A stretch of DNA of 64,000 nucleotides from Candidatus Parcubacteria bacterium (GCA_026395685.1 JAPLYG010000008.1:15225-79224); one strand, 5' to 3'. Shown: positions 1-64,000, numbered from the stretch's first letter. The notes: generated by a model not told the origin, from the letters alone. Translations and numbers: made by a program.

Positions 1-339
1 CCTATATAACTGCCTGCCCGCCGAAGCGAAGCGTAGGCGGGAGCTACATGCCCGGATATTTATCAGTAAAATATAAAATTATCTTAGCAAAAAAAGACTG
101 GCAAATCAAGCCCCAAGCCTAAAGTTATTATTTTTTTACTTTTTCCTCAATCACCATTGCCTCATCAATAATCGCGCTCCAGACTTTATATAAAAAATGA
201 TTTGCTTAAGCCGTGCTTTTTTGCAAATTTGTCAAACTTTTTAAAAATTTCTAGCTCGCGAATGCTAATATCTAAAAGCTAAAATGTAGAATTCCCTATT
301 TCGAAAGTCAGCTTTAAACTTACAGAGCTAAGTATCTTA

Positions 340-1359
340 TTATTCTATAAAACCATGTATCTCACCGTCATTTCCTTTCCCTGATTGGTCTAAAACATTC
401 TCACCGTCATTTTTCTTCAAATCCCACCAGGCTAATAAACCCTCCTTATTATTAACATTCTTTTTATCATAAAATTCTTTAACTTCTTCAGCGGTTAAAG
501 CTCGTTCCCAGACGCTCACATGCTCAATTTCTCCCTGAAAATAATTAAAACAGCGGGTTCGCGGCAGATAATCTCCTAAATTCATCCCCTCAAAAAATCC
601 CTGCTGAACTTGGCTCGGTTGATAATATAAACAGCCAATATCGAATTTTACCTTACTGGTATCCTCAACGCCTCCGACGCTTTTATCAAAAAAGATGTTT
701 ATATTATTATTTCCTCTTTTATACACAGTATCAACTTCCTTGCCATTAATATATACTTTATTACCGCTGATATCTGTAGTATATGCGACCAAGTACCATT
801 TATTCAACTCGATATTATAAAGAATATCTAGACGATCACTATCATAATCTCCAACCCACTCAATATCTAATTTATCGCCCCCTTCAATATGACGCACGCC
901 CAGCCACATTCTGGAAACGTAAATGTCCTCTAAATTTTGGGCCGATAAAATATAGCTTCTTTCTGCTGGTATTTCTTCCGCCTTAAAAAAAGCCATAAAT
1001 GTACCGCTGGGACCGACCTGATTAAAAACATTGTCAGCAAAAGAAATATAATCATTGGCGCCGGAAAATCTCCAAATATCTTTTCTCCGGCTTGGCTTTA
1101 CTAAAGTTTTCTGCAAATTATCTGCTGATACGATATCGTTTATCAGACCATTATCATTTCCTACAATACTTTGCTTATCTTCCCGATTAATTATTAACTC
1201 CGACATACTTGATTTTGCTGTTTTTAACTGATAAATTTGGTACATGAAAAATACAGAGCTGGCAAGTAAAATTACAGAGATAATTATTAAAATATTTACT
1301 AAGCCATCAGACTGTTCTTCTTTTGTTTCTTCTAAGTAGGGCTTCAAATTGTTTGCCAT
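340..1359 (-). CDS. membrane-anchored LamG/concanavalin-A-like lectin domain protein (hypothetical)
   Basis: 339-aa ORF with an N-terminal TM helix followed by a beta-rich domain whose motif pattern (W..GV, NKWYLVAYT, VYINGKEV) resembles LamG jelly-roll domains; no SD. Confidence 0.55.
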   Translation of the reverse strand: MANNLKPYLEETKEEQSDGLVNILIIISVILLASSVFFMYQIYQLKTAKSSMSELIINREDKQSIVGNDNGLINDIVSADNLQKTLVKPSRRKDIWRFSGANDYISFADNVFNQVGPSGTFMAFFKAEEIPAERSYILSAQNLEDIYVSRMWLGVRHIEGGDKLDIEWVGDYDSDRLDILYNIELNKWYLVAYTTDISGNKVYINGKEVDTVYKRGNNNINIFFDKSVGGVEDTSKVKFDIGCLYYQPSQVQQGFFEGMNLGDYLPRTRCFNYFQGEIEHVSVWERALTAEEVKEFYDKKNVNNKEGLLAWWDLKKNDGENVLDQSGKGNDGEIHGFIE

Positions 1360-1470
1360 ATATTTTATTAATAATTACTACAACAAAACTTCGGACTTTG
1401 GACTTCACTATGTTATTATTATATCATAATTACGAACATTCGTACTTTCGTAAGATTACTATTAACCACT

Positions 1471-2607
1471 ATGAACAAAACCAAACTATCGTCCTACGAT
1501 TTTAATCTACCTAAAGAACTAATCGCCCAAAAGCCTGTATCACCTGCTGATACCTGTTGTCTTTTAGTTTTAGACCGCAAAACAAAAAGAATTATCGATG
1601 AAAAATTTTTAAATCTAACGAAATACCTAAATAAAGGTGATGTTTTAGTCTTTAATAATTCCAAAGTTTTGCCTGCACGTTTAATTGGCAGAAAGAAAAC
1701 TGGCGGTAAAGTGGAAATTTTGCTTTTACGACAGATCAAACCCGATACTTGGGAATGCCTGGTCGGCAATTTGCCCGTACACAAACAGGTCGGTACCTCG
1801 CTCCTCTTCTCGGGTAAACAAGAGCATGCTTCGACTAAGCTCAGTACAGGTCCGCTCTTGTCAGGGCAAATTGCCGCGCGAAAAAACAACATTGCTCAAA
1901 TCAAATTTAATTTATCCGGCAAAAAATTAATGGACCAAATATTTAAACTCGGCCAGACTCCTACTCCGCCCTACATTAAACGTCTTGCTAAAGCCACTGA
2001 ATATCAAAACTTTTTTGCCAAAAAGATCGGTTCTGTAGCCGCCCCAACGGCAGGACTACATTTTACTCCGCGAATATTCAAACTGCTAAAACAAAAAGGT
2101 GTGCAAATTGAATTTGTCACGCTTCATGTAGGTCTGGGCACTTTTGCGCCTATTAAATTTGAGGATATTACCAAGCACCAGATCCATTCGGAATATTTTG
2201 AGCTGGACAAGGCGACTGCTAAGCGACTTAACCAAGCAAAAAAAGAAGGCCGCCGCATCATCGCCGTGGGCACAACATCAGTTCGTGTTCTAGAATCATG
2301 TTCTCAATCCAAAATCTCAAAGGCTTCAAACTTCGGCTTGCCCGCCGAAGCTTTAGCGGAGGCGGGCCTTCGGCCATCGGCCTTTATGCTTAGAGCTAAT
2401 TCCGGATACACCGACATCTACATCTACCCCGGCTACAAATTTAAATTCATCGACTCCTTAATCACCAACTTCCACGTCCCTAAATCTTCTCTTCTGCTTT
2501 TAGTCAGCGCCTTGGCCGGAACAGAATTTATCAAAAAAGCTTACCAGTACGCAATCAGGAAAAAATACCGGTTTTATTCGTTCGGGGATGTCATGTTAAT
2601 TAAATAA
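1471..2607 (+). CDS. queA: S-adenosylmethionine:tRNA ribosyltransferase-isomerase
   Basis: N-terminal SYDFNLPKELIAQKP, C-terminal DIYIYPGYKF..LITNFHVPKSSLLLLVSA are QueA hallmarks; ~15-aa extra segment encoded by a GC-rich hairpin at 2341-2366. Confidence 0.85.
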   Translation: MNKTKLSSYDFNLPKELIAQKPVSPADTCCLLVLDRKTKRIIDEKFLNLTKYLNKGDVLVFNNSKVLPARLIGRKKTGGKVEILLLRQIKPDTWECLVGNLPVHKQVGTSLLFSGKQEHASTKLSTGPLLSGQIAARKNNIAQIKFNLSGKKLMDQIFKLGQTPTPPYIKRLAKATEYQNFFAKKIGSVAAPTAGLHFTPRIFKLLKQKGVQIEFVTLHVGLGTFAPIKFEDITKHQIHSEYFELDKATAKRLNQAKKEGRRIIAVGTTSVRVLESCSQSKISKASNFGLPAEALAEAGLRPSAFMLRANSGYTDIYIYPGYKFKFIDSLITNFHVPKSSLLLLVSALAGTEFIKKAYQYAIRKKYRFYSFGDVMLIK

Positions 2608-2661
2608 AAAAGACGCAGAATGGAATCCACGCCTTTAGCAGAAACTATTAGGATGAATGCA

Positions 2662-3021
2662 CTATTTAAACATTTCATCCGTTTCGGAATCGTCCGGTGG
2701 TTCAGGGGCTGGTGGAGCTTGCATATCAATGAGAAATTGCAAGCTAACGACCTCTGCATCGTCGGCCACATCATACTTGCGAAAATACTCGAGGGAACCT
2801 TCTACGTCGATGTCCCCCATCCTCTCAAGAATCTTACGACAAATATCCAGGTCCTTATCACCCGCTATTCCGGGGAAATCCCAGTCAATCTCGTTATCAA
2901 TAACTTTACCGTCTTTTACTTCAACTGCAGGCACATGGATCCAATTGCAACCTTCTTCGCCTTGAAGTCGGTCCACGAACTCTTGCCAACGAGGATGCTC
3001 AAGGGTCATCACGCTACTCAT
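2662..3021 (-). CDS. small acidic hypothetical protein (119 aa), SD-led
   Basis: Strong SD (AAGGAGGA, 7 nt before ATG) and sigma70-like promoter on minus strand; elevated GC; overlapping plus-strand ORFs lack signals. Confidence 0.55.
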   Translation of the reverse strand: MSSVMTLEHPRWQEFVDRLQGEEGCNWIHVPAVEVKDGKVIDNEIDWDFPGIAGDKDLDICRKILERMGDIDVEGSLEYFRKYDVADDAEVVSLQFLIDMQAPPAPEPPDDSETDEMFK

Positions 3022-3074
3022 TTTTGAATCCTCCTTAGGTTATTACCAGCCAAAGATCCGAAAACCTACAAATT

Positions 3075-3103
3075 ATAATACCATATTTACTTTTTCTTGT
3101 CAA
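3075..3103 (-). promoter_or_regulatory. sigma70-like promoter (TTGACA-17-TATTAT) for 2662..3021
   Basis: Minus-strand TTGACA (3103..3098) and TATTAT (3080..3075) with 17-nt spacer upstream of SD/ATG. Confidence 0.45.
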
Positions 3104-3124
3104 CCCCACTACCCTAGAGGTTTT

Positions 3125-6100
3125 TTATTTTGCCTGTAAAATTATTTTGCCGTTGGATTCACTGGCTGCAAACCCGAGTTCACCAATTTTGCTGCTTCTG
3201 AACAGTTCCACTATTTTTAGAGGCAATTTTTCTTCACTAAAAACTATAGGCATTTCAATATTTTTTTTCAGGGATAAATAATGTAAAATAGTTTCTTCTT
3301 GTTTAGCAGCAGGCACATTATTAAAAAACTTCAAAACTTCCACAATCACCTTGTCTTCTTCATTTTCTTTGCTTAAATAATCAGCCGCCAAAATATAGCC
3401 CAAAACTTCCTTTGCATCCTTGTTTTTTTCCAAAAAGACATTGCTGTGATTGTCGGGAAAATTCAAACCGCCATCCTCATCATCCTCCCCCTTGCCGATT
3501 TTATCCAAAATCGTCTGTGCTTCCTCGATTTCCGCTTTATTCAATTTTTTCAGCAAAGGAGACTCGGAAAAATTATAAATAGCCAGCCCCAGCAGATGCA
3601 GGCCGTCTTTATTTTTAGTATTCTCTGGATCATGAAGCACATAACAGCTCGAGTGTTCAAAGCAATCAGAATATTTCAAGGGCCTCACAGGCTCATATAG
3701 CATATTGGGATTTTCCAGTTCCCCCGTAACCAAACCGCCGTCATCATTATAGCTGGTGCCCAAAATAACCAATTTGTCGGAAAAATGCTTTTTAAAAAAA
3801 TTATTATAGGCTTTGGCAATGGCTGGCCTGTATTTTATGCCCCGGTTGGCAATTTCAATATTATCAACGGCCAAAACAGGGAAATCACGCTTCTTATCTA
3901 AATATTTTTTGTTTGGAATTTCATCCGCCTTAAGCTTGGCTGCAACTAAAACTGACTGGGCAATCATATCTTCCTGACCATATTCATCAACCACGGAAAC
4001 CGTAAAATAAGCAGTATCTTCATGGCTCATGTATTCATAATTAATATCTGTGCCATATCTCATGCAACAGTCTGTGAAATCGCCGGCCACCCAGCCTTTA
4101 GGGTCAGACTTTCTATGAATTTGTACCACCATTTTTTTGCCCTTGATCTCATATTTATTAAGTTTTAAAATATTACGAACACTTTCTTGATCTTCTTTCG
4201 GTATTTCTTCCGCTAAATAATCTGACACTATTTTTTTACCCTGATATTTATCTTTAATAAAGCTTGCCAAATCATTGTATAATTTTTTGGCCTGGCCTGC
4301 TGGTTGCGAGCCATTAATCCCCAAATCAATCAGCTTTAACAGCAGAGCAAAAACCTGCTTATTTTCCGAATCTTTATCTATTGCCAAATCATGCTTTTCT
4401 AAAAATTCATACAGCTTTTTATATTCCTTTTTCTTGAGTAATTTTAAGAAAAAATCCCTAAATGGCGAATCAAAATTCAAATTGAAGCTTTCCTCCTTAA
4501 TATTCTGCAAATTAATAAATTTCCCGCCTTCTTTCAAAATGGCTGATTTATTTAAAGCTACCTTGCGATCATTGCTTAATCTGATTTTTGCTTTTATTTT
4601 CTCCTGTTCGCTGATTGAGCCATCAATTTGAATCGCCTGCAAGCGCGGCTCAAAATCAGCCTTAATTTTTTCTTTACGGTCTTTGTCCTGCCATTCAATT
4701 AAATCAAAAATTGAAAAGTCACCCATAATGCTCGAGATTTTTTCATTTTTGATTAACTGGCCGATTACCGGAATTATTCTTGTTAATTCCTGGCTTGGAA
4801 GCGCATTTTTTACAATTTCATTTAGCGGTGTAATTTCGTATTCTTCCCTTAGCGGCTGAATCAAAGCTTTTTCATCTAAGCCGTCTTGATTTTCCGCCTG
4901 ACGTATGATTAAACCGCTTTTGACATCACGTTCAATCAACCCGATATTAATACCCGGAGCTTTCATCTCTAATATCTTTTCAACAAGTTCCGGCGATAGA
5001 TTATCAGGTAAAATTGAACCCAAGCCGATAAGGTCGATTTGATGCTTGAATTCGGCATAGCTGGCAAAATTATAATTTTCAATATGGTGCAGATTGCGTT
5101 CTTTCCTGGATTGCTGCTGCTTGGTAAAAAGTTCCGGAGAAAACTGATTCATCATTTCATGCAGTTCAAAGGGGTTAGGCGCCTGCTTTATTAAGGTGCT
5201 GAGTATTTCAGGGCTAAAAACATTTTTTTCTTTCAGGGAATCAACGAAAAGAAGTAAATCATGGGTTGAATGGCCCCAATGCTTACTTTTAAATTCAAAA
5301 AACTTTTTAAGGCCGATAATATTTTTCAAATACTCAAAATTTGCTCTTACCTGTCCGGCCCAGACACCTGCTGATAAAATTTTTACTGCCTGTTCATATT
5401 TGGCTTCCGAGGATAAATTTTTGAAAGTTTCCTGCTGATCCTTAATCGCGACAAATTCAGACCCGTTTACACCCAAGTCCTGGGCTAATTTCAGTAAATC
5501 ATCGGTAATTTTTCCAAATGATTCAATATTTTTAGACACAAAGTCAGCTGGCATATCCCAAGAATGCACTCCGTGTTCCAACAATTTAAGTGCAACCTCA
5601 TTATTTAAATGCTTGAATAATTCAAAGTTTTTTACTACCAATGCAATATTTCCATTTTTGATTGATATCAATGCGACTTTATTATGGTCTAAACCCTGAA
5701 ATTTTTCAAAATGAGCTATTATGTACGTTTCATTCATTCGCCGCTCAATAAGCAGATAGGCAATTTCCTGATCCAATGGACCCTGAAATTTGGGTAACAA
5801 TTCCGCAAATGTCCGTAAATTATCATTCTCGATTAACTTGAGAGCAAGGTCATTATCAAAAACCAAGCCCTGGAAGGTTCCCGGCTCTTTAATTGACCAA
5901 TGAGCATTGTGGCTTTCAATTAATTTAATTGCCACATCAGCATCAAGGCCTGTAAAGGACTTATAATAATTATCAACAACCCCGCCTTTTCCCGCTTCAA
6001 TCAATTTAAGAGCTACCTCTTTATCTAAAGAATCTTTAAACCGTGAAATATTATTTTGTAATGTTTCAATTTCTCCCAATTCAATTAATTTAAGGGCAAT

Positions 6101-7183
6101 TTCCTTATCAAAACCAACATTTTCAATGAGGAAATTATTGCTTAACACCTTTTTGCTCTGGCCCACCTCAATCATTTTAATAATTACCTCCTTATCAAGC
6201 CCCCGAAACCTAGCAATGTTATCCAGCAGTATCTCTGGCCTTTTGGCTTCAATAATTTTTAAAGCTATGCTTTTGTCTAAGGTGAAATTTTTAAATCTTT
6301 CCGGATGACCAACCACATACCAAATTTGACCGGATTCTATAAGCTTAAGCGCAAAATCTTTATCTAAACTATCAAATTTATCAAGAATTTTTTCTAGATC
6401 GTAAGCGGCAAACATACCCTTTACCAGCTCCCAGGCAACTTCATTATCCAGGCCGGAAAATATCTCCAGGTTCTTTACTATGGCCGATTTCTGATTATTC
6501 TGAATTAATTTAAGTGCTACATTTTTATCTAAATCTTTAAAGCTTTTAATATGTTCGGCTACCTTACTGCTATGCCCGTCTTCAATCAATTTAAGAGCGA
6601 TTTCTTTTTCAAGTCCGTTTAATTTATTCAGATACCAGCTTAAATCATAACTTCTGCCGGCTGCTATCATCTCTTTAGCGATTTCATTATGGCTAACACC
6701 ATCAAAAAACTTGAATTCCTTAAATAATGTATGGTAACAGGCTCCAGTTTTAATTAATTTAAAAGCAAGATCCTTTTTATCCAAGTCGCGAAATAGTGAA
6801 TCCAGATGTGAAGTCACATATATATCCAAATCGCTTTCAATAAGTTTATAGGCTATGCGCTTTAAATCCACATTTTTATAACTTCTAAGATCCTTTAATA
6901 ATTCATTAATATAGCGCCTTTTCTCAATCATCTTAAAAAAGACTTGCTCGTCCAAGCCACTAAAATAAGAAGCACGGTTTAAAATCAAAGACTCCTGATT
7001 ATGTTCAATCAGTTTGAGCGCAATTTTTTTATGAAATTCGGGCAAAATGTCTTTTAACTGTTCTAAATGAAATCTTTCCCCGGCTTCTATCTGCTTAATA
7101 ATTTGATCAACTGTCGGCTTTTTAAGAGCCGGCTCTTCAATATTATTATTTCCGCCAGCTGGGGGCTCTTCAATTTTTGGCAT
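3125..7183 (-). CDS. giant repeat protein (1352 aa): ~38-aa helical repeat array + C-terminal conserved domain with DCCM motif
   Basis: Long uninterrupted ORF; >15 repeats of pattern F.GLD.E.A.KLIE.G....V..N...F; C-terminal region homologous to 7197..11480 (SDPxxxxxGDxTxCCM). Confidence 0.8.
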   Translation of the reverse strand: MPKIEEPPAGGNNNIEEPALKKPTVDQIIKQIEAGERFHLEQLKDILPEFHKKIALKLIEHNQESLILNRASYFSGLDEQVFFKMIEKRRYINELLKDLRSYKNVDLKRIAYKLIESDLDIYVTSHLDSLFRDLDKKDLAFKLIKTGACYHTLFKEFKFFDGVSHNEIAKEMIAAGRSYDLSWYLNKLNGLEKEIALKLIEDGHSSKVAEHIKSFKDLDKNVALKLIQNNQKSAIVKNLEIFSGLDNEVAWELVKGMFAAYDLEKILDKFDSLDKDFALKLIESGQIWYVVGHPERFKNFTLDKSIALKIIEAKRPEILLDNIARFRGLDKEVIIKMIEVGQSKKVLSNNFLIENVGFDKEIALKLIELGEIETLQNNISRFKDSLDKEVALKLIEAGKGGVVDNYYKSFTGLDADVAIKLIESHNAHWSIKEPGTFQGLVFDNDLALKLIENDNLRTFAELLPKFQGPLDQEIAYLLIERRMNETYIIAHFEKFQGLDHNKVALISIKNGNIALVVKNFELFKHLNNEVALKLLEHGVHSWDMPADFVSKNIESFGKITDDLLKLAQDLGVNGSEFVAIKDQQETFKNLSSEAKYEQAVKILSAGVWAGQVRANFEYLKNIIGLKKFFEFKSKHWGHSTHDLLLFVDSLKEKNVFSPEILSTLIKQAPNPFELHEMMNQFSPELFTKQQQSRKERNLHHIENYNFASYAEFKHQIDLIGLGSILPDNLSPELVEKILEMKAPGINIGLIERDVKSGLIIRQAENQDGLDEKALIQPLREEYEITPLNEIVKNALPSQELTRIIPVIGQLIKNEKISSIMGDFSIFDLIEWQDKDRKEKIKADFEPRLQAIQIDGSISEQEKIKAKIRLSNDRKVALNKSAILKEGGKFINLQNIKEESFNLNFDSPFRDFFLKLLKKKEYKKLYEFLEKHDLAIDKDSENKQVFALLLKLIDLGINGSQPAGQAKKLYNDLASFIKDKYQGKKIVSDYLAEEIPKEDQESVRNILKLNKYEIKGKKMVVQIHRKSDPKGWVAGDFTDCCMRYGTDINYEYMSHEDTAYFTVSVVDEYGQEDMIAQSVLVAAKLKADEIPNKKYLDKKRDFPVLAVDNIEIANRGIKYRPAIAKAYNNFFKKHFSDKLVILGTSYNDDGGLVTGELENPNMLYEPVRPLKYSDCFEHSSCYVLHDPENTKNKDGLHLLGLAIYNFSESPLLKKLNKAEIEEAQTILDKIGKGEDDEDGGLNFPDNHSNVFLEKNKDAKEVLGYILAADYLSKENEEDKVIVEVLKFFNNVPAAKQEETILHYLSLKKNIEMPIVFSEEKLPLKIVELFRSSKIGELGFAASESNGKIILQAK

Positions 7184-7196
7184 AAATATAACTTTA

Positions 7197-10100
7197 TTAT
7201 TTTTTTATCTTCCTGAGTTCCAAACGATGGAATGTCTCGCCTGCTTCTTTCATTTTGGTATCAACTGCTATTTCATAATTATACTGGCCTGCATATTTCA
7301 TAATAATCGGATAAGATGTTGTTTCCCGGCACCTCATCACAATCGGCATTTTATTTAATTTATCATCATTTTCAATTTTTTTCATTAAACCCCAGGCCAG
7401 TTCCATTCCCACCCCTGTTTTCTGTTTGTCCGGATCTACCGCAATATCATGAAAATATATTTTTGTTTCATCCCTGCCTGGTTCTTTTGCCAAATAACCC
7501 AAAACATAGCCGTCTAAAACGCCAGCGTCAGTAAAATGACCTAGCGTCAGAGCATTTGTTTTTTCCTGTTCAGCTTGGAGATTGGAAGCAGTTAATATTT
7601 TCTGCATTGTCGTTATACCTTCAACTAAGGCGGGATTAGAGCCGTATATTTTTTCTTCCAGATAAGCGACCGGAAAAGTATCGCGCCAGCTGATATCCTG
7701 AATGCCAATTCTTTTAGCGCTGTCTTTTGGGGCACCTTCGGGTAATAATTCCAGACATTTGTCATGCAGATTATCAGAATAGCTGATTAGAGCCTGCGGT
7801 AAAAATTCATTGGGCGGTGTTGTTTTAATATTCTTTAAATAATCCAGATATCCCAGGCCAATAACAACTCTGCTATTTTCCATGCCCAATTGCTTTCGAT
7901 ACTCGTCAAAAAAGGCTTTATAAATAACCGATATAATGCTTTCATCATTTTTAATCAGGCGCTGGACCAGATTATTCTGGCCTTCGACATTATCGCAGGC
8001 AATTACATTTTGGCTGTTATAAAATTTTTCCAAAAAATCAGGTCCTAGTGTTTCTTGCAGATTTACCTCTCCGTGTAATCTTAAATCTGTGACTAATTTT
8101 TCAAATTTTTCTTTGCCTATTCCCTTATCCAGGGTCATAATGCTCTGGACTACGATTCTGGCTTCTTCAGGCGACTGGCCTGGCTGGCGGAAGCTCAAAG
8201 TCATGGCTCCGCATTGCGGGGAAAATAAATATACATTTTGTTTACCCGAGCCAAACGGCATACAGCAGGATGTGTCATCCCCGATTGTGGCATAGCGCGG
8301 ATCGCTGTGCGGCAAAATTTCCGCCCTCATAATTATTTCTTCTCCGCTATATTTCAGGCGGTGATCTTCAATGACTGCTTTCATATCTTCAATTAATATC
8401 TTCTGTTCTTCTGGTATTAAATTCTTAACTTCAAATTTTTCCCGTTTAGACTTAATTTTTTTAGCTAAAAATTCCGCCTTAATATCCTTACTCTCCAAAA
8501 TTTGCCGCCAAACTTTTTTAAGATCGTCTTTATCCTTTATTTGTGTTATTTGTTCCAATAAAGCCTCCGAATTATCGCCGAACTTTTTGCCGCTGACAAG
8601 CCCGGCTGCCCGTTCCTGAGTGTATTTTTTTAATTCCTCAAAATCCAAATTTTCAATTATTTTAAAAACTTCCAGGGACTTATTTAAGTCTGCGCTTAAA
8701 TACTGATTGCTGTCTGCCAAATATACTGTGATAAACTTTTCTAAGTTTCCTTCAATCTGCTTGGCTAAATGATCCAATTCTTTTTCTTTGTCCCTGGCCT
8801 CTTTGTTTTTCAAAATCATTGTATAATCTTTGCTATACGGTTTAAATGGTGACATTGTATCAATCTGCCCCTCAACTAACGCTTTAACAATATCCTCGGG
8901 TCTCAAAGCTATCGTATAATATCCGTCTCCCAATTCAGCCCACTGATTGGGCTCCAGTTCTGACTGCAGCTTCTTATTGGCATGGCTATCAGGCAGCTGT
9001 AAAAATCTCTCGGCATCAGTAAACAACATTAATGCCGGCCCCATACCCACTGTCGGATGGGCTATCAGTTTATTGGCATATTCATAAAGCTTGGGATTAC
9101 TTTCCTGCAAGTTATTTAAGGCTTCCTGCATTCTAGGGGTCATTTTTCTTCTCAGCTCCACTTTTTTTCTGAAAGTCTTTACATTTTTAAACCAGCCTTC
9201 TTTTTCAAATTCTTCCCGCCAGCCGGGCTGGAAATTTTTTACCGCATTAACCAAAAGCTGACGGCTATCCATGCCTTCAATACTTACAGCCGAATCCGAC
9301 GCAGTCTGAAGCAGTATATTTTTAAGTTCTTCCTTATTAGTAACTATTTGAAAAAGGTCGGGCAAAAAATACAAAGCATCATGGCGGTCACTGCCTTTGA
9401 TATATTTCCAGGCATTTTCCGTACCGATTAAAGAGGCAAGCTCTTTAAACCAGGCGCATATTTCCCTGTCCCAAATATACCCCGGATTATTTAAAAGAAA
9501 CTCAGCCACCTTATTGACTCTGTTTTTTTTATTTAGTTTTGAAAGCTCATCATAGTGCTCATTAATTTCCCAAAACTCCTTGTGTTCCAAGCCCAAATCT
9601 TTATAATAATTATATTTTTCTAAATTTAATGAAACTTTCTTTTCCTGGCAAAATTTTACCACCTTGTCAGCGCTGGGCATTTCAGCTAAAAGCGCCTCAA
9701 GAATTAACTGGTAATCTCCTCCTTTTAAACCGGTAAATTTTTCCAAATCATCAGCCACCGCCGGCCCCATACCATTATGAATAAGTGCCAAGGCAATCAT
9801 TCTATGATCCAAATCCACAAATTTATGTAAATTATCAAGAACTGTTGTTTCGAAATTTTTTATTATCAATGCTATGGCCACTTCATTATCCAAACCCTTA
9901 AAATAATCAAACTCGAAACTAAGGACCTCCGGAAGGTTAGCATTTATAAAAGCCAAAGCAACATCCTTATCCATTCCCTCAAATTTCGTTAAATTGTCTG
10001 CAACAGCCTTGCCTTGACCATTGGCAATAAGTCTAATAGCCATTGCCTTGTTATTCAGGCCGGGAAATCTATCTATTAGAGTGGCTACTGTATACCCTTC

Positions 10101-11480
10101 ACCGACCTCAATAATCTTATCGGCTATTTCCGCAGGGTCAATATCGCTAAATTTTTCTAAATGTATTACCACAGCAGCACTCTGACCTGCTTCAATCAAT
10201 TTGAAAGCTACCACTTTATCTAAATTATTAAATTTTCCTAAAAATCTTGCTACCAAATCTGCTCTATTTGCCTCAATTATCTTCAGAACTATTTCCTTAT
10301 GATCTAGCCCGATAAAGATGCCTAAATTGAAAATTAATGCATGAGGCCCATCAGCTACTTCAATAATTTTCAGGGCAATCTCACGATCTAAATCTTTAAA
10401 GTCCTCTAAATATCGCACAACCATGAAACCTTTTCCTTGCTCAAAAAGCATTAAAGCGATTTTTTTATAATCCAACTCTTTAAATTTTTTCAAATTCCTG
10501 ACAAGGGCAGAACTCCCAACAAGAGAAGAGCTCACATTATCCTGCATAATAAGCGCCTCAGCAACTTGCTGATAATTAACACCGTTAAATATATCCGGAT
10601 TCTCGGCGACCGGGATCTCCAGTCCTTCTTTAATTAATTTCAACGCTGTTTCATTATCCAGTTCATGAAACCTTCTTAAATATCCTTTTTCAGCGATATA
10701 AGTTTTTCCGCCTCGTACGTTTAATAAAGCTAATAATATTTGTTTGTGGCTGGCTGGATCAAATGCCTCAATTCTTCTTACCACATCTTCTGCCTTGTTA
10801 TTATTAATTAATTCTATGGCAATTTCCTTATGATTTAAACCTCTGAAATTCCCAAGATAGTTAGCCACATTCTCGCCCTCCCCTCTTTTTATAAGTTCTG
10901 AGGCAATTTCCTGATGATCCAACCCTATAAATTTCCCGAGATTTTGAGCCAGACTCCTGCCCTTACCGCTATCAATAAGTTTTGTGGCGACTTCTTTATG
11001 ATCAATTCCTTTAAACTTTTCTAAATAATCAGCAACAAACTCACCGCCTCCATACTCAAACATGGCCCAGACTATTTTCTGATAGTCCAGCCCCTTAAAT
11101 TCTTCTAAATTTGCAGCAACATCTTTACTTCTTCCAGCCTTAATAAGCAGCAACGCAATTTCTTGGTGAGCATGCCCTTCAAGCTTATCCAAATTATTAA
11201 TAATCACAATGGGCCTAATCTTCCAAATAAGACCGGAAATAATATCCCTAGTATTTTTTCCTTTATTATCCTTTATATATTTATCTAATACTTCTTCCTC
11301 CTGCTTTAGAGCTCTTAATTCTTCAACATATATATTATATTCAACTGGGTATTTTTCTTTCAGCTGAGCAGGCGTCAGCTTGTAGTCTTCCTCAGCAATA
11401 TCAAAAGGAACTCCTTTTTTAAATTTCAGAGCTTGATTTTCAAATTCTTCTTCTGATTTTAGATGTTTGAATTCAGGCAT
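7197..11480 (-). CDS. giant repeat protein paralog (1427 aa) with same repeat array, CCM-motif domain and C-terminal GNAT-like segment
   Basis: Same ~38-aa repeats (FKGLDYQKI..KLIE.G), shared SDPRYATIGDDTSCCMPFG motif, C-terminus IYFHDIAVDPDKQKTGVGMELAWGL resembles GNAT motif A. Confidence 0.8.
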   Translation of the reverse strand: MPEFKHLKSEEEFENQALKFKKGVPFDIAEEDYKLTPAQLKEKYPVEYNIYVEELRALKQEEEVLDKYIKDNKGKNTRDIISGLIWKIRPIVIINNLDKLEGHAHQEIALLLIKAGRSKDVAANLEEFKGLDYQKIVWAMFEYGGGEFVADYLEKFKGIDHKEVATKLIDSGKGRSLAQNLGKFIGLDHQEIASELIKRGEGENVANYLGNFRGLNHKEIAIELINNNKAEDVVRRIEAFDPASHKQILLALLNVRGGKTYIAEKGYLRRFHELDNETALKLIKEGLEIPVAENPDIFNGVNYQQVAEALIMQDNVSSSLVGSSALVRNLKKFKELDYKKIALMLFEQGKGFMVVRYLEDFKDLDREIALKIIEVADGPHALIFNLGIFIGLDHKEIVLKIIEANRADLVARFLGKFNNLDKVVAFKLIEAGQSAAVVIHLEKFSDIDPAEIADKIIEVGEGYTVATLIDRFPGLNNKAMAIRLIANGQGKAVADNLTKFEGMDKDVALAFINANLPEVLSFEFDYFKGLDNEVAIALIIKNFETTVLDNLHKFVDLDHRMIALALIHNGMGPAVADDLEKFTGLKGGDYQLILEALLAEMPSADKVVKFCQEKKVSLNLEKYNYYKDLGLEHKEFWEINEHYDELSKLNKKNRVNKVAEFLLNNPGYIWDREICAWFKELASLIGTENAWKYIKGSDRHDALYFLPDLFQIVTNKEELKNILLQTASDSAVSIEGMDSRQLLVNAVKNFQPGWREEFEKEGWFKNVKTFRKKVELRRKMTPRMQEALNNLQESNPKLYEYANKLIAHPTVGMGPALMLFTDAERFLQLPDSHANKKLQSELEPNQWAELGDGYYTIALRPEDIVKALVEGQIDTMSPFKPYSKDYTMILKNKEARDKEKELDHLAKQIEGNLEKFITVYLADSNQYLSADLNKSLEVFKIIENLDFEELKKYTQERAAGLVSGKKFGDNSEALLEQITQIKDKDDLKKVWRQILESKDIKAEFLAKKIKSKREKFEVKNLIPEEQKILIEDMKAVIEDHRLKYSGEEIIMRAEILPHSDPRYATIGDDTSCCMPFGSGKQNVYLFSPQCGAMTLSFRQPGQSPEEARIVVQSIMTLDKGIGKEKFEKLVTDLRLHGEVNLQETLGPDFLEKFYNSQNVIACDNVEGQNNLVQRLIKNDESIISVIYKAFFDEYRKQLGMENSRVVIGLGYLDYLKNIKTTPPNEFLPQALISYSDNLHDKCLELLPEGAPKDSAKRIGIQDISWRDTFPVAYLEEKIYGSNPALVEGITTMQKILTASNLQAEQEKTNALTLGHFTDAGVLDGYVLGYLAKEPGRDETKIYFHDIAVDPDKQKTGVGMELAWGLMKKIENDDKLNKMPIVMRCRETTSYPIIMKYAGQYNYEIAVDTKMKEAGETFHRLELRKIKK

Positions 11481-11639
11481 ATATTTATTTGTAATGTTGT
11501 CTTAATTTTAGCATAATTTTATGGGTAATTACAACCTAAAAAGCGGCCAGCCAGACAGTTATTTTAATTCCTTTATAACTGCGCTGCCATTTACTCAAAA
11601 ACCTTGATTTTTTGCTAATAATCAAGTAACCTTAAAGTA

Positions 11640-13154
11640 ATGACTGGCAAAAATTCCAACATCTTAATCACAGCTTTTCTAAAGGTTTTTAACCAAAACC
11701 CTGATTTTAAATTTGTTGATAAATTACTTAAAAAATTTCCAACAGCTGAAATATATCTGGTCGGCGGCAAAGTGCGCGATATTTTACTGCAAAGAGATTC
11801 TTATGATTATGATTTTGTTATCCGCAAAATCAAAGCCAAAGACCTGGAAACATTTTTAGCCCAAGAAGGCTCAGTCAATTTTGTCGGCAAGTCTTTTGGC
11901 GTATTTAAATTTGTTCCCAAAAAATATGACAGCCAAGAACCGATCGATATTGCTCTGCCCCGCACTGAACAGTCATTCATGACCGGCGGATATAAAGACT
12001 TTGATGTCCAGACTGATCCGGAACTGCCCTTGGAAAAAGATCTTGCGCGCCGTGACTTTACCATCAATGCCATGGCAGTAAATATTGCTACCGGAGAAAT
12101 AATTGATCCTTTTGACGGACAAACTGATTTACAGAATAAGCTAATCAGAACAGTAGGCCAGCCAGATGAAAGATTTCAGGAAGATTATACCCGCATGATC
12201 CGCGCCATTCGCTTTTCCACTCAACTATTTTTTAAAATTGACCAGCCGACTTATCTGGCTATTCAAAAACTGGCAGCCAAGATTAAAACCATGGCTACTG
12301 AGAGGCTGACTGAAGAATTTACTAAAATTATTATTTCTCCCAATGCCGAGTATGGGGTTCAAATTTTACAGAAATCAAATTTGCTGAAATATTATCTGCC
12401 TGAGCTGGAACAAGGCGTGGACGTCTCCCAAAACAAACACCACATTTACAGCGTTTTCACCCATAATGTTAAAGCACTCGGCTTTGCCGCTCAAAGAAAT
12501 TATAATCTTAATGTGCGCCTGGCAGCTTTATTTCATGACATTGCCAAACCCCAGGTCAAAGCCGGTGAGGGGCCGGATTCCACTTTTTACAACCATGACA
12601 TTGTCGGCGCCAAAATTACCCGCAAAATTTTACAGCGTTTGAAATATTCCAATGACATCGTTGATAAGGTTTCACATTTGGTAAGACACCACATGTTTTT
12701 CTACAGTTTAGGCGATATCACTGACGCTGCTGTCCGCCGCTTATTGGCGCGCGTGGGCAAAGATAATATCGGTGAAATAATCCAGGTCAGAATCTGCGAT
12801 CGTTTAGGCATGGGCCGTCCCAAAGCCAAGCCATTTAAGCTGATTGATCTGGAAAAACGTTTGCACGAAGTCCAGCTTGATCCGATTTCTGTTAAAATGT
12901 TGAAAATTGACGGCTCGGAATTAATGAAGATATTGGATATCAAACCCGGCCCTAAAATCGGTCTGCTTTTAAATGCGCTTTTAGCCGAAGTACTGGAAGA
13001 TCCCAAAAAAAACAAAAAAGCTTACTTACAAAAACGACTTAAAGAATTAAATAAGCTTTCTGACGACAAACTTAAAAATCTGGCGCCCCAGCTGGATAAA
13101 TATGAAGAGGAACGGAAGAAAGAATACTTTTCCCATGTTAAATGGGTGGAATAG
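11640..13154 (+). CDS. cca: CCA-adding tRNA nucleotidyltransferase (HD domain)
   Basis: YLVGGKVRDILL head-domain motif, HD domain LAALFHDIAKP; 504 aa. Confidence 0.85.
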   Translation: MTGKNSNILITAFLKVFNQNPDFKFVDKLLKKFPTAEIYLVGGKVRDILLQRDSYDYDFVIRKIKAKDLETFLAQEGSVNFVGKSFGVFKFVPKKYDSQEPIDIALPRTEQSFMTGGYKDFDVQTDPELPLEKDLARRDFTINAMAVNIATGEIIDPFDGQTDLQNKLIRTVGQPDERFQEDYTRMIRAIRFSTQLFFKIDQPTYLAIQKLAAKIKTMATERLTEEFTKIIISPNAEYGVQILQKSNLLKYYLPELEQGVDVSQNKHHIYSVFTHNVKALGFAAQRNYNLNVRLAALFHDIAKPQVKAGEGPDSTFYNHDIVGAKITRKILQRLKYSNDIVDKVSHLVRHHMFFYSLGDITDAAVRRLLARVGKDNIGEIIQVRICDRLGMGRPKAKPFKLIDLEKRLHEVQLDPISVKMLKIDGSELMKILDIKPGPKIGLLLNALLAEVLEDPKKNKKAYLQKRLKELNKLSDDKLKNLAPQLDKYEEERKKEYFSHVKWVE

Positions 13155-13250
13155 GGCGAAAACGCCTGCCTCAATGTCACCCTGAGGCTCTCGAAGGGTG
13201 GCGCTCATGGTTCGAGAACCTCACCATGACAACAAAGGGCGTTTTCGCCC
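13154..13250. repeat. 97-bp element bounded by perfect 14-nt inverted repeat GGGCGAAAACGCC/GGCGTTTTCGCCC with internal hairpins
   Basis: Seen directly; second family member at 22070-22156. Confidence 0.6.
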
Positions 13251-13297
13251 AAACTAAACTTCGGCCTTCGGACTTCATCCTTCGGCCTTAAAACCCT

Positions 13298-14218
13298 ATG
13301 ATTATAAAAATTAAACCCGAACAAGTTGACCAGCGTCTTGATAAATTTCTAACCAACAACCTGCCTATCACTCGCAGCCAAATCCAGAAACTGATCAAGG
13401 CGGGAAAAATTTTAGTCAATGGCGAACAATCTTCTGTCCATCGTTTTTTAAAAGGAAACGAAGTGATTAAAGTTGTCGCCAAAGATATTGATAAAATTAC
13501 TGAAATAAAAGAACTAAAGCCCAATAAAAGCGTGAAGTTTAAAATTATTTACGAAGATGATAATATATTAGTGATAGACAAACCGGCCGGTCTTTTGGCC
13601 CACCCCACAGAACAAATGGAGCCCAAAACCTTAGCCAGCGGCTTGCTTGCCAGATATCCGCAGATTAAAAATGTCGGAGAAAATAAACTGCGTCCCGGCA
13701 TTGTCCATCGTTTGGATAAAAATGTTTCCGGCCTGATTATAGTCTGCAAGACACAGGAGGCGTTTCATTATTTTAAAAAACAATTCCAAAAAAGAAAAGT
13801 CAAAAAAATTTATACAGCCTTAGTTCATGGTAAAATGGAAAAAAACGAAGGTACTATTGATTTACCGATTGCCCGTTCAAGCAGCAAAGGCAAAATGGCT
13901 GTAAAATCTCAGGCTCAAGGCGGGAAAAATGCCATTACGAAATATTGGCTCAATAAGCAATTCAATAATTTTGCCTTACTGGACATAGAAATTCTAACCG
14001 GCCGCACCCATCAGATCCGCGCTCATTTAAATGCGATCCAGCATCCGATTGTCGGCGACAAACTTTATACGCAGAAATGGGTAAAGGAAAAGCTGGAAAT
14101 TGATCGTCCGTTTTTGCATTCCAGCTATTTAAGCTTCAAAAATTTGGACGGAAAAACGCTGGAATTTAAATCAAAACTCCCTGCAAAACTAATTAAAATC
14201 CTGGAAAATCTAACATAA
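13298..14218 (+). CDS. rluD: RluA-family 23S rRNA pseudouridine synthase (RluD/RluC-like) with S4 domain
   Basis: HRLDKNVSGLIIV catalytic motif, N-terminal S4-like region. Confidence 0.85.
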   Translation: MIIKIKPEQVDQRLDKFLTNNLPITRSQIQKLIKAGKILVNGEQSSVHRFLKGNEVIKVVAKDIDKITEIKELKPNKSVKFKIIYEDDNILVIDKPAGLLAHPTEQMEPKTLASGLLARYPQIKNVGENKLRPGIVHRLDKNVSGLIIVCKTQEAFHYFKKQFQKRKVKKIYTALVHGKMEKNEGTIDLPIARSSSKGKMAVKSQAQGGKNAITKYWLNKQFNNFALLDIEILTGRTHQIRAHLNAIQHPIVGDKLYTQKWVKEKLEIDRPFLHSSYLSFKNLDGKTLEFKSKLPAKLIKILENLT

Positions 14219-14224
14219 GCATTC

Positions 14225-14370
14225 CCGAGAAATAACCAATCAACAATAATCTGCCTGCAGGCAGGTCAATCATCAAACAATTTCAAAAATCTAATATCAA
14301 AATTGGAAATTAGGATTTAGGTAATTAGATATTGTTTGAATATTGATGTTTGATTATTGATAATTATTAA
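14225..14370. repeat. AT-rich dispersed intergenic repeat (TGATTATTGAT/CAATCAACAATAATC motifs) with central CCTGCCTGCAGGCAGG palindrome
   Basis: Related copies at 16030-16140 and 22495-22620. Confidence 0.4.
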
Positions 14371-14411
14371 ATATTTCAGCCTTCATACTTTAGTCTTTAT
14401 ACTTTAGACTT

Positions 14412-14987
14412 ATGTATCAAATTATAACCATCTCAGGCACACCTGGCTCTGGCAAATCAACTATTGCCCAAAAACTCGCAGAAAAACTTAATGCCGAGCG
14501 CATTTATGTCGGCGCTATCCGACGCGAATTAGCCAGAGAAAAAGGTATTACTCTGGAACAGCTCAATGAATATGGGCTGACCCATCCGGAAACAGATGTA
14601 GATATTGACCAAAAAATTGCAATTGAGGCGCGTGAAGCCGCTAAAAAAGGCATAGTAATAGTTGAAGGCAGAGTCCAATTCCATTTTATTCCTGAATCAT
14701 TCAAGATCTTCATTCATGTTGCCGTGGAAGAAGGCGCCCGCCGTATTTGGAAGCAAATGCAGAATGAAGCTGACAAAAAAATGCGCAATGAAGGTGAAGT
14801 TAAAGACATCAATGCTTTGACCGAGGATATTAAAAAAAGGATAGCTAATGATAAAAAGCGCTATAAAAAATACTATAATCTGGACCATACCGACGGATCT
14901 CATTATAACCTTGTCATTGATACCACTAAAATAACCGCTGAGGCGGCAACCGCTAAAATCCTCAAAGCCCTGCCCAAACTTGACTAA
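14412..14987 (+). CDS. cmk: archaeal-type cytidylate (CMP) kinase
   Basis: ITISGTPGSGKSTIAQKLAEKL P-loop; KKRYKKYYNLD and overall 191-aa layout match Cytidylate_kin2 family. Confidence 0.7.
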   Translation: MYQIITISGTPGSGKSTIAQKLAEKLNAERIYVGAIRRELAREKGITLEQLNEYGLTHPETDVDIDQKIAIEAREAAKKGIVIVEGRVQFHFIPESFKIFIHVAVEEGARRIWKQMQNEADKKMRNEGEVKDINALTEDIKKRIANDKKRYKKYYNLDHTDGSHYNLVIDTTKITAEAATAKILKALPKLD

Positions 14988-15102
14988 TTTGACAGTTTGA
15001 GGTAATATTAGCTTACATAAATCCTTCCGGATTTCTTTTTAATTAAAGGGCTAAAACGCCCTAATTTCTTAATTCATACTTCTAACTTCATACTTCAATC
15101 AT

Positions 15103-15462
15103 ATGGCAACTTCAAAAGTAGCAGACAAACAACTCATTGATAAAACTCAAGTTAAACCGGGCATGGTTGTTCGTGTTTTCGTAAAAATTAAAGATGTAAA
15201 TGCCAAAGGCGAAGAAAAAGAAAGAATTCAGGCATATGAAGGCTTGGTCATTGCCAAGAAACACGGCAATGAACAAGGCGCAACAATTACTGTGCGCAAA
15301 ATCAGCGAGGGCATTGGTGTTGAAAGAATCTTCCCCATCCATTCACCCCTCATTGAAAAAATAGAGCTGGTTGACCAAAAAGTAATTCGCCGCGCAAAAC
15401 TTTATTACACGCGCACTTACAAAAAGAGACTTAAATCAATTTCTGAAAAAAAGCATAAATAA
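15103..15462 (+). CDS. rplS: 50S ribosomal protein L19
   Basis: IQAYEGLVIAKKHG..ATITVRKISEGIGVERIFPIHSPLIEKIELV is canonical L19. Confidence 0.9.
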   Translation: MATSKVADKQLIDKTQVKPGMVVRVFVKIKDVNAKGEEKERIQAYEGLVIAKKHGNEQGATITVRKISEGIGVERIFPIHSPLIEKIELVDQKVIRRAKLYYTRTYKKRLKSISEKKHK

Positions 15463-15466
15463 AAAA

Positions 15467-15503
15467 AGACGCCGTCCGGATCCACCGAACGGCGTTTTTT
15501 TGT
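15467..15503 (+). terminator. rho-independent terminator after rplS
   Basis: GACGCCGT..ACGGCGT stem followed by T7 run. Confidence 0.7.
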
Positions 15504-15541
15504 TTAAAAGACGAAGCAGGTGCTTCGCCTTGTTAGACTTA

Positions 15542-15730
15542 CTACCCGAAAACCGGGCAGGCCAGTTCCCTGCAGCTTTCACAGCAGTTCGGACCCTTGG
15601 GCGCACAATGGCGTTCAAAATACCCGGGCTGTCGCAAACTTTCCAGTTCGCGCTCAATCGCCCCTGGATCAAAATCTTCCACGTCACCGTTAGTGCATAA
15701 AATCAGATTATCATCTTTTGCTATGGGCAT
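15542..15730 (-). CDS. small Cys-rich hypothetical protein (62 aa), SD-led
   Basis: AAGGAGG 5 nt before ATG; 6 Cys; GC-elevated segment. Confidence 0.5.
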   Translation of the reverse strand: MPIAKDDNLILCTNGDVEDFDPGAIERELESLRQPGYFERHCAPKGPNCCESCRELACPVFG

Positions 15731-15977
15731 AATTTCCTCCTTTGTCTAAATGTTTTTCTGCGACCATGCGCCTAAGATCGTGATCCTTTGGTGTAAGCTT
15801 AGAATCGGGAATTATCCGCGGATTGTCGCATTGCGATTTATAATCAGGACCTTGAACCATGACTGTTTTGGGACCAATGACTTCAACCACTACTCCGCGG
15901 CGAGTCATGCTCGGATCTGCCACAAAAACCGCTTCCACAAAATCTCCCACTTTCACTACCGCTTTTTCGCTCAGCAT
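15711..15977 (-). CDS. small hypothetical protein (89 aa from second ATG), SD-led; overlaps downstream gene by 20 nt
   Basis: AAGGAGG then ATGCTGATG; start placed at the second ATG for SD spacing; ORF track's longer N-extension starts upstream of the SD (15984-15990) and is unlikely; VGDFVEAVFV...RRGVVVEV beta-barrel-like (KOW/Tudor-like) pattern is a guess. Confidence 0.45.
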   Translation of the reverse strand: MLSEKAVVKVGDFVEAVFVADPSMTRRGVVVEVIGPKTVMVQGPDYKSQCDNPRIIPDSKLTPKDHDLRRMVAEKHLDKGGNYAHSKR

Positions 15978-16146
15978 CAGCATCCTCCTTTGTGGCGATC
16001 TTAGATGAGACAATAACCTCTGTACTATAAACAATCACCAAACATCAATAATCAATTTTCAAACAAATCCTAAATCCAAATATTAAATAACCAATATTTT
16101 TAAACAATTGTTTGATGATTGATTATTGTTTATTGATTATTAACCA

Positions 16147-19023
16147 CTATATCATCTTCTTCAAAAACTGTCCTGTATAACTATTTTTTACTTTAATAAT
16201 ATCCTTCGGAGTGCCCTGAGCAACTATATATCCTCCCTTATCGCCGCCTTCCGGCCCCATATCAATCACCCAGTCAGCGGATTTAATAACATCCAGATTA
16301 TGTTCAATCACTAATATTGTATTACCCTTATCTACTAATTTTTGCAAAACGCCTAACAGCCGGTTGATATCGTCAAAATGCAAGCCGGTTGTCGGTTCAT
16401 CAAGAATATATAAAGTCTTGCCTGTGGCACGGCGTGATAGTTCAGTCGCCAGTTTAACCCTTTGCGCTTCGCCGCCTGACAAGGTCGTAGCGGGCTGTCC
16501 TAATTTAACATAACCCAAACCGACATCGCAGAGAATCATTAATTTATCATGAATAATTGGGATATCTGAAAAAAATCTTTTTGCTTCTTCTACGGGCATA
16601 TCCAAAACTTCGGCAATATTTTTGCCTTTATAATAAATCTCCAGCGCATCTTTAAGATAACGGCTGCCGTGGCATTCTTCACATTCAATATAAACATCAG
16701 GTAAAAACTGCATTTCAATGCGCACCAAGCCTTCACCGGCACAAGCTTCACAGCGACCGCCCACAACATTAAAGCTGAATTTCCCCGCATCAAACCCGCG
16801 CATTTTAGCTTCTGGAATTTGAGTATATAAATCGCGGATATAAGTAAAAACTCCGGTATAAGTTGCGGGATTAGAACGCGGTGTACGTCCAATCGGCGAT
16901 TGATCAACAGTAACAACTTTATCCAAATTGTCCAAACCGACAATTTCCTTATGTTCTGCAGGCTGCTCTTTAGCGCGGAAAAAATGTTTGGCCAAAGCAC
17001 GTGATAAAATATCGATAATCAAAGTGGACTTGCCTGAGCCTGACACGCCGGAAACAGCCACAAACTTGCCCAAAGGAATTTTGCCCTCTACATTCTTCAG
17101 ATTGTTTGCGGTCGCGCCTTTAATGGTAATAAATTTATTATTACCCTTGCGATAAACTTTGCGCGGTTCAATCTTATATTTCCCCGATAAATATAAACCT
17201 GTTAAAGATTCTTTATTCTTCTTAATTTTATCCATTGTGCCGATGTCAACCAATTGCCCGCCGTATTCACCGGCGCCGGGACCAATATCAACAATTAAAT
17301 CAGCTTCTTTCATAATCGCCTCATCATGCTCAACCACAATCACGGTATTGCCCATATCGCGCAACTTTTTCAAAGCATCAATCAGGCGCTTGTTGTCTCT
17401 TTGGTGCAAACCGATTGAAGGCTCATCTAAAACATAAATAATTTCCGTTAAAGACGAGGAAATCTGTTTTGCCAGACGTATTCTCTGCGCTTCGCCGCCG
17501 GCCAAGGTAGTCGCGCTCCTGTCCAAAGTCAAATAATCCAAAGAAACAGCATTTAAATACTCCAAACGTCGTTTAACTTCCTTGATTAACTGCTGAGCGA
17601 TTTTATATTCATTTTCTGTTAAGTTTAATTTCCCCTTATTGGCTTCCGTGCGATACAAACCAGCCTTAGAATTTTTTTCCACCAGATCAAAAAAATCATA
17701 AAGAGTCTGCAAATCCATATTAACCAATTCTGAAATATTCTTATCTAAAACTGTAACCGCCAGGCTTTCGGGTTTTAATCTTTTGCCCTGACAAGTGGGA
17801 CAAATTATTTCTCTCATATAATCCTCGATTTCTTTTTGCACATATTCCGAGTCTGTTTCCCTATATTTCTTTTCTAAATATGGAATAATGCCTTCAAATT
17901 CATGTTTTTTGCCTTCTATCTCAAATTCTTCTTCGCCCGTGCCATATAGGATAATATCAAGTTCTTCTTTTTTAATTTTTTCTACTGGCTTGTCCAGCGG
18001 CACTTTATAATTTCTAGCGACTGTCTGCAGTAATTTATTCATAATCGGCTGATTAGCAGTCAAGCGCGTCCAAACCTTAATCGCTCCTTGTTCAATTGTC
18101 AGACGAGGATTAAAAACCACCAAAAGCGGATCGATTTCCAAACGCACTCCCAAGCCGGTACATTTAGGACAAGCGCCGACCGGAGAATTAAATGAAAAGC
18201 TTCGCAATTCAATTTCCGGCAAATTAATATTGCACTTAGGACAATGCAAATGCTGGGAATAAGTCTGTTCCTGATTATTATCACGCCTTAAAATCGTGAC
18301 CATGCCATTAGCCAGATCCAAAGCTTTATCAACTGCCTGATAAAGCGCTGTTTTATGAATTTTTTCCAATGATGTCTTTTCTACAAAAACATAATCAATC
18401 AGCACATCCATATTATGTTCCGCCTCTTCATCAATCATCATTTTTTCCAGTTCATGCATGCTGAAAATTTTTCCATCTAAGCGCAATTGATAAAACTCAG
18501 CTTTTTTCATTTTTTTTATAACATGATCAAGCTTGCCCTTTTTGCCGATTATTATAGGCGCCAAAACAGCAACCCGAGTTTGAGGCGGCAATTCAAAGAC
18601 TCTTTCCACTATTTGTTGCGCAGTCAATTTTTTAATCGGCTGTCCGCACTTAGGACAGTGAACTATTCCGATTCTGGTAAATAAAAGACGGAGATAATCA
18701 TAAATCTCCGTAATAGTTCCAACGGTTGAACGCGGATTATTGGATGTAGTTTTTTGATCAATGGCAATAACCGGAGAAAGCCCTTCGATCTGATCAACAT
18801 CAGGCTTATCCATTACGCCGATAAACTGGCGGGCGTAGGAAGATAAACTTTCCACGTATTGCCTCTGCCCCTCGGCAAAAATCGTATCAAAGGCCAAAGA
18901 AGATTTGCCTGAGCCGGATAAACCGGTAATGACAATAAACTTATTCTTGGGAATTTCCACATTGATATTTTTCAGATTGTGGACGCGCGCGCCTCTGATA
19001 ATGATTTTGTCTTGTTTGGGCAT
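16147..19023 (-). CDS. uvrA: excinuclease ABC subunit A
   Basis: 958 aa; two ABC ATPase modules ([25 protein letters not shown]), zinc-finger cysteines, LSGGEAQRI signature. Confidence 0.95.
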
Positions 19024-19304
19024 AAAAAAATAGTTTAGAGTTCAAAATTTAAAATGCAAAATTACAATGTGTAGTTTAAAATTTATGTAGATTATTAAAA
19101 TATATATTCCAAAATTTTTAATTATTAACTGTCCCGAAGGGATCCCTTTGGGATAACTTTGCACTTTACACTTTGAACTTTTAATTCAATAAGCACCGAT
19201 TACAAACATTCTATCATGCCTGTCAAGACTGGTCAAGAGGGTAAGGGTAGAACGTGCAAAATAATCAAAAAACGCCCTGTTTTCATAAGGCGTTATCTTC
19301 TCCG

Positions 19305-19357
19305 GCTCTTACACTTTTTTATCCGCCATAGCTTTAGCGGAGGCGGAAGTGTAAGAG
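19305..19357. repeat. GC-rich hairpin element (TCCGCC-ATAGCTTTAGCGGA-GGCGGA core inside longer stem) in hairpin-dense intergenic region
   Basis: Member of the GAAGCTTTAGC-loop hairpin family (see 17-41, 2341-2366, 35399-35426). Confidence 0.5.
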
Positions 19358-19427
19358 CTTCGTACCTGAACACTAAAGTGTTCAGGCCTTTATTTTTCTT
19401 GGCCTTTTGCCTATTGGCTAATGGCAA

Positions 19428-20327
19428 TTACTTCAAATTATATTTGGCAATATTGTCATTGCAAATTTTCTGTAAAATTTTTATCTGTTCCGCTCCTTTC
19501 GGATCCTTGAACAAATGCTTAAACCTGGCGTGATACTTTAAATATTCATCAACCTTAGGAGCATCCTGAGGCACTTTCATGGAACTTACCAATTCCCCGT
19601 TGACAAATTCCACTACCGGGAAAAATCCTGTCTTTTGCGCCAATTTGCCTAGTTCAATCGCCTGATTATCCTCAATTCCCCAGCCTGGCACGCACGGCGT
19701 TAAAATATGGATAAACTTTGGGCCGGGTGTGTCCCAGGCTTTTTTTACTTTGCGTTTAATATCTTCAATATATCCTGAAGTAGTAGTTGCCACATAACCT
19801 ACTCGGTGCGCTAAAGCAATCTCCAACATATTTTTTTTAAACATTCTATTACCTAAAGATTTTTTACCTGGCCAGGTTGTGCGCGTAAAAGCGTCAAGAG
19901 GCGTAGCGCCTGAAGCCTGGTAGCCGGTATTGGAATAAACTTCGGTATCATAACAAACATATAAAATATTGTCCCCGCGCTCCCACATGCCGGAAATCAA
20001 ACCAAACCCAATATCAAAGGTGGAACCGTCACCGCCTTGCGCCAGGACTTTAACTTTTCCGTCCAGGCCTTTATGTTTTATAGCTGCTAAAATACCGGAG
20101 GCGACTGCTGAAGGATTTTCAAACAAAGAATGAATCCAGGGAACTTTCCAGCTTGAAGTCGGATGCTTTGATGTTGTCACTTCTAAACAACCCGTGGCAT
20201 TGGCAATAATTGTATCGGGACCGCAGGCGTCAATCACATGACGCGCAGCAATCAGCTGGCCGCAGCCCGGACAAGCAGTGTGGCCGGGATTGAGTAAGTG
20301 TTCGAATGGGTTAGTATATTTTGGCAT
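19428..20327 (-). CDS. porB: pyruvate:ferredoxin (2-oxoacid) oxidoreductase beta subunit (TPP-binding)
   Basis: CPGCGQLIAARHVI, GGDGSTFDIGF TPP motifs. Confidence 0.85.
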   Translation of the reverse strand: MPKYTNPFEHLLNPGHTACPGCGQLIAARHVIDACGPDTIIANATGCLEVTTSKHPTSSWKVPWIHSLFENPSAVASGILAAIKHKGLDGKVKVLAQGGDGSTFDIGFGLISGMWERGDNILYVCYDTEVYSNTGYQASGATPLDAFTRTTWPGKKSLGNRMFKKNMLEIALAHRVGYVATTTSGYIEDIKRKVKKAWDTPGPKFIHILTPCVPGWGIEDNQAIELGKLAQKTGFFPVVEFVNGELVSSMKVPQDAPKVDEYLKYHARFKHLFKDPKGAEQIKILQKICNDNIAKYNLK

Positions 20328-20491
20328 ATTATATATTTATACCCTGCTTTAGCAGGCAAACAATCTTTTAATGACTAATTTTTAAGTATTAATTTTTATT
20401 GAATTTTTAATGACTTTATTTCTAATTTTATTCATTATCATATTAAATCATTATTTAAAAATTATAAATTAAAAATTAATAATTAGACATA

Positions 20492-21649
20492 CTATCTTCC
20501 AACAAATCCTATTTTCCCAGTCTTAACCTTGGCCAAGTCAACAATGTCACTTATCATCTTTTCCGTAATATCACGTCCTCCCAAACCAACGACAAAGGAA
20601 CTTATCTGTGCTTTCAATTGCCCATAGCAGGCGCGCTTAATTTCAGTCGCTAAAATACCCTCAGTACCGATGGAAATGGCTTTATCTACTACGGCAACAT
20701 ATTTAACTTTGCTCAAAGCCTTAACAATCTCAACATCAGGAAACGGTCGGAAAGAAATTATTTTTAATAAACCAACTTTTTTTCCCTTGGTTCGTAATTG
20801 ATCAATCACCTCTTTAATTGTCCCGCAAACAGAACCCATGGCCACTAAAATGATATCAGCGTCTTTGGTTTTGTATTCTTCAATCAAGCCATTACCGATG
20901 CCACGGCCAAAAACTTTTTTAAATTCTGAATTTTGCCTGACAATTTCTTTTTTGGCAGCCGCAACATCTTCAAATAGCTCCTGACGGATTTCCAGATAAC
21001 GTTCTGGCGTAGCAAAAGTTCCCAGAGAACGTGAATTAGCAGTATCAAGGGTTGAATCTTTAGGAGCAAGGTAATCGGGCAGGAATTTCTTAATCAAACT
21101 TACTTCAGGGATTTCCACTGATTCAAAGGTATGAGTCAGCACAAAGCCATCCATATTGACCATAACCGGCAACATTAAACTCTCGGCCAGTTTATACGCT
21201 AAGATATGCAAGTCAACTGCCTCCTGATTTGTTTCTGCGTAAAGTTGCAGCCAGCCTGCATCACGGATGGTAACTGAATCCTGCTGATCATTCCAGATAT
21301 TTATCGGCGAAGAAATTGCGCGATTGGCACAGGTAACCACCACCGGCAAACGCATGCCGGCAATATTAAATAAAACTTCAGTCATTAAAAGAAGTCCTTG
21401 TGAAGAAGTTGCCGTATAAGTCCTGACACCGGTAGCGCTCGCGCCCAAAACCATGGAAGCAGCGCTAAATTCCGATTCCGCATTGATAAATTCAAAATCA
21501 GCCTCGCCATTATCTTTCATCTTGGCCAAGTCCTCCACAATATGCGTCTGAGGTGTGATCGGATAAGCCGCCACAACCGCCGGCCGCAAATTTTTCATAA
21601 TTTCCGCGACCGCATGGGATCCTTCGACGATTTGTTTTTTAGTATTCAT
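20492..21649 (-). CDS. porA: pyruvate:ferredoxin oxidoreductase alpha subunit
   Basis: 385 aa, typical PorA layout, operon context with porG/porD/porB. Confidence 0.85.
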   Translation of the reverse strand: MNTKKQIVEGSHAVAEIMKNLRPAVVAAYPITPQTHIVEDLAKMKDNGEADFEFINAESEFSAASMVLGASATGVRTYTATSSQGLLLMTEVLFNIAGMRLPVVVTCANRAISSPINIWNDQQDSVTIRDAGWLQLYAETNQEAVDLHILAYKLAESLMLPVMVNMDGFVLTHTFESVEIPEVSLIKKFLPDYLAPKDSTLDTANSRSLGTFATPERYLEIRQELFEDVAAAKKEIVRQNSEFKKVFGRGIGNGLIEEYKTKDADIILVAMGSVCGTIKEVIDQLRTKGKKVGLLKIISFRPFPDVEIVKALSKVKYVAVVDKAISIGTEGILATEIKRACYGQLKAQISSFVVGLGGRDITEKMISDIVDLAKVKTGKIGFVGR

Positions 21650-21779
21650 AATATTTTAAGTATGAAGTCCGAAGTACGAAGCTCGAAATTTAACTTCAGC
21701 CTTCATTAAAGCTTGACTTTTTTAAAAAATAGTAGTATATTTAAATGTTCCAAAAACTTAAGAGAAAGGAGCTTCCAAA

Positions 21780-21998
21780 ATGCCAAATGAACATGGTCAG
21801 GTTACCGTAGGCGACTTCAAAGCCCCTCCGGGTCAGTATCGAATCACTCGCGAAGACATGGAAGATGGCGCCCTGTACATCATCGCTGACATTTTCAACT
21901 ATGAGTGCGCGATTATAATTACCAACTGGCTGCGAGAGGAAGACGAAAACTCTGTCTTTTTGCTCTGGGATGATAAGGGCCAGGAAATTATCTGCTAA
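21780..21998 (+). CDS. small hypothetical protein (72 aa), SD-led, GC-elevated
   Basis: AAAGGAG ~11 nt upstream of ATG; sits between porA and porD on opposite strand. Confidence 0.4.
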   Translation: MPNEHGQVTVGDFKAPPGQYRITREDMEDGALYIIADIFNYECAIIITNWLREEDENSVFLLWDDKGQEIIC

Positions 21999-22069
21999 AA
22001 GAACCGTCATCAATTGACTTGCTCAGCGAAACAAAAGTAGCTGGGCTTTTTTATTTCTCGGGCGAAAAC

Positions 22070-22156
22070 GCCCGTTTTATTGCACCGATACGTAGAGACG
22101 CATTGCTATGCGTCTCTACCGTCCATCATCAAGGGCGTTTTCGCCCTTCAACCAGC
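22070..22156. repeat. 87-bp element bounded by GGGCGAAAACGCCC/GGGCGTTTTCGCCC inverted repeat with internal GTAGAGACGCA..TGCGTCTCTAC hairpin
   Basis: Same terminal IR as 13154-13250. Confidence 0.6.
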
Positions 22157-22200
22157 AACCTCATACAACATAATAAAACTTCTTATAACCTTATAAAACC

Positions 22201-22488
22201 TTATTTATAATCATTAATCATACTTATCGCGCTCACCGGGCATTCCTTAGCGCATAAACCACAACCTTTGCAATAATCCAAATCATTATCGTAAAAAATT
22301 CTGCCTTTGGAATTTTTCTCGCTGGTTGCAAAACAAACACCTTCAGGACAAACTTTATTGCAGGTGTCACAGCCAATACAGACCTCGTGATCAACCACAG
22401 GCTTAAAGGTTCGCCAGGTGCCAGTGTTATACTCTGTCGTTGTGCCGGGCTTGGCGTTTAATATGTTTTTCAATATTTTATTGGACAT
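22201..22488 (-). CDS. porD: pyruvate:ferredoxin oxidoreductase delta subunit (2x[4Fe-4S] ferredoxin)
   Basis: CIGCDTCNKVCPEG and CKGCGLCAKECP cluster motifs. Confidence 0.85.
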   Translation of the reverse strand: MSNKILKNILNAKPGTTTEYNTGTWRTFKPVVDHEVCIGCDTCNKVCPEGVCFATSEKNSKGRIFYDNDLDYCKGCGLCAKECPVSAISMINDYK

Positions 22489-22614
22489 AGCTTTTTAATC
22501 ATCAAACATCAATAACCAATCATCAAACAAATTCAAATCAACGAAATTCTAAATTGTTTGGTTATTATTGATTAAGCATTAGATATTGTTTGATTATTGA
22601 TGATTGATTATTGG

Positions 22615-23163
22615 TTATTTTACGTAGTCATATGCCGCTACCAGCGCCTTAATATTCTTCTCAATTATCTCCTTATCATACTTCTCCCCCAAGTGTTCGC
22701 TAATCGCATTTTTCGCCGCTTCTAGCTCAATCAATCCTGAAATTCTGGCAAAAGCTCCCAAAATTGCAGTATTGATAATCGGCTTGCCAATTATCTCTAA
22801 AGCTATTTTTAATACCGGTACGCAATAAATTTTTCCGCCGTAGCCTGGACAAACCTGATCAGGCAATTTATCTGAGTTAATAATGACAATAGTACTTTTT
22901 TTGGCGCCGTTTAAAACATTGGCAATCGCAACTAAGCTGGGATCAAGCACTATGATATAATCAGGCTCATAAACCTGCTCCCGGCTGCGGATAAACTTGT
23001 CATTAATCTTTACAAAGGCAGTAACCGGTGAACCTTTTCTTTCCACGCCGAAAACCGGAAAAGCCTGCACCTGCTTACCATTATAAAATGCTGCCATGGC
23101 AATCAGCTCAGCCAAAGTCACATTGCCCTGCCCGCCTCTACCATGAATACGAATTTCTATCAT
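22615..23163 (-). CDS. porG: pyruvate:ferredoxin oxidoreductase gamma subunit
   Basis: IRIHGRGGQGNVTLAELIAMAAF N-terminal motif of POR gamma. Confidence 0.85.
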   Translation of the reverse strand: MIEIRIHGRGGQGNVTLAELIAMAAFYNGKQVQAFPVFGVERKGSPVTAFVKINDKFIRSREQVYEPDYIIVLDPSLVAIANVLNGAKKSTIVIINSDKLPDQVCPGYGGKIYCVPVLKIALEIIGKPIINTAILGAFARISGLIELEAAKNAISEHLGEKYDKEIIEKNIKALVAAYDYVK

Positions 23164-23251
23164 ATATAAAGATTAATTTCGCAGGCCGAAGCTCGCTAGA
23201 GCGAAGGCCTGACCTCCTCTACCATGAATACGAATTTCCACCATATATAAA
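23135..23251. repeat. 36-bp direct repeat (copies 23135-23170 and 23216-23251) covering the porG start, flanking a GC hairpin (23183-23212)
   Basis: CCTCTACCATGAATACGAATTTC(T/C)A(T/C)CATATATAAA duplicated 81 bp apart; CAGGCC-GAAGCTCGCTAGAGCGAA-GGCCTG hairpin between. Confidence 0.6.
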
Positions 23252-23268
23252 CGATATATAAAAAATTA

Positions 23269-23973
23269 TTATAAACCTCTAAGCTCTTTATATTTATTAA
23301 TCATTTCCACAAAAGTCTCATAAGGTATTACGCCGCTTGGCAGTTTGCTGCCATTGATAAAGTATGTAGGAGTGCCTTCGACCCCCAAATTAATGCCTTC
23401 GCGCAAATCATCCTGCACTTCTACCAGATATTTTTGGCTGTCTAAACAAGTGGTGAATTTTTCCATATCCAATCCCAGAGTTACCGCTAAATCGTTGTAA
23501 AGAGTGTCCGCTAAATCAGACTGATATTCAAAAAGCAAATCATGGTATTGCCAAAAACGCCCCTGCTCATTAGCGCAATTCGCGGCTAATGCCGCCTTGA
23601 GTGCCGAGGGATGACTTATCAGGTTAGGAAAGTCACGAAAAATAATTTTAACTTCGGTGCCGTAATTTTCAATAATTTTACTCAATATCGGTACTGATTC
23701 ACGGCAGTAAGGACATTCAAAATCTCCAAATTCTACGATAGTAATCACGGGATTTTCAGCGCCGATAAAGGGGTCATCTTTCGTTTCTATGCTAATTGAC
23801 TTAGTGGTGTCCTCCTGGTAATTTCCCTTCTGTATTTCTTCATAATAATAAAAATAATTATAGATAAAAATTCCGCCAAAAATTAATGCGCCTGAAAAAA
23901 TCAGCAATAAAAAAATACCCCACCAGCGATTATACCATTTTCTTGATGCTTCTGTTTGATTTTCATTTACCAT
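23269..23973 (-). CDS. DsbA-family thiol:disulfide oxidoreductase, membrane-anchored
   Basis: N-terminal TM, thioredoxin-fold CPYC active site (FGDFECPYCRE). Confidence 0.8.
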   Translation of the reverse strand: MVNENQTEASRKWYNRWWGIFLLLIFSGALIFGGIFIYNYFYYYEEIQKGNYQEDTTKSISIETKDDPFIGAENPVITIVEFGDFECPYCRESVPILSKIIENYGTEVKIIFRDFPNLISHPSALKAALAANCANEQGRFWQYHDLLFEYQSDLADTLYNDLAVTLGLDMEKFTTCLDSQKYLVEVQDDLREGINLGVEGTPTYFINGSKLPSGVIPYETFVEMINKYKELRGL

Positions 23974-24124
23974 TGATTTTATCTTAAATTGGCATTATAC
24001 TTTTATTATAGCACATTTGTATTGACTTAATTAATTATTTCTGATATGCTAATATCAGTTTATTAATCTTCTTTAACGTTTTATTGAGTAAAACACGCTA
24101 AAATTGAACTAATTTTACACCTTT

Positions 24125-24334
24125 ATGATTTTAAACATAATTCAAATTATTATCTCTATATTACTAATCCTGGCGATTTTATTACAAAATCGCGGCGCAG
24201 GATTAGGCTCAGCTTTTGGCGGTGAAGGCAATATCTACAGAACTAAGCGCGGCGCCGAAAAATTTCTTTATTTTGCCACTATTATCCTGGTGATAGCATT
24301 CATGGTGACGGCCTTCATAAACATTATCTTTTAA
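24125..24334 (+). CDS. secG: preprotein translocase subunit SecG
   Basis: 69 aa, two TM segments, LLQNRGAGLGSAFGG motif typical of SecG. Confidence 0.7.
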   Translation: MILNIIQIIISILLILAILLQNRGAGLGSAFGGEGNIYRTKRGAEKFLYFATIILVIAFMVTAFINIIF

Positions 24335-24357
24335 TCTCTTACATATAAAAAACCCTT

Positions 24358-26184
24358 GTGTACTCTGTGATTAAATTCTTTTTGAATTTGAGCCAGTCTG
24401 CTAAAAATTATATACTTTTTTATTTGGCAAAATACAGAAATGAGAAAAAAATAAGTCAGCAGAAAGATCTTGATAAAAAAGTTCTTGCCGCTCTAAACGG
24501 CAAGAAGCTGCCAAATTTAAAACAATTGAAGAGACTGCCTCAAACATTAAATAAGCATGAAAAATTTATTTTAAAAGGCTTGATTCTAATCGCCCTTGTT
24601 ACTGGCGTGTTCCTTTTTTATAACGGATATTATAAAAATCTGATCAGCCTGCCTGCTACTGGCGGAGAGTTTTCTGAAGGCTTGATTGGTTCCCCTCTAT
24701 ATATAAATCCTATTTTCGCTTTTAATGATGCGGATAAAGACTTAAGCAGCCTGATTTATTCCGGCTTAATCGGCTATAATGAAAAATTAGAGCCTATCCC
24801 TGATTTGGCTGAGAGATATGAAGTTTCGGAAGATCAAAAAACTTATACTTTTTTCCTTAAACGAAATATTAAATGGCATGACAATAAAAACTTTACGGCA
24901 AATGATGTGCTGTTTACTATTTCTGCAATCCAGAATCCTAACTATAAAAGCCCTTATTCCCGCAGTTTTACCGGCGTCGGCGTGGAGCAAGTAGATGATT
25001 ATACTGTTAAATTCACACTCGAACAGCCTTATGCGGGATTTCTAAATATTTTATCAATCGGCATTCTGCCAAAAAATATCTGGGAGAATACTCCGGCAGC
25101 CAATGCCAAAAACGTAATTTATAATCAAAAGCCGATAGGAACCGGACCTTATAAATTTAAAAGCTTGGTGAAAGACAAAAGCGGACAGGTTAAATCTTAC
25201 GTTTTGGAAAAAAACAAAAATTATTACGCTAAAATTCCCTATATCAACAAAATAATTTTTAAATTTTATCCTGATTATGACAGCGCTACTTCAGCCTTGG
25301 CCAATAAAGAAGTACAGAATCTTAGTTTTTTACCCAAAGAAAACTTAGCCAAAATCAACAAGCGAGACATAAATATTCACAGCATTAATTTGTCGCAGTA
25401 TACTGCCTTATTTTTCAATACCAAAAACAGTGAGCTTCTAAAGGATAAAATAATCCGCGAAGCTTTAGCTTTGGCAATTGATAAAAATAAATTGCTGGAA
25501 GATGTCTTAAGTAACCAGGGAAAAAAGATTGACGGGCCAATTCTTGCTAATTTCCCGGGCTATTCTGAAGATATAAAAAAATACGAATATAATCCGCAAA
25601 AAGCATTAGAGATATTGACTGCTGACGGCTGGACAATTGATAATGAAAAATTAAAGAAAAAGGATGTTGAACTTAAAATTACCCTTACCACCGTTGAACA
25701 AAATGACAATATCAAAACAGCCAATTTAATTAAAGAATTCTGGGACAGTATCGGTATCAACGTAGATTTGCAAATTATTGCCAAAGACAAAATCCAAAGT
25801 GAAATAATAATGCCTAGAAATTACGAAGTCTTGCTTTACGGGGAAATAATTGGTTATGACCCTGACCTTTTCCCCTTTTGGCATTCATCACAACGTAATG
25901 ATCCTGGTTTAAATATGTCTTATTATTCCAATCGCAAGGTTGACCAATTATTGGAAGAAGCCCGACAAACAAATGATTTAAGCCAAAGAGCCGCCAAATA
26001 TCAGGAATTTCAGAACTTACTGATTGATGATTTACCGGCAGTCTTTCTCTACAGCCAAAATTATCTTTATCCGGCCACAAAAAAAATAAAGGGCATTAAT
26101 GTCCAAAGGATTGCATCACCGTCTGACCGTTTTATTAATATTGAAAACTGGTATATCAAGACCAAAAAACAATTCTTCAAATAA
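24358..26184 (+). CDS. ABC transporter substrate-binding protein, family 5 (peptide/nickel-type), membrane-anchored
   Basis: 608 aa, N-terminal TM, SBP_bac_5-like layout (GTGPYKF, DPDLFPFW...). Confidence 0.75.
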   Translation: MYSVIKFFLNLSQSAKNYILFYLAKYRNEKKISQQKDLDKKVLAALNGKKLPNLKQLKRLPQTLNKHEKFILKGLILIALVTGVFLFYNGYYKNLISLPATGGEFSEGLIGSPLYINPIFAFNDADKDLSSLIYSGLIGYNEKLEPIPDLAERYEVSEDQKTYTFFLKRNIKWHDNKNFTANDVLFTISAIQNPNYKSPYSRSFTGVGVEQVDDYTVKFTLEQPYAGFLNILSIGILPKNIWENTPAANAKNVIYNQKPIGTGPYKFKSLVKDKSGQVKSYVLEKNKNYYAKIPYINKIIFKFYPDYDSATSALANKEVQNLSFLPKENLAKINKRDINIHSINLSQYTALFFNTKNSELLKDKIIREALALAIDKNKLLEDVLSNQGKKIDGPILANFPGYSEDIKKYEYNPQKALEILTADGWTIDNEKLKKKDVELKITLTTVEQNDNIKTANLIKEFWDSIGINVDLQIIAKDKIQSEIIMPRNYEVLLYGEIIGYDPDLFPFWHSSQRNDPGLNMSYYSNRKVDQLLEEARQTNDLSQRAAKYQEFQNLLIDDLPAVFLYSQNYLYPATKKIKGINVQRIASPSDRFINIENWYIKTKKQFFK

Positions 26185-26282
26185 ATAATCGTACTCAAAT
26201 AATAAAATTTAACTCCTTAAAAACTAACTAAGGCTACAAACATACCGCAAAACGGCATTTATTTGTTAGCATTATTAAACTT

Positions 26283-28001
26283 ATGGTATTTAAAAAACCA
26301 CACATTCCCCATCGCGAGGGAAATTATTCAAAAGAACCCAAATTACGCATCATGGTTTTGGGCGGGCTGGAAGAAGTCGGCCGCAACATGACTGTTTTAG
26401 AATTTGGCAATGACATTATTATTGTTGACATGGGCCTGATGTTTCCCGAAGAAGACATGCCGGGCATTGATTATATTATTCCCAATATCTCCTACTTTAA
26501 AGGTAAGGAAAAAAATATTCGCGGCGTAATTATTACTCATAGCCACATGGATCATATCGGCGGCATTCCTCACATAATGCCCAAAATCGGCAATCCCATT
26601 ATTTATACCGCCAAATTATCAGCCGGTATTATTCAAAAAAGGCAGGAGGAATATAAGTCAGCTCCAAAACTCAAATTTTACATCATTGATGAAAACACCC
26701 ATTTGAAACTGGGAAATTTCAATGTAGAATTTTTCCGAGTTAATCATAATGTGCCTGACAGCTTTGGCGTTGTGATCAAAACTCCGATCGGAACTATTGT
26801 GCATACCGGAGATTTTAAAATTGATCATTCCCCTATTAATGACAAGCCTGCTGACCTGGGCCGCATTGCTCAAATCGGCTCCCAGGGAGTCTTGGCTTTA
26901 ATGGCTGATTCCACTGATGCCGAACATGAAGGCTATCAGATTTCTGAAGCCAGAGTCGGCGAAGAATTGGAAGGTATTTTTGAAAAAGCGACCAACCGCA
27001 TTATTATCGGCACGTTTGCTTCACTCTTAAATCGCGTTCAGCAAGTTATTACTATCGCTGAAAAATTCGGACGCAAAGTTATGATTGAAGGCCGCAGCAT
27101 GACAACCAATGTAGAAATTGCCCATCAGCTCGGCTATATGAAAATCAAGCCAGGCACTTTATTGGAAGCAGAACATTATAATGAAAAAAAATATCCTGAT
27201 GATAAAATTGTGATTATCGGCTCCGGCGCTCAAGGTGAACAAAATGCCTTTTTAGTACGCTTTGCAGAAGATGAACATCGTTTTTTGCATATTAAAGAGG
27301 GCGATACTGTTATTTTTAGTTCCTCGGTTATTCCCGGCAATGAACGCACGATTCAAAATTTAAAGGATACTTTTTATCGCAAAGGCGCCAGAGTTATCCA
27401 TTACAAACTTATGGATGTTCATGCCGGCGGACACGCCAAAAAAGAAGATTTAAAACTATTGATCCGTTTAATCAAGCCTAAATATTATTTTCCGATCGAA
27501 GCCAACCATTATATGCTGCGCTTAAATGGCGAAATTGCGGAAAGTTTGGGAATACCCAAGGATCATATTTTTATTGCTGAAAATGGACAAGTAGTAGAAT
27601 TTACCCACAATGCCGGACACTTAACCCCGGAAAAAGTCCCGACCGATTATGTAATGGTGGACGGACTGGGAGTCGGCGATGTATCAGATATTGTTTTGCG
27701 TGATCGTCGGGTCATGGCTGCTGACGGCATGATTGTAATTATTGCCACCATTGATCGTAAAACCGGAAATATAATCGGCAATCCTGATATTATTTCCCGC
27801 GGTTTTGTTTATATGAAAGAAAATAAAGAATTGATTGAAACGACCAGAATGAAAGCCAAAAAAATATGCGGAGACACCGATCCTAAATCACCGGCTTTCG
27901 ATGATTATATTAAAAATAAAATCCGCGATGATATTGGCCAGTATCTCTATATTAAAACCAAACGACGACCCATGATTTTACCCGTAGTAATTAAAGTCTA
28001 A
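26283..28001 (+). CDS. rnj: ribonuclease J (metallo-beta-lactamase/beta-CASP)
   Basis: ITHSHMDHIGGIP, beta-CASP motifs, 572 aa. Confidence 0.9.
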   Translation: MVFKKPHIPHREGNYSKEPKLRIMVLGGLEEVGRNMTVLEFGNDIIIVDMGLMFPEEDMPGIDYIIPNISYFKGKEKNIRGVIITHSHMDHIGGIPHIMPKIGNPIIYTAKLSAGIIQKRQEEYKSAPKLKFYIIDENTHLKLGNFNVEFFRVNHNVPDSFGVVIKTPIGTIVHTGDFKIDHSPINDKPADLGRIAQIGSQGVLALMADSTDAEHEGYQISEARVGEELEGIFEKATNRIIIGTFASLLNRVQQVITIAEKFGRKVMIEGRSMTTNVEIAHQLGYMKIKPGTLLEAEHYNEKKYPDDKIVIIGSGAQGEQNAFLVRFAEDEHRFLHIKEGDTVIFSSSVIPGNERTIQNLKDTFYRKGARVIHYKLMDVHAGGHAKKEDLKLLIRLIKPKYYFPIEANHYMLRLNGEIAESLGIPKDHIFIAENGQVVEFTHNAGHLTPEKVPTDYVMVDGLGVGDVSDIVLRDRRVMAADGMIVIIATIDRKTGNIIGNPDIISRGFVYMKENKELIETTRMKAKKICGDTDPKSPAFDDYIKNKIRDDIGQYLYIKTKRRPMILPVVIKV

Positions 28002-28149
28002 GACATAAATATTCCTAAAAAATTCCCCCTAATATGGGGAATTTTTTAATTATTAGTAGATTAGTATGGTATTAGTAAATTAGTAGCCTAACTAAACCGA
28101 AGCAATGCCCTAAAACCCTTTATTCTTAGCCAAAACCAGCCACTCAGCA

Positions 28150-28178
28150 TTGACAAAATCAAGTATTTATGCTAATAT
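28150..28178 (+). promoter_or_regulatory. promoter P1 TTGACA-N17-(TG)CTAATAT for GC-rich block gene A
   Basis: Perfect -35, 17-nt spacer, extended -10; same architecture at 30652 and 33386. Confidence 0.55.
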
Positions 28179-28359
28179 TCCCTATTAAAGTAATTATTTA
28201 AGCTATTGAAATAAGGTAATAATTGTTATCTTATTTTAGTAGCTTATTGCTGCTGAATTTGCGAAGGGAGAAACAATACCCTTTTCACATAGATAAAGTG
28301 TTTTTCAGACAAAGAACTTTGACAACTTTACGCATAACAACCAAAAAGGAAGGTGAAAG

Positions 28360-29838
28360 ATGGATAGGAAAAACCTGACGGAAGTGATTCCGGGAGTATT
28401 GTATGACACCACCGTAGGGGATGATTCTCCGCTGCTTTTCAAGACCCAACCCGACGTCCTGTACGACGATGAGGGCCTGGAAATCAGCATCATCGTTGGC
28501 GACTTTGAACTCAAGTGTAAAAGCGAAGAGTTCAACAATAAAACACAGCTCAATTTCCACGAACCACAGGAGCTGCAAGCCAACCTGACGACGATCCTTA
28601 CATCGATCGTTTTCAGTAACAACGCCGAAGACAGCGACCCAACGTGGAAGTACGTGAGTAAAGGAATGGTCGGGGAAATCAAAGGAACTGCCGCGTCCAC
28701 GGCCAAAGAAACCGAGGATGCCGCGCCCATTCCCATGCCCCCCCTGATTGCGGAGGAAAAACCCGAGGCCATTCCCGCTCCACCCGCCGACGAGGAAAAA
28801 AAACCTGAGCCGGCAAAAGACCCGGAACCGCCAAAGCCCTGGGACGAGGAAGAAGAATTTGAGGACTTTCCCGATTTCCCCGTTGACGAGGGGAAAAAAC
28901 CCGAGCCTGAAAAAGCTCCGGAATTCCCAAGGCCCGGGGAAGAAGAAGATCCTTTCCGTTTTGATGTACGAGAACCCGAGCCTGAAAGAGCGCCAATACC
29001 GCCGCGACCCAGGGAAGACTGGGATCGCCCCGCGGATGAAACAGACGATGACATTTTAAGCCATCGCCGCCCACTTCCCCGACGGGAAGAACCGCCTGAA
29101 GAGGAGGCACCGATGAAACGAGGGATTCTCACTTACATTTTGGCGGCAATCGGGATCATCCTGATTTCCGCAATGCTGATTCTTCTGGGTCTCTTTCTCG
29201 GAACCTGGTGGGGTCAAGCCGACATTGACCGCCTGAAGGCCGACAACGGGAAACTCCAGCAGGAGATGAAGGGACTGAAAGCCCTGAATCCGCAAATCAA
29301 AAAGCTGCAGGAGGACATAGTCATTCTTCAGCAGGATAACCGGCTCTACAAGCTGAAAGCGGACCGCTACAGCCAGATTCTCACGAAACTGCTGTGGCCT
29401 ATTCCCGATGACTCGGAGCTGCAAAACTTCGATGTCAACAATAATTTCTGCGCTAACTGGTGCCAGTGGTTGAAGGAGAGCCTTCCCCTGGTTCGCCAGG
29501 ACGCGAAGGCCAACTGTCCGGCATGTTCCAAGCCGGTTGTGCAATCTAGCCGCAACACGAACGTAAAAAAGGCAGTTGCGGCTTGCCCGACTTGCCCGCC
29601 GGCCACTTGCACGAATTGTGTGGAAAGGGATAAAATCTATCCGACGACTCCGCAACAAGTACAGACCCCACCGGAACAAGTGCAGTCCCCGCCGCCACCG
29701 CAGCCTCAACCGGCTACGGAAAACGGTCCGAGGACAAAAGTTTACCCCGGAACTCCGGCGCCCGGTCCTGTCCAACAGGCAAACGCTCCGGCTCCGGAAT
29801 CCAACACCACCGTCAGAACACAAACTATCGACCCCTGA
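28360..29838 (+). CDS. GC-rich bitopic membrane protein: cytoplasmic N-domain with Pro/Glu-rich PEP repeats, TM, coiled coil, Cys-rich region, Pro-rich tail ending TQTIDP
   Basis: 492 aa; TM GILTYILAAIGIILISAMLILLGLF; codon GC3 much higher than neighbours; antisense ORFs are artefacts of high GC. Confidence 0.7.
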   Translation: MDRKNLTEVIPGVLYDTTVGDDSPLLFKTQPDVLYDDEGLEISIIVGDFELKCKSEEFNNKTQLNFHEPQELQANLTTILTSIVFSNNAEDSDPTWKYVSKGMVGEIKGTAASTAKETEDAAPIPMPPLIAEEKPEAIPAPPADEEKKPEPAKDPEPPKPWDEEEEFEDFPDFPVDEGKKPEPEKAPEFPRPGEEEDPFRFDVREPEPERAPIPPRPREDWDRPADETDDDILSHRRPLPRREEPPEEEAPMKRGILTYILAAIGIILISAMLILLGLFLGTWWGQADIDRLKADNGKLQQEMKGLKALNPQIKKLQEDIVILQQDNRLYKLKADRYSQILTKLLWPIPDDSELQNFDVNNNFCANWCQWLKESLPLVRQDAKANCPACSKPVVQSSRNTNVKKAVAACPTCPPATCTNCVERDKIYPTTPQQVQTPPEQVQSPPPPQPQPATENGPRTKVYPGTPAPGPVQQANAPAPESNTTVRTQTIDP

Positions 29839-29876
29839 TCCCTTTAAGGGACAACTTCTTTCACAAGGAGAAAGAA

Positions 29877-30590
29877 ATGAAGAAATTTTTCTACGGCATC
29901 GTAATTCTGATGATCATCGGCTTCGTGTTCCCGGCTCTGGCTGACAGCAATGTCCCGAGCAGGGAATCCAACACGCCGATGGCCTTCCCCACGAAACCGA
30001 CCGTCACCTGGGGAGCGAACAACTACCTGAACGTGGCTCTCCCCGAAAACCCGAGCGTTCCCCTGGTGTTCGGCTACAACGGGAATGGATTTCCCGGCGG
30101 CACCAACTGGCAGATCACGGAAAAGCAAAACTCGCCGAGCGAGCCCCTGCTTTTCACCGTGGAAGTCCAGCTTCCGGGCAGCGCCTACACCGGCCTGACC
30201 CCGAGCATGCTGATCAACACCAGCAAAGCGAACGAGGGCGAAAGATCCGGAATCAACCCCTGGTCTTCCGCCGCCGGCCTGCCTGACAAAGCGCAGTGCC
30301 GGGTCAAAGACGGTCGCTTCCAGTGTCGCTCCGGCTGGGCTGGACAATGGGAAGACGTCAAGATGCCCAATGCCAATTCCGAGGACATCGTCATCTACGA
30401 GCGCGACGTCCCCGACCCCGAGCATCCCAGCCGGGTCGGTGGCAAACTCTGGGTGATCTACAACACCAAGACTGGTGAGACCATCGTGATTTATCCCAAC
30501 ATCACGGGCCTCTACCGTACCATCCGATACGGATTTGCCGCAACCGGCGGAACCATTCTGCTGTGCTTCGTGGCTTTCTTTGTCATTTGA
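29877..30590 (+). CDS. GC-rich secreted protein with MKKFF signal peptide and C-terminal hydrophobic anchor (GG-TILLCFVAFFVI)
   Basis: SD AAGGAG 6 nt upstream; signal peptide MKKFFYGIVILMIIGFVFPALA; 39-nt gap from gene A suggests co-transcription. Confidence 0.65.
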   Translation: MKKFFYGIVILMIIGFVFPALADSNVPSRESNTPMAFPTKPTVTWGANNYLNVALPENPSVPLVFGYNGNGFPGGTNWQITEKQNSPSEPLLFTVEVQLPGSAYTGLTPSMLINTSKANEGERSGINPWSSAAGLPDKAQCRVKDGRFQCRSGWAGQWEDVKMPNANSEDIVIYERDVPDPEHPSRVGGKLWVIYNTKTGETIVIYPNITGLYRTIRYGFAATGGTILLCFVAFFVI

Positions 30591-30604
30591 ACACAAATGA
30601 ATAC

Positions 30605-30641
30605 AAGCCGAGTATGCCTTTAAGGCAGCTCGGCTTTTTTA
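30605..30641 (+). terminator. rho-independent terminator after gene B
   Basis: AAGCCGAG...CTCGGCTT + T6. Confidence 0.65.
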
Positions 30642-30651
30642 TTTCAATTTA

Positions 30652-30680
30652 TTGACAAAAGTTATAGAATCTGCTAATAT
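30652..30680 (+). promoter_or_regulatory. promoter P2 TTGACA-N17-(TG)CTAATAT
   Basis: Same architecture as P1/P4. Confidence 0.55.
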
Positions 30681-30768
30681 CTTATATTAAACTATAAATT
30701 ATAGTTACTACGTACATTTATAAAATTTTAACCCTAAACACTTCCCTACGGGGAGCAAAGGAGTCAAG

Positions 30769-31467
30769 ATGAAGAAATTCTTTGTGATCATGTTTTTGCT
30801 GGTAGTAGGCTTTACGGTCTTGGCTCAGGCCGAGCCGGCACAGCCTCCGCCTGCGAGCAACCAGCCGGGCGTACTGCCCAATGTTAATGTCATTGTCCCT
30901 CCCTACTTATGGATTGATAACTTTGTAACCGGGGAAAATGGCATTCTGGAACACCATGTTGCCAACCTGAGACTTATTCAGGAATGGCTGCGTGATAATC
31001 CCTCCGACATTGCTGCTTTGATCGGCATGGTCTCTGACCTGAAAATCAGAGGCTATTGCTACTACAATTATTCAACAGGCTTTTATAGTCTGAAGTACAA
31101 TCAAGCCGGCAGTACTGTCAATCAGGGAGATCGAGTCTGCCAGGAAGCCCTGTCGCTCAGCCGGGCAATTTCCATCCGCAACTGGTTGCTTACGCCGCAA
31201 AACTGGCTAAAAGACAAACAGGGCAATCCCATTAAAATTGATGAGTTCCGTATCAGAATCCTGGATGTGAAAGCTCTGGGATTACGCGGGGGCGGCAACT
31301 TTCCCAACCAGTCAGTCGCTGTCTGGATGCTGTCTTTTAATCAGGCAAAGCAAGGTCCTGGCATTCTGACGCTGACGCAGGGCCCTCCTGCGCCCGTGCC
31401 AACGCCCGAGATAGCTCCTCGCAGGCGACCCAAGACAACGATCTATACTCAGAAAATTGACCCTTGA
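30769..31467 (+). CDS. GC-rich secreted protein with MKKFF signal peptide, Pro-rich tail ending YTQKIDP
   Basis: SD AAAGGAG; signal peptide MKKFFVIMFLLVVGFTVLAQA; C-terminus shares TQxIDP with gene A. Confidence 0.7.
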   Translation: MKKFFVIMFLLVVGFTVLAQAEPAQPPPASNQPGVLPNVNVIVPPYLWIDNFVTGENGILEHHVANLRLIQEWLRDNPSDIAALIGMVSDLKIRGYCYYNYSTGFYSLKYNQAGSTVNQGDRVCQEALSLSRAISIRNWLLTPQNWLKDKQGNPIKIDEFRIRILDVKALGLRGGGNFPNQSVAVWMLSFNQAKQGPGILTLTQGPPAPVPTPEIAPRRRPKTTIYTQKIDP

Positions 31468-31477
31468 TTTAAAATCA

Positions 31478-31510
31478 ACCGGGCAGTGAGTTTTCACTCG
31501 CCCGGTTTTT
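31478..31510 (+). terminator. rho-independent terminator after gene C
   Basis: CCGGGCAGTGAG..TCACTCGCCCGG + T5. Confidence 0.6.
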
Positions 31511-31836
31511 CTTTTCTAAATATTTGCTAAAATATTATTCGCACGGTATATTGCAACTATATGATAGGTAAGTATGCTTTTTACATTCTAATTTTGGCTA
31601 ACTTAGGATAATCCCTTAAAATATTGACTTTTTATAAAGCAAATGATAAACTCCCATATCAAGTAAGAATAAGCTTTTTAAAAGAATTCATTTGTCTAAA
31701 TTGATTCTTTCAAGCAGCTTAAAAGCTGTTGAGAATAATAGGTTGAGTTTTTTCCATAAACCAAAAGTGTTTTGTTATTTCACAAAAATTCTCCCTCACG
31801 GGAGACTAGATTTCCCTGAAGGGAAAGGAGGATCAA

Positions 31837-33183
31837 GTGATGATCAGAAATAAGATGACCTTGCTCTTGCTTTGGATCAGTTTTTTTGCCATTGGCGCCT
31901 CCGGGCAGTTCAACTGCATTGACGGTGATGTGCACGAAGGTGATAAAAACTACTATGGCGATCGTGATCCTGACGGCGACGGTTATAATAACCGAGTTGA
32001 TTGCAGTGATCAGGATCCCAATCGTTGGGTATTCATCATTGCATATCCTGACCATGATGGTGACGCTATGCCTGAACAAGGCCCGACCATTAATATCTGC
32101 TCCGGCACTACAACTCATGCCCCTGCGGGCTGGACTTTCAATGACTCACCAATGGATCCCTGCCCCAATGATCCCGAGAACATCTGCGGGGTAACAGTTC
32201 CATTTTGCCAGCTCGCTGGCGTTGCCAATGGCCATACGACTACCCTAACTGCCACAGCTACTTACACCAATGGCTCCTTTGACCGAGTGATTTTCTACGC
32301 AGGAAATATGGTGGTCAAAACTGATACCACTCCAGCTGACGGCTGGACTGCTATCCTAACCAATGTCCCCAACGGTGTTTACACCTACCATGCCATTGCC
32401 TTTGCCACTGACGGCAATTCTGCCTTGTCTAACTTTGTTACCATTACCATCAATGACACTGGCGCTTGTATGCCGACACTGACCATCACATGGGCTTATG
32501 CCATTGCTCCTGAGAAAACCTACTATGGTGGCTGGTTTGGTTCTTGCTTTACCAGCATTTTCGGACAAGATCCCTGGTGGCAGTTTGGACCGTTTAGCAG
32601 CTGCCATGAATGCAGCCAATCCGGCGTAGTTTTTCCCGGTAGTTTGAATTTGGGCTTTTGCGAATTCAGTGGCACTGTGCCCAGAAGCCTGAACGAAAAT
32701 CCAACAGCGCCCTTTACCACCGATCGCGGTGATATTGTGGACTATTTCATTACCGGCTATCCTGACGGACACATTTATAATGGCTTGGCTCCTGGATCGC
32801 CGGCAGCTTACTTCGACAACTGTGCCAGTATTATTCAGCTCTCAGTAGCTCAGATAAATCATCCGTGGGGTGCCAACTATTTCATTGCCTTTACTGCCCC
32901 GCTGGCAGGTAATACGGCTAATATCTTCGTTACCTCGCCGATTGACTCTGATAGTGACGGCTGGATGAATGCTTGTCCTCCCAACACAACTTGTCAGGCG
33001 GATAACTGTATCCGTTTTGAAAATCAGACCCAGCTGGATTCAAACAGCGATGGAGTCGGTGATGCCTGTACTGCCAATCCTGACCCGAATTTTTGGGATC
33101 AAGATAATGACTGGTACTTGGACGGACCCAATGTTGCGGAATCTGATCGGGATCATTACCCGACTGATAGAACCCGGCATTAA
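31837..33183 (+). CDS. secreted Ca-binding protein with thrombospondin type-3-like Asp-rich repeats and Ig-like domain (paralog D, moderate GC3)
   Basis: Signal peptide; DPDGDGYNNRVDCSDQD, DSDSDGWMNACP, DSNSDGVGDAC motifs; SD AAGGAGG; ends PTDRTRH. Confidence 0.8.
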   Translation: MMIRNKMTLLLLWISFFAIGASGQFNCIDGDVHEGDKNYYGDRDPDGDGYNNRVDCSDQDPNRWVFIIAYPDHDGDAMPEQGPTINICSGTTTHAPAGWTFNDSPMDPCPNDPENICGVTVPFCQLAGVANGHTTTLTATATYTNGSFDRVIFYAGNMVVKTDTTPADGWTAILTNVPNGVYTYHAIAFATDGNSALSNFVTITINDTGACMPTLTITWAYAIAPEKTYYGGWFGSCFTSIFGQDPWWQFGPFSSCHECSQSGVVFPGSLNLGFCEFSGTVPRSLNENPTAPFTTDRGDIVDYFITGYPDGHIYNGLAPGSPAAYFDNCASIIQLSVAQINHPWGANYFIAFTAPLAGNTANIFVTSPIDSDSDGWMNACPPNTTCQADNCIRFENQTQLDSNSDGVGDACTANPDPNFWDQDNDWYLDGPNVAESDRDHYPTDRTRH

Positions 33184-33196
33184 ATTTTAACTATTA

Positions 33197-33237
33197 CGGG
33201 CTGCGACTTAGACACATCTAAGCCAGCCCGTTTTTTT
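33197..33237 (+). terminator. rho-independent terminator after paralog D
   Basis: CGGGCTG-CGACTTAGACACATCTAAG-CCAGCCCG + T7; near-identical copy after paralog E. Confidence 0.7.
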
Positions 33238-33385
33238 ATTGAAAAAAGATCTCCAAAAATTACATTTCTTACCCTTTTATCCCTGTCTGCGAAATTACCC
33301 ATAAATACGCCTAAAACCACATTTTTAAAATTGCTTATTTTAGCTAATTTTACCCTAATTCTAGCCAAAATAAAACATCAACCTC

Positions 33386-33414
33386 TTGACATTTGCAAAA
33401 AAATATGCTAATAT
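33386..33414 (+). promoter_or_regulatory. promoter P4 TTGACA-N17-(TG)CTAATAT for paralog E
   Basis: Same architecture as P1/P2. Confidence 0.55.
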
Positions 33415-33660
33415 ACCCTATTAAACTAATCTTAGATAAAAGCCGAATTTAAGCTATTAAAAAGAGTTATATAATAATTAATTCTTTTTAGCAGCTTAAT
33501 AAGCTGTTTTGGATATTTAGAGAAATAAAAGCATGGACTTTAACTCCTGCTTATTGACATAGATGGTTAAGCATTTTTGGATAAAGGAATTTGTTTTTTG
33601 ACAACACCCTACTCTCCCCCAAAGGAGACGATTTTCCCCGCGGGGGAAAAGGAGAATACC

Positions 33661-35001
33661 ATGAACGCGAAAAGACTTATTACGGTTCTTCTGGTTCTCG
33701 GCTGTTTGACTTCGACCATGGGTGCGACCTGCATCGACGGCGACCTCAACGAGGGCGACAAAACCGTCATCAACAAAAACGACCACGACAACATCGACAC
33801 TGACGGCGACGGCGTGCTCGACATCAACGACTGCGCCCCGCTCGACCCGAGCAAGTGGGCCGAGAAAGATGCCCGCCCCGACACTGACGGCGATAACCTG
33901 CCCGAAAATGGACCGGCAATGCAGGTCTGCAGTGGGAACACCACCCCTGCGCCTATTGGCTGGACCTGGGTGGCTTCGCCGCTCGATCCCTGCCCCAATG
34001 ACCCGCAGAACATCTGCGGTACGGTCAATCCGACCTGCCAGATCACAGCGGTGGCCAGCGGCCACACTGTGTCCCTCACGGCGACTGTCGCTTACACGAG
34101 CGGCACTATCGCCCGAGTGGAATTCTATAAGGGTATCACGCTGATCGGGACGGACAACACAGCCAGCAATGGCTGGAATCTGACCTGGACCAACGTGCCG
34201 AATGGGACCTACACGCTTCAGGCCATTGCGTTTGCCTCTGACGGCAAGACCGCAACCTCTAACGAGGTCACGGTTACCGTCAATGTCGGCGCTCCGACAT
34301 GCGTGCCCACGCTGGCAATTAGCTGGGGCTATAACATTCCCCAGAACACGACCTACTACAACTCGTGGTATGGATCCTGTTTCACCACCTTCGACGGCCA
34401 GGACCCCTGGTGGCAGTATGCGCCCTATGGCTACTGCCGCGAGTGCGCTCAGGCTGACGAAGTGTTTGCCGGAAGCTTCAACGAGGGTTTCTGTGATTTC
34501 AACAACACGGTTCCCAAAGTGCTTAACGGCAACCCGCTCGCTCCGTTCACCACGGATCGTGGCGACATCGTTGACTATGCCCTTGTCGGTTACACTGACG
34601 GGCATATGTACAACGGTCTGGCCCGCATGCCGACTGCGACCTTCAACAACTGCATTACTACGGTCAGTCTGCCTGTGGTCCCCGTGAACCAGGCCTGGGG
34701 TGCGAACTTCAGGGTGTATTTTACGGATGCGGTCGATCCGATTGATGGGGACACCATCAACGTGATCGTCAGCACGCCGATCGATTCCGACAACGACGGT
34801 TTCCCGAATGCCTGCCAGCCCGGCACCACGTGTCAGGCCGACAACTGCATTCGCTTCGAGAATCCCGAGCAGACCGACACCGACCATAACGGCGTCGGCG
34901 ATGCCTGCACGAACCATGCCAATCCGGACGAGAACGATCCGGACAATGACTGGTTCATGAATTTCGAAGACGCATTTCCGTATGATCGGACGCGTCATTA
35001 G
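33661..35001 (+). CDS. secreted Ca-binding TSP3-like repeat / Ig-like protein (paralog E, very high GC3); start at MNAKRL
   Basis: Internal ATG with SD GGAGA 5 nt upstream and a signal peptide right after; ORF-track extension to 33577 reads through the leader; long minus-strand ORF 33517..35034 is a GC artefact; ends PYDRTRH. Confidence 0.8.
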   Translation: MNAKRLITVLLVLGCLTSTMGATCIDGDLNEGDKTVINKNDHDNIDTDGDGVLDINDCAPLDPSKWAEKDARPDTDGDNLPENGPAMQVCSGNTTPAPIGWTWVASPLDPCPNDPQNICGTVNPTCQITAVASGHTVSLTATVAYTSGTIARVEFYKGITLIGTDNTASNGWNLTWTNVPNGTYTLQAIAFASDGKTATSNEVTVTVNVGAPTCVPTLAISWGYNIPQNTTYYNSWYGSCFTTFDGQDPWWQYAPYGYCRECAQADEVFAGSFNEGFCDFNNTVPKVLNGNPLAPFTTDRGDIVDYALVGYTDGHMYNGLARMPTATFNNCITTVSLPVVPVNQAWGANFRVYFTDAVDPIDGDTINVIVSTPIDSDNDGFPNACQPGTTCQADNCIRFENPEQTDTDHNGVGDACTNHANPDENDPDNDWFMNFEDAFPYDRTRH

Positions 35002-35014
35002 AACTTGACTACAA

Positions 35015-35056
35015 ACGGGTTGCGACTTAGACAAATCTAAGCCAGCCCGTTTTTTA
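35015..35056 (+). terminator. rho-independent terminator after paralog E
   Basis: Same CGACTTAGACA(A/C)ATCTAAGCCAGCCCG hairpin as after D. Confidence 0.7.
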
Positions 35057-35311
35057 TTTATACGAATATTATTTTATATACAACGAATGGCAGATTAATC
35101 ATCTTAATTAACCTTGCGCAGAGTATCCTTATAAAATGTAATAGGTGAAGCTTTATTATGCGAATATTATTTTTATACTGCGAATAACTGATTTTGAAAT
35201 ACTCTTCCAATTACCAATGCCTAATGCCCAATACCAAATTACAGTCTATTTACAGCCAGAGTATAATTAAGTAGAATTAATATATTGTATATACTGGTAA
35301 CCAATCAAACC

Positions 35312-35340
35312 TTGACAAAACGCTAAAATTATAGTAAAAT
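35312..35340 (+). promoter_or_regulatory. putative promoter TTGACA-N17-TAAAAT for rnpB
   Basis: Located ~35 nt upstream of the predicted RNase P RNA 5' end. Confidence 0.45.
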
Positions 35341-35371
35341 ATCCATATAACTGAACACTATTGTTCAGTAG

Positions 35372-35968
35372 CTAAATATCCAAACAAGCAGATGATCACC
35401 CCTCCGAAGCTTTAGCAAAGGAGGGGAGGAAAGTCCGGACTTTATGCCCTGCTCCGCACCGGAGATTCTAAATCCAAAAATCCTAAATCTTAAACATTTT
35501 TTAATTTTGTTATTTGAACATTTGAATTTGTTTGAAATTTGGTGCTTGAGATTTGGTGCTTCCGTTGCGGAGCAACGGTAAGGGTAACGGGTAACGCCCG
35601 CCCGTTTAATAGCAATATTAAATGAGGACCAGTGCCACAGAGACAATTCTAGCGAGTCCCGCTTTGCGGGGCGGGGTTGACTCGGCGGCTTATAAGCCGC
35701 CTCGCCAAAGGTGAAAAGTATCTCGATGTTTTTTGTTCTCGAGACAAAAGGCTACGAGAATCGGCCTCTGGCAACAGAGTGTCCGCGGTAAACTCTACCT
35801 AAAGCAAGGACAAACCCACCCCAGCGCAAGCAACGGTGGTGACAAGTAGTCCGCTAGAGCTCGGCAGCAATGCCCAGCCCAGATAGATGATCATCCTTCG
35901 ACAACCTCAGGATAATCTCCTGATAAGTCGAGGACAAAATCCGGCTTATAGTTTGTTTGGATATTCAG
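35372..35968 (+). ncRNA. rnpB: RNase P RNA (bacterial type A) with large AT-rich insertion
   Basis: GGAGGGGAGGAAAGUCCGG (P4), GGGUAACGCCCGCCC, GACCAGUGCCACAGAGAC, AAGGUGAAA, ACAAAAUCCGGCUUAUAG match universally conserved RNase P RNA regions in order; P1 pairing AUAUCCAAACAA/UUGUUUGGAUAU. Confidence 0.85.
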
Positions 35969-35999
35969 CTATAATTTTAAATTTATAAAATATTCTATT

Positions 36000-37454
36000 A
36001 TGTCTAATATGTCCGCCAGAGGCGGAAAAAAGACAGCGCTGATTTTTACTATAATTTTATTGCCTCTTGATTTCCTGATGCTGATTTTTGCATCGTTAAC
36101 AGCCTACTCTTTACGTGTCGGCTCTTTTGTTACTGAAATTAGGCCGGTTATCTACACTTTGCAATTTTCCGAGTATCTATTTTACAGCATTCTGGTTTCT
36201 TTAATCTGGCTTTTTATCTTTGCCTTTGCCGGATTATATAAAATCGAAAGGCGCAAATTTAATGATGAATTTGTTAAAATTATCCTGGCTTGTTCCACCG
36301 GCATTTTGGCAATTATCGTGGCTATTTTTTTAAAAAGAGAATTATTTTCTTCCCGCTTTATTATCCTGGCTGCCTGGGGCTTGAGTATTTTATATGTAAC
36401 TCTGGGCCGTTTAATTATTTCTCAAATTCAAAAATCACTTTTGAAAAAAGGAATTGGCGCAAGAAAAATCGTAATCATAGGCAATGACAAAAACACCAAG
36501 ATTATTGGCGAAGAGATTAAAAATCACGCTAAATTAGGCTACCAAATAATTAAAACTTTTCCCAGCTATAATGAAACTATTAAAACTGAGTTGTTGAAAC
36601 TGATTAGCCAGGGACAATTAGATGAGATTGTCCAGGCTGATCCAAACTTGGACCGCCAGGCTACTTCTGATCTAATTGATTTTACTGAAGCCCACCACAT
36701 TACTTTCAAATTTACTGCCGATATTTATCGCACCAAAACTTCGCGCCTGGAAATCGACACTCTGGCAGGCTTGCCCATTTTTGAAATTGCAAAAACCAAG
36801 CTTGAAGGCTGGGGCCGAATTTATAAGCGAATTTTTGATATTATAACCGCCCTTATTTTGATTATTATATTTTCACCTATATTAATTATTACCGCTATTG
36901 CCGTAAAATTAAATTCCCGCGGACCAATTATTTATAAAAATATCCGCGTCGGCCAGGACGGCAAGGAATTCAATCTTTTCAAATTCAGATCAATGTATTA
37001 TGAGTTTAGTACTGGTGTCGGTAATCCGGAACAGCAACAAAAAGCCTTGGCTATGGAAAAAGAACTGATTGCCAAACAAAATGTACGCGAAGGCGCCTTA
37101 TATAAAATTAAAAATGATCCCAGAATAACAAAAGTCGGAAAATTTACCAGAAAATGGAGCATTGATGAGCTGCCGCAATTTTTTAATGTTTTATTTGGAC
37201 AAATTAGCTTAGTCGGGCCGAGGCCTCATCAACCCCGCGAAGTTGCCAAATATACGCAATCTCAATTACGAACTCTAGACATCAAGCCCGGGGTAACTGG
37301 TCTGGCGCAAATTTCAGGACGATCTGATTTGGATTTTGACGAAGAAGCTAAGCTGGATATTTACTATATAGAAAACTGGTCGCTTTGGCTCGACATAATT
37401 ATTTTGCTCAGAACTCCAAAAGTCGTGCTTTCCCCAAAGCGCGAAGCGCTTTAA
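36000..37454 (+). CDS. polyprenyl-phosphate sugar phosphotransferase (WbaP/exopolysaccharide initiating enzyme family)
   Basis: Multi-TM N-terminus; C-terminal bacterial sugar transferase domain (KFRSM, DELPQFFNVLFGQISLVGPRP). Confidence 0.85.
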   Translation: MSNMSARGGKKTALIFTIILLPLDFLMLIFASLTAYSLRVGSFVTEIRPVIYTLQFSEYLFYSILVSLIWLFIFAFAGLYKIERRKFNDEFVKIILACSTGILAIIVAIFLKRELFSSRFIILAAWGLSILYVTLGRLIISQIQKSLLKKGIGARKIVIIGNDKNTKIIGEEIKNHAKLGYQIIKTFPSYNETIKTELLKLISQGQLDEIVQADPNLDRQATSDLIDFTEAHHITFKFTADIYRTKTSRLEIDTLAGLPIFEIAKTKLEGWGRIYKRIFDIITALILIIIFSPILIITAIAVKLNSRGPIIYKNIRVGQDGKEFNLFKFRSMYYEFSTGVGNPEQQQKALAMEKELIAKQNVREGALYKIKNDPRITKVGKFTRKWSIDELPQFFNVLFGQISLVGPRPHQPREVAKYTQSQLRTLDIKPGVTGLAQISGRSDLDFDEEAKLDIYYIENWSLWLDIIILLRTPKVVLSPKREAL

Positions 37455-37702
37455 TTTCAGTCCTTCATTTTTCAATTTCGACATTCGCCTGCCTACCGAA
37501 GCCTAATGAACGAAGACAGGTTACGTTCAACGTTTGACCTGCCTGCCGTCAGGCAGGCGAAAAACATTACGCCAAATAAAACCTGTAAACGAATAACCAA
37601 TTTAACAGCCAACAGCTGTTTTTTTGATTGTCCAAAAAACTTGATATTTATGCTAAAATAGTTTAAAATATGGTTATTATAGTATTAAATACCTTGGCCT
37701 TT

Positions 37703-37730
37703 CCCGCGTAGCGGGATGCCGCTTCGCGGC
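37703..37730 (+). repeat. tandem hairpin motif CCCGCGTAGCGGG + GCCGCTTCGCGGC in 5' UTR of GT4 gene
   Basis: Near-identical pair at 55276-55303 upstream of DUF4349 gene. Confidence 0.55.
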
Positions 37731-37746
37731 TCAGACTTCAATTCCT

Positions 37747-38847
37747 ATGAAAGTAGCATTATTACATGATTACCTTAACCAAGCCGGCGGCGCAGAGCGG
37801 GTACTTTTAGCTTTGTCCAAACTTTATCCCGATGCACCGATATATACCCTGGTTCATAATCCCAAACAATTACATGGCTTTGAAGATAAAATTATCCATA
37901 CTTCTTTTTTACAGAAAATGCCCTGGGCCGGATCAAAAATCCGCTGGTATTTACCCCTCATGCCAACCGCAATTGAACAATTGAATTTAAGCGGATATGA
38001 TATAGTAATTTCCTCTTCCTCCGCCTTAATAAAAGGCGCAATTACCCCTCCGCAAACTATGCATATTTGCTATTGCCATACTCCGACTCGCTATTTATGG
38101 AGCGAAGCCCATTCTTATGCCAAAGAAATAAAAGAGGGAAAAATTGTCAAGTATTTCTTGCCTTTATTATTGAATTCATTGCGCAGCTGGGATCAGATAG
38201 CGTCGCAAAGAGTTGATCATTTTATTGCTAATTCCAAATTTGTCAGCCAGCGCATAAGAAATTATTATCACCGCGAGAGCGAAGTGATTTATCCGCCGGT
38301 TGATACTGAAAATTTTTATATCTCTCCAGAAATAGACAATTACTACCTGGTAATTTCCCGCTTAAAACCCTATAAAAAAGTTGACCTGGTCATTAAGGCT
38401 TTTAATAAACTCAACATGCCGCTGAAAATTATCGGCACTGGCGAGGAAGAAGCTCGGCTTAAAAAAATGGCCAAATCAAATATTGAGTTTCTGGGTCCGG
38501 TAAGCGAAGATAAAAAACGCGAATACCTCTCCAAATGCCTGGCCTTTATCAATCCCCAGGAAGAAGATTGGGGCATTACACCTGTTGAAGCCATGGCCTC
38601 CGGCCGTCCGGTTATTGCTTATGCGGCGGGCGGGGTTTTAGAGACTGTTATTGACGGCCAGACAGGAAAATTATTCACCGAACAAAGCTGGGAAGCCTTA
38701 ATTGATACGATTTTGAAATTCAAACCTCAGCAATATGATCCCCATTTTATTAAAAATCATGCTGATCAGTTTAATACTCGGCATTTTTACCAGAACATCA
38801 AAAACTTCGTAGATAACAAATGGGATGACTTTAAAAAAAGTGAATAG
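37747..38847 (+). CDS. glycosyltransferase family 4
   Basis: EDWGITPVEAMASGRPVIA GT4 C-terminal motif. Confidence 0.8.
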   Translation: MKVALLHDYLNQAGGAERVLLALSKLYPDAPIYTLVHNPKQLHGFEDKIIHTSFLQKMPWAGSKIRWYLPLMPTAIEQLNLSGYDIVISSSSALIKGAITPPQTMHICYCHTPTRYLWSEAHSYAKEIKEGKIVKYFLPLLLNSLRSWDQIASQRVDHFIANSKFVSQRIRNYYHRESEVIYPPVDTENFYISPEIDNYYLVISRLKPYKKVDLVIKAFNKLNMPLKIIGTGEEEARLKKMAKSNIEFLGPVSEDKKREYLSKCLAFINPQEEDWGITPVEAMASGRPVIAYAAGGVLETVIDGQTGKLFTEQSWEALIDTILKFKPQQYDPHFIKNHADQFNTRHFYQNIKNFVDNKWDDFKKSE

Positions 38848-38953
38848 TGAATAGGTAAAGAAGCTGGTAAATATATAGTTTAAGGCTAAAGTGTTAACCC
38901 AAGCACATTACCTCCGACACCTATTAGCATCTTAACCTTAACCTAACCCCCTT

Positions 38954-40096
38954 ATGCAAATAGCCATCGATATCCGTTGCCTAATGTCGCCAACTTACAG
39001 CGGAGTTGCCCAATATACCCATAATCTCCTCTGTAATCTCTTAAAAATTGATCGCCATAATCAATACAAGCTTTTTTATAATTCCGGCCAGGATGTAAAA
39101 AAAAATTTACCGAACTTCGATCAGCCAAACGTGGAAATTTATGGCTTTAACTACCCAAACAAACTAATAAATAGTTCCTTTTTATTTTTGAATTACCCGA
39201 AAATTGAAAAACTATTGCATGGTTGCGACTTATTTTTTATTCCGAATCTAAATTTTTGTGCCCTAGAATCTGCCACCCGAAAAATTATTACCATCCATGA
39301 TTTATCTTACGAGCTTTATCCTCATTTTTTTTCCGACAAACAAAGACTTTGGCACCAGCTTATTAGGCCTAAAAAATTAATAAGCCAATGCTATAAAATC
39401 ATTGCTGATTCTGAAAATACGAAAAAAGATTTGCAAAGAATTTATCAGCTACCCGCTGAAAAAATCAATGTGATTTATCCGGGCTTAAATCATGATTTTT
39501 ATAAGCTAATTGAACCAAACCACCCAAAATTTAAAATAATAAAAGAAAAATACAATTTGCCCGAAAAATTCATTCTGTATCTTGGAACAATCGAGCCCCG
39601 CAAAAATATTATCGGCATTATTGAGGCTTTTAATTCTTACCAGGCAAAAAACAACAGAACTGATTTAAATTTAGTTATTGCCGGCGCCCAAGGATGGAAA
39701 AATAATAATGTTTATAAGGCAGCGCAAAATTCTCCCTATAACAGCCAAATTATTTTTACTGGCTATATTGCGGAAAGCGACAAGCCTTATTTATATAGCC
39801 TGGCTGAACTTTTTGTCTTCCCCTCTTTTTATGAAGGCTTTGGCTTCCCGGTTTTAGAAGCGCAAGCTTGCGGCGTTCCGGTCATTGCTGCTCTAAATTC
39901 TTCATTCCCTGAAATTCTGGCTGACTCAGCAGCCTTAATCAATCCTGACAGCATCTCCCAGCTGGCCGTAGAAATCGAAACTATTTTAAATGACAGTATT
40001 TATAAGCAGTCTATAATTAACAAAGGGATAGCTAATTGCCAGCGTTTCTCCTGGCAAAAATGCGCCCAAGAAACTTTAAATCTCTTTTCACTTTAA
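38954..40096 (+). CDS. glycosyltransferase family 4
   Basis: EGFGFPVLEAQACGVPVIA motif. Confidence 0.8.
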   Translation: MQIAIDIRCLMSPTYSGVAQYTHNLLCNLLKIDRHNQYKLFYNSGQDVKKNLPNFDQPNVEIYGFNYPNKLINSSFLFLNYPKIEKLLHGCDLFFIPNLNFCALESATRKIITIHDLSYELYPHFFSDKQRLWHQLIRPKKLISQCYKIIADSENTKKDLQRIYQLPAEKINVIYPGLNHDFYKLIEPNHPKFKIIKEKYNLPEKFILYLGTIEPRKNIIGIIEAFNSYQAKNNRTDLNLVIAGAQGWKNNNVYKAAQNSPYNSQIIFTGYIAESDKPYLYSLAELFVFPSFYEGFGFPVLEAQACGVPVIAALNSSFPEILADSAALINPDSISQLAVEIETILNDSIYKQSIINKGIANCQRFSWQKCAQETLNLFSL

Positions 40097-40106
40097 TTTT
40101 TTCAAT

Positions 40107-41243
40107 ATGTCAAAAATCGGTATTGATGCCAGAATGTACGGCAAAGCCCAGTCCGGTATAGGTAATTACATCAAACAGCTTTCCGCTGAGATTTTCCTAC
40201 TGGACAAAGAAAACGAATATTATCTTTTCCTTTTGGAACCGATTTTTTCCCAATATCAAGCGCCTCATGAAAAGATCCATAAAATAAGAGTGACTTCTTC
40301 CTGGTACAGCCTGGCTGAACAAACCAAGTTCCTGAGAGAGATAAATAAATACAAATTAGACTTAATGCATTTTCCCCATTTCAATGCCCCGATTTTTTAT
40401 AATCGGCCCAGACTGGCGACTATCCATGATATTATTCCTCATTTTTTCCCGGGCCATAAACAAAAAACCTGGTACCGTAAAAAGGCTTATGAGCTGGTTT
40501 TACGATCAAATCTCAAAAAATCCGCTAAAATTATCACTATTTCGCAGGCAACCAAGAATGATTTAATGAAATTCTATAATCTCCCGGCAGACAAGGTGCC
40601 TGTGGTTTATTTGGGGATAGAAGCACACTTTATTAAAAGCGAAAATTATGCTAAAATAGAAGAGCTTAAACAACGCTTAAAGATTACCAAGCCATACATC
40701 TTTTTTCTCAGTGCTTGGCGCAATCATAAAAACTTTGAAGGGCTGATTAAAGCCTTTGAAATTATAAAAAAAGAGGCTGCAATTGACTGCCAATTAGTAC
40801 TGGGCGGACAGGAAGATCCGTATTATCCCGATATAAGCCAAACTATAAAAAAATCACCCAATCAGGAAGATATTATCACCCCGGGATTTATCAGTGATGA
40901 AGATCTCCCCTTATACTATAACGCGGCTGAACTTGTCGCTATTCCCTCCTTTTATGAAGGGTTCGGACTAATCGGCCTGGAAGCCATGGCCTGCGGTACT
41001 CCGGTTGCTTCCTCTAACGCTACCAGTTTGCCGGAAATTTATGGGGATGCCGCCCTATACTTTGATCCGCATGATCCCAATGACATGGCTGAAAAAATCA
41101 AACAGCTTCTTATTGATAAAAATTTAAAGGAAGACTTAATCCGCAAAGGCACAGAACAACTTAAAAAATATTCCTGGCAGAAATGCGCGCAGCAAACCCT
41201 GGGAATATATCAACAGATACTCCAAGCAAACCGTGCGAAATAA
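40107..41243 (+). CDS. glycosyltransferase family 4
   Basis: EGFGLIGLEAMACGTPV motif. Confidence 0.8.
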   Translation: MSKIGIDARMYGKAQSGIGNYIKQLSAEIFLLDKENEYYLFLLEPIFSQYQAPHEKIHKIRVTSSWYSLAEQTKFLREINKYKLDLMHFPHFNAPIFYNRPRLATIHDIIPHFFPGHKQKTWYRKKAYELVLRSNLKKSAKIITISQATKNDLMKFYNLPADKVPVVYLGIEAHFIKSENYAKIEELKQRLKITKPYIFFLSAWRNHKNFEGLIKAFEIIKKEAAIDCQLVLGGQEDPYYPDISQTIKKSPNQEDIITPGFISDEDLPLYYNAAELVAIPSFYEGFGLIGLEAMACGTPVASSNATSLPEIYGDAALYFDPHDPNDMAEKIKQLLIDKNLKEDLIRKGTEQLKKYSWQKCAQQTLGIYQQILQANRAK

Positions 41244-43875
41244 AAAGTTAAATCTACCTTACAAACCCATGCCCAAAATTAAAAAAACAAAAATTAAAAC
41301 CGCCTTAAAGAAGGCACAGAAAAAGACCATGAAAGCCAGAAAGCCTTCAAGACTTAGAGTTGCCTCCAGGATTAAAAAGCCGGCACTTTCAAGAAAAATA
41401 AAAAGGACATTAAGAATGCAAACAAAGTCTGAAATAATAGCTAAGCCCAAATTCATCCCCAAACCGGGCTATCTTGTTCCGCTTAATCCTTTGCCTCAAA
41501 GACTGGCTGCTCCTCCCAAACCGAAATTGATGCATAATAAAAATGGACAGCCTTCCCGACACGTATTAAATTTGAAAAAACTCGCGCCGCAGGATATAAA
41601 AGATGAGGCCATAGATCAAGATAATTACGAACATTTAATCAATAAATTTGCAGGCAAAAAGAATTTTAAAGCAAATTTTATACGAAAAGTCAGCCAGATT
41701 CAACAAACCATTACTACTCCAAAAAATAAAAGTGCTCGAACTCCTTTGGAAAAAAAAATTTCCGGTCCAATTATTCTGCCGCCAAGAGAACTAGTAACTC
41801 CTGATCTTACTTTGAAGTCAAGCCAAGAGACCAGAACCTTTAATAAATACCTGCCATTACGCTGGCCCAAGGCGATTTTAGCTTTTGTTATTTTCTGTCT
41901 GGTGATTGTGGCGCCTTTTCATATTTATAATTATTACCAAACGCTGCAGGGGAAAAAATCCGATGTCTTAGAACAAGCCAGCCAGGCGCTTATGCATTTA
42001 GCCACTTCTCAGAAAGCAGCTTCCGCGAAAGATGCTTATTATACGGGGATGGAACTGCAACAAAGTGCTGCCAATTTTTATCAGGCAAAATCAGATCTCG
42101 ATGATATTAATGTGCTGATTAAAGGCTTGATCAAACTGAGCCCAGAACTGGATAAGGAATTAACTACCGCCAATAATCTGGCTGATGCCGGAGAAAAGCT
42201 AGCCTCCAGCGCCGCTCTGCTTGCCAGCGCAGTCGATGAAATAAAAATTAATAAATCAGTTGATAAATTAAATTTAACTGACAACTTGGCTGTTTTAAAG
42301 GATAAATTAAATTTAATTTTACCTGACCTTGAGGCGGCAAATGAAGATCTTAATAATGTCGCCCTGGAAAAATTGCCGGAAAATTATCGGGATAAAGTTA
42401 TTACGCTGCAGGAAGCATTGCCGCTGATAATAAGTAATATTGATAATTTTATTAATTCTTCAGATCTTTTATTGAAAACATTAGGCCAAAATACAAGCCA
42501 GCGCTATATGATCCTTTTCCAAAATAACAATGAGCTTCGTCCGACAGGAGGTTTTATCGGAAGCTATGCGATTGTTGAAATTGATAAAGGAAATATTGTA
42601 AAGATTGATGTGCCTGGTGGCGGACCTTATGACTTAAAGGGCCAATTAAAAGCGACAATTGAATCTCCGATTCCCCTTCATTTGGTAAATACCAGATGGG
42701 AATTTCAAGATGGCAATTGGTATCCGAATCTGCCCACTTCAGCTGAAAAACTCACTTATTTATATCAAAAAAGCAGCGGCCCGACAGTAGACGGCATAAT
42801 CTTTATCAATGCAACTTTAATGCAAAAAATATTAACTATTACCGGCTCGATTGATTTGCCAGAATATAATTTAACTTTGGATGCGGATAATTTTATCTAC
42901 CAAATTCAAAAAAATGTTGAGCTGGACTACAACAAGGAAGAGAATCGACCCAAGGAAATTATTAATGATTTAATCCCCCAATTATTTACTAAATTGACAA
43001 ATTCTGATTCGGAACAATTCTTTTCTCTGCTTGATTTATTTATTTCATCTTTAAATGAAAAAGAAATACAGTTTTATTTTACTGATCCGGAGATGCAACG
43101 ATTTATCAATAAAAATAACTGGGGCGGGCGGATCAAGGATACTACGGGTGATTATTTAAATATTATCAGCACCAATATCGCCGGCGAAAAAACAGATGCC
43201 AAAATTGAGCAAACCGCATTTTTGGATGTTAACGTACAGCCTGACGGTTCAATAATTAATAAGCTGACAATTACCAAAAAACATAACGGCACTGAAGGTG
43301 AATTATTTTATGGCGTGCCTAATCTTGATTTTATGAGAATTTATGTGCCAAACGGCAGCCAGCTTTTATCGGCCCAGGGATTTGAAACAATTCCCTCTGA
43401 ATTTTTTCTGGTAACAAATCACGCTGTCTATGAAAAAGATCCCGATATTTCACAACAAGAAGTAACTAAAAACATTGACGGCCAAAGCGGTACGGAAATT
43501 TACTCTGAAGAGAATAAAACTGTTTTCGCTAATTGGTTTAAGGTAAATCCCCAGGAATCAAAAACAGCCTCAATCGAATATCAGCTGCCAATCAAGCTGG
43601 ATTTAACCAATAATACTCCGAGCAACATTCTGGAAATTATTGCCAGACAGCTTAATTTTAATCGTGACGATGTCTTGTCAGAAAAAACTTATTCCCTACT
43701 TTGGCAAAAACAATCAGGCAAACGAAATTTTAATATCCACGTTAGTGTCCACTTTCCGCTAGAATTAAAAGCAAAATTCATTTATCCGAATTATATTCAA
43801 AAAGATCTGCAAACCTTTACCCTGACCGATGAATTAAATATTGATAAATTCATGGCTATAAATTACAATGAGTAA
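41233..43875 (+). CDS. DUF4012-like membrane protein (basic N-terminus, TM, large extracytoplasmic domain)
   Basis: FQNNNELRPTGGFIGSYA motif typical of DUF4012 proteins in polysaccharide loci; alternative start at 41269 (MPKIKK). Confidence 0.6.
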   Translation: MRNKKLNLPYKPMPKIKKTKIKTALKKAQKKTMKARKPSRLRVASRIKKPALSRKIKRTLRMQTKSEIIAKPKFIPKPGYLVPLNPLPQRLAAPPKPKLMHNKNGQPSRHVLNLKKLAPQDIKDEAIDQDNYEHLINKFAGKKNFKANFIRKVSQIQQTITTPKNKSARTPLEKKISGPIILPPRELVTPDLTLKSSQETRTFNKYLPLRWPKAILAFVIFCLVIVAPFHIYNYYQTLQGKKSDVLEQASQALMHLATSQKAASAKDAYYTGMELQQSAANFYQAKSDLDDINVLIKGLIKLSPELDKELTTANNLADAGEKLASSAALLASAVDEIKINKSVDKLNLTDNLAVLKDKLNLILPDLEAANEDLNNVALEKLPENYRDKVITLQEALPLIISNIDNFINSSDLLLKTLGQNTSQRYMILFQNNNELRPTGGFIGSYAIVEIDKGNIVKIDVPGGGPYDLKGQLKATIESPIPLHLVNTRWEFQDGNWYPNLPTSAEKLTYLYQKSSGPTVDGIIFINATLMQKILTITGSIDLPEYNLTLDADNFIYQIQKNVELDYNKEENRPKEIINDLIPQLFTKLTNSDSEQFFSLLDLFISSLNEKEIQFYFTDPEMQRFINKNNWGGRIKDTTGDYLNIISTNIAGEKTDAKIEQTAFLDVNVQPDGSIINKLTITKKHNGTEGELFYGVPNLDFMRIYVPNGSQLLSAQGFETIPSEFFLVTNHAVYEKDPDISQQEVTKNIDGQSGTEIYSEENKTVFANWFKVNPQESKTASIEYQLPIKLDLTNNTPSNILEIIARQLNFNRDDVLSEKTYSLLWQKQSGKRNFNIHVSVHFPLELKAKFIYPNYIQKDLQTFTLTDELNIDKFMAINYNE

Positions 43876-45823
43876 TTTGACTGAACAAAATGAAATAAAT
43901 TCAACAGAGCAAGAAGCCAAGCAAACATCGAAGGAAAAAAATAAAGAAATTGATAAGGAGTTAAAAAATATTTACCGTGACAGCCACGGCAAAATGCCAA
44001 ATTTAACTCAGCTTGATTATTTGCTCCCAAACAGCAAACGCAATATCTTTATTGGTTCTGTTTTTGTTTTAGCTGTTTTTTGTCTTATTACTTTTTTTGG
44101 GTTTCTTGTTTTTAAAAATAATCCGAAATTTAGCAATAAAAAAGTAACGATGGAAATTAAAGCGCCCTTTACCTTAAATTCCGGAGAACTTATAAACTAC
44201 CACATTAAAATCACTAATAATGAAGGAATCAGCCTGACCAAAACACGACTTGATATTAATTTTCCGCTTAATTTTAGTTTTATTAATGCTAATTTGCCGA
44301 CCAGCGATACACCCGCAACCGGAAATAATATAAAAACTTGGAACATTGGGGATTTAATGCCTGAGCAGAGCGAAATAATCGATATTAACGGTTATCTTAT
44401 CGCCCCGCTTAATTCTAAGCAAGTTTTGGCGACGACCTTAAGCTACACCCCGACGAATTTCAGCTCAGAATTTCAAAAAAATGAAAATTTCACCACTGAA
44501 ATAATTAATAGCTTAATTAATATAGAGTCAGAATATCCGGCTCAGCTCGCAAATAAGGAGGTAACAGATCTCAAAATTAAAATTCGCAACAAGTCAGAAC
44601 AAACCGCGTTAACTAACCTCCAGGCAGAATTTGAATTTCCTCAGGAATTTTCTCTTTTAACCGGCCAAATTATGGCTAAAGGCCAAACCGCCAAGGATAT
44701 TATTATTCCCAAAAATAAAGAGCCAGAAACTTCTCCTTACATCTTAGAACTGGGCGGACTGCTGCCGCAGGAAGAAAAAATAATCATCTATCATGGTAAA
44801 TTTGAAGTTTCAGAAAGTAAAAAGCTAGACTTTAATCTGAGAGTAAAGCAAAAAGGATCAGCTGGTGAATATATACTGCAAAAAGAAGCACAATTTAGCA
44901 TGGAAATTATTAAAGGCGATTTATTAGCCAATCTTATAATCCAGGGATCAAATCAAAATAAGCCGGTAAATTTTGGCGATACTTTGAGTTTCTTAATCTC
45001 CCTACGGAATAAAAGCACTAAAGCGTTAGGAGATATAAAAGTGAGCGCCATCATAGAATCAAGCCAATTGGACAGGAATAGTTTTTCTGACCAGAATAAT
45101 GGCCGGCTTGATGGCAGCCAAATTCTTTGGACCAAAGAGCAGATTCCCGAATTAGCCTTGCTTTTGCCGGAAGAAGAAATAGAAATTAATTTTCAAATTA
45201 AAATTAAAGATTTTGAAAGCGCTAAGACGTATTCAGTAGAGGACCTGCAAATTAAAAGCTTCTTTGAGACTCAGGTTAATAAAATAAATAATGAGGAGAC
45301 AGAAGTTGAACTTGAAAGTAATATTATTATTAATGAAATAAATACTAACCTGGCACTTGAATCACAGGGACGTTATTTCGGCAATAACAGTGAAACCATT
45401 GGTTCTGGACCGCTGCCTCCGATTGTTGGCCAAAAAACAACTTACAAAATTTTCTGGAAGTTAACGAACTCACTTCACGAAATCAGCAATATTGAAGTTA
45501 AGACAAAACTTCCAGATTATATTATCTATGAAGGAAACAATAATTTGAGCGCCGGGACATTAATTAAAAACGGAAGCAATGAACTCGTCTGGCAAATTTC
45601 ACGTGTTCCTGTTTCGGTTAATGAAGTAACCGCTGAATTTGAAATATCATTAACCCCTAAATCCAACGATGTCCAAAAAGTACTTACACTAATGCAGGAT
45701 ATTTATCTTAAAGCTACGGACAACCAAACTAAAGGTGAACTTTTACTTAATGCCCCCGGGATTACCACTAATCTTGACACAGACCCCTTGGGCAAGGGCA
45801 AAGGCTTGATTCTGGCAGAATAA
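43868..45823 (+). CDS. membrane-anchored hypothetical protein with repeated beta-rich domains (DUF11/CARDB-like?)
   Basis: 651-aa ORF, N-terminal TM, 8-nt overlap with upstream gene; domain assignment uncertain. Confidence 0.55.
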   Translation: MSNLTEQNEINSTEQEAKQTSKEKNKEIDKELKNIYRDSHGKMPNLTQLDYLLPNSKRNIFIGSVFVLAVFCLITFFGFLVFKNNPKFSNKKVTMEIKAPFTLNSGELINYHIKITNNEGISLTKTRLDINFPLNFSFINANLPTSDTPATGNNIKTWNIGDLMPEQSEIIDINGYLIAPLNSKQVLATTLSYTPTNFSSEFQKNENFTTEIINSLINIESEYPAQLANKEVTDLKIKIRNKSEQTALTNLQAEFEFPQEFSLLTGQIMAKGQTAKDIIIPKNKEPETSPYILELGGLLPQEEKIIIYHGKFEVSESKKLDFNLRVKQKGSAGEYILQKEAQFSMEIIKGDLLANLIIQGSNQNKPVNFGDTLSFLISLRNKSTKALGDIKVSAIIESSQLDRNSFSDQNNGRLDGSQILWTKEQIPELALLLPEEEIEINFQIKIKDFESAKTYSVEDLQIKSFFETQVNKINNEETEVELESNIIINEINTNLALESQGRYFGNNSETIGSGPLPPIVGQKTTYKIFWKLTNSLHEISNIEVKTKLPDYIIYEGNNNLSAGTLIKNGSNELVWQISRVPVSVNEVTAEFEISLTPKSNDVQKVLTLMQDIYLKATDNQTKGELLLNAPGITTNLDTDPLGKGKGLILAE

Positions 45824-45837
45824 AGAACAATTATAAA

Positions 45838-45869
45838 ACCCCGCGCCGTTTCTGGTGCGGGGTTTTTTT
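45838..45869. terminator. bidirectional rho-independent terminator between convergent genes
   Basis: CCCCGCGCC..GGTGCGGGG flanked by A and T runs. Confidence 0.65.
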
Positions 45870-46779
45870 ATCTGGATTTTTTTAGCAATTTATATAATTT
45901 ATATTTTAATTCATTTATCGGCAATTCCCAAGCCCCCTGATAGTGCACTTCAAAGCCTCCAAATCCCAGTTTAAACCTGGTAACCCCCGGCCACTTTACT
46001 GGATCTATGCCCCAAAAATCATAATATTTATAACCCAGTTTCTTGGCGTTAACAATTTGTTCCCACTGCAATAGATGCGGAGCCATAATACTTTTGTCAT
46101 TAAAAGAAGATCCCCCGTGCAAATAAGTGGCTGTATCCCCATAAAAAATCATCATATTGGCGCATAAAATTTTATTCTGATATTCCGCAAAAAAAATCTT
46201 GGCCATATCTTGCTGATATAATTCATGGTAATATTCCCTGCTATGTAGACGTTTGCTTTTACGGCGATAAGTATCTAAAAGCAAATCATAAAAGGCGGTA
46301 AACTGTTCTTGCTGACACGTAACCATATGCACTCCTTTTTTTGCGGCTAAACGAATATTATAACGGGTCTTCTGATGCATCTCCGCTAATAATTCCTCTT
46401 CGCTTTTATTTAAATCAAGCATTAAAGTTTTTTCCGGCTGGACAGCTTTAACTTTTTCAAATCCCAAAACAGCCAAATCCTGTTTAATTGGCTCAGTCCT
46501 GATAAATAAGCTTTTTTCATTGCGGGCCAATTCTTTGATTACCTCAAGCTTGGGATTATCCAATTCCCAAAATATACGGGGAATGTATAAATAATTGTGA
46601 CCAAAAGGCAGAGACATTTTAATAACCAAAACATAAACACCTTCTAAATCAAGCCTCCAGATTTTGCGGTTTAACTTTTGCTGGAATCCCCCCCAATCCC
46701 AGGACTGCAAAAACTGAGCCTGCGATTGCTGGCTCATTTTTTGTTCCCATTGTTCTTTGTTAATAATTTCTTTAAGCAT
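45868..46779 (-). CDS. FemAB-family peptidoglycan interpeptide bridge aminoacyltransferase
   Basis: TYLHGGSS, FKLGFGG motifs of FemAB/FemX GNAT-fold family. Confidence 0.7.
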   Translation of the reverse strand: MLKEIINKEQWEQKMSQQSQAQFLQSWDWGGFQQKLNRKIWRLDLEGVYVLVIKMSLPFGHNYLYIPRIFWELDNPKLEVIKELARNEKSLFIRTEPIKQDLAVLGFEKVKAVQPEKTLMLDLNKSEEELLAEMHQKTRYNIRLAAKKGVHMVTCQQEQFTAFYDLLLDTYRRKSKRLHSREYYHELYQQDMAKIFFAEYQNKILCANMMIFYGDTATYLHGGSSFNDKSIMAPHLLQWEQIVNAKKLGYKYYDFWGIDPVKWPGVTRFKLGFGGFEVHYQGAWELPINELKYKLYKLLKKSR

Positions 46780-46782
46780 ATT

Positions 46783-47481
46783 TTAAAATGGCGGCGCTTC
46801 TAATTTTAAAAAGTTGGTGGAGCAAGTAGCCTTATCTTCATAATAATCGCATTTCTTAATAATTTTACTGGTGCCGGTTTTACGATCAAGTACATAAACG
46901 GTATTAAACCCGCCAGGTCCGTCACCGCCGCCGCATGAATATACTAAATTTCTTTCAATAAAGCCGTCTATGTGGCAAACTCCGATATCGCCCATTCCTA
47001 AATCATATTGTTTATCAAATAGCCATTTATTTTCGCCGGTTGCAGAATCTTGGGTAAAAAAGCCAACAATATTATTTTCCTTACCAAAATCTCCATACAT
47101 AATAAAAGCTTTATCGCCGCGATCAGAAATGCAAACCTGCTGCAGGCCTCCTTGGCCAAGATAATTCTGATAATCTGCTGATACCTTACTTAAATCCAAA
47201 TCAGGGAAAACTTCTTTTAATTCCAGCTGCTTAGGCCAATAACAGTAAGAAGTAACTCCGGCACCTTTGTCAGGCAAAGTATTTAAAATCTCCTCCCGTG
47301 ACTTTAGGTTCTCTTCTATTGTTTGTTTTTCAGTTTGAACTTTAGCTAATTGACTCTGTAAATCATTAAGCTGCTGAATCAAATCGTTTTGTCTTTCATT
47401 CTTAGGAGCAGCAGCAAAAGAGCAACCGCTTAAAAAAATTAAAATCCCCAGGCCAAAAATTATTACTAAAGATTTTTTCAT
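46783..47481 (-). CDS. lipoprotein, hypothetical
   Basis: Signal peptide with lipobox LSGC; coiled-coil then Cys/Gly-rich domain. Confidence 0.55.
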   Translation of the reverse strand: MKKSLVIIFGLGILIFLSGCSFAAAPKNERQNDLIQQLNDLQSQLAKVQTEKQTIEENLKSREEILNTLPDKGAGVTSYCYWPKQLELKEVFPDLDLSKVSADYQNYLGQGGLQQVCISDRGDKAFIMYGDFGKENNIVGFFTQDSATGENKWLFDKQYDLGMGDIGVCHIDGFIERNLVYSCGGGDGPGGFNTVYVLDRKTGTSKIIKKCDYYEDKATCSTNFLKLEAPPF

Positions 47482-47487
47482 AAATTT

Positions 47488-48060
47488 TTATTTACTTAAT
47501 AATTTTAAACATAATTTTAATTTTTCATCCATACCCAATTCCTTATCCACTTGCCTTAAGGCGCCCCGCGCCTGATCAGCAGAATACCCCAATCCGATTA
47601 AACCGTCAATTACATCCGCGTCGCTATTGTTCTTGCCGTTTAAGGAAGCGGGCGCTACTTTGCCTTTGTACTTGCTTTTTAACTCCAGGACAATCCTTTC
47701 CGCAGTTTTGGCTCCAATACCTGAAACTTTAGTCAAAACCGACACATCGTCATTAATAACTGCGGTTTCAATTTCCTCAATTGTCGCAGCTGATAAAACC
47801 CCCAAAGCTGTCTTTGGCCCAATACCCGAAACCCCGATCAATTTCTCAAATAATTCCATTTGCTCACGATTATCAAACCCGAATAAATCCAAAGCATCCT
47901 CGCGCACATGCTGGTGGGTAAAAATTTCCACTTCCTTGCCGACCTTAACTGAATTTAAAAAATCTTCGGTCACAAAAACTTTGTAGCCAATATTGTTTAT
48001 CGCCAGTTCAATGAAATTTTGACCAATGTATTGAATCGTACCCTTAAGATAACTAATCAT
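47488..48060 (-). CDS. ruvA: Holliday junction branch-migration complex subunit RuvA
   Basis: MISYLKGTI start, HVREDALDLFGF, GIGPKTAL HhH motifs. Confidence 0.85.
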   Translation of the reverse strand: MISYLKGTIQYIGQNFIELAINNIGYKVFVTEDFLNSVKVGKEVEIFTHQHVREDALDLFGFDNREQMELFEKLIGVSGIGPKTALGVLSAATIEEIETAVINDDVSVLTKVSGIGAKTAERIVLELKSKYKGKVAPASLNGKNNSDADVIDGLIGLGYSADQARGALRQVDKELGMDEKLKLCLKLLSK

Positions 48061-48135
48061 ATATTTTATTTATTCGGACAAAAACGCCCAGCAACCTTAT
48101 ATAACTTAATAAAACTTCATAAAACCTAATACAAA

Positions 48136-49377
48136 TTACCTCTTTTTGCGTAATATCGTCATTACGGGGACTTCTTTACTCAATTGTATCAAAATTGCCT
48201 TATCTTGTCCTCCATGGACTTCCTTAACAAACTTCTTCTCGTCTAAATCAAATATTTCAGGGATTTTAAATTTAAAATTTTCACCCTTAGGAACTATGGC
48301 CTCAACCTCATCTCCCTGCCGTATTACATTATGCACTTTAATTACCACTTTAGGACTTTCGACTTTAGACTTTAGACTTTTTATGATTTCACCGCAGAAT
48401 TCCACATCAGGCCGCACATACGGCGCATCATATTTCTGCATTTTAAACTTTTCCGTCCCAAAATAAAAACCTGTCGTAAATTCCCTGTTAGAAATTTTAT
48501 TCAACTCCTGAAATAACCTATTAATCATTACCTTTCGTATTTTCGTACTTTTTCGTACTTTCGTAAGATCAATACCCTGTCTATACACCTTCACCACATT
48601 CGCTAAGTACGAAATGCTCTTGGTCCTGCCCTCAATCTTAAAATGCTTAACCCCAGCTTTAGCCAGTTCATCCAGATACTTAATCATACAGATATCCTTA
48701 GAGCTCATTATATATGTCCCATTGTTATCTTCTTCAACCGGAATAAATTTGCCGGGGCGGGTTAATTCTTCCAGATATAATTTATAAGCCCAGCGGCAGG
48801 GATGAGAGCAATCGCCTAAATTCGCACTGCGCTGGTTAAAATAGGCAGACAATAAACAGCGTCCGGAATAAGAAACACACATGGCACCGTGGACGAAAAC
48901 TTCCAATTCCAATTGCGGGACTTTCTTATGAATCTCTGCAATTTCATTAATGCTTAATTCCCGGGCCAAAATTATACGCTTAACGCCCTGCTCATACCAA
49001 AACTTTGCAGCTTGCCAATTTGTGCAATTTGCCTGGGTAGACAAATGCAAATCGATTTTTTTCAGATATTTTTTAGCCAAGGCCAGAATGCCGGGATCGG
49101 AAATTATTACTGCATCAGGCTTTATTTTTGCCAATAACTGCAATTGTTTTTCAACTTTGGGCAAATGATAATTATGGGCATAAATATTAACCGTAACATA
49201 TACTTTTTTACTGCGCTGATGTGCATATTTTATTGCTTCTTCTAATTTTTTCGGGGTATAATCATTGACTCTGGCGCGTAAACTTAAATCAGGCAAACCC
49301 AGATAAACTGAATCTGCCCCGTATTCCAAGGCGTATTTCATTTTAATAAAGTTGCCGGCTGGCGCTAGTAATTCCAT
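48136..49377 (-). CDS. U32-family peptidase (RlhA/TrhP-like)
   Basis: MELLAPAGN..ALEYGADSVYLG N-terminal U32 signature; contains in-frame short tandem repeats. Confidence 0.8.
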   Translation of the reverse strand: MELLAPAGNFIKMKYALEYGADSVYLGLPDLSLRARVNDYTPKKLEEAIKYAHQRSKKVYVTVNIYAHNYHLPKVEKQLQLLAKIKPDAVIISDPGILALAKKYLKKIDLHLSTQANCTNWQAAKFWYEQGVKRIILARELSINEIAEIHKKVPQLELEVFVHGAMCVSYSGRCLLSAYFNQRSANLGDCSHPCRWAYKLYLEELTRPGKFIPVEEDNNGTYIMSSKDICMIKYLDELAKAGVKHFKIEGRTKSISYLANVVKVYRQGIDLTKVRKSTKIRKVMINRLFQELNKISNREFTTGFYFGTEKFKMQKYDAPYVRPDVEFCGEIIKSLKSKVESPKVVIKVHNVIRQGDEVEAIVPKGENFKFKIPEIFDLDEKKFVKEVHGGQDKAILIQLSKEVPVMTILRKKR

Positions 49378-49464
49378 TTGGATATATTTAGTGTCTTGAC
49401 ATTTTTTGCTATTTACAGTACTATACTTTTGTCCCCTTACAATATGATATTTGGAGGTTTTTAC

Positions 49465-49956
49465 ATGAAAACCAGGAAAAAAAGGTCGATGAAAGCAAAG
49501 ACAATTATCTTAGTCGGTATCTATGTTCATCCGGTCAAAGGACTTTTAATGATCCAGTCTCCCAGCGGTAACTTACTATTGCCCGGAGGGAAAATCAATC
49601 ATTCGATGCGTCCCCGCATGAGCCAGATCCAGAAAAGACGTGAAAATTTGAAGCTCCAGCAGACTACTTTTGAAAAAAGCGGGTTTATGCTTGATCCTGC
49701 TCCGCCTATAGTTCTTTATCCTATCAAGGGCATGCTTTATAAATGTTTCAGATTAATACAGAGTACTACCTTAAATTTGTGCTGGGCAATAAATCCCAAT
49801 TATAAAGCTATTTATCTGCAGCCTGATTTGGAGATGATTAATAATATGCCTGAAATTCCTGATGAAGATAAAAAAATTATCAATGATTTTTTGGGAAAAG
49901 GATCTGTCAAAAGCGCTGATTACGCCCAATCTGTCTGCAATATTGTTTCCTTATAA
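49465..49956 (+). CDS. hypothetical protein, SD-led
   Basis: GGAGG 7 nt upstream of ATG; upstream part of ORF-track ORF lacks start signals. Confidence 0.45.
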   Translation: MKTRKKRSMKAKTIILVGIYVHPVKGLLMIQSPSGNLLLPGGKINHSMRPRMSQIQKRRENLKLQQTTFEKSGFMLDPAPPIVLYPIKGMLYKCFRLIQSTTLNLCWAINPNYKAIYLQPDLEMINNMPEIPDEDKKIINDFLGKGSVKSADYAQSVCNIVSL

Positions 49957-49963
49957 GAAATTA

Positions 49964-49993
49964 CGCGTCCCGTATAGCGGGACGCTTTTTTTA
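49964..49993 (+). terminator. rho-independent terminator
   Basis: GCGTCCC..GGGACGC + T8. Confidence 0.65.
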
Positions 49994-51454
49994 TTTTAAT
50001 AATTTCAAAATTAAATTTACGCCAAAACCGCTGGAACCATGATTAAGCCATGATTTACTGCCATCTGACCAAGCTACACCGGCAATATCAAGATGACTCC
50101 AGGGATAATTAACAAATTCTTTCAAAAAAGCCGCGCCCGTAATGGCTCCGCCATATCTCGTAGTGGCAATATTTCTCACGTCAGCAATCTTACTTTTTAT
50201 TAAATCGCTATATTCATTATCTAAAGGCATTGGCCAGACTAATTCGTCAATTTCAATTCCCGCTTTATCAATCTGATTTATCAAAGCTTGATTATTGCCA
50301 AAAAGTCCGGCTCTCAAAGTACCCAAAGCCACCAAGCAAGCGCCAGTTAAAGTTGCTAAATCTATTACGAATTCCGGCTTATACTTTTGAGCATAGCTTA
50401 AAGCATCAGCCAAAATTATACGGCCCTCGGCATCAGTATTTAATACTTCAATAGTTTTATGGTTTGCCGCCAATAATATATCACCTGGCTTATAGGCTTT
50501 GCCTGAAGGCATATTTTCGCAGGCAGGTATCAAACCAATTACGTTAACTTTTAGACCCAACTCACAAATAGCTTTAAACGCGCCCAAAACTGAGCCGCCT
50601 CCCGCCATGTCCATTTTCATCTCATCCATATTATCACCGGGCTTAAGAGAAATTCCGCCTGAATCAAAAGTAATAGTTTTTCCGACAAAAACTTTGGGCT
50701 TAGCGCCTTTTTTTCCGTTCAAATATTCTAAAATAATAAACTGCGGTTTATGCTGAGAACCGGCTGATACTCCCAAAAGTCCGCCCATCCCCTGTTTAAT
50801 CATTTCAGTTTGAGATAAGATTTTAACTTCCAGATTTTTATGTTTCTTCGCCAAATCAGCTGCTTCATCCGCAAAATATTGCGGAGTAATCTTATTAGAC
50901 GGATGATTAACTAAATCTCGGGTATAATTGATTGCCTGTCCGATAACTTCCATTTCAGCTATAACTTTTTTCAATTTATCAGAAGCCGGGAGATTTATAA
51001 AATTTATTTCTTTAATAAAAGAGGCTTCCTTGCCTTTACTTTGGTAGGCAATAAATTTATAATTGGCCAGATTAAAATATTTAACCAGCATGGCCATTAT
51101 TTGCTCCCTATTTTTATATTTGCTGGCAGCGCCTTCCGGCCAATCCAGGTCAATTTGAGTAATTTTTTTCTTTTCCAAAGATTTTACCAAATTACCGATG
51201 GCCTTACCCAAAGTATGCTGAGTAAAATTTTCCTTTTCCCCCAAGCCAACCAGAATCAAGCGTTCTAACTTTTTACCGTCCATTAAAGGATAGCTAAAGA
51301 CTTCGCCTGCGCCTGCTTCAAATTCCTTATTGCTGATAATTTGCTTTAGAATTTTATCATGATCGGGGGAATTGAATTTCATTTCTTTCTCAAATGCAAA
51401 ATAGACAGTGTTGGAACTGATTTTTTGTTTATTGATGGTAAATTTAATAATCAT
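49991..51454 (-). CDS. pepA: leucyl aminopeptidase (M17)
   Basis: NTDAEGRIILADAL motif and overall M17 layout. Confidence 0.85.
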   Translation of the reverse strand: MIIKFTINKQKISSNTVYFAFEKEMKFNSPDHDKILKQIISNKEFEAGAGEVFSYPLMDGKKLERLILVGLGEKENFTQHTLGKAIGNLVKSLEKKKITQIDLDWPEGAASKYKNREQIMAMLVKYFNLANYKFIAYQSKGKEASFIKEINFINLPASDKLKKVIAEMEVIGQAINYTRDLVNHPSNKITPQYFADEAADLAKKHKNLEVKILSQTEMIKQGMGGLLGVSAGSQHKPQFIILEYLNGKKGAKPKVFVGKTITFDSGGISLKPGDNMDEMKMDMAGGGSVLGAFKAICELGLKVNVIGLIPACENMPSGKAYKPGDILLAANHKTIEVLNTDAEGRIILADALSYAQKYKPEFVIDLATLTGACLVALGTLRAGLFGNNQALINQIDKAGIEIDELVWPMPLDNEYSDLIKSKIADVRNIATTRYGGAITGAAFLKEFVNYPWSHLDIAGVAWSDGSKSWLNHGSSGFGVNLILKLLK

Positions 51455-51549
51455 AATGATATTTCTTAACCACAGATCAGACTCACAGATAACACAGATA
51501 TTATGGGCAATCAGTGTAATCAGTGAATAAAATCAGTGGTTCCGTTCTT

Positions 51550-54474
51550 CTACTTAATTATACTTATATTTATCTTCTGCCCGTTTATTTCCAATTCAAC
51601 CGTCCCCTTCCCTGCGCTCAATTTTTTCGTCAAAGTCGCGGTTTTAATTTCCTCACCAAATTTTGCCAAAGTATCTTTTAATTCATTTGATTCAGTTTCA
51701 TAAGCTACTTCAACCATATCGCCGATGGACAATCCCATTTCTTTTCTTTGGCTATTAATCTGACGAATCAATTCCCGGGCATTACCCTCCAGCTTTAAAT
51801 CTTCAGTCATGGTAATATCCAGGCAAACTTTGTAATTTTCATCAGCGCCAACTTTCAAATTATCGCCAGCCGGTAATTTATCAGTCACCACAATTTCTTT
51901 AACATTGACTTCATCTTTGATCAGATAGAATAATTCTTCGGGTAAAGACTTTTTAGTAATATATAATTTATCCAATGGCTGGCGCACTTTGAATCCGCTA
52001 GCTGCCCTGACTGACAAGGCTTGCTCGATAATCTTCCGGGCCACATCCATCTGTTCAATTAGCTTAGTATCAATCAAATCAGCGGAAACTTCAGGCCAGT
52101 CTTCCAGGTGAATACTCTCTTTAGGCGCACCTAATTTGCCGTATAATTCTTCGGAGATAAAAGGCAAGAAAGGAGCCGCTATTTTGCATAAATCAATTAA
52201 GACATAATTAAAGGTGGCCAAAGCTTGCTTTTTATCTTCCATATTATCACCTTTAAATCTATCGCGGCTGCGGCGCACATACCAGGTTGAAAGCTCATTG
52301 ATAAAATCGCCAATCGGGCGCGCAGCGCGGGTGAGATCAAAATTATCCATTTGTTCCGTCACTTCCTTTATTAACAAGGTAAACTTAGCCACAATCCATT
52401 TATCCAGAATATTCTGCAAATCCCCGGGCTTTAATTCCCTGTTAAATTCAATACTTGGTTCGTACAAGGCAAAAAAACTATATATATTATTCAGGAGCAT
52501 GACGGTTTTCCTCATTGATTCTTCGACTAAACGATCGCTGAATCTGTAATCCTCGCCGACAGGAGAAGAAGTCAGTAAAAAGAAACGGACAGCATCAACT
52601 CCGACTTTATCAAATAAAAGTCCTGGTTCAGTATAGTTCTTCAAACGTTTTGACAATTTCTTGCCGTCTTCGGCCAGAATCAAACCATTAACAATGACAT
52701 TCTTGAATGCCGGCTTATTAAATAAAGCCGTACCCAAAACATGCAAGGTGTAAAACCAGCCGCGGGTTTGATCCAAGCCTTCGGCAATAAAGTCAGCCGG
52801 AAAACCGGATTCAAATTTTTCCTTATTTTCAAAAGGATAATGATACTGAGCATATGGCATGGAACCGGATTCAAACCAGCAGTCAAATACTTCTTCTATA
52901 CGGCTCATCTGTCCGCCGCAAGCGCATTTAAAATGAACTTCATCAATATAAGGACGATGCAAATCTTTAATTTCTTCATTTCCTAATTCCTGTCGTGAAC
53001 CCACTACTTTAATTTGATTACATTTTTCGCATTGCCAGACAGGCAATGGCGCTCCCCAGAAACGATTGCGTGACATATTCCAATCTCGAGCGCCTTCCAG
53101 CCACTTGCCGAAACGTCCTTCTTTAATATGTTCAGGCACCCAGCGAATGCCTTTATGCTTTTTCCCATTCGGATCTTTCAGTTCCTTGCTGCTGTTATTT
53201 TTTATTAAATTGTCGGAAATTTTGGTTACCGTTACATACCAGGCGTCTAAGGCGTAATAAATAAGAGGGCTGTCACAGCGCCAGCAAAAAGGATATTCAT
53301 GTTCAATCGTTTCTTCCAGCGCTGAGATCAAAATTCCCCGTTCTTTCAAATCCGCCATTATCTTTGGATCAGCCGCTTTGACAAACATACCGGCATAATC
53401 CGTTACTTCAGGCTTAAATTTGGCTTCCAAATCAATAGTCATTAATGTCGGCAAATCATTTTTTTTGCCGACCTCCATATCATCAATGCCAAAAGCCGGA
53501 GCAATATGGACAATTCCGGTACCATCTTCTGTGGATACAAAATCAGCAGAAATTACATAATATGCTTTTTGCTTTAAATTCTTAGTATAATAATCAAAAA
53601 TCGGTTCATATTCCCAACCTAGCAAATCCTTGCCCTTGAAATATTCGACAAACTCAAAAGCATCAAAATATTTTTCAATTACCTCAAGCCGCGCCTTGGC
53701 CAAGATTAAAAACTCATTATTTACTTTAACTTTCACATATTCAATTTTTGGCCCGACTGCCAAGGCTACATTTGAAGGCAAGGTCCAAGGAGTAGTTGTC
53801 CAAACCAAAAAATATGTATTTTCCTGGCCTTTAATTTTCACTTTAAAATAAATTGAAGGATCTTTGGTCTTGGCATAACCCTGATTAACTTCAAAATTTG
53901 AGAGCGGGGTACCGCAACGAGGACAATAGGGAGTAACACGATAGTCCTTGTAAACTAACCCCTTATTATATAGCTCTTTAAAAGCCCACCAGACGCTTTC
54001 AATATATTCATTATTTAAAGTCGCATATTCATTGGTATAGCTAGCCCAACGTCCAATGCGCCTGAAAGTATCTTTCCATTCATCAACACAGGTAAAAACT
54101 GAGGCACGGCAAGCGTCATTGAAAACTTTAATACTGTTATATTCATTATCCGCCAAGCCCAAAATATCCTTCTTGGATTTAAGTTTCATTTGCTTCTCAA
54201 TCATATTTTCTACGGGCAATCCATGACAATCCCAGCCAACAGTTCTTTCTACTTTGTAGCCACGCATGGTCCAATAGCGGGTAACAGTATCCTTTAAAGT
54301 TGAAGCTAAAACATGGCCATAATGCGGGGAGCCAGAAGCAAAAGGCGGGCCGTCATAAAAACTAAAAACCGGCGCACCTTCGCGCTGTTTAACTGATTTT
54401 TCAAAAATTTTATTATCTTCCCAAAACTTGATGACTTTTTCTTCATTTTGGGCGATTTGACTCTTATTTTCCAT
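51550..54474 (-). CDS. ileS: isoleucyl-tRNA synthetase
   Basis: HYGH (HIGH) motif, KLSKRL (KMSKS) motif, 974 aa. Confidence 0.9.
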   Translation of the reverse strand: MENKSQIAQNEEKVIKFWEDNKIFEKSVKQREGAPVFSFYDGPPFASGSPHYGHVLASTLKDTVTRYWTMRGYKVERTVGWDCHGLPVENMIEKQMKLKSKKDILGLADNEYNSIKVFNDACRASVFTCVDEWKDTFRRIGRWASYTNEYATLNNEYIESVWWAFKELYNKGLVYKDYRVTPYCPRCGTPLSNFEVNQGYAKTKDPSIYFKVKIKGQENTYFLVWTTTPWTLPSNVALAVGPKIEYVKVKVNNEFLILAKARLEVIEKYFDAFEFVEYFKGKDLLGWEYEPIFDYYTKNLKQKAYYVISADFVSTEDGTGIVHIAPAFGIDDMEVGKKNDLPTLMTIDLEAKFKPEVTDYAGMFVKAADPKIMADLKERGILISALEETIEHEYPFCWRCDSPLIYYALDAWYVTVTKISDNLIKNNSSKELKDPNGKKHKGIRWVPEHIKEGRFGKWLEGARDWNMSRNRFWGAPLPVWQCEKCNQIKVVGSRQELGNEEIKDLHRPYIDEVHFKCACGGQMSRIEEVFDCWFESGSMPYAQYHYPFENKEKFESGFPADFIAEGLDQTRGWFYTLHVLGTALFNKPAFKNVIVNGLILAEDGKKLSKRLKNYTEPGLLFDKVGVDAVRFFLLTSSPVGEDYRFSDRLVEESMRKTVMLLNNIYSFFALYEPSIEFNRELKPGDLQNILDKWIVAKFTLLIKEVTEQMDNFDLTRAARPIGDFINELSTWYVRRSRDRFKGDNMEDKKQALATFNYVLIDLCKIAAPFLPFISEELYGKLGAPKESIHLEDWPEVSADLIDTKLIEQMDVARKIIEQALSVRAASGFKVRQPLDKLYITKKSLPEELFYLIKDEVNVKEIVVTDKLPAGDNLKVGADENYKVCLDITMTEDLKLEGNARELIRQINSQRKEMGLSIGDMVEVAYETESNELKDTLAKFGEEIKTATLTKKLSAGKGTVELEINGQKINISIIK

Positions 54475-54733
54475 AACTATTAAATATTATTAAATAAATA
54501 TTCAAATCTCTAATGCCTAATGCCAAATACCTAATACCCTTAATAACCTTATTTTAGCGAAAAACCACCTTTTTGTCAAAAATATAAATTACTCTAAATC
54601 TACTAGTTTATTTCATCAAATTGAATATTATTTTAACAAATAGTTCCTATTGACAAAATATTAATATTTTGCTAACTTTAAATAGAATCAAAGTTGTCAT
54701 TATTTTTTACATCACAAAAAAAAGGAGAGTGTC

Positions 54734-55120
54734 ATGGGAGGAGAGGATACTAAGAATTGGGACCTGAATAAAAATGCTTTAGTACGTCTGGGAGTCATTG
54801 CGGTTTTATTATGTTTGATGTTATTCCTTGGCTTTATTGCCGGATCTAACGCCTCAAAAGGAAAAGCAGGAACTTTGAAAGCCGGGGAATATCATGCTTA
54901 CAGCGTGCAAAAAGCTTTCACCCCGCAGGGGAACCCGATTTATTGGATCCTTGCTGAAGAGACAAAAGATGTGAATTTGTGTCCTAATGGAGCAGTTCCA
55001 GTTATTCAATCGGGAACACTGAAATTTTACGAAGTTCCTCGCGAACGTGTAACAAATCTTGAGTACGACAGCAACCCAGATCCAAAATTCAATTACCAGG
55101 GAGAAATCATCATAAAGTAA
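54734..55120 (+). CDS. small membrane-anchored hypothetical protein (paralog of 56504..56953), SD-led
   Basis: AAGGAGAG SD; shares KAGEYHA...KAF.P...P.YW...FY..PR.RVTNL with paralog. Confidence 0.55.
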   Translation: MGGEDTKNWDLNKNALVRLGVIAVLLCLMLFLGFIAGSNASKGKAGTLKAGEYHAYSVQKAFTPQGNPIYWILAEETKDVNLCPNGAVPVIQSGTLKFYEVPRERVTNLEYDSNPDPKFNYQGEIIIK

Positions 55121-55134
55121 TCCCCACCCCATCC

Positions 55135-55166
55135 AAAACCGCGTGCTGCTAGCCGCGGTTTTTTCT
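55135..55166 (+). terminator. rho-independent terminator
   Basis: AACCGCG..CGCGGTT + T6. Confidence 0.6.
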
Positions 55167-55240
55167 TTAAAATAACCATATTACTCAAATTCCCCCATTT
55201 TTGCTATACTTAATTTAATAAGGACGAAGTTTAAAGTATG

Positions 55241-55318
55241 AAGTACGAAGCCAAAAATTTCAAACTTCATACTTTCCCGCGTAGCGGGAAGCCGCTCCGC
55301 GGATCATTCTTCGTACTT
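55241..55318. repeat. IR-flanked (AAGTACGAAG/CTTCGTACTT) element containing tandem hairpins CCCGCGTAGCGGG + GCCGCTCCGCGG
   Basis: Same tandem hairpins as 37703-37730; flanks match the AAGTATGAAGTACGAAG repeat family. Confidence 0.55.
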
Positions 55319-55344
55319 ATAATTAAATAATTAATTCTCAATCT

Positions 55345-56310
55345 ATGGAAAACAATCAGATTGCCAAGCGCGGCTTGAGTTTAGTTAAAAAAATTATTAT
55401 TGCAGTAGTTATCGCAATTATCGTAATTATTGCCTTGTTTATCTTTGTTGTTTCATATTTTAGCAAAGACTTAGCTAGCCCGGATTATTCCAGCCAAAGT
55501 ATGGGGTTTGCCAGTGATTCATTCAGCGACTCAATATCATTATCTTCGGGTCAAAAAATGGCAAGGGAAGAAACTGCCACCCCGCCGTCAGCCGGCACCA
55601 CCTCTGCGCCAATTGACCAAAAAATAATAAAAACAGGCAGTCTAAATATTATGGTTGCTGAAGTGGAGCAGACAGTCAGTAAAATAACCAATGAAACTTC
55701 AGCCATGTCAGGTTTTGTACAAAATTCTAATATCAGCGAGACTACAACCGGTCAAAAATACGCCAATCTTGTAGTGCGTGTTCCTGCTGCCAATTTTGAC
55801 AAAATGATAACTAAAATTAAATCTTTTGCCCAGCTGGTTGAGCGCGAAGACATCAATGGACAGGAAGTAACCCAGCAATATGTTGATTTACAATCCTCGC
55901 TGACTCACAATCTGGCAGTTGAAGCTCAGTATCTGGAACTTTTAAAACGCGCTCAAAAAGTTGAAGAAATTATTGCCGTACGCGAAAAGCTGGATCAGGT
56001 TCAGGCGGAAATCGAGAATCTCAAGGGCAGAATTAGATATTTGGACAATCAGACTGAAATGTCCACCATTAGCATCAATATTTCCAGCGAAGCCAAAGTA
56101 ACTTTGCCGGCTGAGAAATGGCAGCCCTGGGAAATAGTTAAACAATCTGCGCAAAGACTGATTGTCGGCCTGCAAAATTTCATTAACTTTATTATTGTTC
56201 TAATCTTTACTTTAATTGCGCTCCTACCTTACCTGCTGCTAATTTATGTTATTTATTTACTGGTCAAAATGATTTACAAAAAGTTTAAAAAGCCAAAGCA
56301 ACTAAAATAA
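55345..56310 (+). CDS. DUF4349-like protein with N- and C-terminal TM segments
   Basis: VRVPAANFD, QEVTQQYVDLQSSL, coiled coil then MSTISINI pattern resembles DUF4349. Confidence 0.6.
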   Translation: MENNQIAKRGLSLVKKIIIAVVIAIIVIIALFIFVVSYFSKDLASPDYSSQSMGFASDSFSDSISLSSGQKMAREETATPPSAGTTSAPIDQKIIKTGSLNIMVAEVEQTVSKITNETSAMSGFVQNSNISETTTGQKYANLVVRVPAANFDKMITKIKSFAQLVEREDINGQEVTQQYVDLQSSLTHNLAVEAQYLELLKRAQKVEEIIAVREKLDQVQAEIENLKGRIRYLDNQTEMSTISINISSEAKVTLPAEKWQPWEIVKQSAQRLIVGLQNFINFIIVLIFTLIALLPYLLLIYVIYLLVKMIYKKFKKPKQLK

Positions 56311-56319
56311 CAGCCTATC

Positions 56320-56347
56320 AAAACGCCCCTTTAATCGGGGCGTTTTT
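56320..56347 (+). terminator. rho-independent terminator
   Basis: AAACGCCCC-TTTAATC-GGGGCGTTT + T run. Confidence 0.7.
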
Positions 56348-56503
56348 AGTATTGACCTAATAGAAATAATCTGCTATAATAATATATTAGAACTTAAGGT
56401 TAATTAATGTCTATTTATGAGGTAATTTTTTAATATAGGCAATGGTAGGCAAAGTATTCTTTGATAAAACTTACACAGCAATTATTTAAAAGGAGATGGC
56501 AGG

Positions 56504-56953
56504 ATGGAAAAAGAAAAAATTAACCACGGTAGAATGGAAGAGGAAAAAGATAACCATTGGAGGAATGAATTTACAGTGTTTATTGCATTAGTCATTGCCA
56601 GCTTATCCTTTGGAGCCGGAGCATGGTATGGAAACAATGTCGGCAATGGTCAACCAATATACAATGTAAAGGCGGGTGAATATCATGCTTTCTTAACTCA
56701 TAAAGCATTCAACCCTTACACCGGAGAACCTGTTTATTGGGTTATTGGCACTGAACTTAAACTAAAACTGATTCCTATAGGGAATACTACTGTTAATGCG
56801 GAGGTGATTCAAGAAACTATTCAATTTTACCAAATCCCACGCAGCAGGGTCACTAACCTGCCCCATGACGATCTTCTTAACGACATCTATGATCAGCAAA
56901 CCGGAGGATTAATTTCAAAATTTGATTACGAAGGGAAAATCACTGTAAAGTAG
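56504..56953 (+). CDS. small membrane-anchored hypothetical protein (paralog of 54734..55120), SD-led
   Basis: AAGGAGA SD; conserved blocks with paralog. Confidence 0.55.
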   Translation: MEKEKINHGRMEEEKDNHWRNEFTVFIALVIASLSFGAGAWYGNNVGNGQPIYNVKAGEYHAFLTHKAFNPYTGEPVYWVIGTELKLKLIPIGNTTVNAEVIQETIQFYQIPRSRVTNLPHDDLLNDIYDQQTGGLISKFDYEGKITVK

Positions 56954-56968
56954 TACTCTGTTTCCCAC

Positions 56969-56997
56969 GACCGCGGGTCCATCCGCGGTCTTTTTTT
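56969..56997 (+). terminator. rho-independent terminator
   Basis: GACCGCGG..CCGCGGTC + T7. Confidence 0.7.
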
Positions 56998-57036
56998 ATC
57001 GGGGAATAAAAAGCCCAGACAAATTCAATAAAATGT

Positions 57037-57072
57037 TTAAAAAAACACTCCGTTTAAACGGAGTGTTTTTTA
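57037..57072. terminator. bidirectional terminator hairpin (A-run/stem/T-run)
   Basis: ACACTCCG-TTTAAA-CGGAGTGT flanked by A9 and T6. Confidence 0.65.
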
Positions 57073-57091
57073 TTCTATATTATTTTAACAT

Positions 57092-58855
57092 CTATAAACA
57101 CTGACCTTTTACCGCAGAAATATTAATACATTGTTTGCATGTGGCGATACATTCTCTGTAGCTATAGCATGACGGGCTAATAGAATTACCATCTAAACAT
57201 CGATATCCGTCGCAACTATCAGTCGCATAAGTATATGGATCCGAACGACCAGCGTCCGGCCAAACCATATTTATGCCTGTACATTTAACTACGCAGGCTC
57301 CGTCATTACAGCCATTGGGGCATAAGAATCTTTGAGTGTTTTTTGTATAGTCTGTTTGGCTATTACATACAGTTTCAATTAAAGCAGTATTATCACAACT
57401 ATCATATTGCTCCAAAACATCAGGATTATTGGCATATATTATAGTTCCTTTTAAATAATAATCTATCCCGCCATCAGTATCTCGGCAGGTACTCACCTTC
57501 ACTGACGGCGTTTCTGGTACAACAGTTACAGGAGAATCTTCGGGAGTGACAATCAGAGACGGGGTTTTAGGAGTGATTGTCACAGGTTGCGTTTCGAGTT
57601 TACCCGGTCCATTCGGGTTATAGCCTTTCTCAATTTCTTCTTTATCTGGGTAACCGTCGCCGTCAGTATCAGGCTTTAAAGGATCAGTTCCATAAGTAGC
57701 TTCATAAGCATCTGGCAGTCCGTCAAGATCAGAATCCAGCATTGTTGAGTTGCCTTGCATCAAGCTCATGACTTTATCAATAACCTCTTTTAGTGTCATT
57801 ACATTTTCCGGTTCGGTAATGTCTATTTTCTGGTTAAAATCGGAAAACTCCTGCGTAAACTCCAAGCTGCCGACTTTCTTTTCAGCAGAATTAATCTCGC
57901 TGATCGCAGTATATTTATATAAAAGCTTATCCTTTTTTCCAATCCACAATTCGCCGGTTAGCCCTGTCACTGTTTTATCAAAATTCTCTGAAAATGTTTC
58001 TATTGCTTTATCAAAATTATCCAACATCTCTTCGGGTAAATTATCCTTAAAAATTGTAACGAATTCGATTAGAAACTTTTTAAACTCCTCTTTATTGAGC
58101 GTATATTTAAAATGGTATGTGTTGACATTATTTACGGCTTCATCCTTCAATTTCTCAACACCAAATAGTTGATATTTATTTATTAATCCTGCGATCTCCT
58201 TCAATTGTTCATCTGTTAGCTTCGTTTCAACTTCACCCTGAGACTTTTCTATTTCTTTAATATAATCTGCATATTGTTTTTCCAGCTCCGCAATATCAAT
58301 TTTAATCCATTGGTTTTCCAGAGAAACCAAATCAGGCGGGAGCATTTGTTTGTAAGCTGCTGGTAATTCCTGCATCCTGAAATAAGGCATTTTATTTACT
58401 ACTTTAACATCAAAAGCATAAGACGTATCAGCCTCGCCCAGGCCTTCGGTTTTGAAAGTTAAGGCCAAGTCAGCTTTCTTATTATTAGCATCCAAATTAT
58501 CTATTTTACCTAAAATATTTGCGTTAAATTTAACCTGATCATAATCAGGCGTAAAATTGAAAAAACCCGTATTAATGCTCCTGTCAGGAGCTAAAATGAT
58601 TATATCGGCATTAATCTTTGTCTGATACGATTTTACTTCTGCCATATTTGCCAACATTTGTTTAACAATATTTTCCGGGCTGTTGATTACCGCATAGTAA
58701 TAATAACCTGCGGAAACAATACCGGCCACGAGCAAGAAAATAACAACCCCCAAGACAATAAATAACACGCCTGACTTTCTTCTTCCATCTTCTGGCATAT
58801 TATAGATGTTTTGCGGATAATTATTTTGGCCAAAATTTGAATTTTGTTCGTTCAT
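57092..58855 (-). CDS. membrane-anchored extracytoplasmic protein with TSP3-like Asp-rich motif and Cys-rich C-terminal domain
   Basis: N-terminal TM; DSDLDGLPD...DTDGDGYPD; ~20 Cys in last 130 aa. Confidence 0.65.
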   Translation of the reverse strand: MNEQNSNFGQNNYPQNIYNMPEDGRRKSGVLFIVLGVVIFLLVAGIVSAGYYYYAVINSPENIVKQMLANMAEVKSYQTKINADIIILAPDRSINTGFFNFTPDYDQVKFNANILGKIDNLDANNKKADLALTFKTEGLGEADTSYAFDVKVVNKMPYFRMQELPAAYKQMLPPDLVSLENQWIKIDIAELEKQYADYIKEIEKSQGEVETKLTDEQLKEIAGLINKYQLFGVEKLKDEAVNNVNTYHFKYTLNKEEFKKFLIEFVTIFKDNLPEEMLDNFDKAIETFSENFDKTVTGLTGELWIGKKDKLLYKYTAISEINSAEKKVGSLEFTQEFSDFNQKIDITEPENVMTLKEVIDKVMSLMQGNSTMLDSDLDGLPDAYEATYGTDPLKPDTDGDGYPDKEEIEKGYNPNGPGKLETQPVTITPKTPSLIVTPEDSPVTVVPETPSVKVSTCRDTDGGIDYYLKGTIIYANNPDVLEQYDSCDNTALIETVCNSQTDYTKNTQRFLCPNGCNDGACVVKCTGINMVWPDAGRSDPYTYATDSCDGYRCLDGNSISPSCYSYRECIATCKQCINISAVKGQCL

Positions 58856-58971
58856 ATGATAAATTTCATAATTAATTTAACTCTTAGAAGGATTATACTA
58901 CTATTCTTGACTAAAATCCACTATTTTGCTATTATTAAATCAGTTCGAAAGAACTATTTTTATTTTAATCT

Positions 58972-59047
58972 GGGCCGGTAGCTCACCTGGTAGAGCGCCT
59001 CGTTTGCACCGAGGAGGTAGCGGGTTCGAGTCCTGTCCGGTCCACCA
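58972..59047 (+). tRNA. tRNA-Ala (anticodon TGC), CCA encoded
   Basis: Cloverleaf: acceptor GGGCCGG/CCGGTCC with G3-U70, anticodon loop TTTGCAC, T-arm GGGTTCGAGTCC, 3' CCA. Confidence 0.9.
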
Positions 59048-59054
59048 TCATTAG

Positions 59055-59080
59055 TTCCACCGAAGAGGTGGAATTTTTGT
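59055..59080 (+). terminator. terminator hairpin after tRNA-Ala
   Basis: TTCCACC-GAAGA-GGTGGAA + T5. Confidence 0.6.
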
Positions 59081-59326
59081 TTTGGGCGGGATGTGCTTGT
59101 TTGATGTGTTTGTTAGCGGTTTTGTTGATGGTGATGCGGTTCGAACTTTGGGTAGACCATTTGGCTGATTTTGGCGAATTGTAGAAATTTTGTGGCTTAG
59201 ATTAGGGGCAAAAGACCTTTTGGTTCGTGGTTCGAACGTTAAGAATGATGAAAATTGTTACTCGTCATTTTAAACCCAAAATATCCTATTTTGGGATAAT
59301 CCTATAATGGAATATATACTTTTTAT

Positions 59327-59545
59327 ATGAACAAATCTATTTATTCCAATGAATACAAAGGAATCATAGAGCGACTAAAAGCCGCTCGTATTGAAGCTGG
59401 ATTTTCTCAACAGGATGTGGCTAAGGAGCTTGGTAAGCCACAGTCTTATGTGTCGAAAATTGAATCTGGTGAAAGACGTCTCGATGTAGCTGAAATGAAG
59501 AAACTTGCCGTGATTTACAAAAAGGAGATTTCTTTCTTTATATAA
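59327..59545 (+). CDS. XRE-family HTH transcriptional regulator (controller C-protein-like)
   Basis: GFSQQDVAKELGKPQSYVSKIESGERRLDV HTH_XRE signature; directly precedes putative endonuclease. Confidence 0.7.
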   Translation: MNKSIYSNEYKGIIERLKAARIEAGFSQQDVAKELGKPQSYVSKIESGERRLDVAEMKKLAVIYKKEISFFI

Positions 59546-59549
59546 CAAT

Positions 59550-60245
59550 ATGGCTAAACAATCACAAAATTTACTTATCAAAACACTAGAACGCGTTGCT
59601 CAGCTGGCAGATAAGGGGCTTGGTCTTTCAGTTGAAGAAGTGCGAGTATTGATTAGTGATATTACAAAAATCACTAAAATTGTTTTGATTGCTGGAGGTT
59701 TTTCAGAACGTGATGTAACAAGGTTGACTACAAAATTGCGTGATGCGGGTCGACGCTCCCCTCCATGGACACCATATTCCGGTAGAGTACCGGGGAGACC
59801 TCAAGATGGTGCTGATGGAAATCGGCGCTTACGTTGGCTGTTTACAGAGGATCACAAATTTTATGCTGATGAAATTAATGCGACCCTTGTAGAGGTGAAG
59901 TATTATCTTCAGGTTTTATCAATGACGAATGCACCTTTACTGCCAGAAAATACTATTCAGGATAAATTCACATGGCTTGTAAAACATAGAATTATTCCTG
60001 GTGAATATAAAGATCCTATTCAATTAGTGCCCATCGATTTGCGATCCATTCTCTCTGATCTTAGAATTTTGCATTCTGGGCATTTGGTTCCTCTTGATAG
60101 AGGTGGTAGACATGAGCCTAAAAATACGTTCTTGGTTTTGGCCAGAAGCAATCAATTACAAGGTAATTTAACACTCGCTGAATTGCTTGTATTAATGAAC
60201 CAAATTGTTGAAAAGCACAACCGAGGGGAAGGCGATATTATATAG
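59550..60245 (+). CDS. putative HNH-family restriction endonuclease
   Basis: SGHLVPLDRGGRHEPKNTFLVLARSNQLQGN matches HNH (H...N...N) nuclease motif; R-M context. Confidence 0.5.
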   Translation: MAKQSQNLLIKTLERVAQLADKGLGLSVEEVRVLISDITKITKIVLIAGGFSERDVTRLTTKLRDAGRRSPPWTPYSGRVPGRPQDGADGNRRLRWLFTEDHKFYADEINATLVEVKYYLQVLSMTNAPLLPENTIQDKFTWLVKHRIIPGEYKDPIQLVPIDLRSILSDLRILHSGHLVPLDRGGRHEPKNTFLVLARSNQLQGNLTLAELLVLMNQIVEKHNRGEGDII

Positions 60246-62259
60246 CCAGTGTTTTCTCCAGCAATTCAATTCCAAGAGAAAGATTATCTATTGATTTTTG
60301 ACGCTCTTTTTCTCCATTTCTAATTGAGTTAACAATTTGTTCGAAGATTTTTTTATCTTTAGGAACAGGAATTTCTAATTTTCCGATATATTCAGGTGTG
60401 ATCTCATCGATCACAGAACCATAAACGCCACGGGCTATTATTTCTTGGGCGTATTTTGTTTTTAAAAAAGCAAATAGATACTCTGGGGCTAATTTATTTT
60501 TATCAGGCACTATTCTTATTACATGTTCAGAAAAAGCAAAACCATCCCATGCGATTGGAACGGTGGAAACAATGCCAACCGACCCGCTTCTTGTAATTAG
60601 TATCCAACCTTCTTTTACCTTTAATTCATCGACTTTGGGGCTATTTATTCCAATTCGTTTTTCTGTCCTTAATAATAACTGCGATATGTTTGTACCACCT
60701 AAAAAAGGGATTGAATCCACATCATTATTTACATAGTTCCGAGCAAACCTGCCAGGATAAAATATCTTACCGACAACATCTTTTACTTTAATATAATCCC
60801 AATCTTCATTTTTTTTATTATTACTAAAATGTTCCTGATTTATTTTATGAGATCGATAAAATCTGGCATCTAAACGTAAGTGTTGTTCATTCGCAATTTT
60901 TTCTGGGGTAATTACGAAACTTATCGATGAATTTTGTTCAATTTCTTCACCAGCTAAAAATGCAGAAAAATCTTTTTCAATAGTTGGAAAGTCTGTAAGA
61001 ATTTGATCGGTCGTAGAGCCGTCCTCAGCTTTTTTGTAAGTGGGATTTCCTCGTCGATCGTGTCCAATCCATTTTGGGGTAGACATGAATATTTTGCCAT
61101 CTTTGGATAAATCTACACTATCTAGAGCTTTTTCTCTTCTTTTTAGTACAAGTAGACTTGCCTTTGTCCCCGTGTGTGGCTGAAAAGTTTCTGGAGGCAG
61201 ATCAATTACCGCTAAAATCTCAGCGTGTTTCAATATCCACTGTCTTACAAACAATGTTTGTGGTCCAGACACGATTTGATATGGCACTACTATAGCAAGC
61301 CGCCCTGTTCCTGGTCTCAGTAATTTAATATTCTGTTCGATAAAGAGAATGTCTGGTGCTCTTTGGATAATTCTTGATTCTTCACCAAAAAGACCTTCTC
61401 TTGTATAGGTTTTTGCGAGTTCGTAACCCCCAAGAATTTCCGCATCTTTTATTGTTATTTTTGTGCCAAATGGTGGATTAGTCGCTAAACACAAATGAGA
61501 GTTATATTTTATATTATTGTTTGAGCCAAACACACTTTGGAGTATGGAATCACCACGATTAACTAAAGTAGATTTCGGCAATCCAAGCTGGAAAGCTATT
61601 GTTGAATTTGCTATATCAGCAAGCTCTTTATCAATTTCTTGCCCTAACAATGCTTTGCCTGCGATCTTGCGGGCTTTTTCTTCATTACCGTTAGCTAATT
61701 CCTTAATATGTTTTAATGCGGCAATTAAAAATCCGCCTGTTCCAGCACATATATCAATAAAATCATCTCCGTTTAAGGGATTAAATTGAAGCAATTTAAT
61801 CGCAAGTTGTGTAACTTTTTGATCTGTAAAAAATTGTCCTCCATTGGATTTCGCCCAATGAGATCTAAAAATTTCCATCGCGTCACCAAATACATCTCTT
61901 TGTGTTGTTGTGATTTGTATGTCGCATAATTTCCCACAAACAAATGCAATATTTGAATCCGTTAAATTAATATCATTTTCTGACTCATAAAATCTGGAAA
62001 GATCATTTGCATTTTTAAAACTTTGACGAATTAAAATTGCCACTTGTTTAATTATGTCTTTATCGTTTTCAAATTTGTTCTCCTTCAGTAATAAAAATAT
62101 TGCAGGCTTTTGCTTCTCATGTTCTTCAATATATGCCAATGATCGTAAAATTTTACCAACCTCTTTTGCTATAGCAGTTGGTATTCTAACGGGAGAATTT
62201 GCATATAAGTGATCGTATATTTGGTTGATCCTTGATTCGAGGTGAATGATTTTATCCAT
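60238..62259 (-). CDS. N6-adenine DNA methyltransferase fused to type-I HsdS-like target-recognition domain
   Basis: DICAGTGGFL (motif I), NPPFG (motif IV); C-terminal ~250 aa resembles an HsdS half (TRD). Confidence 0.8.
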   Translation of the reverse strand: MDKIIHLESRINQIYDHLYANSPVRIPTAIAKEVGKILRSLAYIEEHEKQKPAIFLLLKENKFENDKDIIKQVAILIRQSFKNANDLSRFYESENDINLTDSNIAFVCGKLCDIQITTTQRDVFGDAMEIFRSHWAKSNGGQFFTDQKVTQLAIKLLQFNPLNGDDFIDICAGTGGFLIAALKHIKELANGNEEKARKIAGKALLGQEIDKELADIANSTIAFQLGLPKSTLVNRGDSILQSVFGSNNNIKYNSHLCLATNPPFGTKITIKDAEILGGYELAKTYTREGLFGEESRIIQRAPDILFIEQNIKLLRPGTGRLAIVVPYQIVSGPQTLFVRQWILKHAEILAVIDLPPETFQPHTGTKASLLVLKRREKALDSVDLSKDGKIFMSTPKWIGHDRRGNPTYKKAEDGSTTDQILTDFPTIEKDFSAFLAGEEIEQNSSISFVITPEKIANEQHLRLDARFYRSHKINQEHFSNNKKNEDWDYIKVKDVVGKIFYPGRFARNYVNNDVDSIPFLGGTNISQLLLRTEKRIGINSPKVDELKVKEGWILITRSGSVGIVSTVPIAWDGFAFSEHVIRIVPDKNKLAPEYLFAFLKTKYAQEIIARGVYGSVIDEITPEYIGKLEIPVPKDKKIFEQIVNSIRNGEKERQKSIDNLSLGIELLEKTLAI

Positions 62260-62347
62260 AAATATATATTTGAATTGATTACTACTTGAAGTATAGCAGG
62301 CAAATTATGCGCAATGCAAATTTTGCATAAAAGTAAATGTGGACAAG

Positions 62348-62581
62348 TCACTTATTAACTTTATTACATGAATTAATTTGAGAATTCACCTCCTCCACAA
62401 ACTCCTCCACCATAGCCGTATTATCCTTCAGCCAGATATACCAAAACAAGAATAATTCCTCAGAAAGTCGCCAATGCACCCTAAGCCACACCTCCATCTC
62501 CGAGTCCAAAATGCTTGAAATTTGTTTAGAATCAGCCATTTCTTCCTCCGGCTGATGTGCTAAATATTCATCGACTGTCAT
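62348..62581 (-). CDS. small hypothetical protein (start at MTVDEY)
   Basis: ORF-track N-extension reads through a structured GC-rich region; weak start signals. Confidence 0.3.
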   Translation of the reverse strand: MTVDEYLAHQPEEEMADSKQISSILDSEMEVWLRVHWRLSEELFLFWYIWLKDNTAMVEEFVEEVNSQINSCNKVNK

Positions 62582-62777
62582 CCTTTTCTTTACCAACGCT
62601 TTGGTTTCCGGTTCGAATCGCGTTAATGACCCCCCACTGCACGAACGAGCCACTATAGTGGTTCGTTTTAGTTTCATAAAAATACAAACGATGCTTCATC
62701 CCGCCCCGCACTTGCGAAGCATAGTGCGGGGTCCGGTCCACTGCAAGAACGTTCCATGAAAGTGGGGCGTTTTTAGT

Positions 62778-64000
62778 TCAAATCAATTTTTCCTGCTCAA
62801 AACCCTTCCTTTCCTTGGGACTGAATATCTTAACAGTACCAAAAATCCCATCATAACCAGGCTCAATGAATAATTTACCTTCCCGCACCCGCATAATTCC
62901 TTCAACAATTATAGGTTCAGCTATTTTGATTAATTCCTCACGGCTTAAATCTAATAAAACTTTAAATTCTGAACCGCCTTTTTTGATAATATTAAAATAT
63001 TCTGCCTGGACTCTTTTTGAACCCTTGCCCACATCAAATGCCTCGGCAATAATTTCCTGCAAAGGCACAATGCTTTTATACGGGATATGATTATCTAATT
63101 CACCTTTATCACGATCAGCAATCTCAGCCACGCGATTTAACACACCGATGGTCATAGTTTTTTTACACACCGGACATAAGCCTTTATTCTTTTTTGTCTC
63201 ACTTGGATCCATTACTACTTTACAACTCGCATGACCGTCTAAATGATACTTGCCTTCCTCGGGAAAAAATTCAATTGTCGACAAAAACTTTTTCTTATCC
63301 TGATTTTTTAAAGTATTATAAAATTCATCATAACTTGGGCTCTCCCAATCAAACACATTGGCTTCTCTGCCAAGGTTGGCCAAGGAATGGGCATCGGAAT
63401 TTGAGACCAAAACAACTTTATCCAAAGCTGATAAGCGCCAATTCATAGGAGGATCGCTGGATAAGCCGGTTTCAATGGCAAAAATATTTTTGGCATATTC
63501 GCCAAAACACTCTTCAATAGAATCAAAGCCTGATTTGGAGCCGAAAATGGAAAACCAGGGAGTCCAGGCATGCGCCGGGATAATTATTGCCTTAGGATTT
63601 ATTTCTAAACTGATGCGAGCTAAATCCTTGGCAGATAAACCAATTATCGGCCGACCGTCTGATTTTAAATTACAGCCCATTTTCTCCAAAGTAGAATTAA
63701 AAGCCTCAACATCCTTAATCTCCGGAAAAAAGATATTTACATGAATACGACGGCATTTGTCGCCTTGTTTATAGATGCACGAAATCTCTGTCCCCAGAAT
63801 AAATCTTATATCCCGTTCATCCGAAGAAGCGATTTGCAAATCGCTTCTTCGGATGGAGGAATTTCCTTTTTTTAATGTAAAAAGACCATTACCCAATGGT
63901 TCCAACTGTTCTTTTATATGGCTAAACCAGGCCGGATGAGTAAAATCCCCAGTTGCCACTAAATCAATCCCCTTGTATCCGCACCATTCAGCAATTTTTG
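62778..64000 (-). CDS. PHP-domain / endonuclease-Q-like protein (TIGR00375-like), 5' end beyond window
   Basis: Frame stays open to window edge (..GIDLVATGDFTHPAW); C-terminal CPVC zinc-finger-like motif; family assignment from memory, moderate certainty. Confidence 0.5.
   Translation of the reverse strand, partial: KIAEWCGYKGIDLVATGDFTHPAWFSHIKEQLEPLGNGLFTLKKGNSSIRRSDLQIASSDERDIRFILGTEISCIYKQGDKCRRIHVNIFFPEIKDVEAFNSTLEKMGCNLKSDGRPIIGLSAKDLARISLEINPKAIIIPAHAWTPWFSIFGSKSGFDSIEECFGEYAKNIFAIETGLSSDPPMNWRLSALDKVVLVSNSDAHSLANLGREANVFDWESPSYDEFYNTLKNQDKKKFLSTIEFFPEEGKYHLDGHASCKVVMDPSETKKNKGLCPVCKKTMTIGVLNRVAEIADRDKGELDNHIPYKSIVPLQEIIAEAFDVGKGSKRVQAEYFNIIKKGGSEFKVLLDLSREELIKIAEPIIVEGIMRVREGKLFIEPGYDGIFGTVKIFSPKERKGFEQEKLI

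What the first reader, a model, noticed from the sequence alone, without database searches (positions are those of the whole stretch)
31625..35056. Duplicated 1.75-kb unit (promoter-leader-hairpins-CDS-terminator) whose two coding copies have very different GC3
Paralogs D and E share promoter architecture, leader motifs, SD-proximal hairpins, domain order and a near-identical terminator (CGACTTAGACA(A/C)ATCTAAGCCAGCCCG). E uses almost exclusively G/C-ending codons, whereas D is mixed. A duplication that includes the non-coding flanks but leaves such divergent synonymous composition is unusual. It could reflect differential amelioration, gene conversion from an external GC-rich homolog, or two separate acquisitions into a pre-existing cassette.
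Basis: seen in the sequence. Interest (0 to 1): 0.62.

Follow-up and report, generated by a model that had tools for sequence, protein, structure and literature searches.

The report
GC-rich surface-protein paralogs, one relaxed
Two old tandem copies of a secreted calcium-binding surface-protein gene sit in a conserved, GC-rich gene island of an otherwise AT-rich Parcubacteria genome, and one copy (D) has drifted most of the way back towards the genome's AT-rich codon usage while the other (E) has kept the GC-rich state.

Summary
D (31840-33183) and E (33661-35001) are full-length paralogs with 52-54% amino-acid identity. GC3 is 0.49 in D and 0.74 in E, uniformly along the gene. Both sit in a promoter-leader-SD-CDS-terminator unit with homologous flanks.

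D and E belong to a five-gene, 7-kb island (28.1-35.06 kb) whose coding sequences alone are GC-rich. Background GC3 is 0.36 and intergenic GC is 0.31-0.33.

The same island lies between RNase J and an exopolysaccharide gene cluster in at least four other related AT-rich contigs. Island genes there also have GC3 of 0.58-0.84. The leader hairpins and the terminator sequence are conserved across the whole family.

Synonymous sites are saturated between D and E, so the duplication is old. The flanks are similar because they are constrained, not because they are young. The tree is (D,(E,F)) and every outgroup is GC3-rich, so D is the derived, decayed copy.

High GC3 has outlasted saturation, so it is actively maintained, most likely by selection on coding-sequence base composition tied to a special expression regime. 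That cause is inferred, not shown. Recent transfer, external gene conversion and separate acquisitions are not supported.

The parts
28150..30590 (+). First island transcription unit. It comprises promoter TTGACA-N14-TGCTAATAT (28150-28178), a leader carrying the conserved long hairpin (28197-28262), gene A (28360-29838, GC3 0.60) and gene B (29877-30590, GC3 0.77). Both have an SD.
30652..31501 (+). Gene C unit. It comprises promoter 30652-30680, a short leader with one SD-proximal hairpin, the CDS 30769-31467 (GC3 0.57) and its own terminator (~31478-31510).
31624..31652 (+). Promoter of D, TTGACT-N14-TGATAAACT. It departs from the island consensus ATGCTAATAT.
31668..31735 (+). Conserved 5'-leader long hairpin of D, followed by the short AGCAGC/GCUGUU hairpin.
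   Evidence: (55 bits)
31790..31831 (+). SD-proximal hairpins of D: UCUCCC-UCAC-GGGAGA (31790-31805) and UUUCCC-UGAA-GGGAAA (31811-31826). The SD AAAGGAGG lies at 31824-31831.
31840..33183 (+). CDS D, 447 aa. It has a signal peptide, TSP3-like Ca-binding repeats, a Big_7 Ig domain, a 165-aa Cys-rich central domain, C-terminal TSP3 repeats and a ...DRTRH end. GC3 is 0.49, an excess of +0.10 over the host expectation.
33196..33236 (+). Terminator hairpin of D plus its T-run, -21.2 kcal/mol. The sequence is conserved family-wide.
33386..33414 (+). Promoter of E, TTGACA-N14-TGCTAATAT, which matches the island consensus. TTAGCYAAA-type motifs lie upstream at ~33336-33371 (identified by eye).
33448..33513 (+). 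Conserved 5'-leader long hairpin of E plus the AGCAGC/GCUGUU hairpin. A further GCAUG...CCUGC hairpin (~33545-33567) is missing in D.
   Evidence: (73.8 bits)
33613..33654 (+). SD-proximal hairpins of E: UCUCC-CCCAAA-GGAGA (33613-33628) and UUUUCCCC-GCG-GGGGAAAA (33632-33650). The SD AAAGGAG lies at 33648-33654.
33661..35001 (+). CDS E, 446 aa. It has the same architecture as D plus a lipobox-like VLGC. GC3 is 0.74, an excess of +0.35. The 505-aa antisense ORF 33517-35034 is a codon-aligned by-product, because E has no TTA, CTA or TCA codons.
35015..35055 (+). Terminator hairpin of E plus its T-run, -20.2 kcal/mol, 39/41 identical to D's.

Best explanation
**What D and E are.** They are old in-situ tandem paralogs. 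The duplication predates the split from the genome of contig L001. They belong to a lineage-specific family of secreted, Cys-rich, Ca-binding (thrombospondin-type-3-like) Ig-domain surface proteins or lipoproteins.

**Where they sit.** They lie in a vertically inherited, fast-evolving envelope-protein island between RNase J and an exopolysaccharide gene cluster. Every transcription unit of this island has the same build:
- a near-invariant promoter (TTGACA-N13-ATGCTAATAT);
- a structured 5' leader of about 180-270 nt, with a covarying long hairpin, a short GC hairpin and two hairpins abutting the ribosome-binding site;
- a strong Shine-Dalgarno sequence, which the housekeeping genes lack;
- a coding sequence enriched in G+C at all three codon positions;
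- for most family genes, a sequence-conserved terminator hairpin.

**Shown.** The GC-rich state is ancestral for the family. It is confined to coding sequence. It is kept at GC3 of about 0.6-0.8 in genomes whose background GC3 is 0.36-0.49, across divergences at which synonymous sites are saturated. It is therefore an actively maintained set-point and not a decaying foreign signature.

**Inferred.** It is maintained by selection on coding-sequence base composition rather than on particular tRNA-matched codons. That selection is tied to a high-output or long-lived-mRNA expression regime for these envelope proteins. After the duplication, D came under weaker selection of this kind. D has a non-consensus -10 element, a shortened leader and a somewhat faster protein clock. 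It decayed by GC-to-AT changes most of the way to the genome's mutational equilibrium, and it is still intact.
For: **Paralogy and age**
- Full-length homology.
- Synonymous sites are saturated. Among identical amino acids, D and E share the same codon at 0.384 of sites, against 0.380 +/- 0.028 expected at random. For E and F the figures are 0.478 against 0.439 +/- 0.026, and dS is 1.3-1.5 or more.
- The NJ tree is (D,(E,F)) with 97% and 96% bootstrap support. All outgroups have GC3 of 0.59-0.78, apart from the distant root P0128 at 0.51.

**The island**
- GC3 of A-E is 0.60, 0.77, 0.57, 0.49 and 0.74, against 0.36 for 30 background genes.
- After correcting for amino-acid content, the GC3 excess is +0.21, +0.37, +0.17, +0.10 and +0.35. 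Host genes have a standard deviation of 0.037 and a maximum of +0.066.
- Island intergenic GC is 0.31-0.33, the same as other intergenic regions of the window, and GC steps up at the start codon and down at the stop codon.

**Conservation elsewhere**
- Syntenic loci L001, L003/L004, L006 and L007 all show RNase J, then genes with no Pfam match, then family genes, then (in L001, L006 and L007; the L003/L004 contigs end inside the island) the Bac_transf and GT4 genes.
- Their island genes have GC3 of 0.58-0.84, against 0.38-0.50 (0.58 for one gene) for flanking genes.
- B-like and C-like genes are only 27-31% identical across loci, whereas the flanking transferase is 74% identical.

**Neutral decay excluded**
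- Even starting from GC3 = 1.0, neutral decay allows only 0.32-0.45 AT<->GC changes per site before falling to today's values.

**The bias is compositional**
- Nc is only 3-9 below the expectation from GC3 alone, the same offset as host genes.
- GC1 and GC2 are also raised.

**Expression regime**
- SD of 6-8 nt at 5/5 island genes here and 15/16 elsewhere. None of 30 plus about 19 housekeeping genes has one, and a scan that does not depend on start-codon calls agrees.
- Three of the four perfect matches to the extended promoter pattern in the window are island promoters.
- The leader hairpin has 19 pairs, 95% paired, 7 covarying pairs, and 0 of 500 shuffles reach its score. It occurs only in island leaders.
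- The terminator is conserved family-wide.
- The three family members with a non-consensus -10 (D, L7_437, P0128) have the three lowest GC3 values, 0.49, 0.59 and 0.51, against 0.62-0.78 for the other eight.

**D faster but intact**
- Tajima counts for D versus E are 53:36, 49:30 and 46:24 with three outgroups, p = 0.07-0.009.
- All conserved cysteines are retained.

**Literature**
- Selection for genic G+C independent of codon usage has been shown experimentally in C. crescentus (PMC4478552).
- Transcription-linked selection favours C and U at synonymous sites (PMC4844684). E's fourfold sites read C 0.44, G 0.33, T 0.18, A 0.05.
- Secreted Ig-like proteins are among the most highly expressed genes of Paceibacteria (PMC10936435).
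Against: - No expression data exist for this organism, so high expression is inferred only from signals.
- The one ribosomal-protein gene in the window (15103-15462) has GC3 of 0.34. Other central genes sit at 0.34-0.42. The genome therefore shows no general expression-linked GC3 trend.
- By the E. coli consensus, the -10 elements of D (TAAACT) and E (TAATAT) both match 4 of 6 positions. 'Weaker promoter' therefore means only a departure from the family consensus.
- The promoter-GC3 association rests on 3 versus 8 related sequences.
- Other SD-led short ORFs outside the island have GC3 of only 0.35-0.56, so an SD alone does not predict GC enrichment.
- Raised GC1 and GC2 fit a DNA-level GC pressure, such as biased gene conversion, as well as they fit selection at the RNA level.
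- The relative-rate excess of D is not significant with three of the six outgroups.
Confidence: 0.5

Rival explanations
1. GC-biased gene conversion. The island is a recombination hot spot, with hypervariable surface proteins, tandem paralogs and conserved leader and terminator sequences that could serve as homology anchors. Repair of heteroduplex DNA favours G/C and drives up GC at all codon positions of the exchanged coding sequences. D recombines less and so decays.
For: - GC1, GC2 and GC3 are all raised.
- The bias is compositional rather than codon-specific.
- Island proteins evolve very fast: 27-31% identity against 74% for a flanking gene.
- The conserved flanks could confine exchange tracts to the coding sequence.
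- The hypothesis exists for bacteria (Lassalle et al., bioRxiv 10.1101/011023 / PMC4450053, listed).
Against: - Spacers and leaders inside the island are not GC-enriched (0.31-0.33, equal to other intergenic regions).
- No conversion tract or stretch of high identity is visible inside the D or E coding sequences.
- From my own knowledge, not tested here: reported bacterial gBGC effects on GC3 are a few percentage points, not +20 to +35.
- No recombination test was possible with single sequences per genome.
Confidence: 0.15
2. Horizontal acquisition from GC-rich, SD-using donors followed by differential neutral amelioration. In this view E is a recent import, or was converted from an external homolog, and D is an older import. 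Alternatively the two were acquired separately into a pre-existing promoter/terminator cassette.
For: - Atypical composition at all three codon positions, and SD use unlike the host's housekeeping genes.
- The gradient of GC3 among island genes could be read as different residence times.
Against: - No full-length homolog exists outside this lineage among 5.8 billion proteins. The exhaustive profile search of the central domain finds only 9 proteins, and all those with recoverable context lie in AT-rich, mostly syntenic, contigs.
- D, E and F are monophyletic.
- The GC boundaries coincide with start and stop codons in four separate transcription units.
- The island is syntenic and GC-rich in at least five genomes although synonymous sites are saturated. 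Neutral decay cannot sustain that.
- No integrase, transposase, tRNA target or direct repeats lie at the island borders in the window.
Confidence: 0.07
3. The GC3 difference is a neutral by-product of different amino-acid composition or of low-complexity segments in the two proteins.
For: Amino-acid composition does account for much of the low A3 in D (observed 0.11, expected 0.17, host average 0.29).
Against: - With each protein's own amino-acid content and host codon usage, expected GC3 is 0.40 for D and 0.39 for E, against 0.49 and 0.74 observed.
- The difference is uniform along the alignment.
- It is visible at fourfold sites: GC4 is 0.52 in D and 0.77 in E.
Confidence: 0.02

Closest known systems
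Amelioration of horizontally acquired genes (Lawrence & Ochman model; recalled from memory)
   Same: A block of genes with atypical GC at all codon positions sits in a genome of different composition. One member (D) lies closer to the host composition.
   Different: - The atypical state is CDS-confined, vertically inherited, syntenic in at least five genomes and stable beyond synonymous saturation.
- There are no donor relatives and no mobility signatures.
- The decay of D is relaxation from a maintained set-point, not the ageing of an import.
[quoted passage not shown]
   Same: GC enrichment at synonymous sites is not explained by tRNA-matched codon preference (Nc is close to the GC3-only expectation).
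   Different: Here it applies to a small set of genes in an AT-rich genome rather than genome-wide, and it has not been tested experimentally.
5' mRNA stabilisers of Firmicutes, such as the cryIIIA STAB-SD and the aprE leader hairpin, which block RNase J 5'-3' decay (recalled from memory, not tested)
   Same: Long leaders with stable hairpins and SD-like purine tracts (GGGAGA, GGAGA) lie just upstream of the true SD, in an organism that encodes RNase J (gene 26283-28001).
   Different: - There is no sequence similarity and no Rfam match.
- Processing sites and stability are unknown.
- The long covarying hairpin near the 5' end has no described counterpart.
Thrombospondin type-3 repeat / bacterial Ig-like surface proteins (COMP and TSP-2 T3 repeats; Myxococcus MtsC cell-cohesion protein)
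   Same: The C-terminal region (profile positions 378-433 of the D/E/F alignment A3) matches COMP T3 repeats at E = 1e-12, and the Ig domain matches Big_7. There is a weak MtsC-like hit.
   Different: - Scores fall far below the family cut-offs for MtsC (22 bits against 350).
- The central 165-aa Cys-rich domain has no Pfam, PDB or NCBIfam match.
- The architecture is restricted to this lineage.
Highly expressed secreted Ig-like proteins of Paceibacteria parasitising methanogens (PMC10936435)
   Same: Parcubacteria-class organisms in which signal-peptide proteins of unknown function with Ig-like folds are among the top transcripts.
   Different: Different proteins and genomes. That paper reports no analysis of composition or leaders.

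Membership tests
Tandem gene duplication (paralogs) | Homology over the full length, same orientation, adjacent | tested here: met
   BLASTP 52% identity over 454 columns, E = 2e-166. The genes are adjacent on the + strand.
Tandem gene duplication (paralogs) | The copies are each other's closest relatives within the family, allowing for orthologs in sister genomes | tested here: met
   (D,(E,F)) with 97% and 96% bootstrap support.
Tandem gene duplication (paralogs) | Recent origin, shown by low synonymous divergence | tested here: not met
   Same-codon fraction is 0.384 against 0.380 at random, and dS cannot be computed because sites are saturated.
Horizontally acquired island under amelioration | Atypical base composition relative to the host | tested here: met
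   GC 0.49-0.58 against 0.39. The GC3 excess of +0.10 to +0.37 exceeds that of all 30 host genes.
Horizontally acquired island under amelioration | Closest relatives in distant taxa, or a patchy distribution | tested here: not met
   Relatives occur only in syntenic AT-rich Parcubacteria-like contigs. Scans of GTDB representatives and JGI contigs found none.
Horizontally acquired island under amelioration | Mobility signatures at the borders (integrase, tRNA target, direct repeats) | tested here: not met
   None found in the ORF list, repeat search or tRNA scan. The borders are RNase J and RNase P RNA.
Horizontally acquired island under amelioration | Composition converges on the host within about one substitution per synonymous site | tested here: not met
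   GC3 of 0.70-0.78 is retained in E, F, P0122, P0124 and P0126 despite saturation.
Translational-selection codon bias of highly expressed genes | Bias is codon-specific, so Nc lies well below the GC3-only expectation | tested here: not met
   Nc is 3-9 below expectation, like host genes.
Translational-selection codon bias of highly expressed genes | The same bias appears in ribosomal-protein and other housekeeping high-expression genes | tested here: inconclusive
   Only one ribosomal-protein gene lies in the window, with GC3 of 0.34. Attempts to extend the contig failed.
Translational-selection codon bias of highly expressed genes | Bias correlates with measured expression | not testable with these tools
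   There are no transcriptome or proteome data for this MAG.
GC-biased gene conversion tract | GC enrichment also in non-coding DNA within the tract | tested here: not met
   Island spacers have GC of 0.31-0.33, equal to other intergenic regions.
GC-biased gene conversion tract | Elevated recombination in the region | not testable with these tools
   This needs population samples.
Pfam Big_7 (PF17957) bacterial Ig domain | Score above the gathering threshold (24.1 bits) | tested here: met
   E scores 37.5 bits. D scores 21.9 bits, just below the threshold, but aligns to E throughout. The AF2 model is confident only for this domain, residues 123-208.
Pfam TSP_3 (PF02412) thrombospondin type-3 repeat | Score above the gathering threshold (25 bits) | tested here: inconclusive
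   E scores 21 bits, below the cut-off. A family profile matches COMP T3 repeats at E = 1e-12.
Any Rfam cis-regulatory leader | Match to a curated covariance model | tested here: not met
   No hit at E <= 1 in 27500-36500 other than RNase P RNA.
Intrinsic (Rho-independent) terminator | GC-rich hairpin followed by a U-run directly after the stop codon | tested here: met
   -21.2 and -20.2 kcal/mol, z-scores of -7.1 and -6.2, with T6-7 tails. The function itself was not assayed.

The most novel reading that the evidence does not exclude
A clade of Parcubacteria keeps a dedicated expression cassette for its fast-evolving envelope proteins. The cassette has a near-invariant promoter with an upstream TTAGCYAAA motif, an undescribed structured 5' leader RNA (a covarying 19-bp hairpin, a short hairpin with overlapping alternative pairing, and two hairpins abutting the SD), Shine-Dalgarno-led initiation in a genome whose housekeeping genes lack an SD, and a sequence-conserved 3' hairpin. 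In this reading the coding sequences are kept GC-recoded by selection so that these mRNAs escape the cell's AU-directed decay machinery, with RNase J encoded immediately upstream in every locus. Paralogs such as D would then show what happens when a copy drops out of this regime.
Probability: 0.15. Interest if true: 0.75.

Novelty: new variant of a known kind. Interest (0 to 1): 0.5.

Why it matters
- **A warning about composition-based calls of transfer.** An atypically GC-rich block in an AT-rich genome is usually read as recent horizontal transfer. Here the block is vertically inherited, CDS-confined and stable past synonymous saturation in several genomes.
- **A natural experiment.** Some force favours G+C in a specific gene set against AT-biased mutation in a tiny, probably host-dependent bacterium. 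The D/E pair, and independently the 437-aa versus 430/830-aa paralogs in L007, are a matched maintained/relaxed comparison for measuring that force.
- **Two translation-initiation classes.** The genome has SD-led island and orphan genes beside SD-less housekeeping genes.
- **New RNA elements.** There is an undescribed conserved leader RNA and a conserved terminator. Together with the proteins they flank, these mark likely major surface proteins, and so possible host-contact proteins, of uncultivated Parcubacteria.

Tried and rejected
**Searches that found nothing**
- The search for related loci with the D/E/F alignment found no confirmed relative in GTDB species representatives or in JGI metagenome contigs.
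- Exact-pattern scans for the terminator in both collections found nothing. L007 is a JGI contig that carries the motif, so that collection evidently does not hold every record.
- Rfam gave no match for the leaders or terminators.
- PHROGs and NCBIfam gave nothing useful for A-E. The weak 'Rz-like spanin' hit of A covers only its coiled-coil/TM region and was disregarded.

**Structure prediction**
- AlphaFold2 on the 3-sequence alignment gave mean pLDDT of 37.6. Only the Ig domain was confident, so no fold search was run.

**Contig extension**
- I tried to extend the contig to reach ribosomal-protein genes by looking up the two edge proteins. My first-ATG translations are not on record, so this failed.

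**Ideas considered and dropped**
- Translational selection on specific codons was dropped after the Nc analysis.
- A second proximal promoter at the conserved leader motif TTTGACAA was dropped because no -10 element lies at a workable spacing (inspection).
- An integron attC-like role for the 3' inverted repeat was dropped. It has no R'/R'' core-site resemblance and each cassette has its own promoter (inspection only).
- The 505-aa antisense ORF over E was dropped as a gene. It is codon-aligned, and E has no TTA, CTA or TCA codons.
- The TTWGSYWAWWT upstream motif is not enriched window-wide (13 observed, 13.9 expected), so its significance rests only on its position in promoters.

Full report
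**Observation**

The window is a contig of a 'Candidatus Parcubacteria bacterium' MAG (protein P0001 is E). It has 39% G+C.

D (31840-33183, 447 aa) and E (33661-35001, 446 aa) are adjacent on the + strand. They align end to end with 52% identity at E = 2e-166. A codon alignment gives 53.7% amino-acid and 58.3% nucleotide identity.

GC by codon position is 0.50/0.49/0.49 for D and 0.53/0.47/0.74 for E. The GC3 gap is present in every 60-codon window: D 0.38-0.55, E 0.65-0.82.

The flanks are homologous:
- The terminator is 39/41 identical, at -21.2 and -20.2 kcal/mol.
- The leaders are 78% identical over aligned columns, against 64 +/- 3% for shuffles, and differ by a roughly 60-nt indel.
- Sequence outside the promoter and terminator is no more similar than shuffled sequence.

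The exception is that E is 74% G/C-ending, not 'almost exclusively' so.

**Context inside the window**

D and E are the last two of five consecutive + strand genes (A-E, 28360-35001). These form the only GC-rich block in 64 kb.
- Thirty background genes have GC3 of about 0.36.
- A-E have GC3 of 0.60, 0.77, 0.57, 0.49 and 0.74.
- I computed the GC3 expected from each protein's own amino acids under host codon usage. Host genes deviate with a standard deviation of 0.037 and a maximum of +0.066.
- A-E deviate by +0.21, +0.37, +0.17, +0.10 and +0.35.
- Even D is therefore outside the host range. GC1 and GC2 are also raised.

The enrichment is confined to coding sequence. The five island spacers have 0.31-0.33 G+C, like other intergenic regions, and GC steps up at the start codons and down at the stop codons.

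The bias is compositional rather than codon-specific. Nc lies only 3-9 below the value expected from GC3 alone, as it does for host genes.

**Related loci**

Only one other full-length relative appeared among 5.8 billion proteins: P0002, here called F, at 61% identity to E. An exhaustive profile search with the central 165-aa domain found 9 proteins among 1.84 billion representatives.

The contigs of these proteins could be fetched. They show the same neighbourhood:
- RNase J;
- then two to five genes without Pfam matches;
- then one to three family genes;
- then (where the contig reaches that far: L001, L006, L007) RNase P RNA (visible in L001) and a polyprenyl glycosylphosphotransferase with GT4 genes and DUF4012.

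In the window the flanks are RNase J (26283-28001), RNase P RNA (35523-35964) and the transferase (36000-37454).

B-like and C-like genes are recognisable in L003, L006 and L007 at 27-31% identity, whereas the flanking transferase is 74% identical between the window and L001. The island is therefore vertically inherited and evolves fast.

In every locus the island genes are GC3-rich (0.58-0.84), while flanking genes have GC3 of 0.38-0.50, with one at 0.58. The excess after amino-acid correction is +0.07 to +0.32.

The island set-point does not follow the host background. Host versus main family copy reads 0.36/0.74, 0.46/0.70, 0.47/0.70, 0.49/0.78 and 0.41/0.77.

L007 repeats the D/E pattern independently. 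It has three tandem paralogs with GC3 of 0.70, 0.59 and 0.77.

**Age and direction**

Synonymous sites are saturated:

| Pair | Same codon at identical amino acids | Random expectation |
|---|---|---|
| D-E | 0.384 | 0.380 +/- 0.028 |
| E-F | 0.478 | 0.439 +/- 0.026 |

For E-F, dS is 1.3-1.5 or more.

A bootstrapped NJ tree gives (D,(E,F)) with 97% and 96% support. The duplication therefore predates the split of the two genomes. It happened within this lineage, which rules out two separate acquisitions.

All nearer outgroups have GC3 of 0.59-0.78, so the GC-rich state is ancestral and D is the derived copy.

A two-state decay model shows that a neutral sequence could accumulate at most 0.32-0.45 AT<->GC changes per third position before falling to today's values of E or F. 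That holds even from an impossible starting GC3 of 1.0. The observed turnover is at or above this for E-F and far above it for the wider family. The high GC3 is therefore maintained, not a remnant.

D needs about 0.7 such changes per site to go from 0.74 to 0.49, which fits its age. At fourfold sites D (GC4 0.52) is close to the host (0.47), and E stands at 0.77.

D also shows a moderate excess of unique amino-acid changes: 53:36, 49:30 and 46:24 against E with three outgroups. The excess is not significant with three other outgroups. D keeps all conserved cysteines.

**The flanks are conserved modules, not young DNA**

*Promoter.* TTGACA-N13-ATGCTAATAT precedes 11 of the 16 island transcription units examined in these loci.

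*Long leader hairpin.* The leaders share a long hairpin (UAAGCU..GAAAUGAGUCAA-loop-UUGAUUCAUUUC..AGCUUA).
- In 14 instances it has 19 pairs and 95% of cells are paired.
- Seven pairs show compensatory changes.
- Its covariation score is 0.319, against 0.170 for shuffles (0 of 500 reach it) and at most 0.076 for slid registers.
- A covariance model finds it only in island leaders: three copies in the window (before A, D and E), plus one new copy before P0128.

*Short hairpin.* A following 6-bp hairpin (AGNAGC/GCNNCU) has one pair that covaries as C-G, U-A and A-U. It overlaps the 3' arm of the outer helix, so alternative pairing is possible.

*SD-proximal hairpins.* Two hairpins directly upstream of the SD are present in nearly all members. 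Their sequences differ but stay complementary.

*Terminator.* The sequence ACGGGYUG-NNN-CUUAGAcAAAUCUAAG-CCAGCCCG-U6 recurs after family genes whose proteins are only 35-60% identical.

*Rfam.* It has no match for any of these elements.

Purifying selection on regulatory RNA and DNA therefore explains why the flanks look 'younger' than the coding sequence.

**A separate initiation class**

All five island genes have a 6-8-nt Shine-Dalgarno sequence, as do 15 of 16 island genes in the other loci. None of 30 long background genes here, or about 19 in the other loci, has one.

A scan that does not depend on start-codon calls confirms this. It also finds seven further SD-led short ORFs outside the island, with GC3 of 0.35-0.56. 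SD use therefore marks a class of leadered, lineage-specific genes. It does not by itself predict the GC enrichment.

**What the proteins are**

By inspection, the family has an N-terminal signal peptide, and a lipobox in E and most other members. Its domains are:
- DxDxDG-type repeats;
- a Big_7 Ig domain (E 37.5 bits, D 21.9 bits);
- a 165-aa Cys-rich domain with no known relatives;
- C-terminal thrombospondin type-3-like Ca-binding repeats (COMP, E = 1e-12);
- a conserved ...(F/Y)PxDR(T)RH end.

The structure model was confident only for the Ig domain.

The location next to envelope-polysaccharide genes, the DsbA gene a few kilobases upstream, the rapid evolution and the tandem paralogy all suggest surface or adhesion proteins. 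This is an inference. Secreted Ig-like proteins are among the most highly expressed genes in related Paceibacteria (PMC10936435).

**Mechanism**

*Shown.* There is a coding-sequence-confined, composition-level GC enrichment that is ancestral, syntenic and stable beyond saturation. One paralog has largely lost it.

*Inferred.* The enrichment is kept by selection on genic base composition linked to the special expression regime of these genes.
- Precedents are the experimental evidence for selection on genic G+C independent of codon usage (PMC4478552) and for transcription-linked preference for C and U at synonymous sites (PMC4844684).
- E's fourfold sites read C 0.44, G 0.33, T 0.18 and A 0.05.
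- The three family members whose -10 element departs from the family consensus (D TAAACT, L7_437 TAAGTT, P0128 TAACCT) have the three lowest GC3 values, 0.49, 0.59 and 0.51, against 0.62-0.78 for the other eight. D and L7_437 are not orthologs, so this happened at least twice.

*Caveats.*
- There are no expression data.
- The sample is small and the sequences are related.
- By the E. coli consensus, D's -10 is no worse than E's.
- The single ribosomal-protein gene in the window is not GC3-enriched.

**Rivals**

*Biased gene conversion.* It would also raise all three codon positions, and it suits a hypervariable locus with conserved anchors. Against it, spacers and leaders are not enriched, no tracts are visible, and the effect is very large.

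*Recent transfer or external conversion.* This is contradicted by distribution, synteny, monophyly, boundaries at start and stop codons, and persistence.

*Amino-acid artefact.* This is excluded.

**Verdict**

The finding is real and is explained in outline. D and E are old paralogs inside a conserved, GC-recoded envelope-protein island with constrained regulatory flanks. E keeps the family's maintained GC-rich state and D has relaxed towards the genome's equilibrium.

The specific D/E contrast is a moderate curiosity. The island-wide regime is the more interesting and, as far as I could find, undescribed feature. That regime combines maintained GC enrichment, SD-led initiation in an otherwise SD-less gene set, and a new covarying leader RNA with a conserved terminator.

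Noticed in passing
window 35523-35964 (+): Bacterial RNase P RNA class A scores 99.7 bits, just under Rfam's gathering score of 100. It is therefore missed at the default threshold. A consensus promoter lies at 35312-35340. The same RNA follows the family gene in L001.
   Followed up: partly
window-wide; loci L001, L003, L006, L007: None of about 50 housekeeping genes has a Shine-Dalgarno sequence, whereas all island genes do. So do seven short orphan ORFs: 2662-3021(-), 15711-15977(-), 15542-15730(-), 21780-21998(+), 49465-49956(+), 54734-55120(+) and 56504-56953(+). The genome appears to have two translation-initiation classes.
   Followed up: partly
window 33517-35034 (-): A 505-aa antisense ORF spans all of E. 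It is codon-aligned with E, and E contains no TTA, CTA or TCA codons. The open frame is therefore a by-product of A3 avoidance and not a gene.
   Followed up: yes
window 29102-29115, inside gene A (28360-29838): An in-frame AGGAGG-N5-ATG lies directly before the only transmembrane helix of A (MKRGILTYILAAIG...). A may therefore yield a second, 241-aa membrane-anchored product, or may be two fused genes.
   Followed up: no
window 2620-3027 (+) vs 2662-3021 (-): The + strand ORF with GC3 of 0.60 is probably the shadow of a - strand gene of 119 aa. That gene has a perfect consensus promoter (3103-3075) and the SD AAGGAGG.
   Followed up: partly
window 28125-28145, 31591-31601, 33336-33371; promoters in L002, L003, L006, L007: A TTAGCYAAA-type motif lies 12-25 nt upstream of the -35 element in about 12 of 16 island promoters. 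In the first-operon promoters of four genomes it reads CTTAGCCAAAWCCAGCCAC. It may be a shared regulator site. It is not enriched window-wide.
   Followed up: partly
window 35062-35075, 35160-35173, 31529-31542(-); L001, L002: A (G/A)CGAATATTATTTT motif recurs just downstream of family terminators in several genomes. In the window there are 8 matches against 2.9 expected, which is borderline.
   Followed up: no
L007 ~5900-6000, ~7700-7800, ~9560-9650, ~12560-12600: A repeat of roughly 90 nt (GGATTATTCTCACGGATTYCACGGATATC...CCGTGTTTCAKAGGCTTCAATTTTTT) precedes each of the three tandem family paralogs and follows the last one.
   Followed up: no
C-termini of D, E and all family members; of A and C: Family proteins end in ...(F/Y)PxDR(T/I/N/S)R(H/F), with the last residue at the stop codon. 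A and C both end in TQ(T/K)IDP. These may be C-terminal sorting or processing signals.
   Followed up: no
leaders, e.g. window 33490-33508 and 31713-31731: The short hairpin AGCAGC/GCUGYU overlaps the 3' arm (AGCUUA) of the outer helix of the long leader hairpin by four bases. The two cannot form together, which is a possible switch. One pair of the short hairpin covaries as C-G, U-A and A-U.
   Followed up: partly
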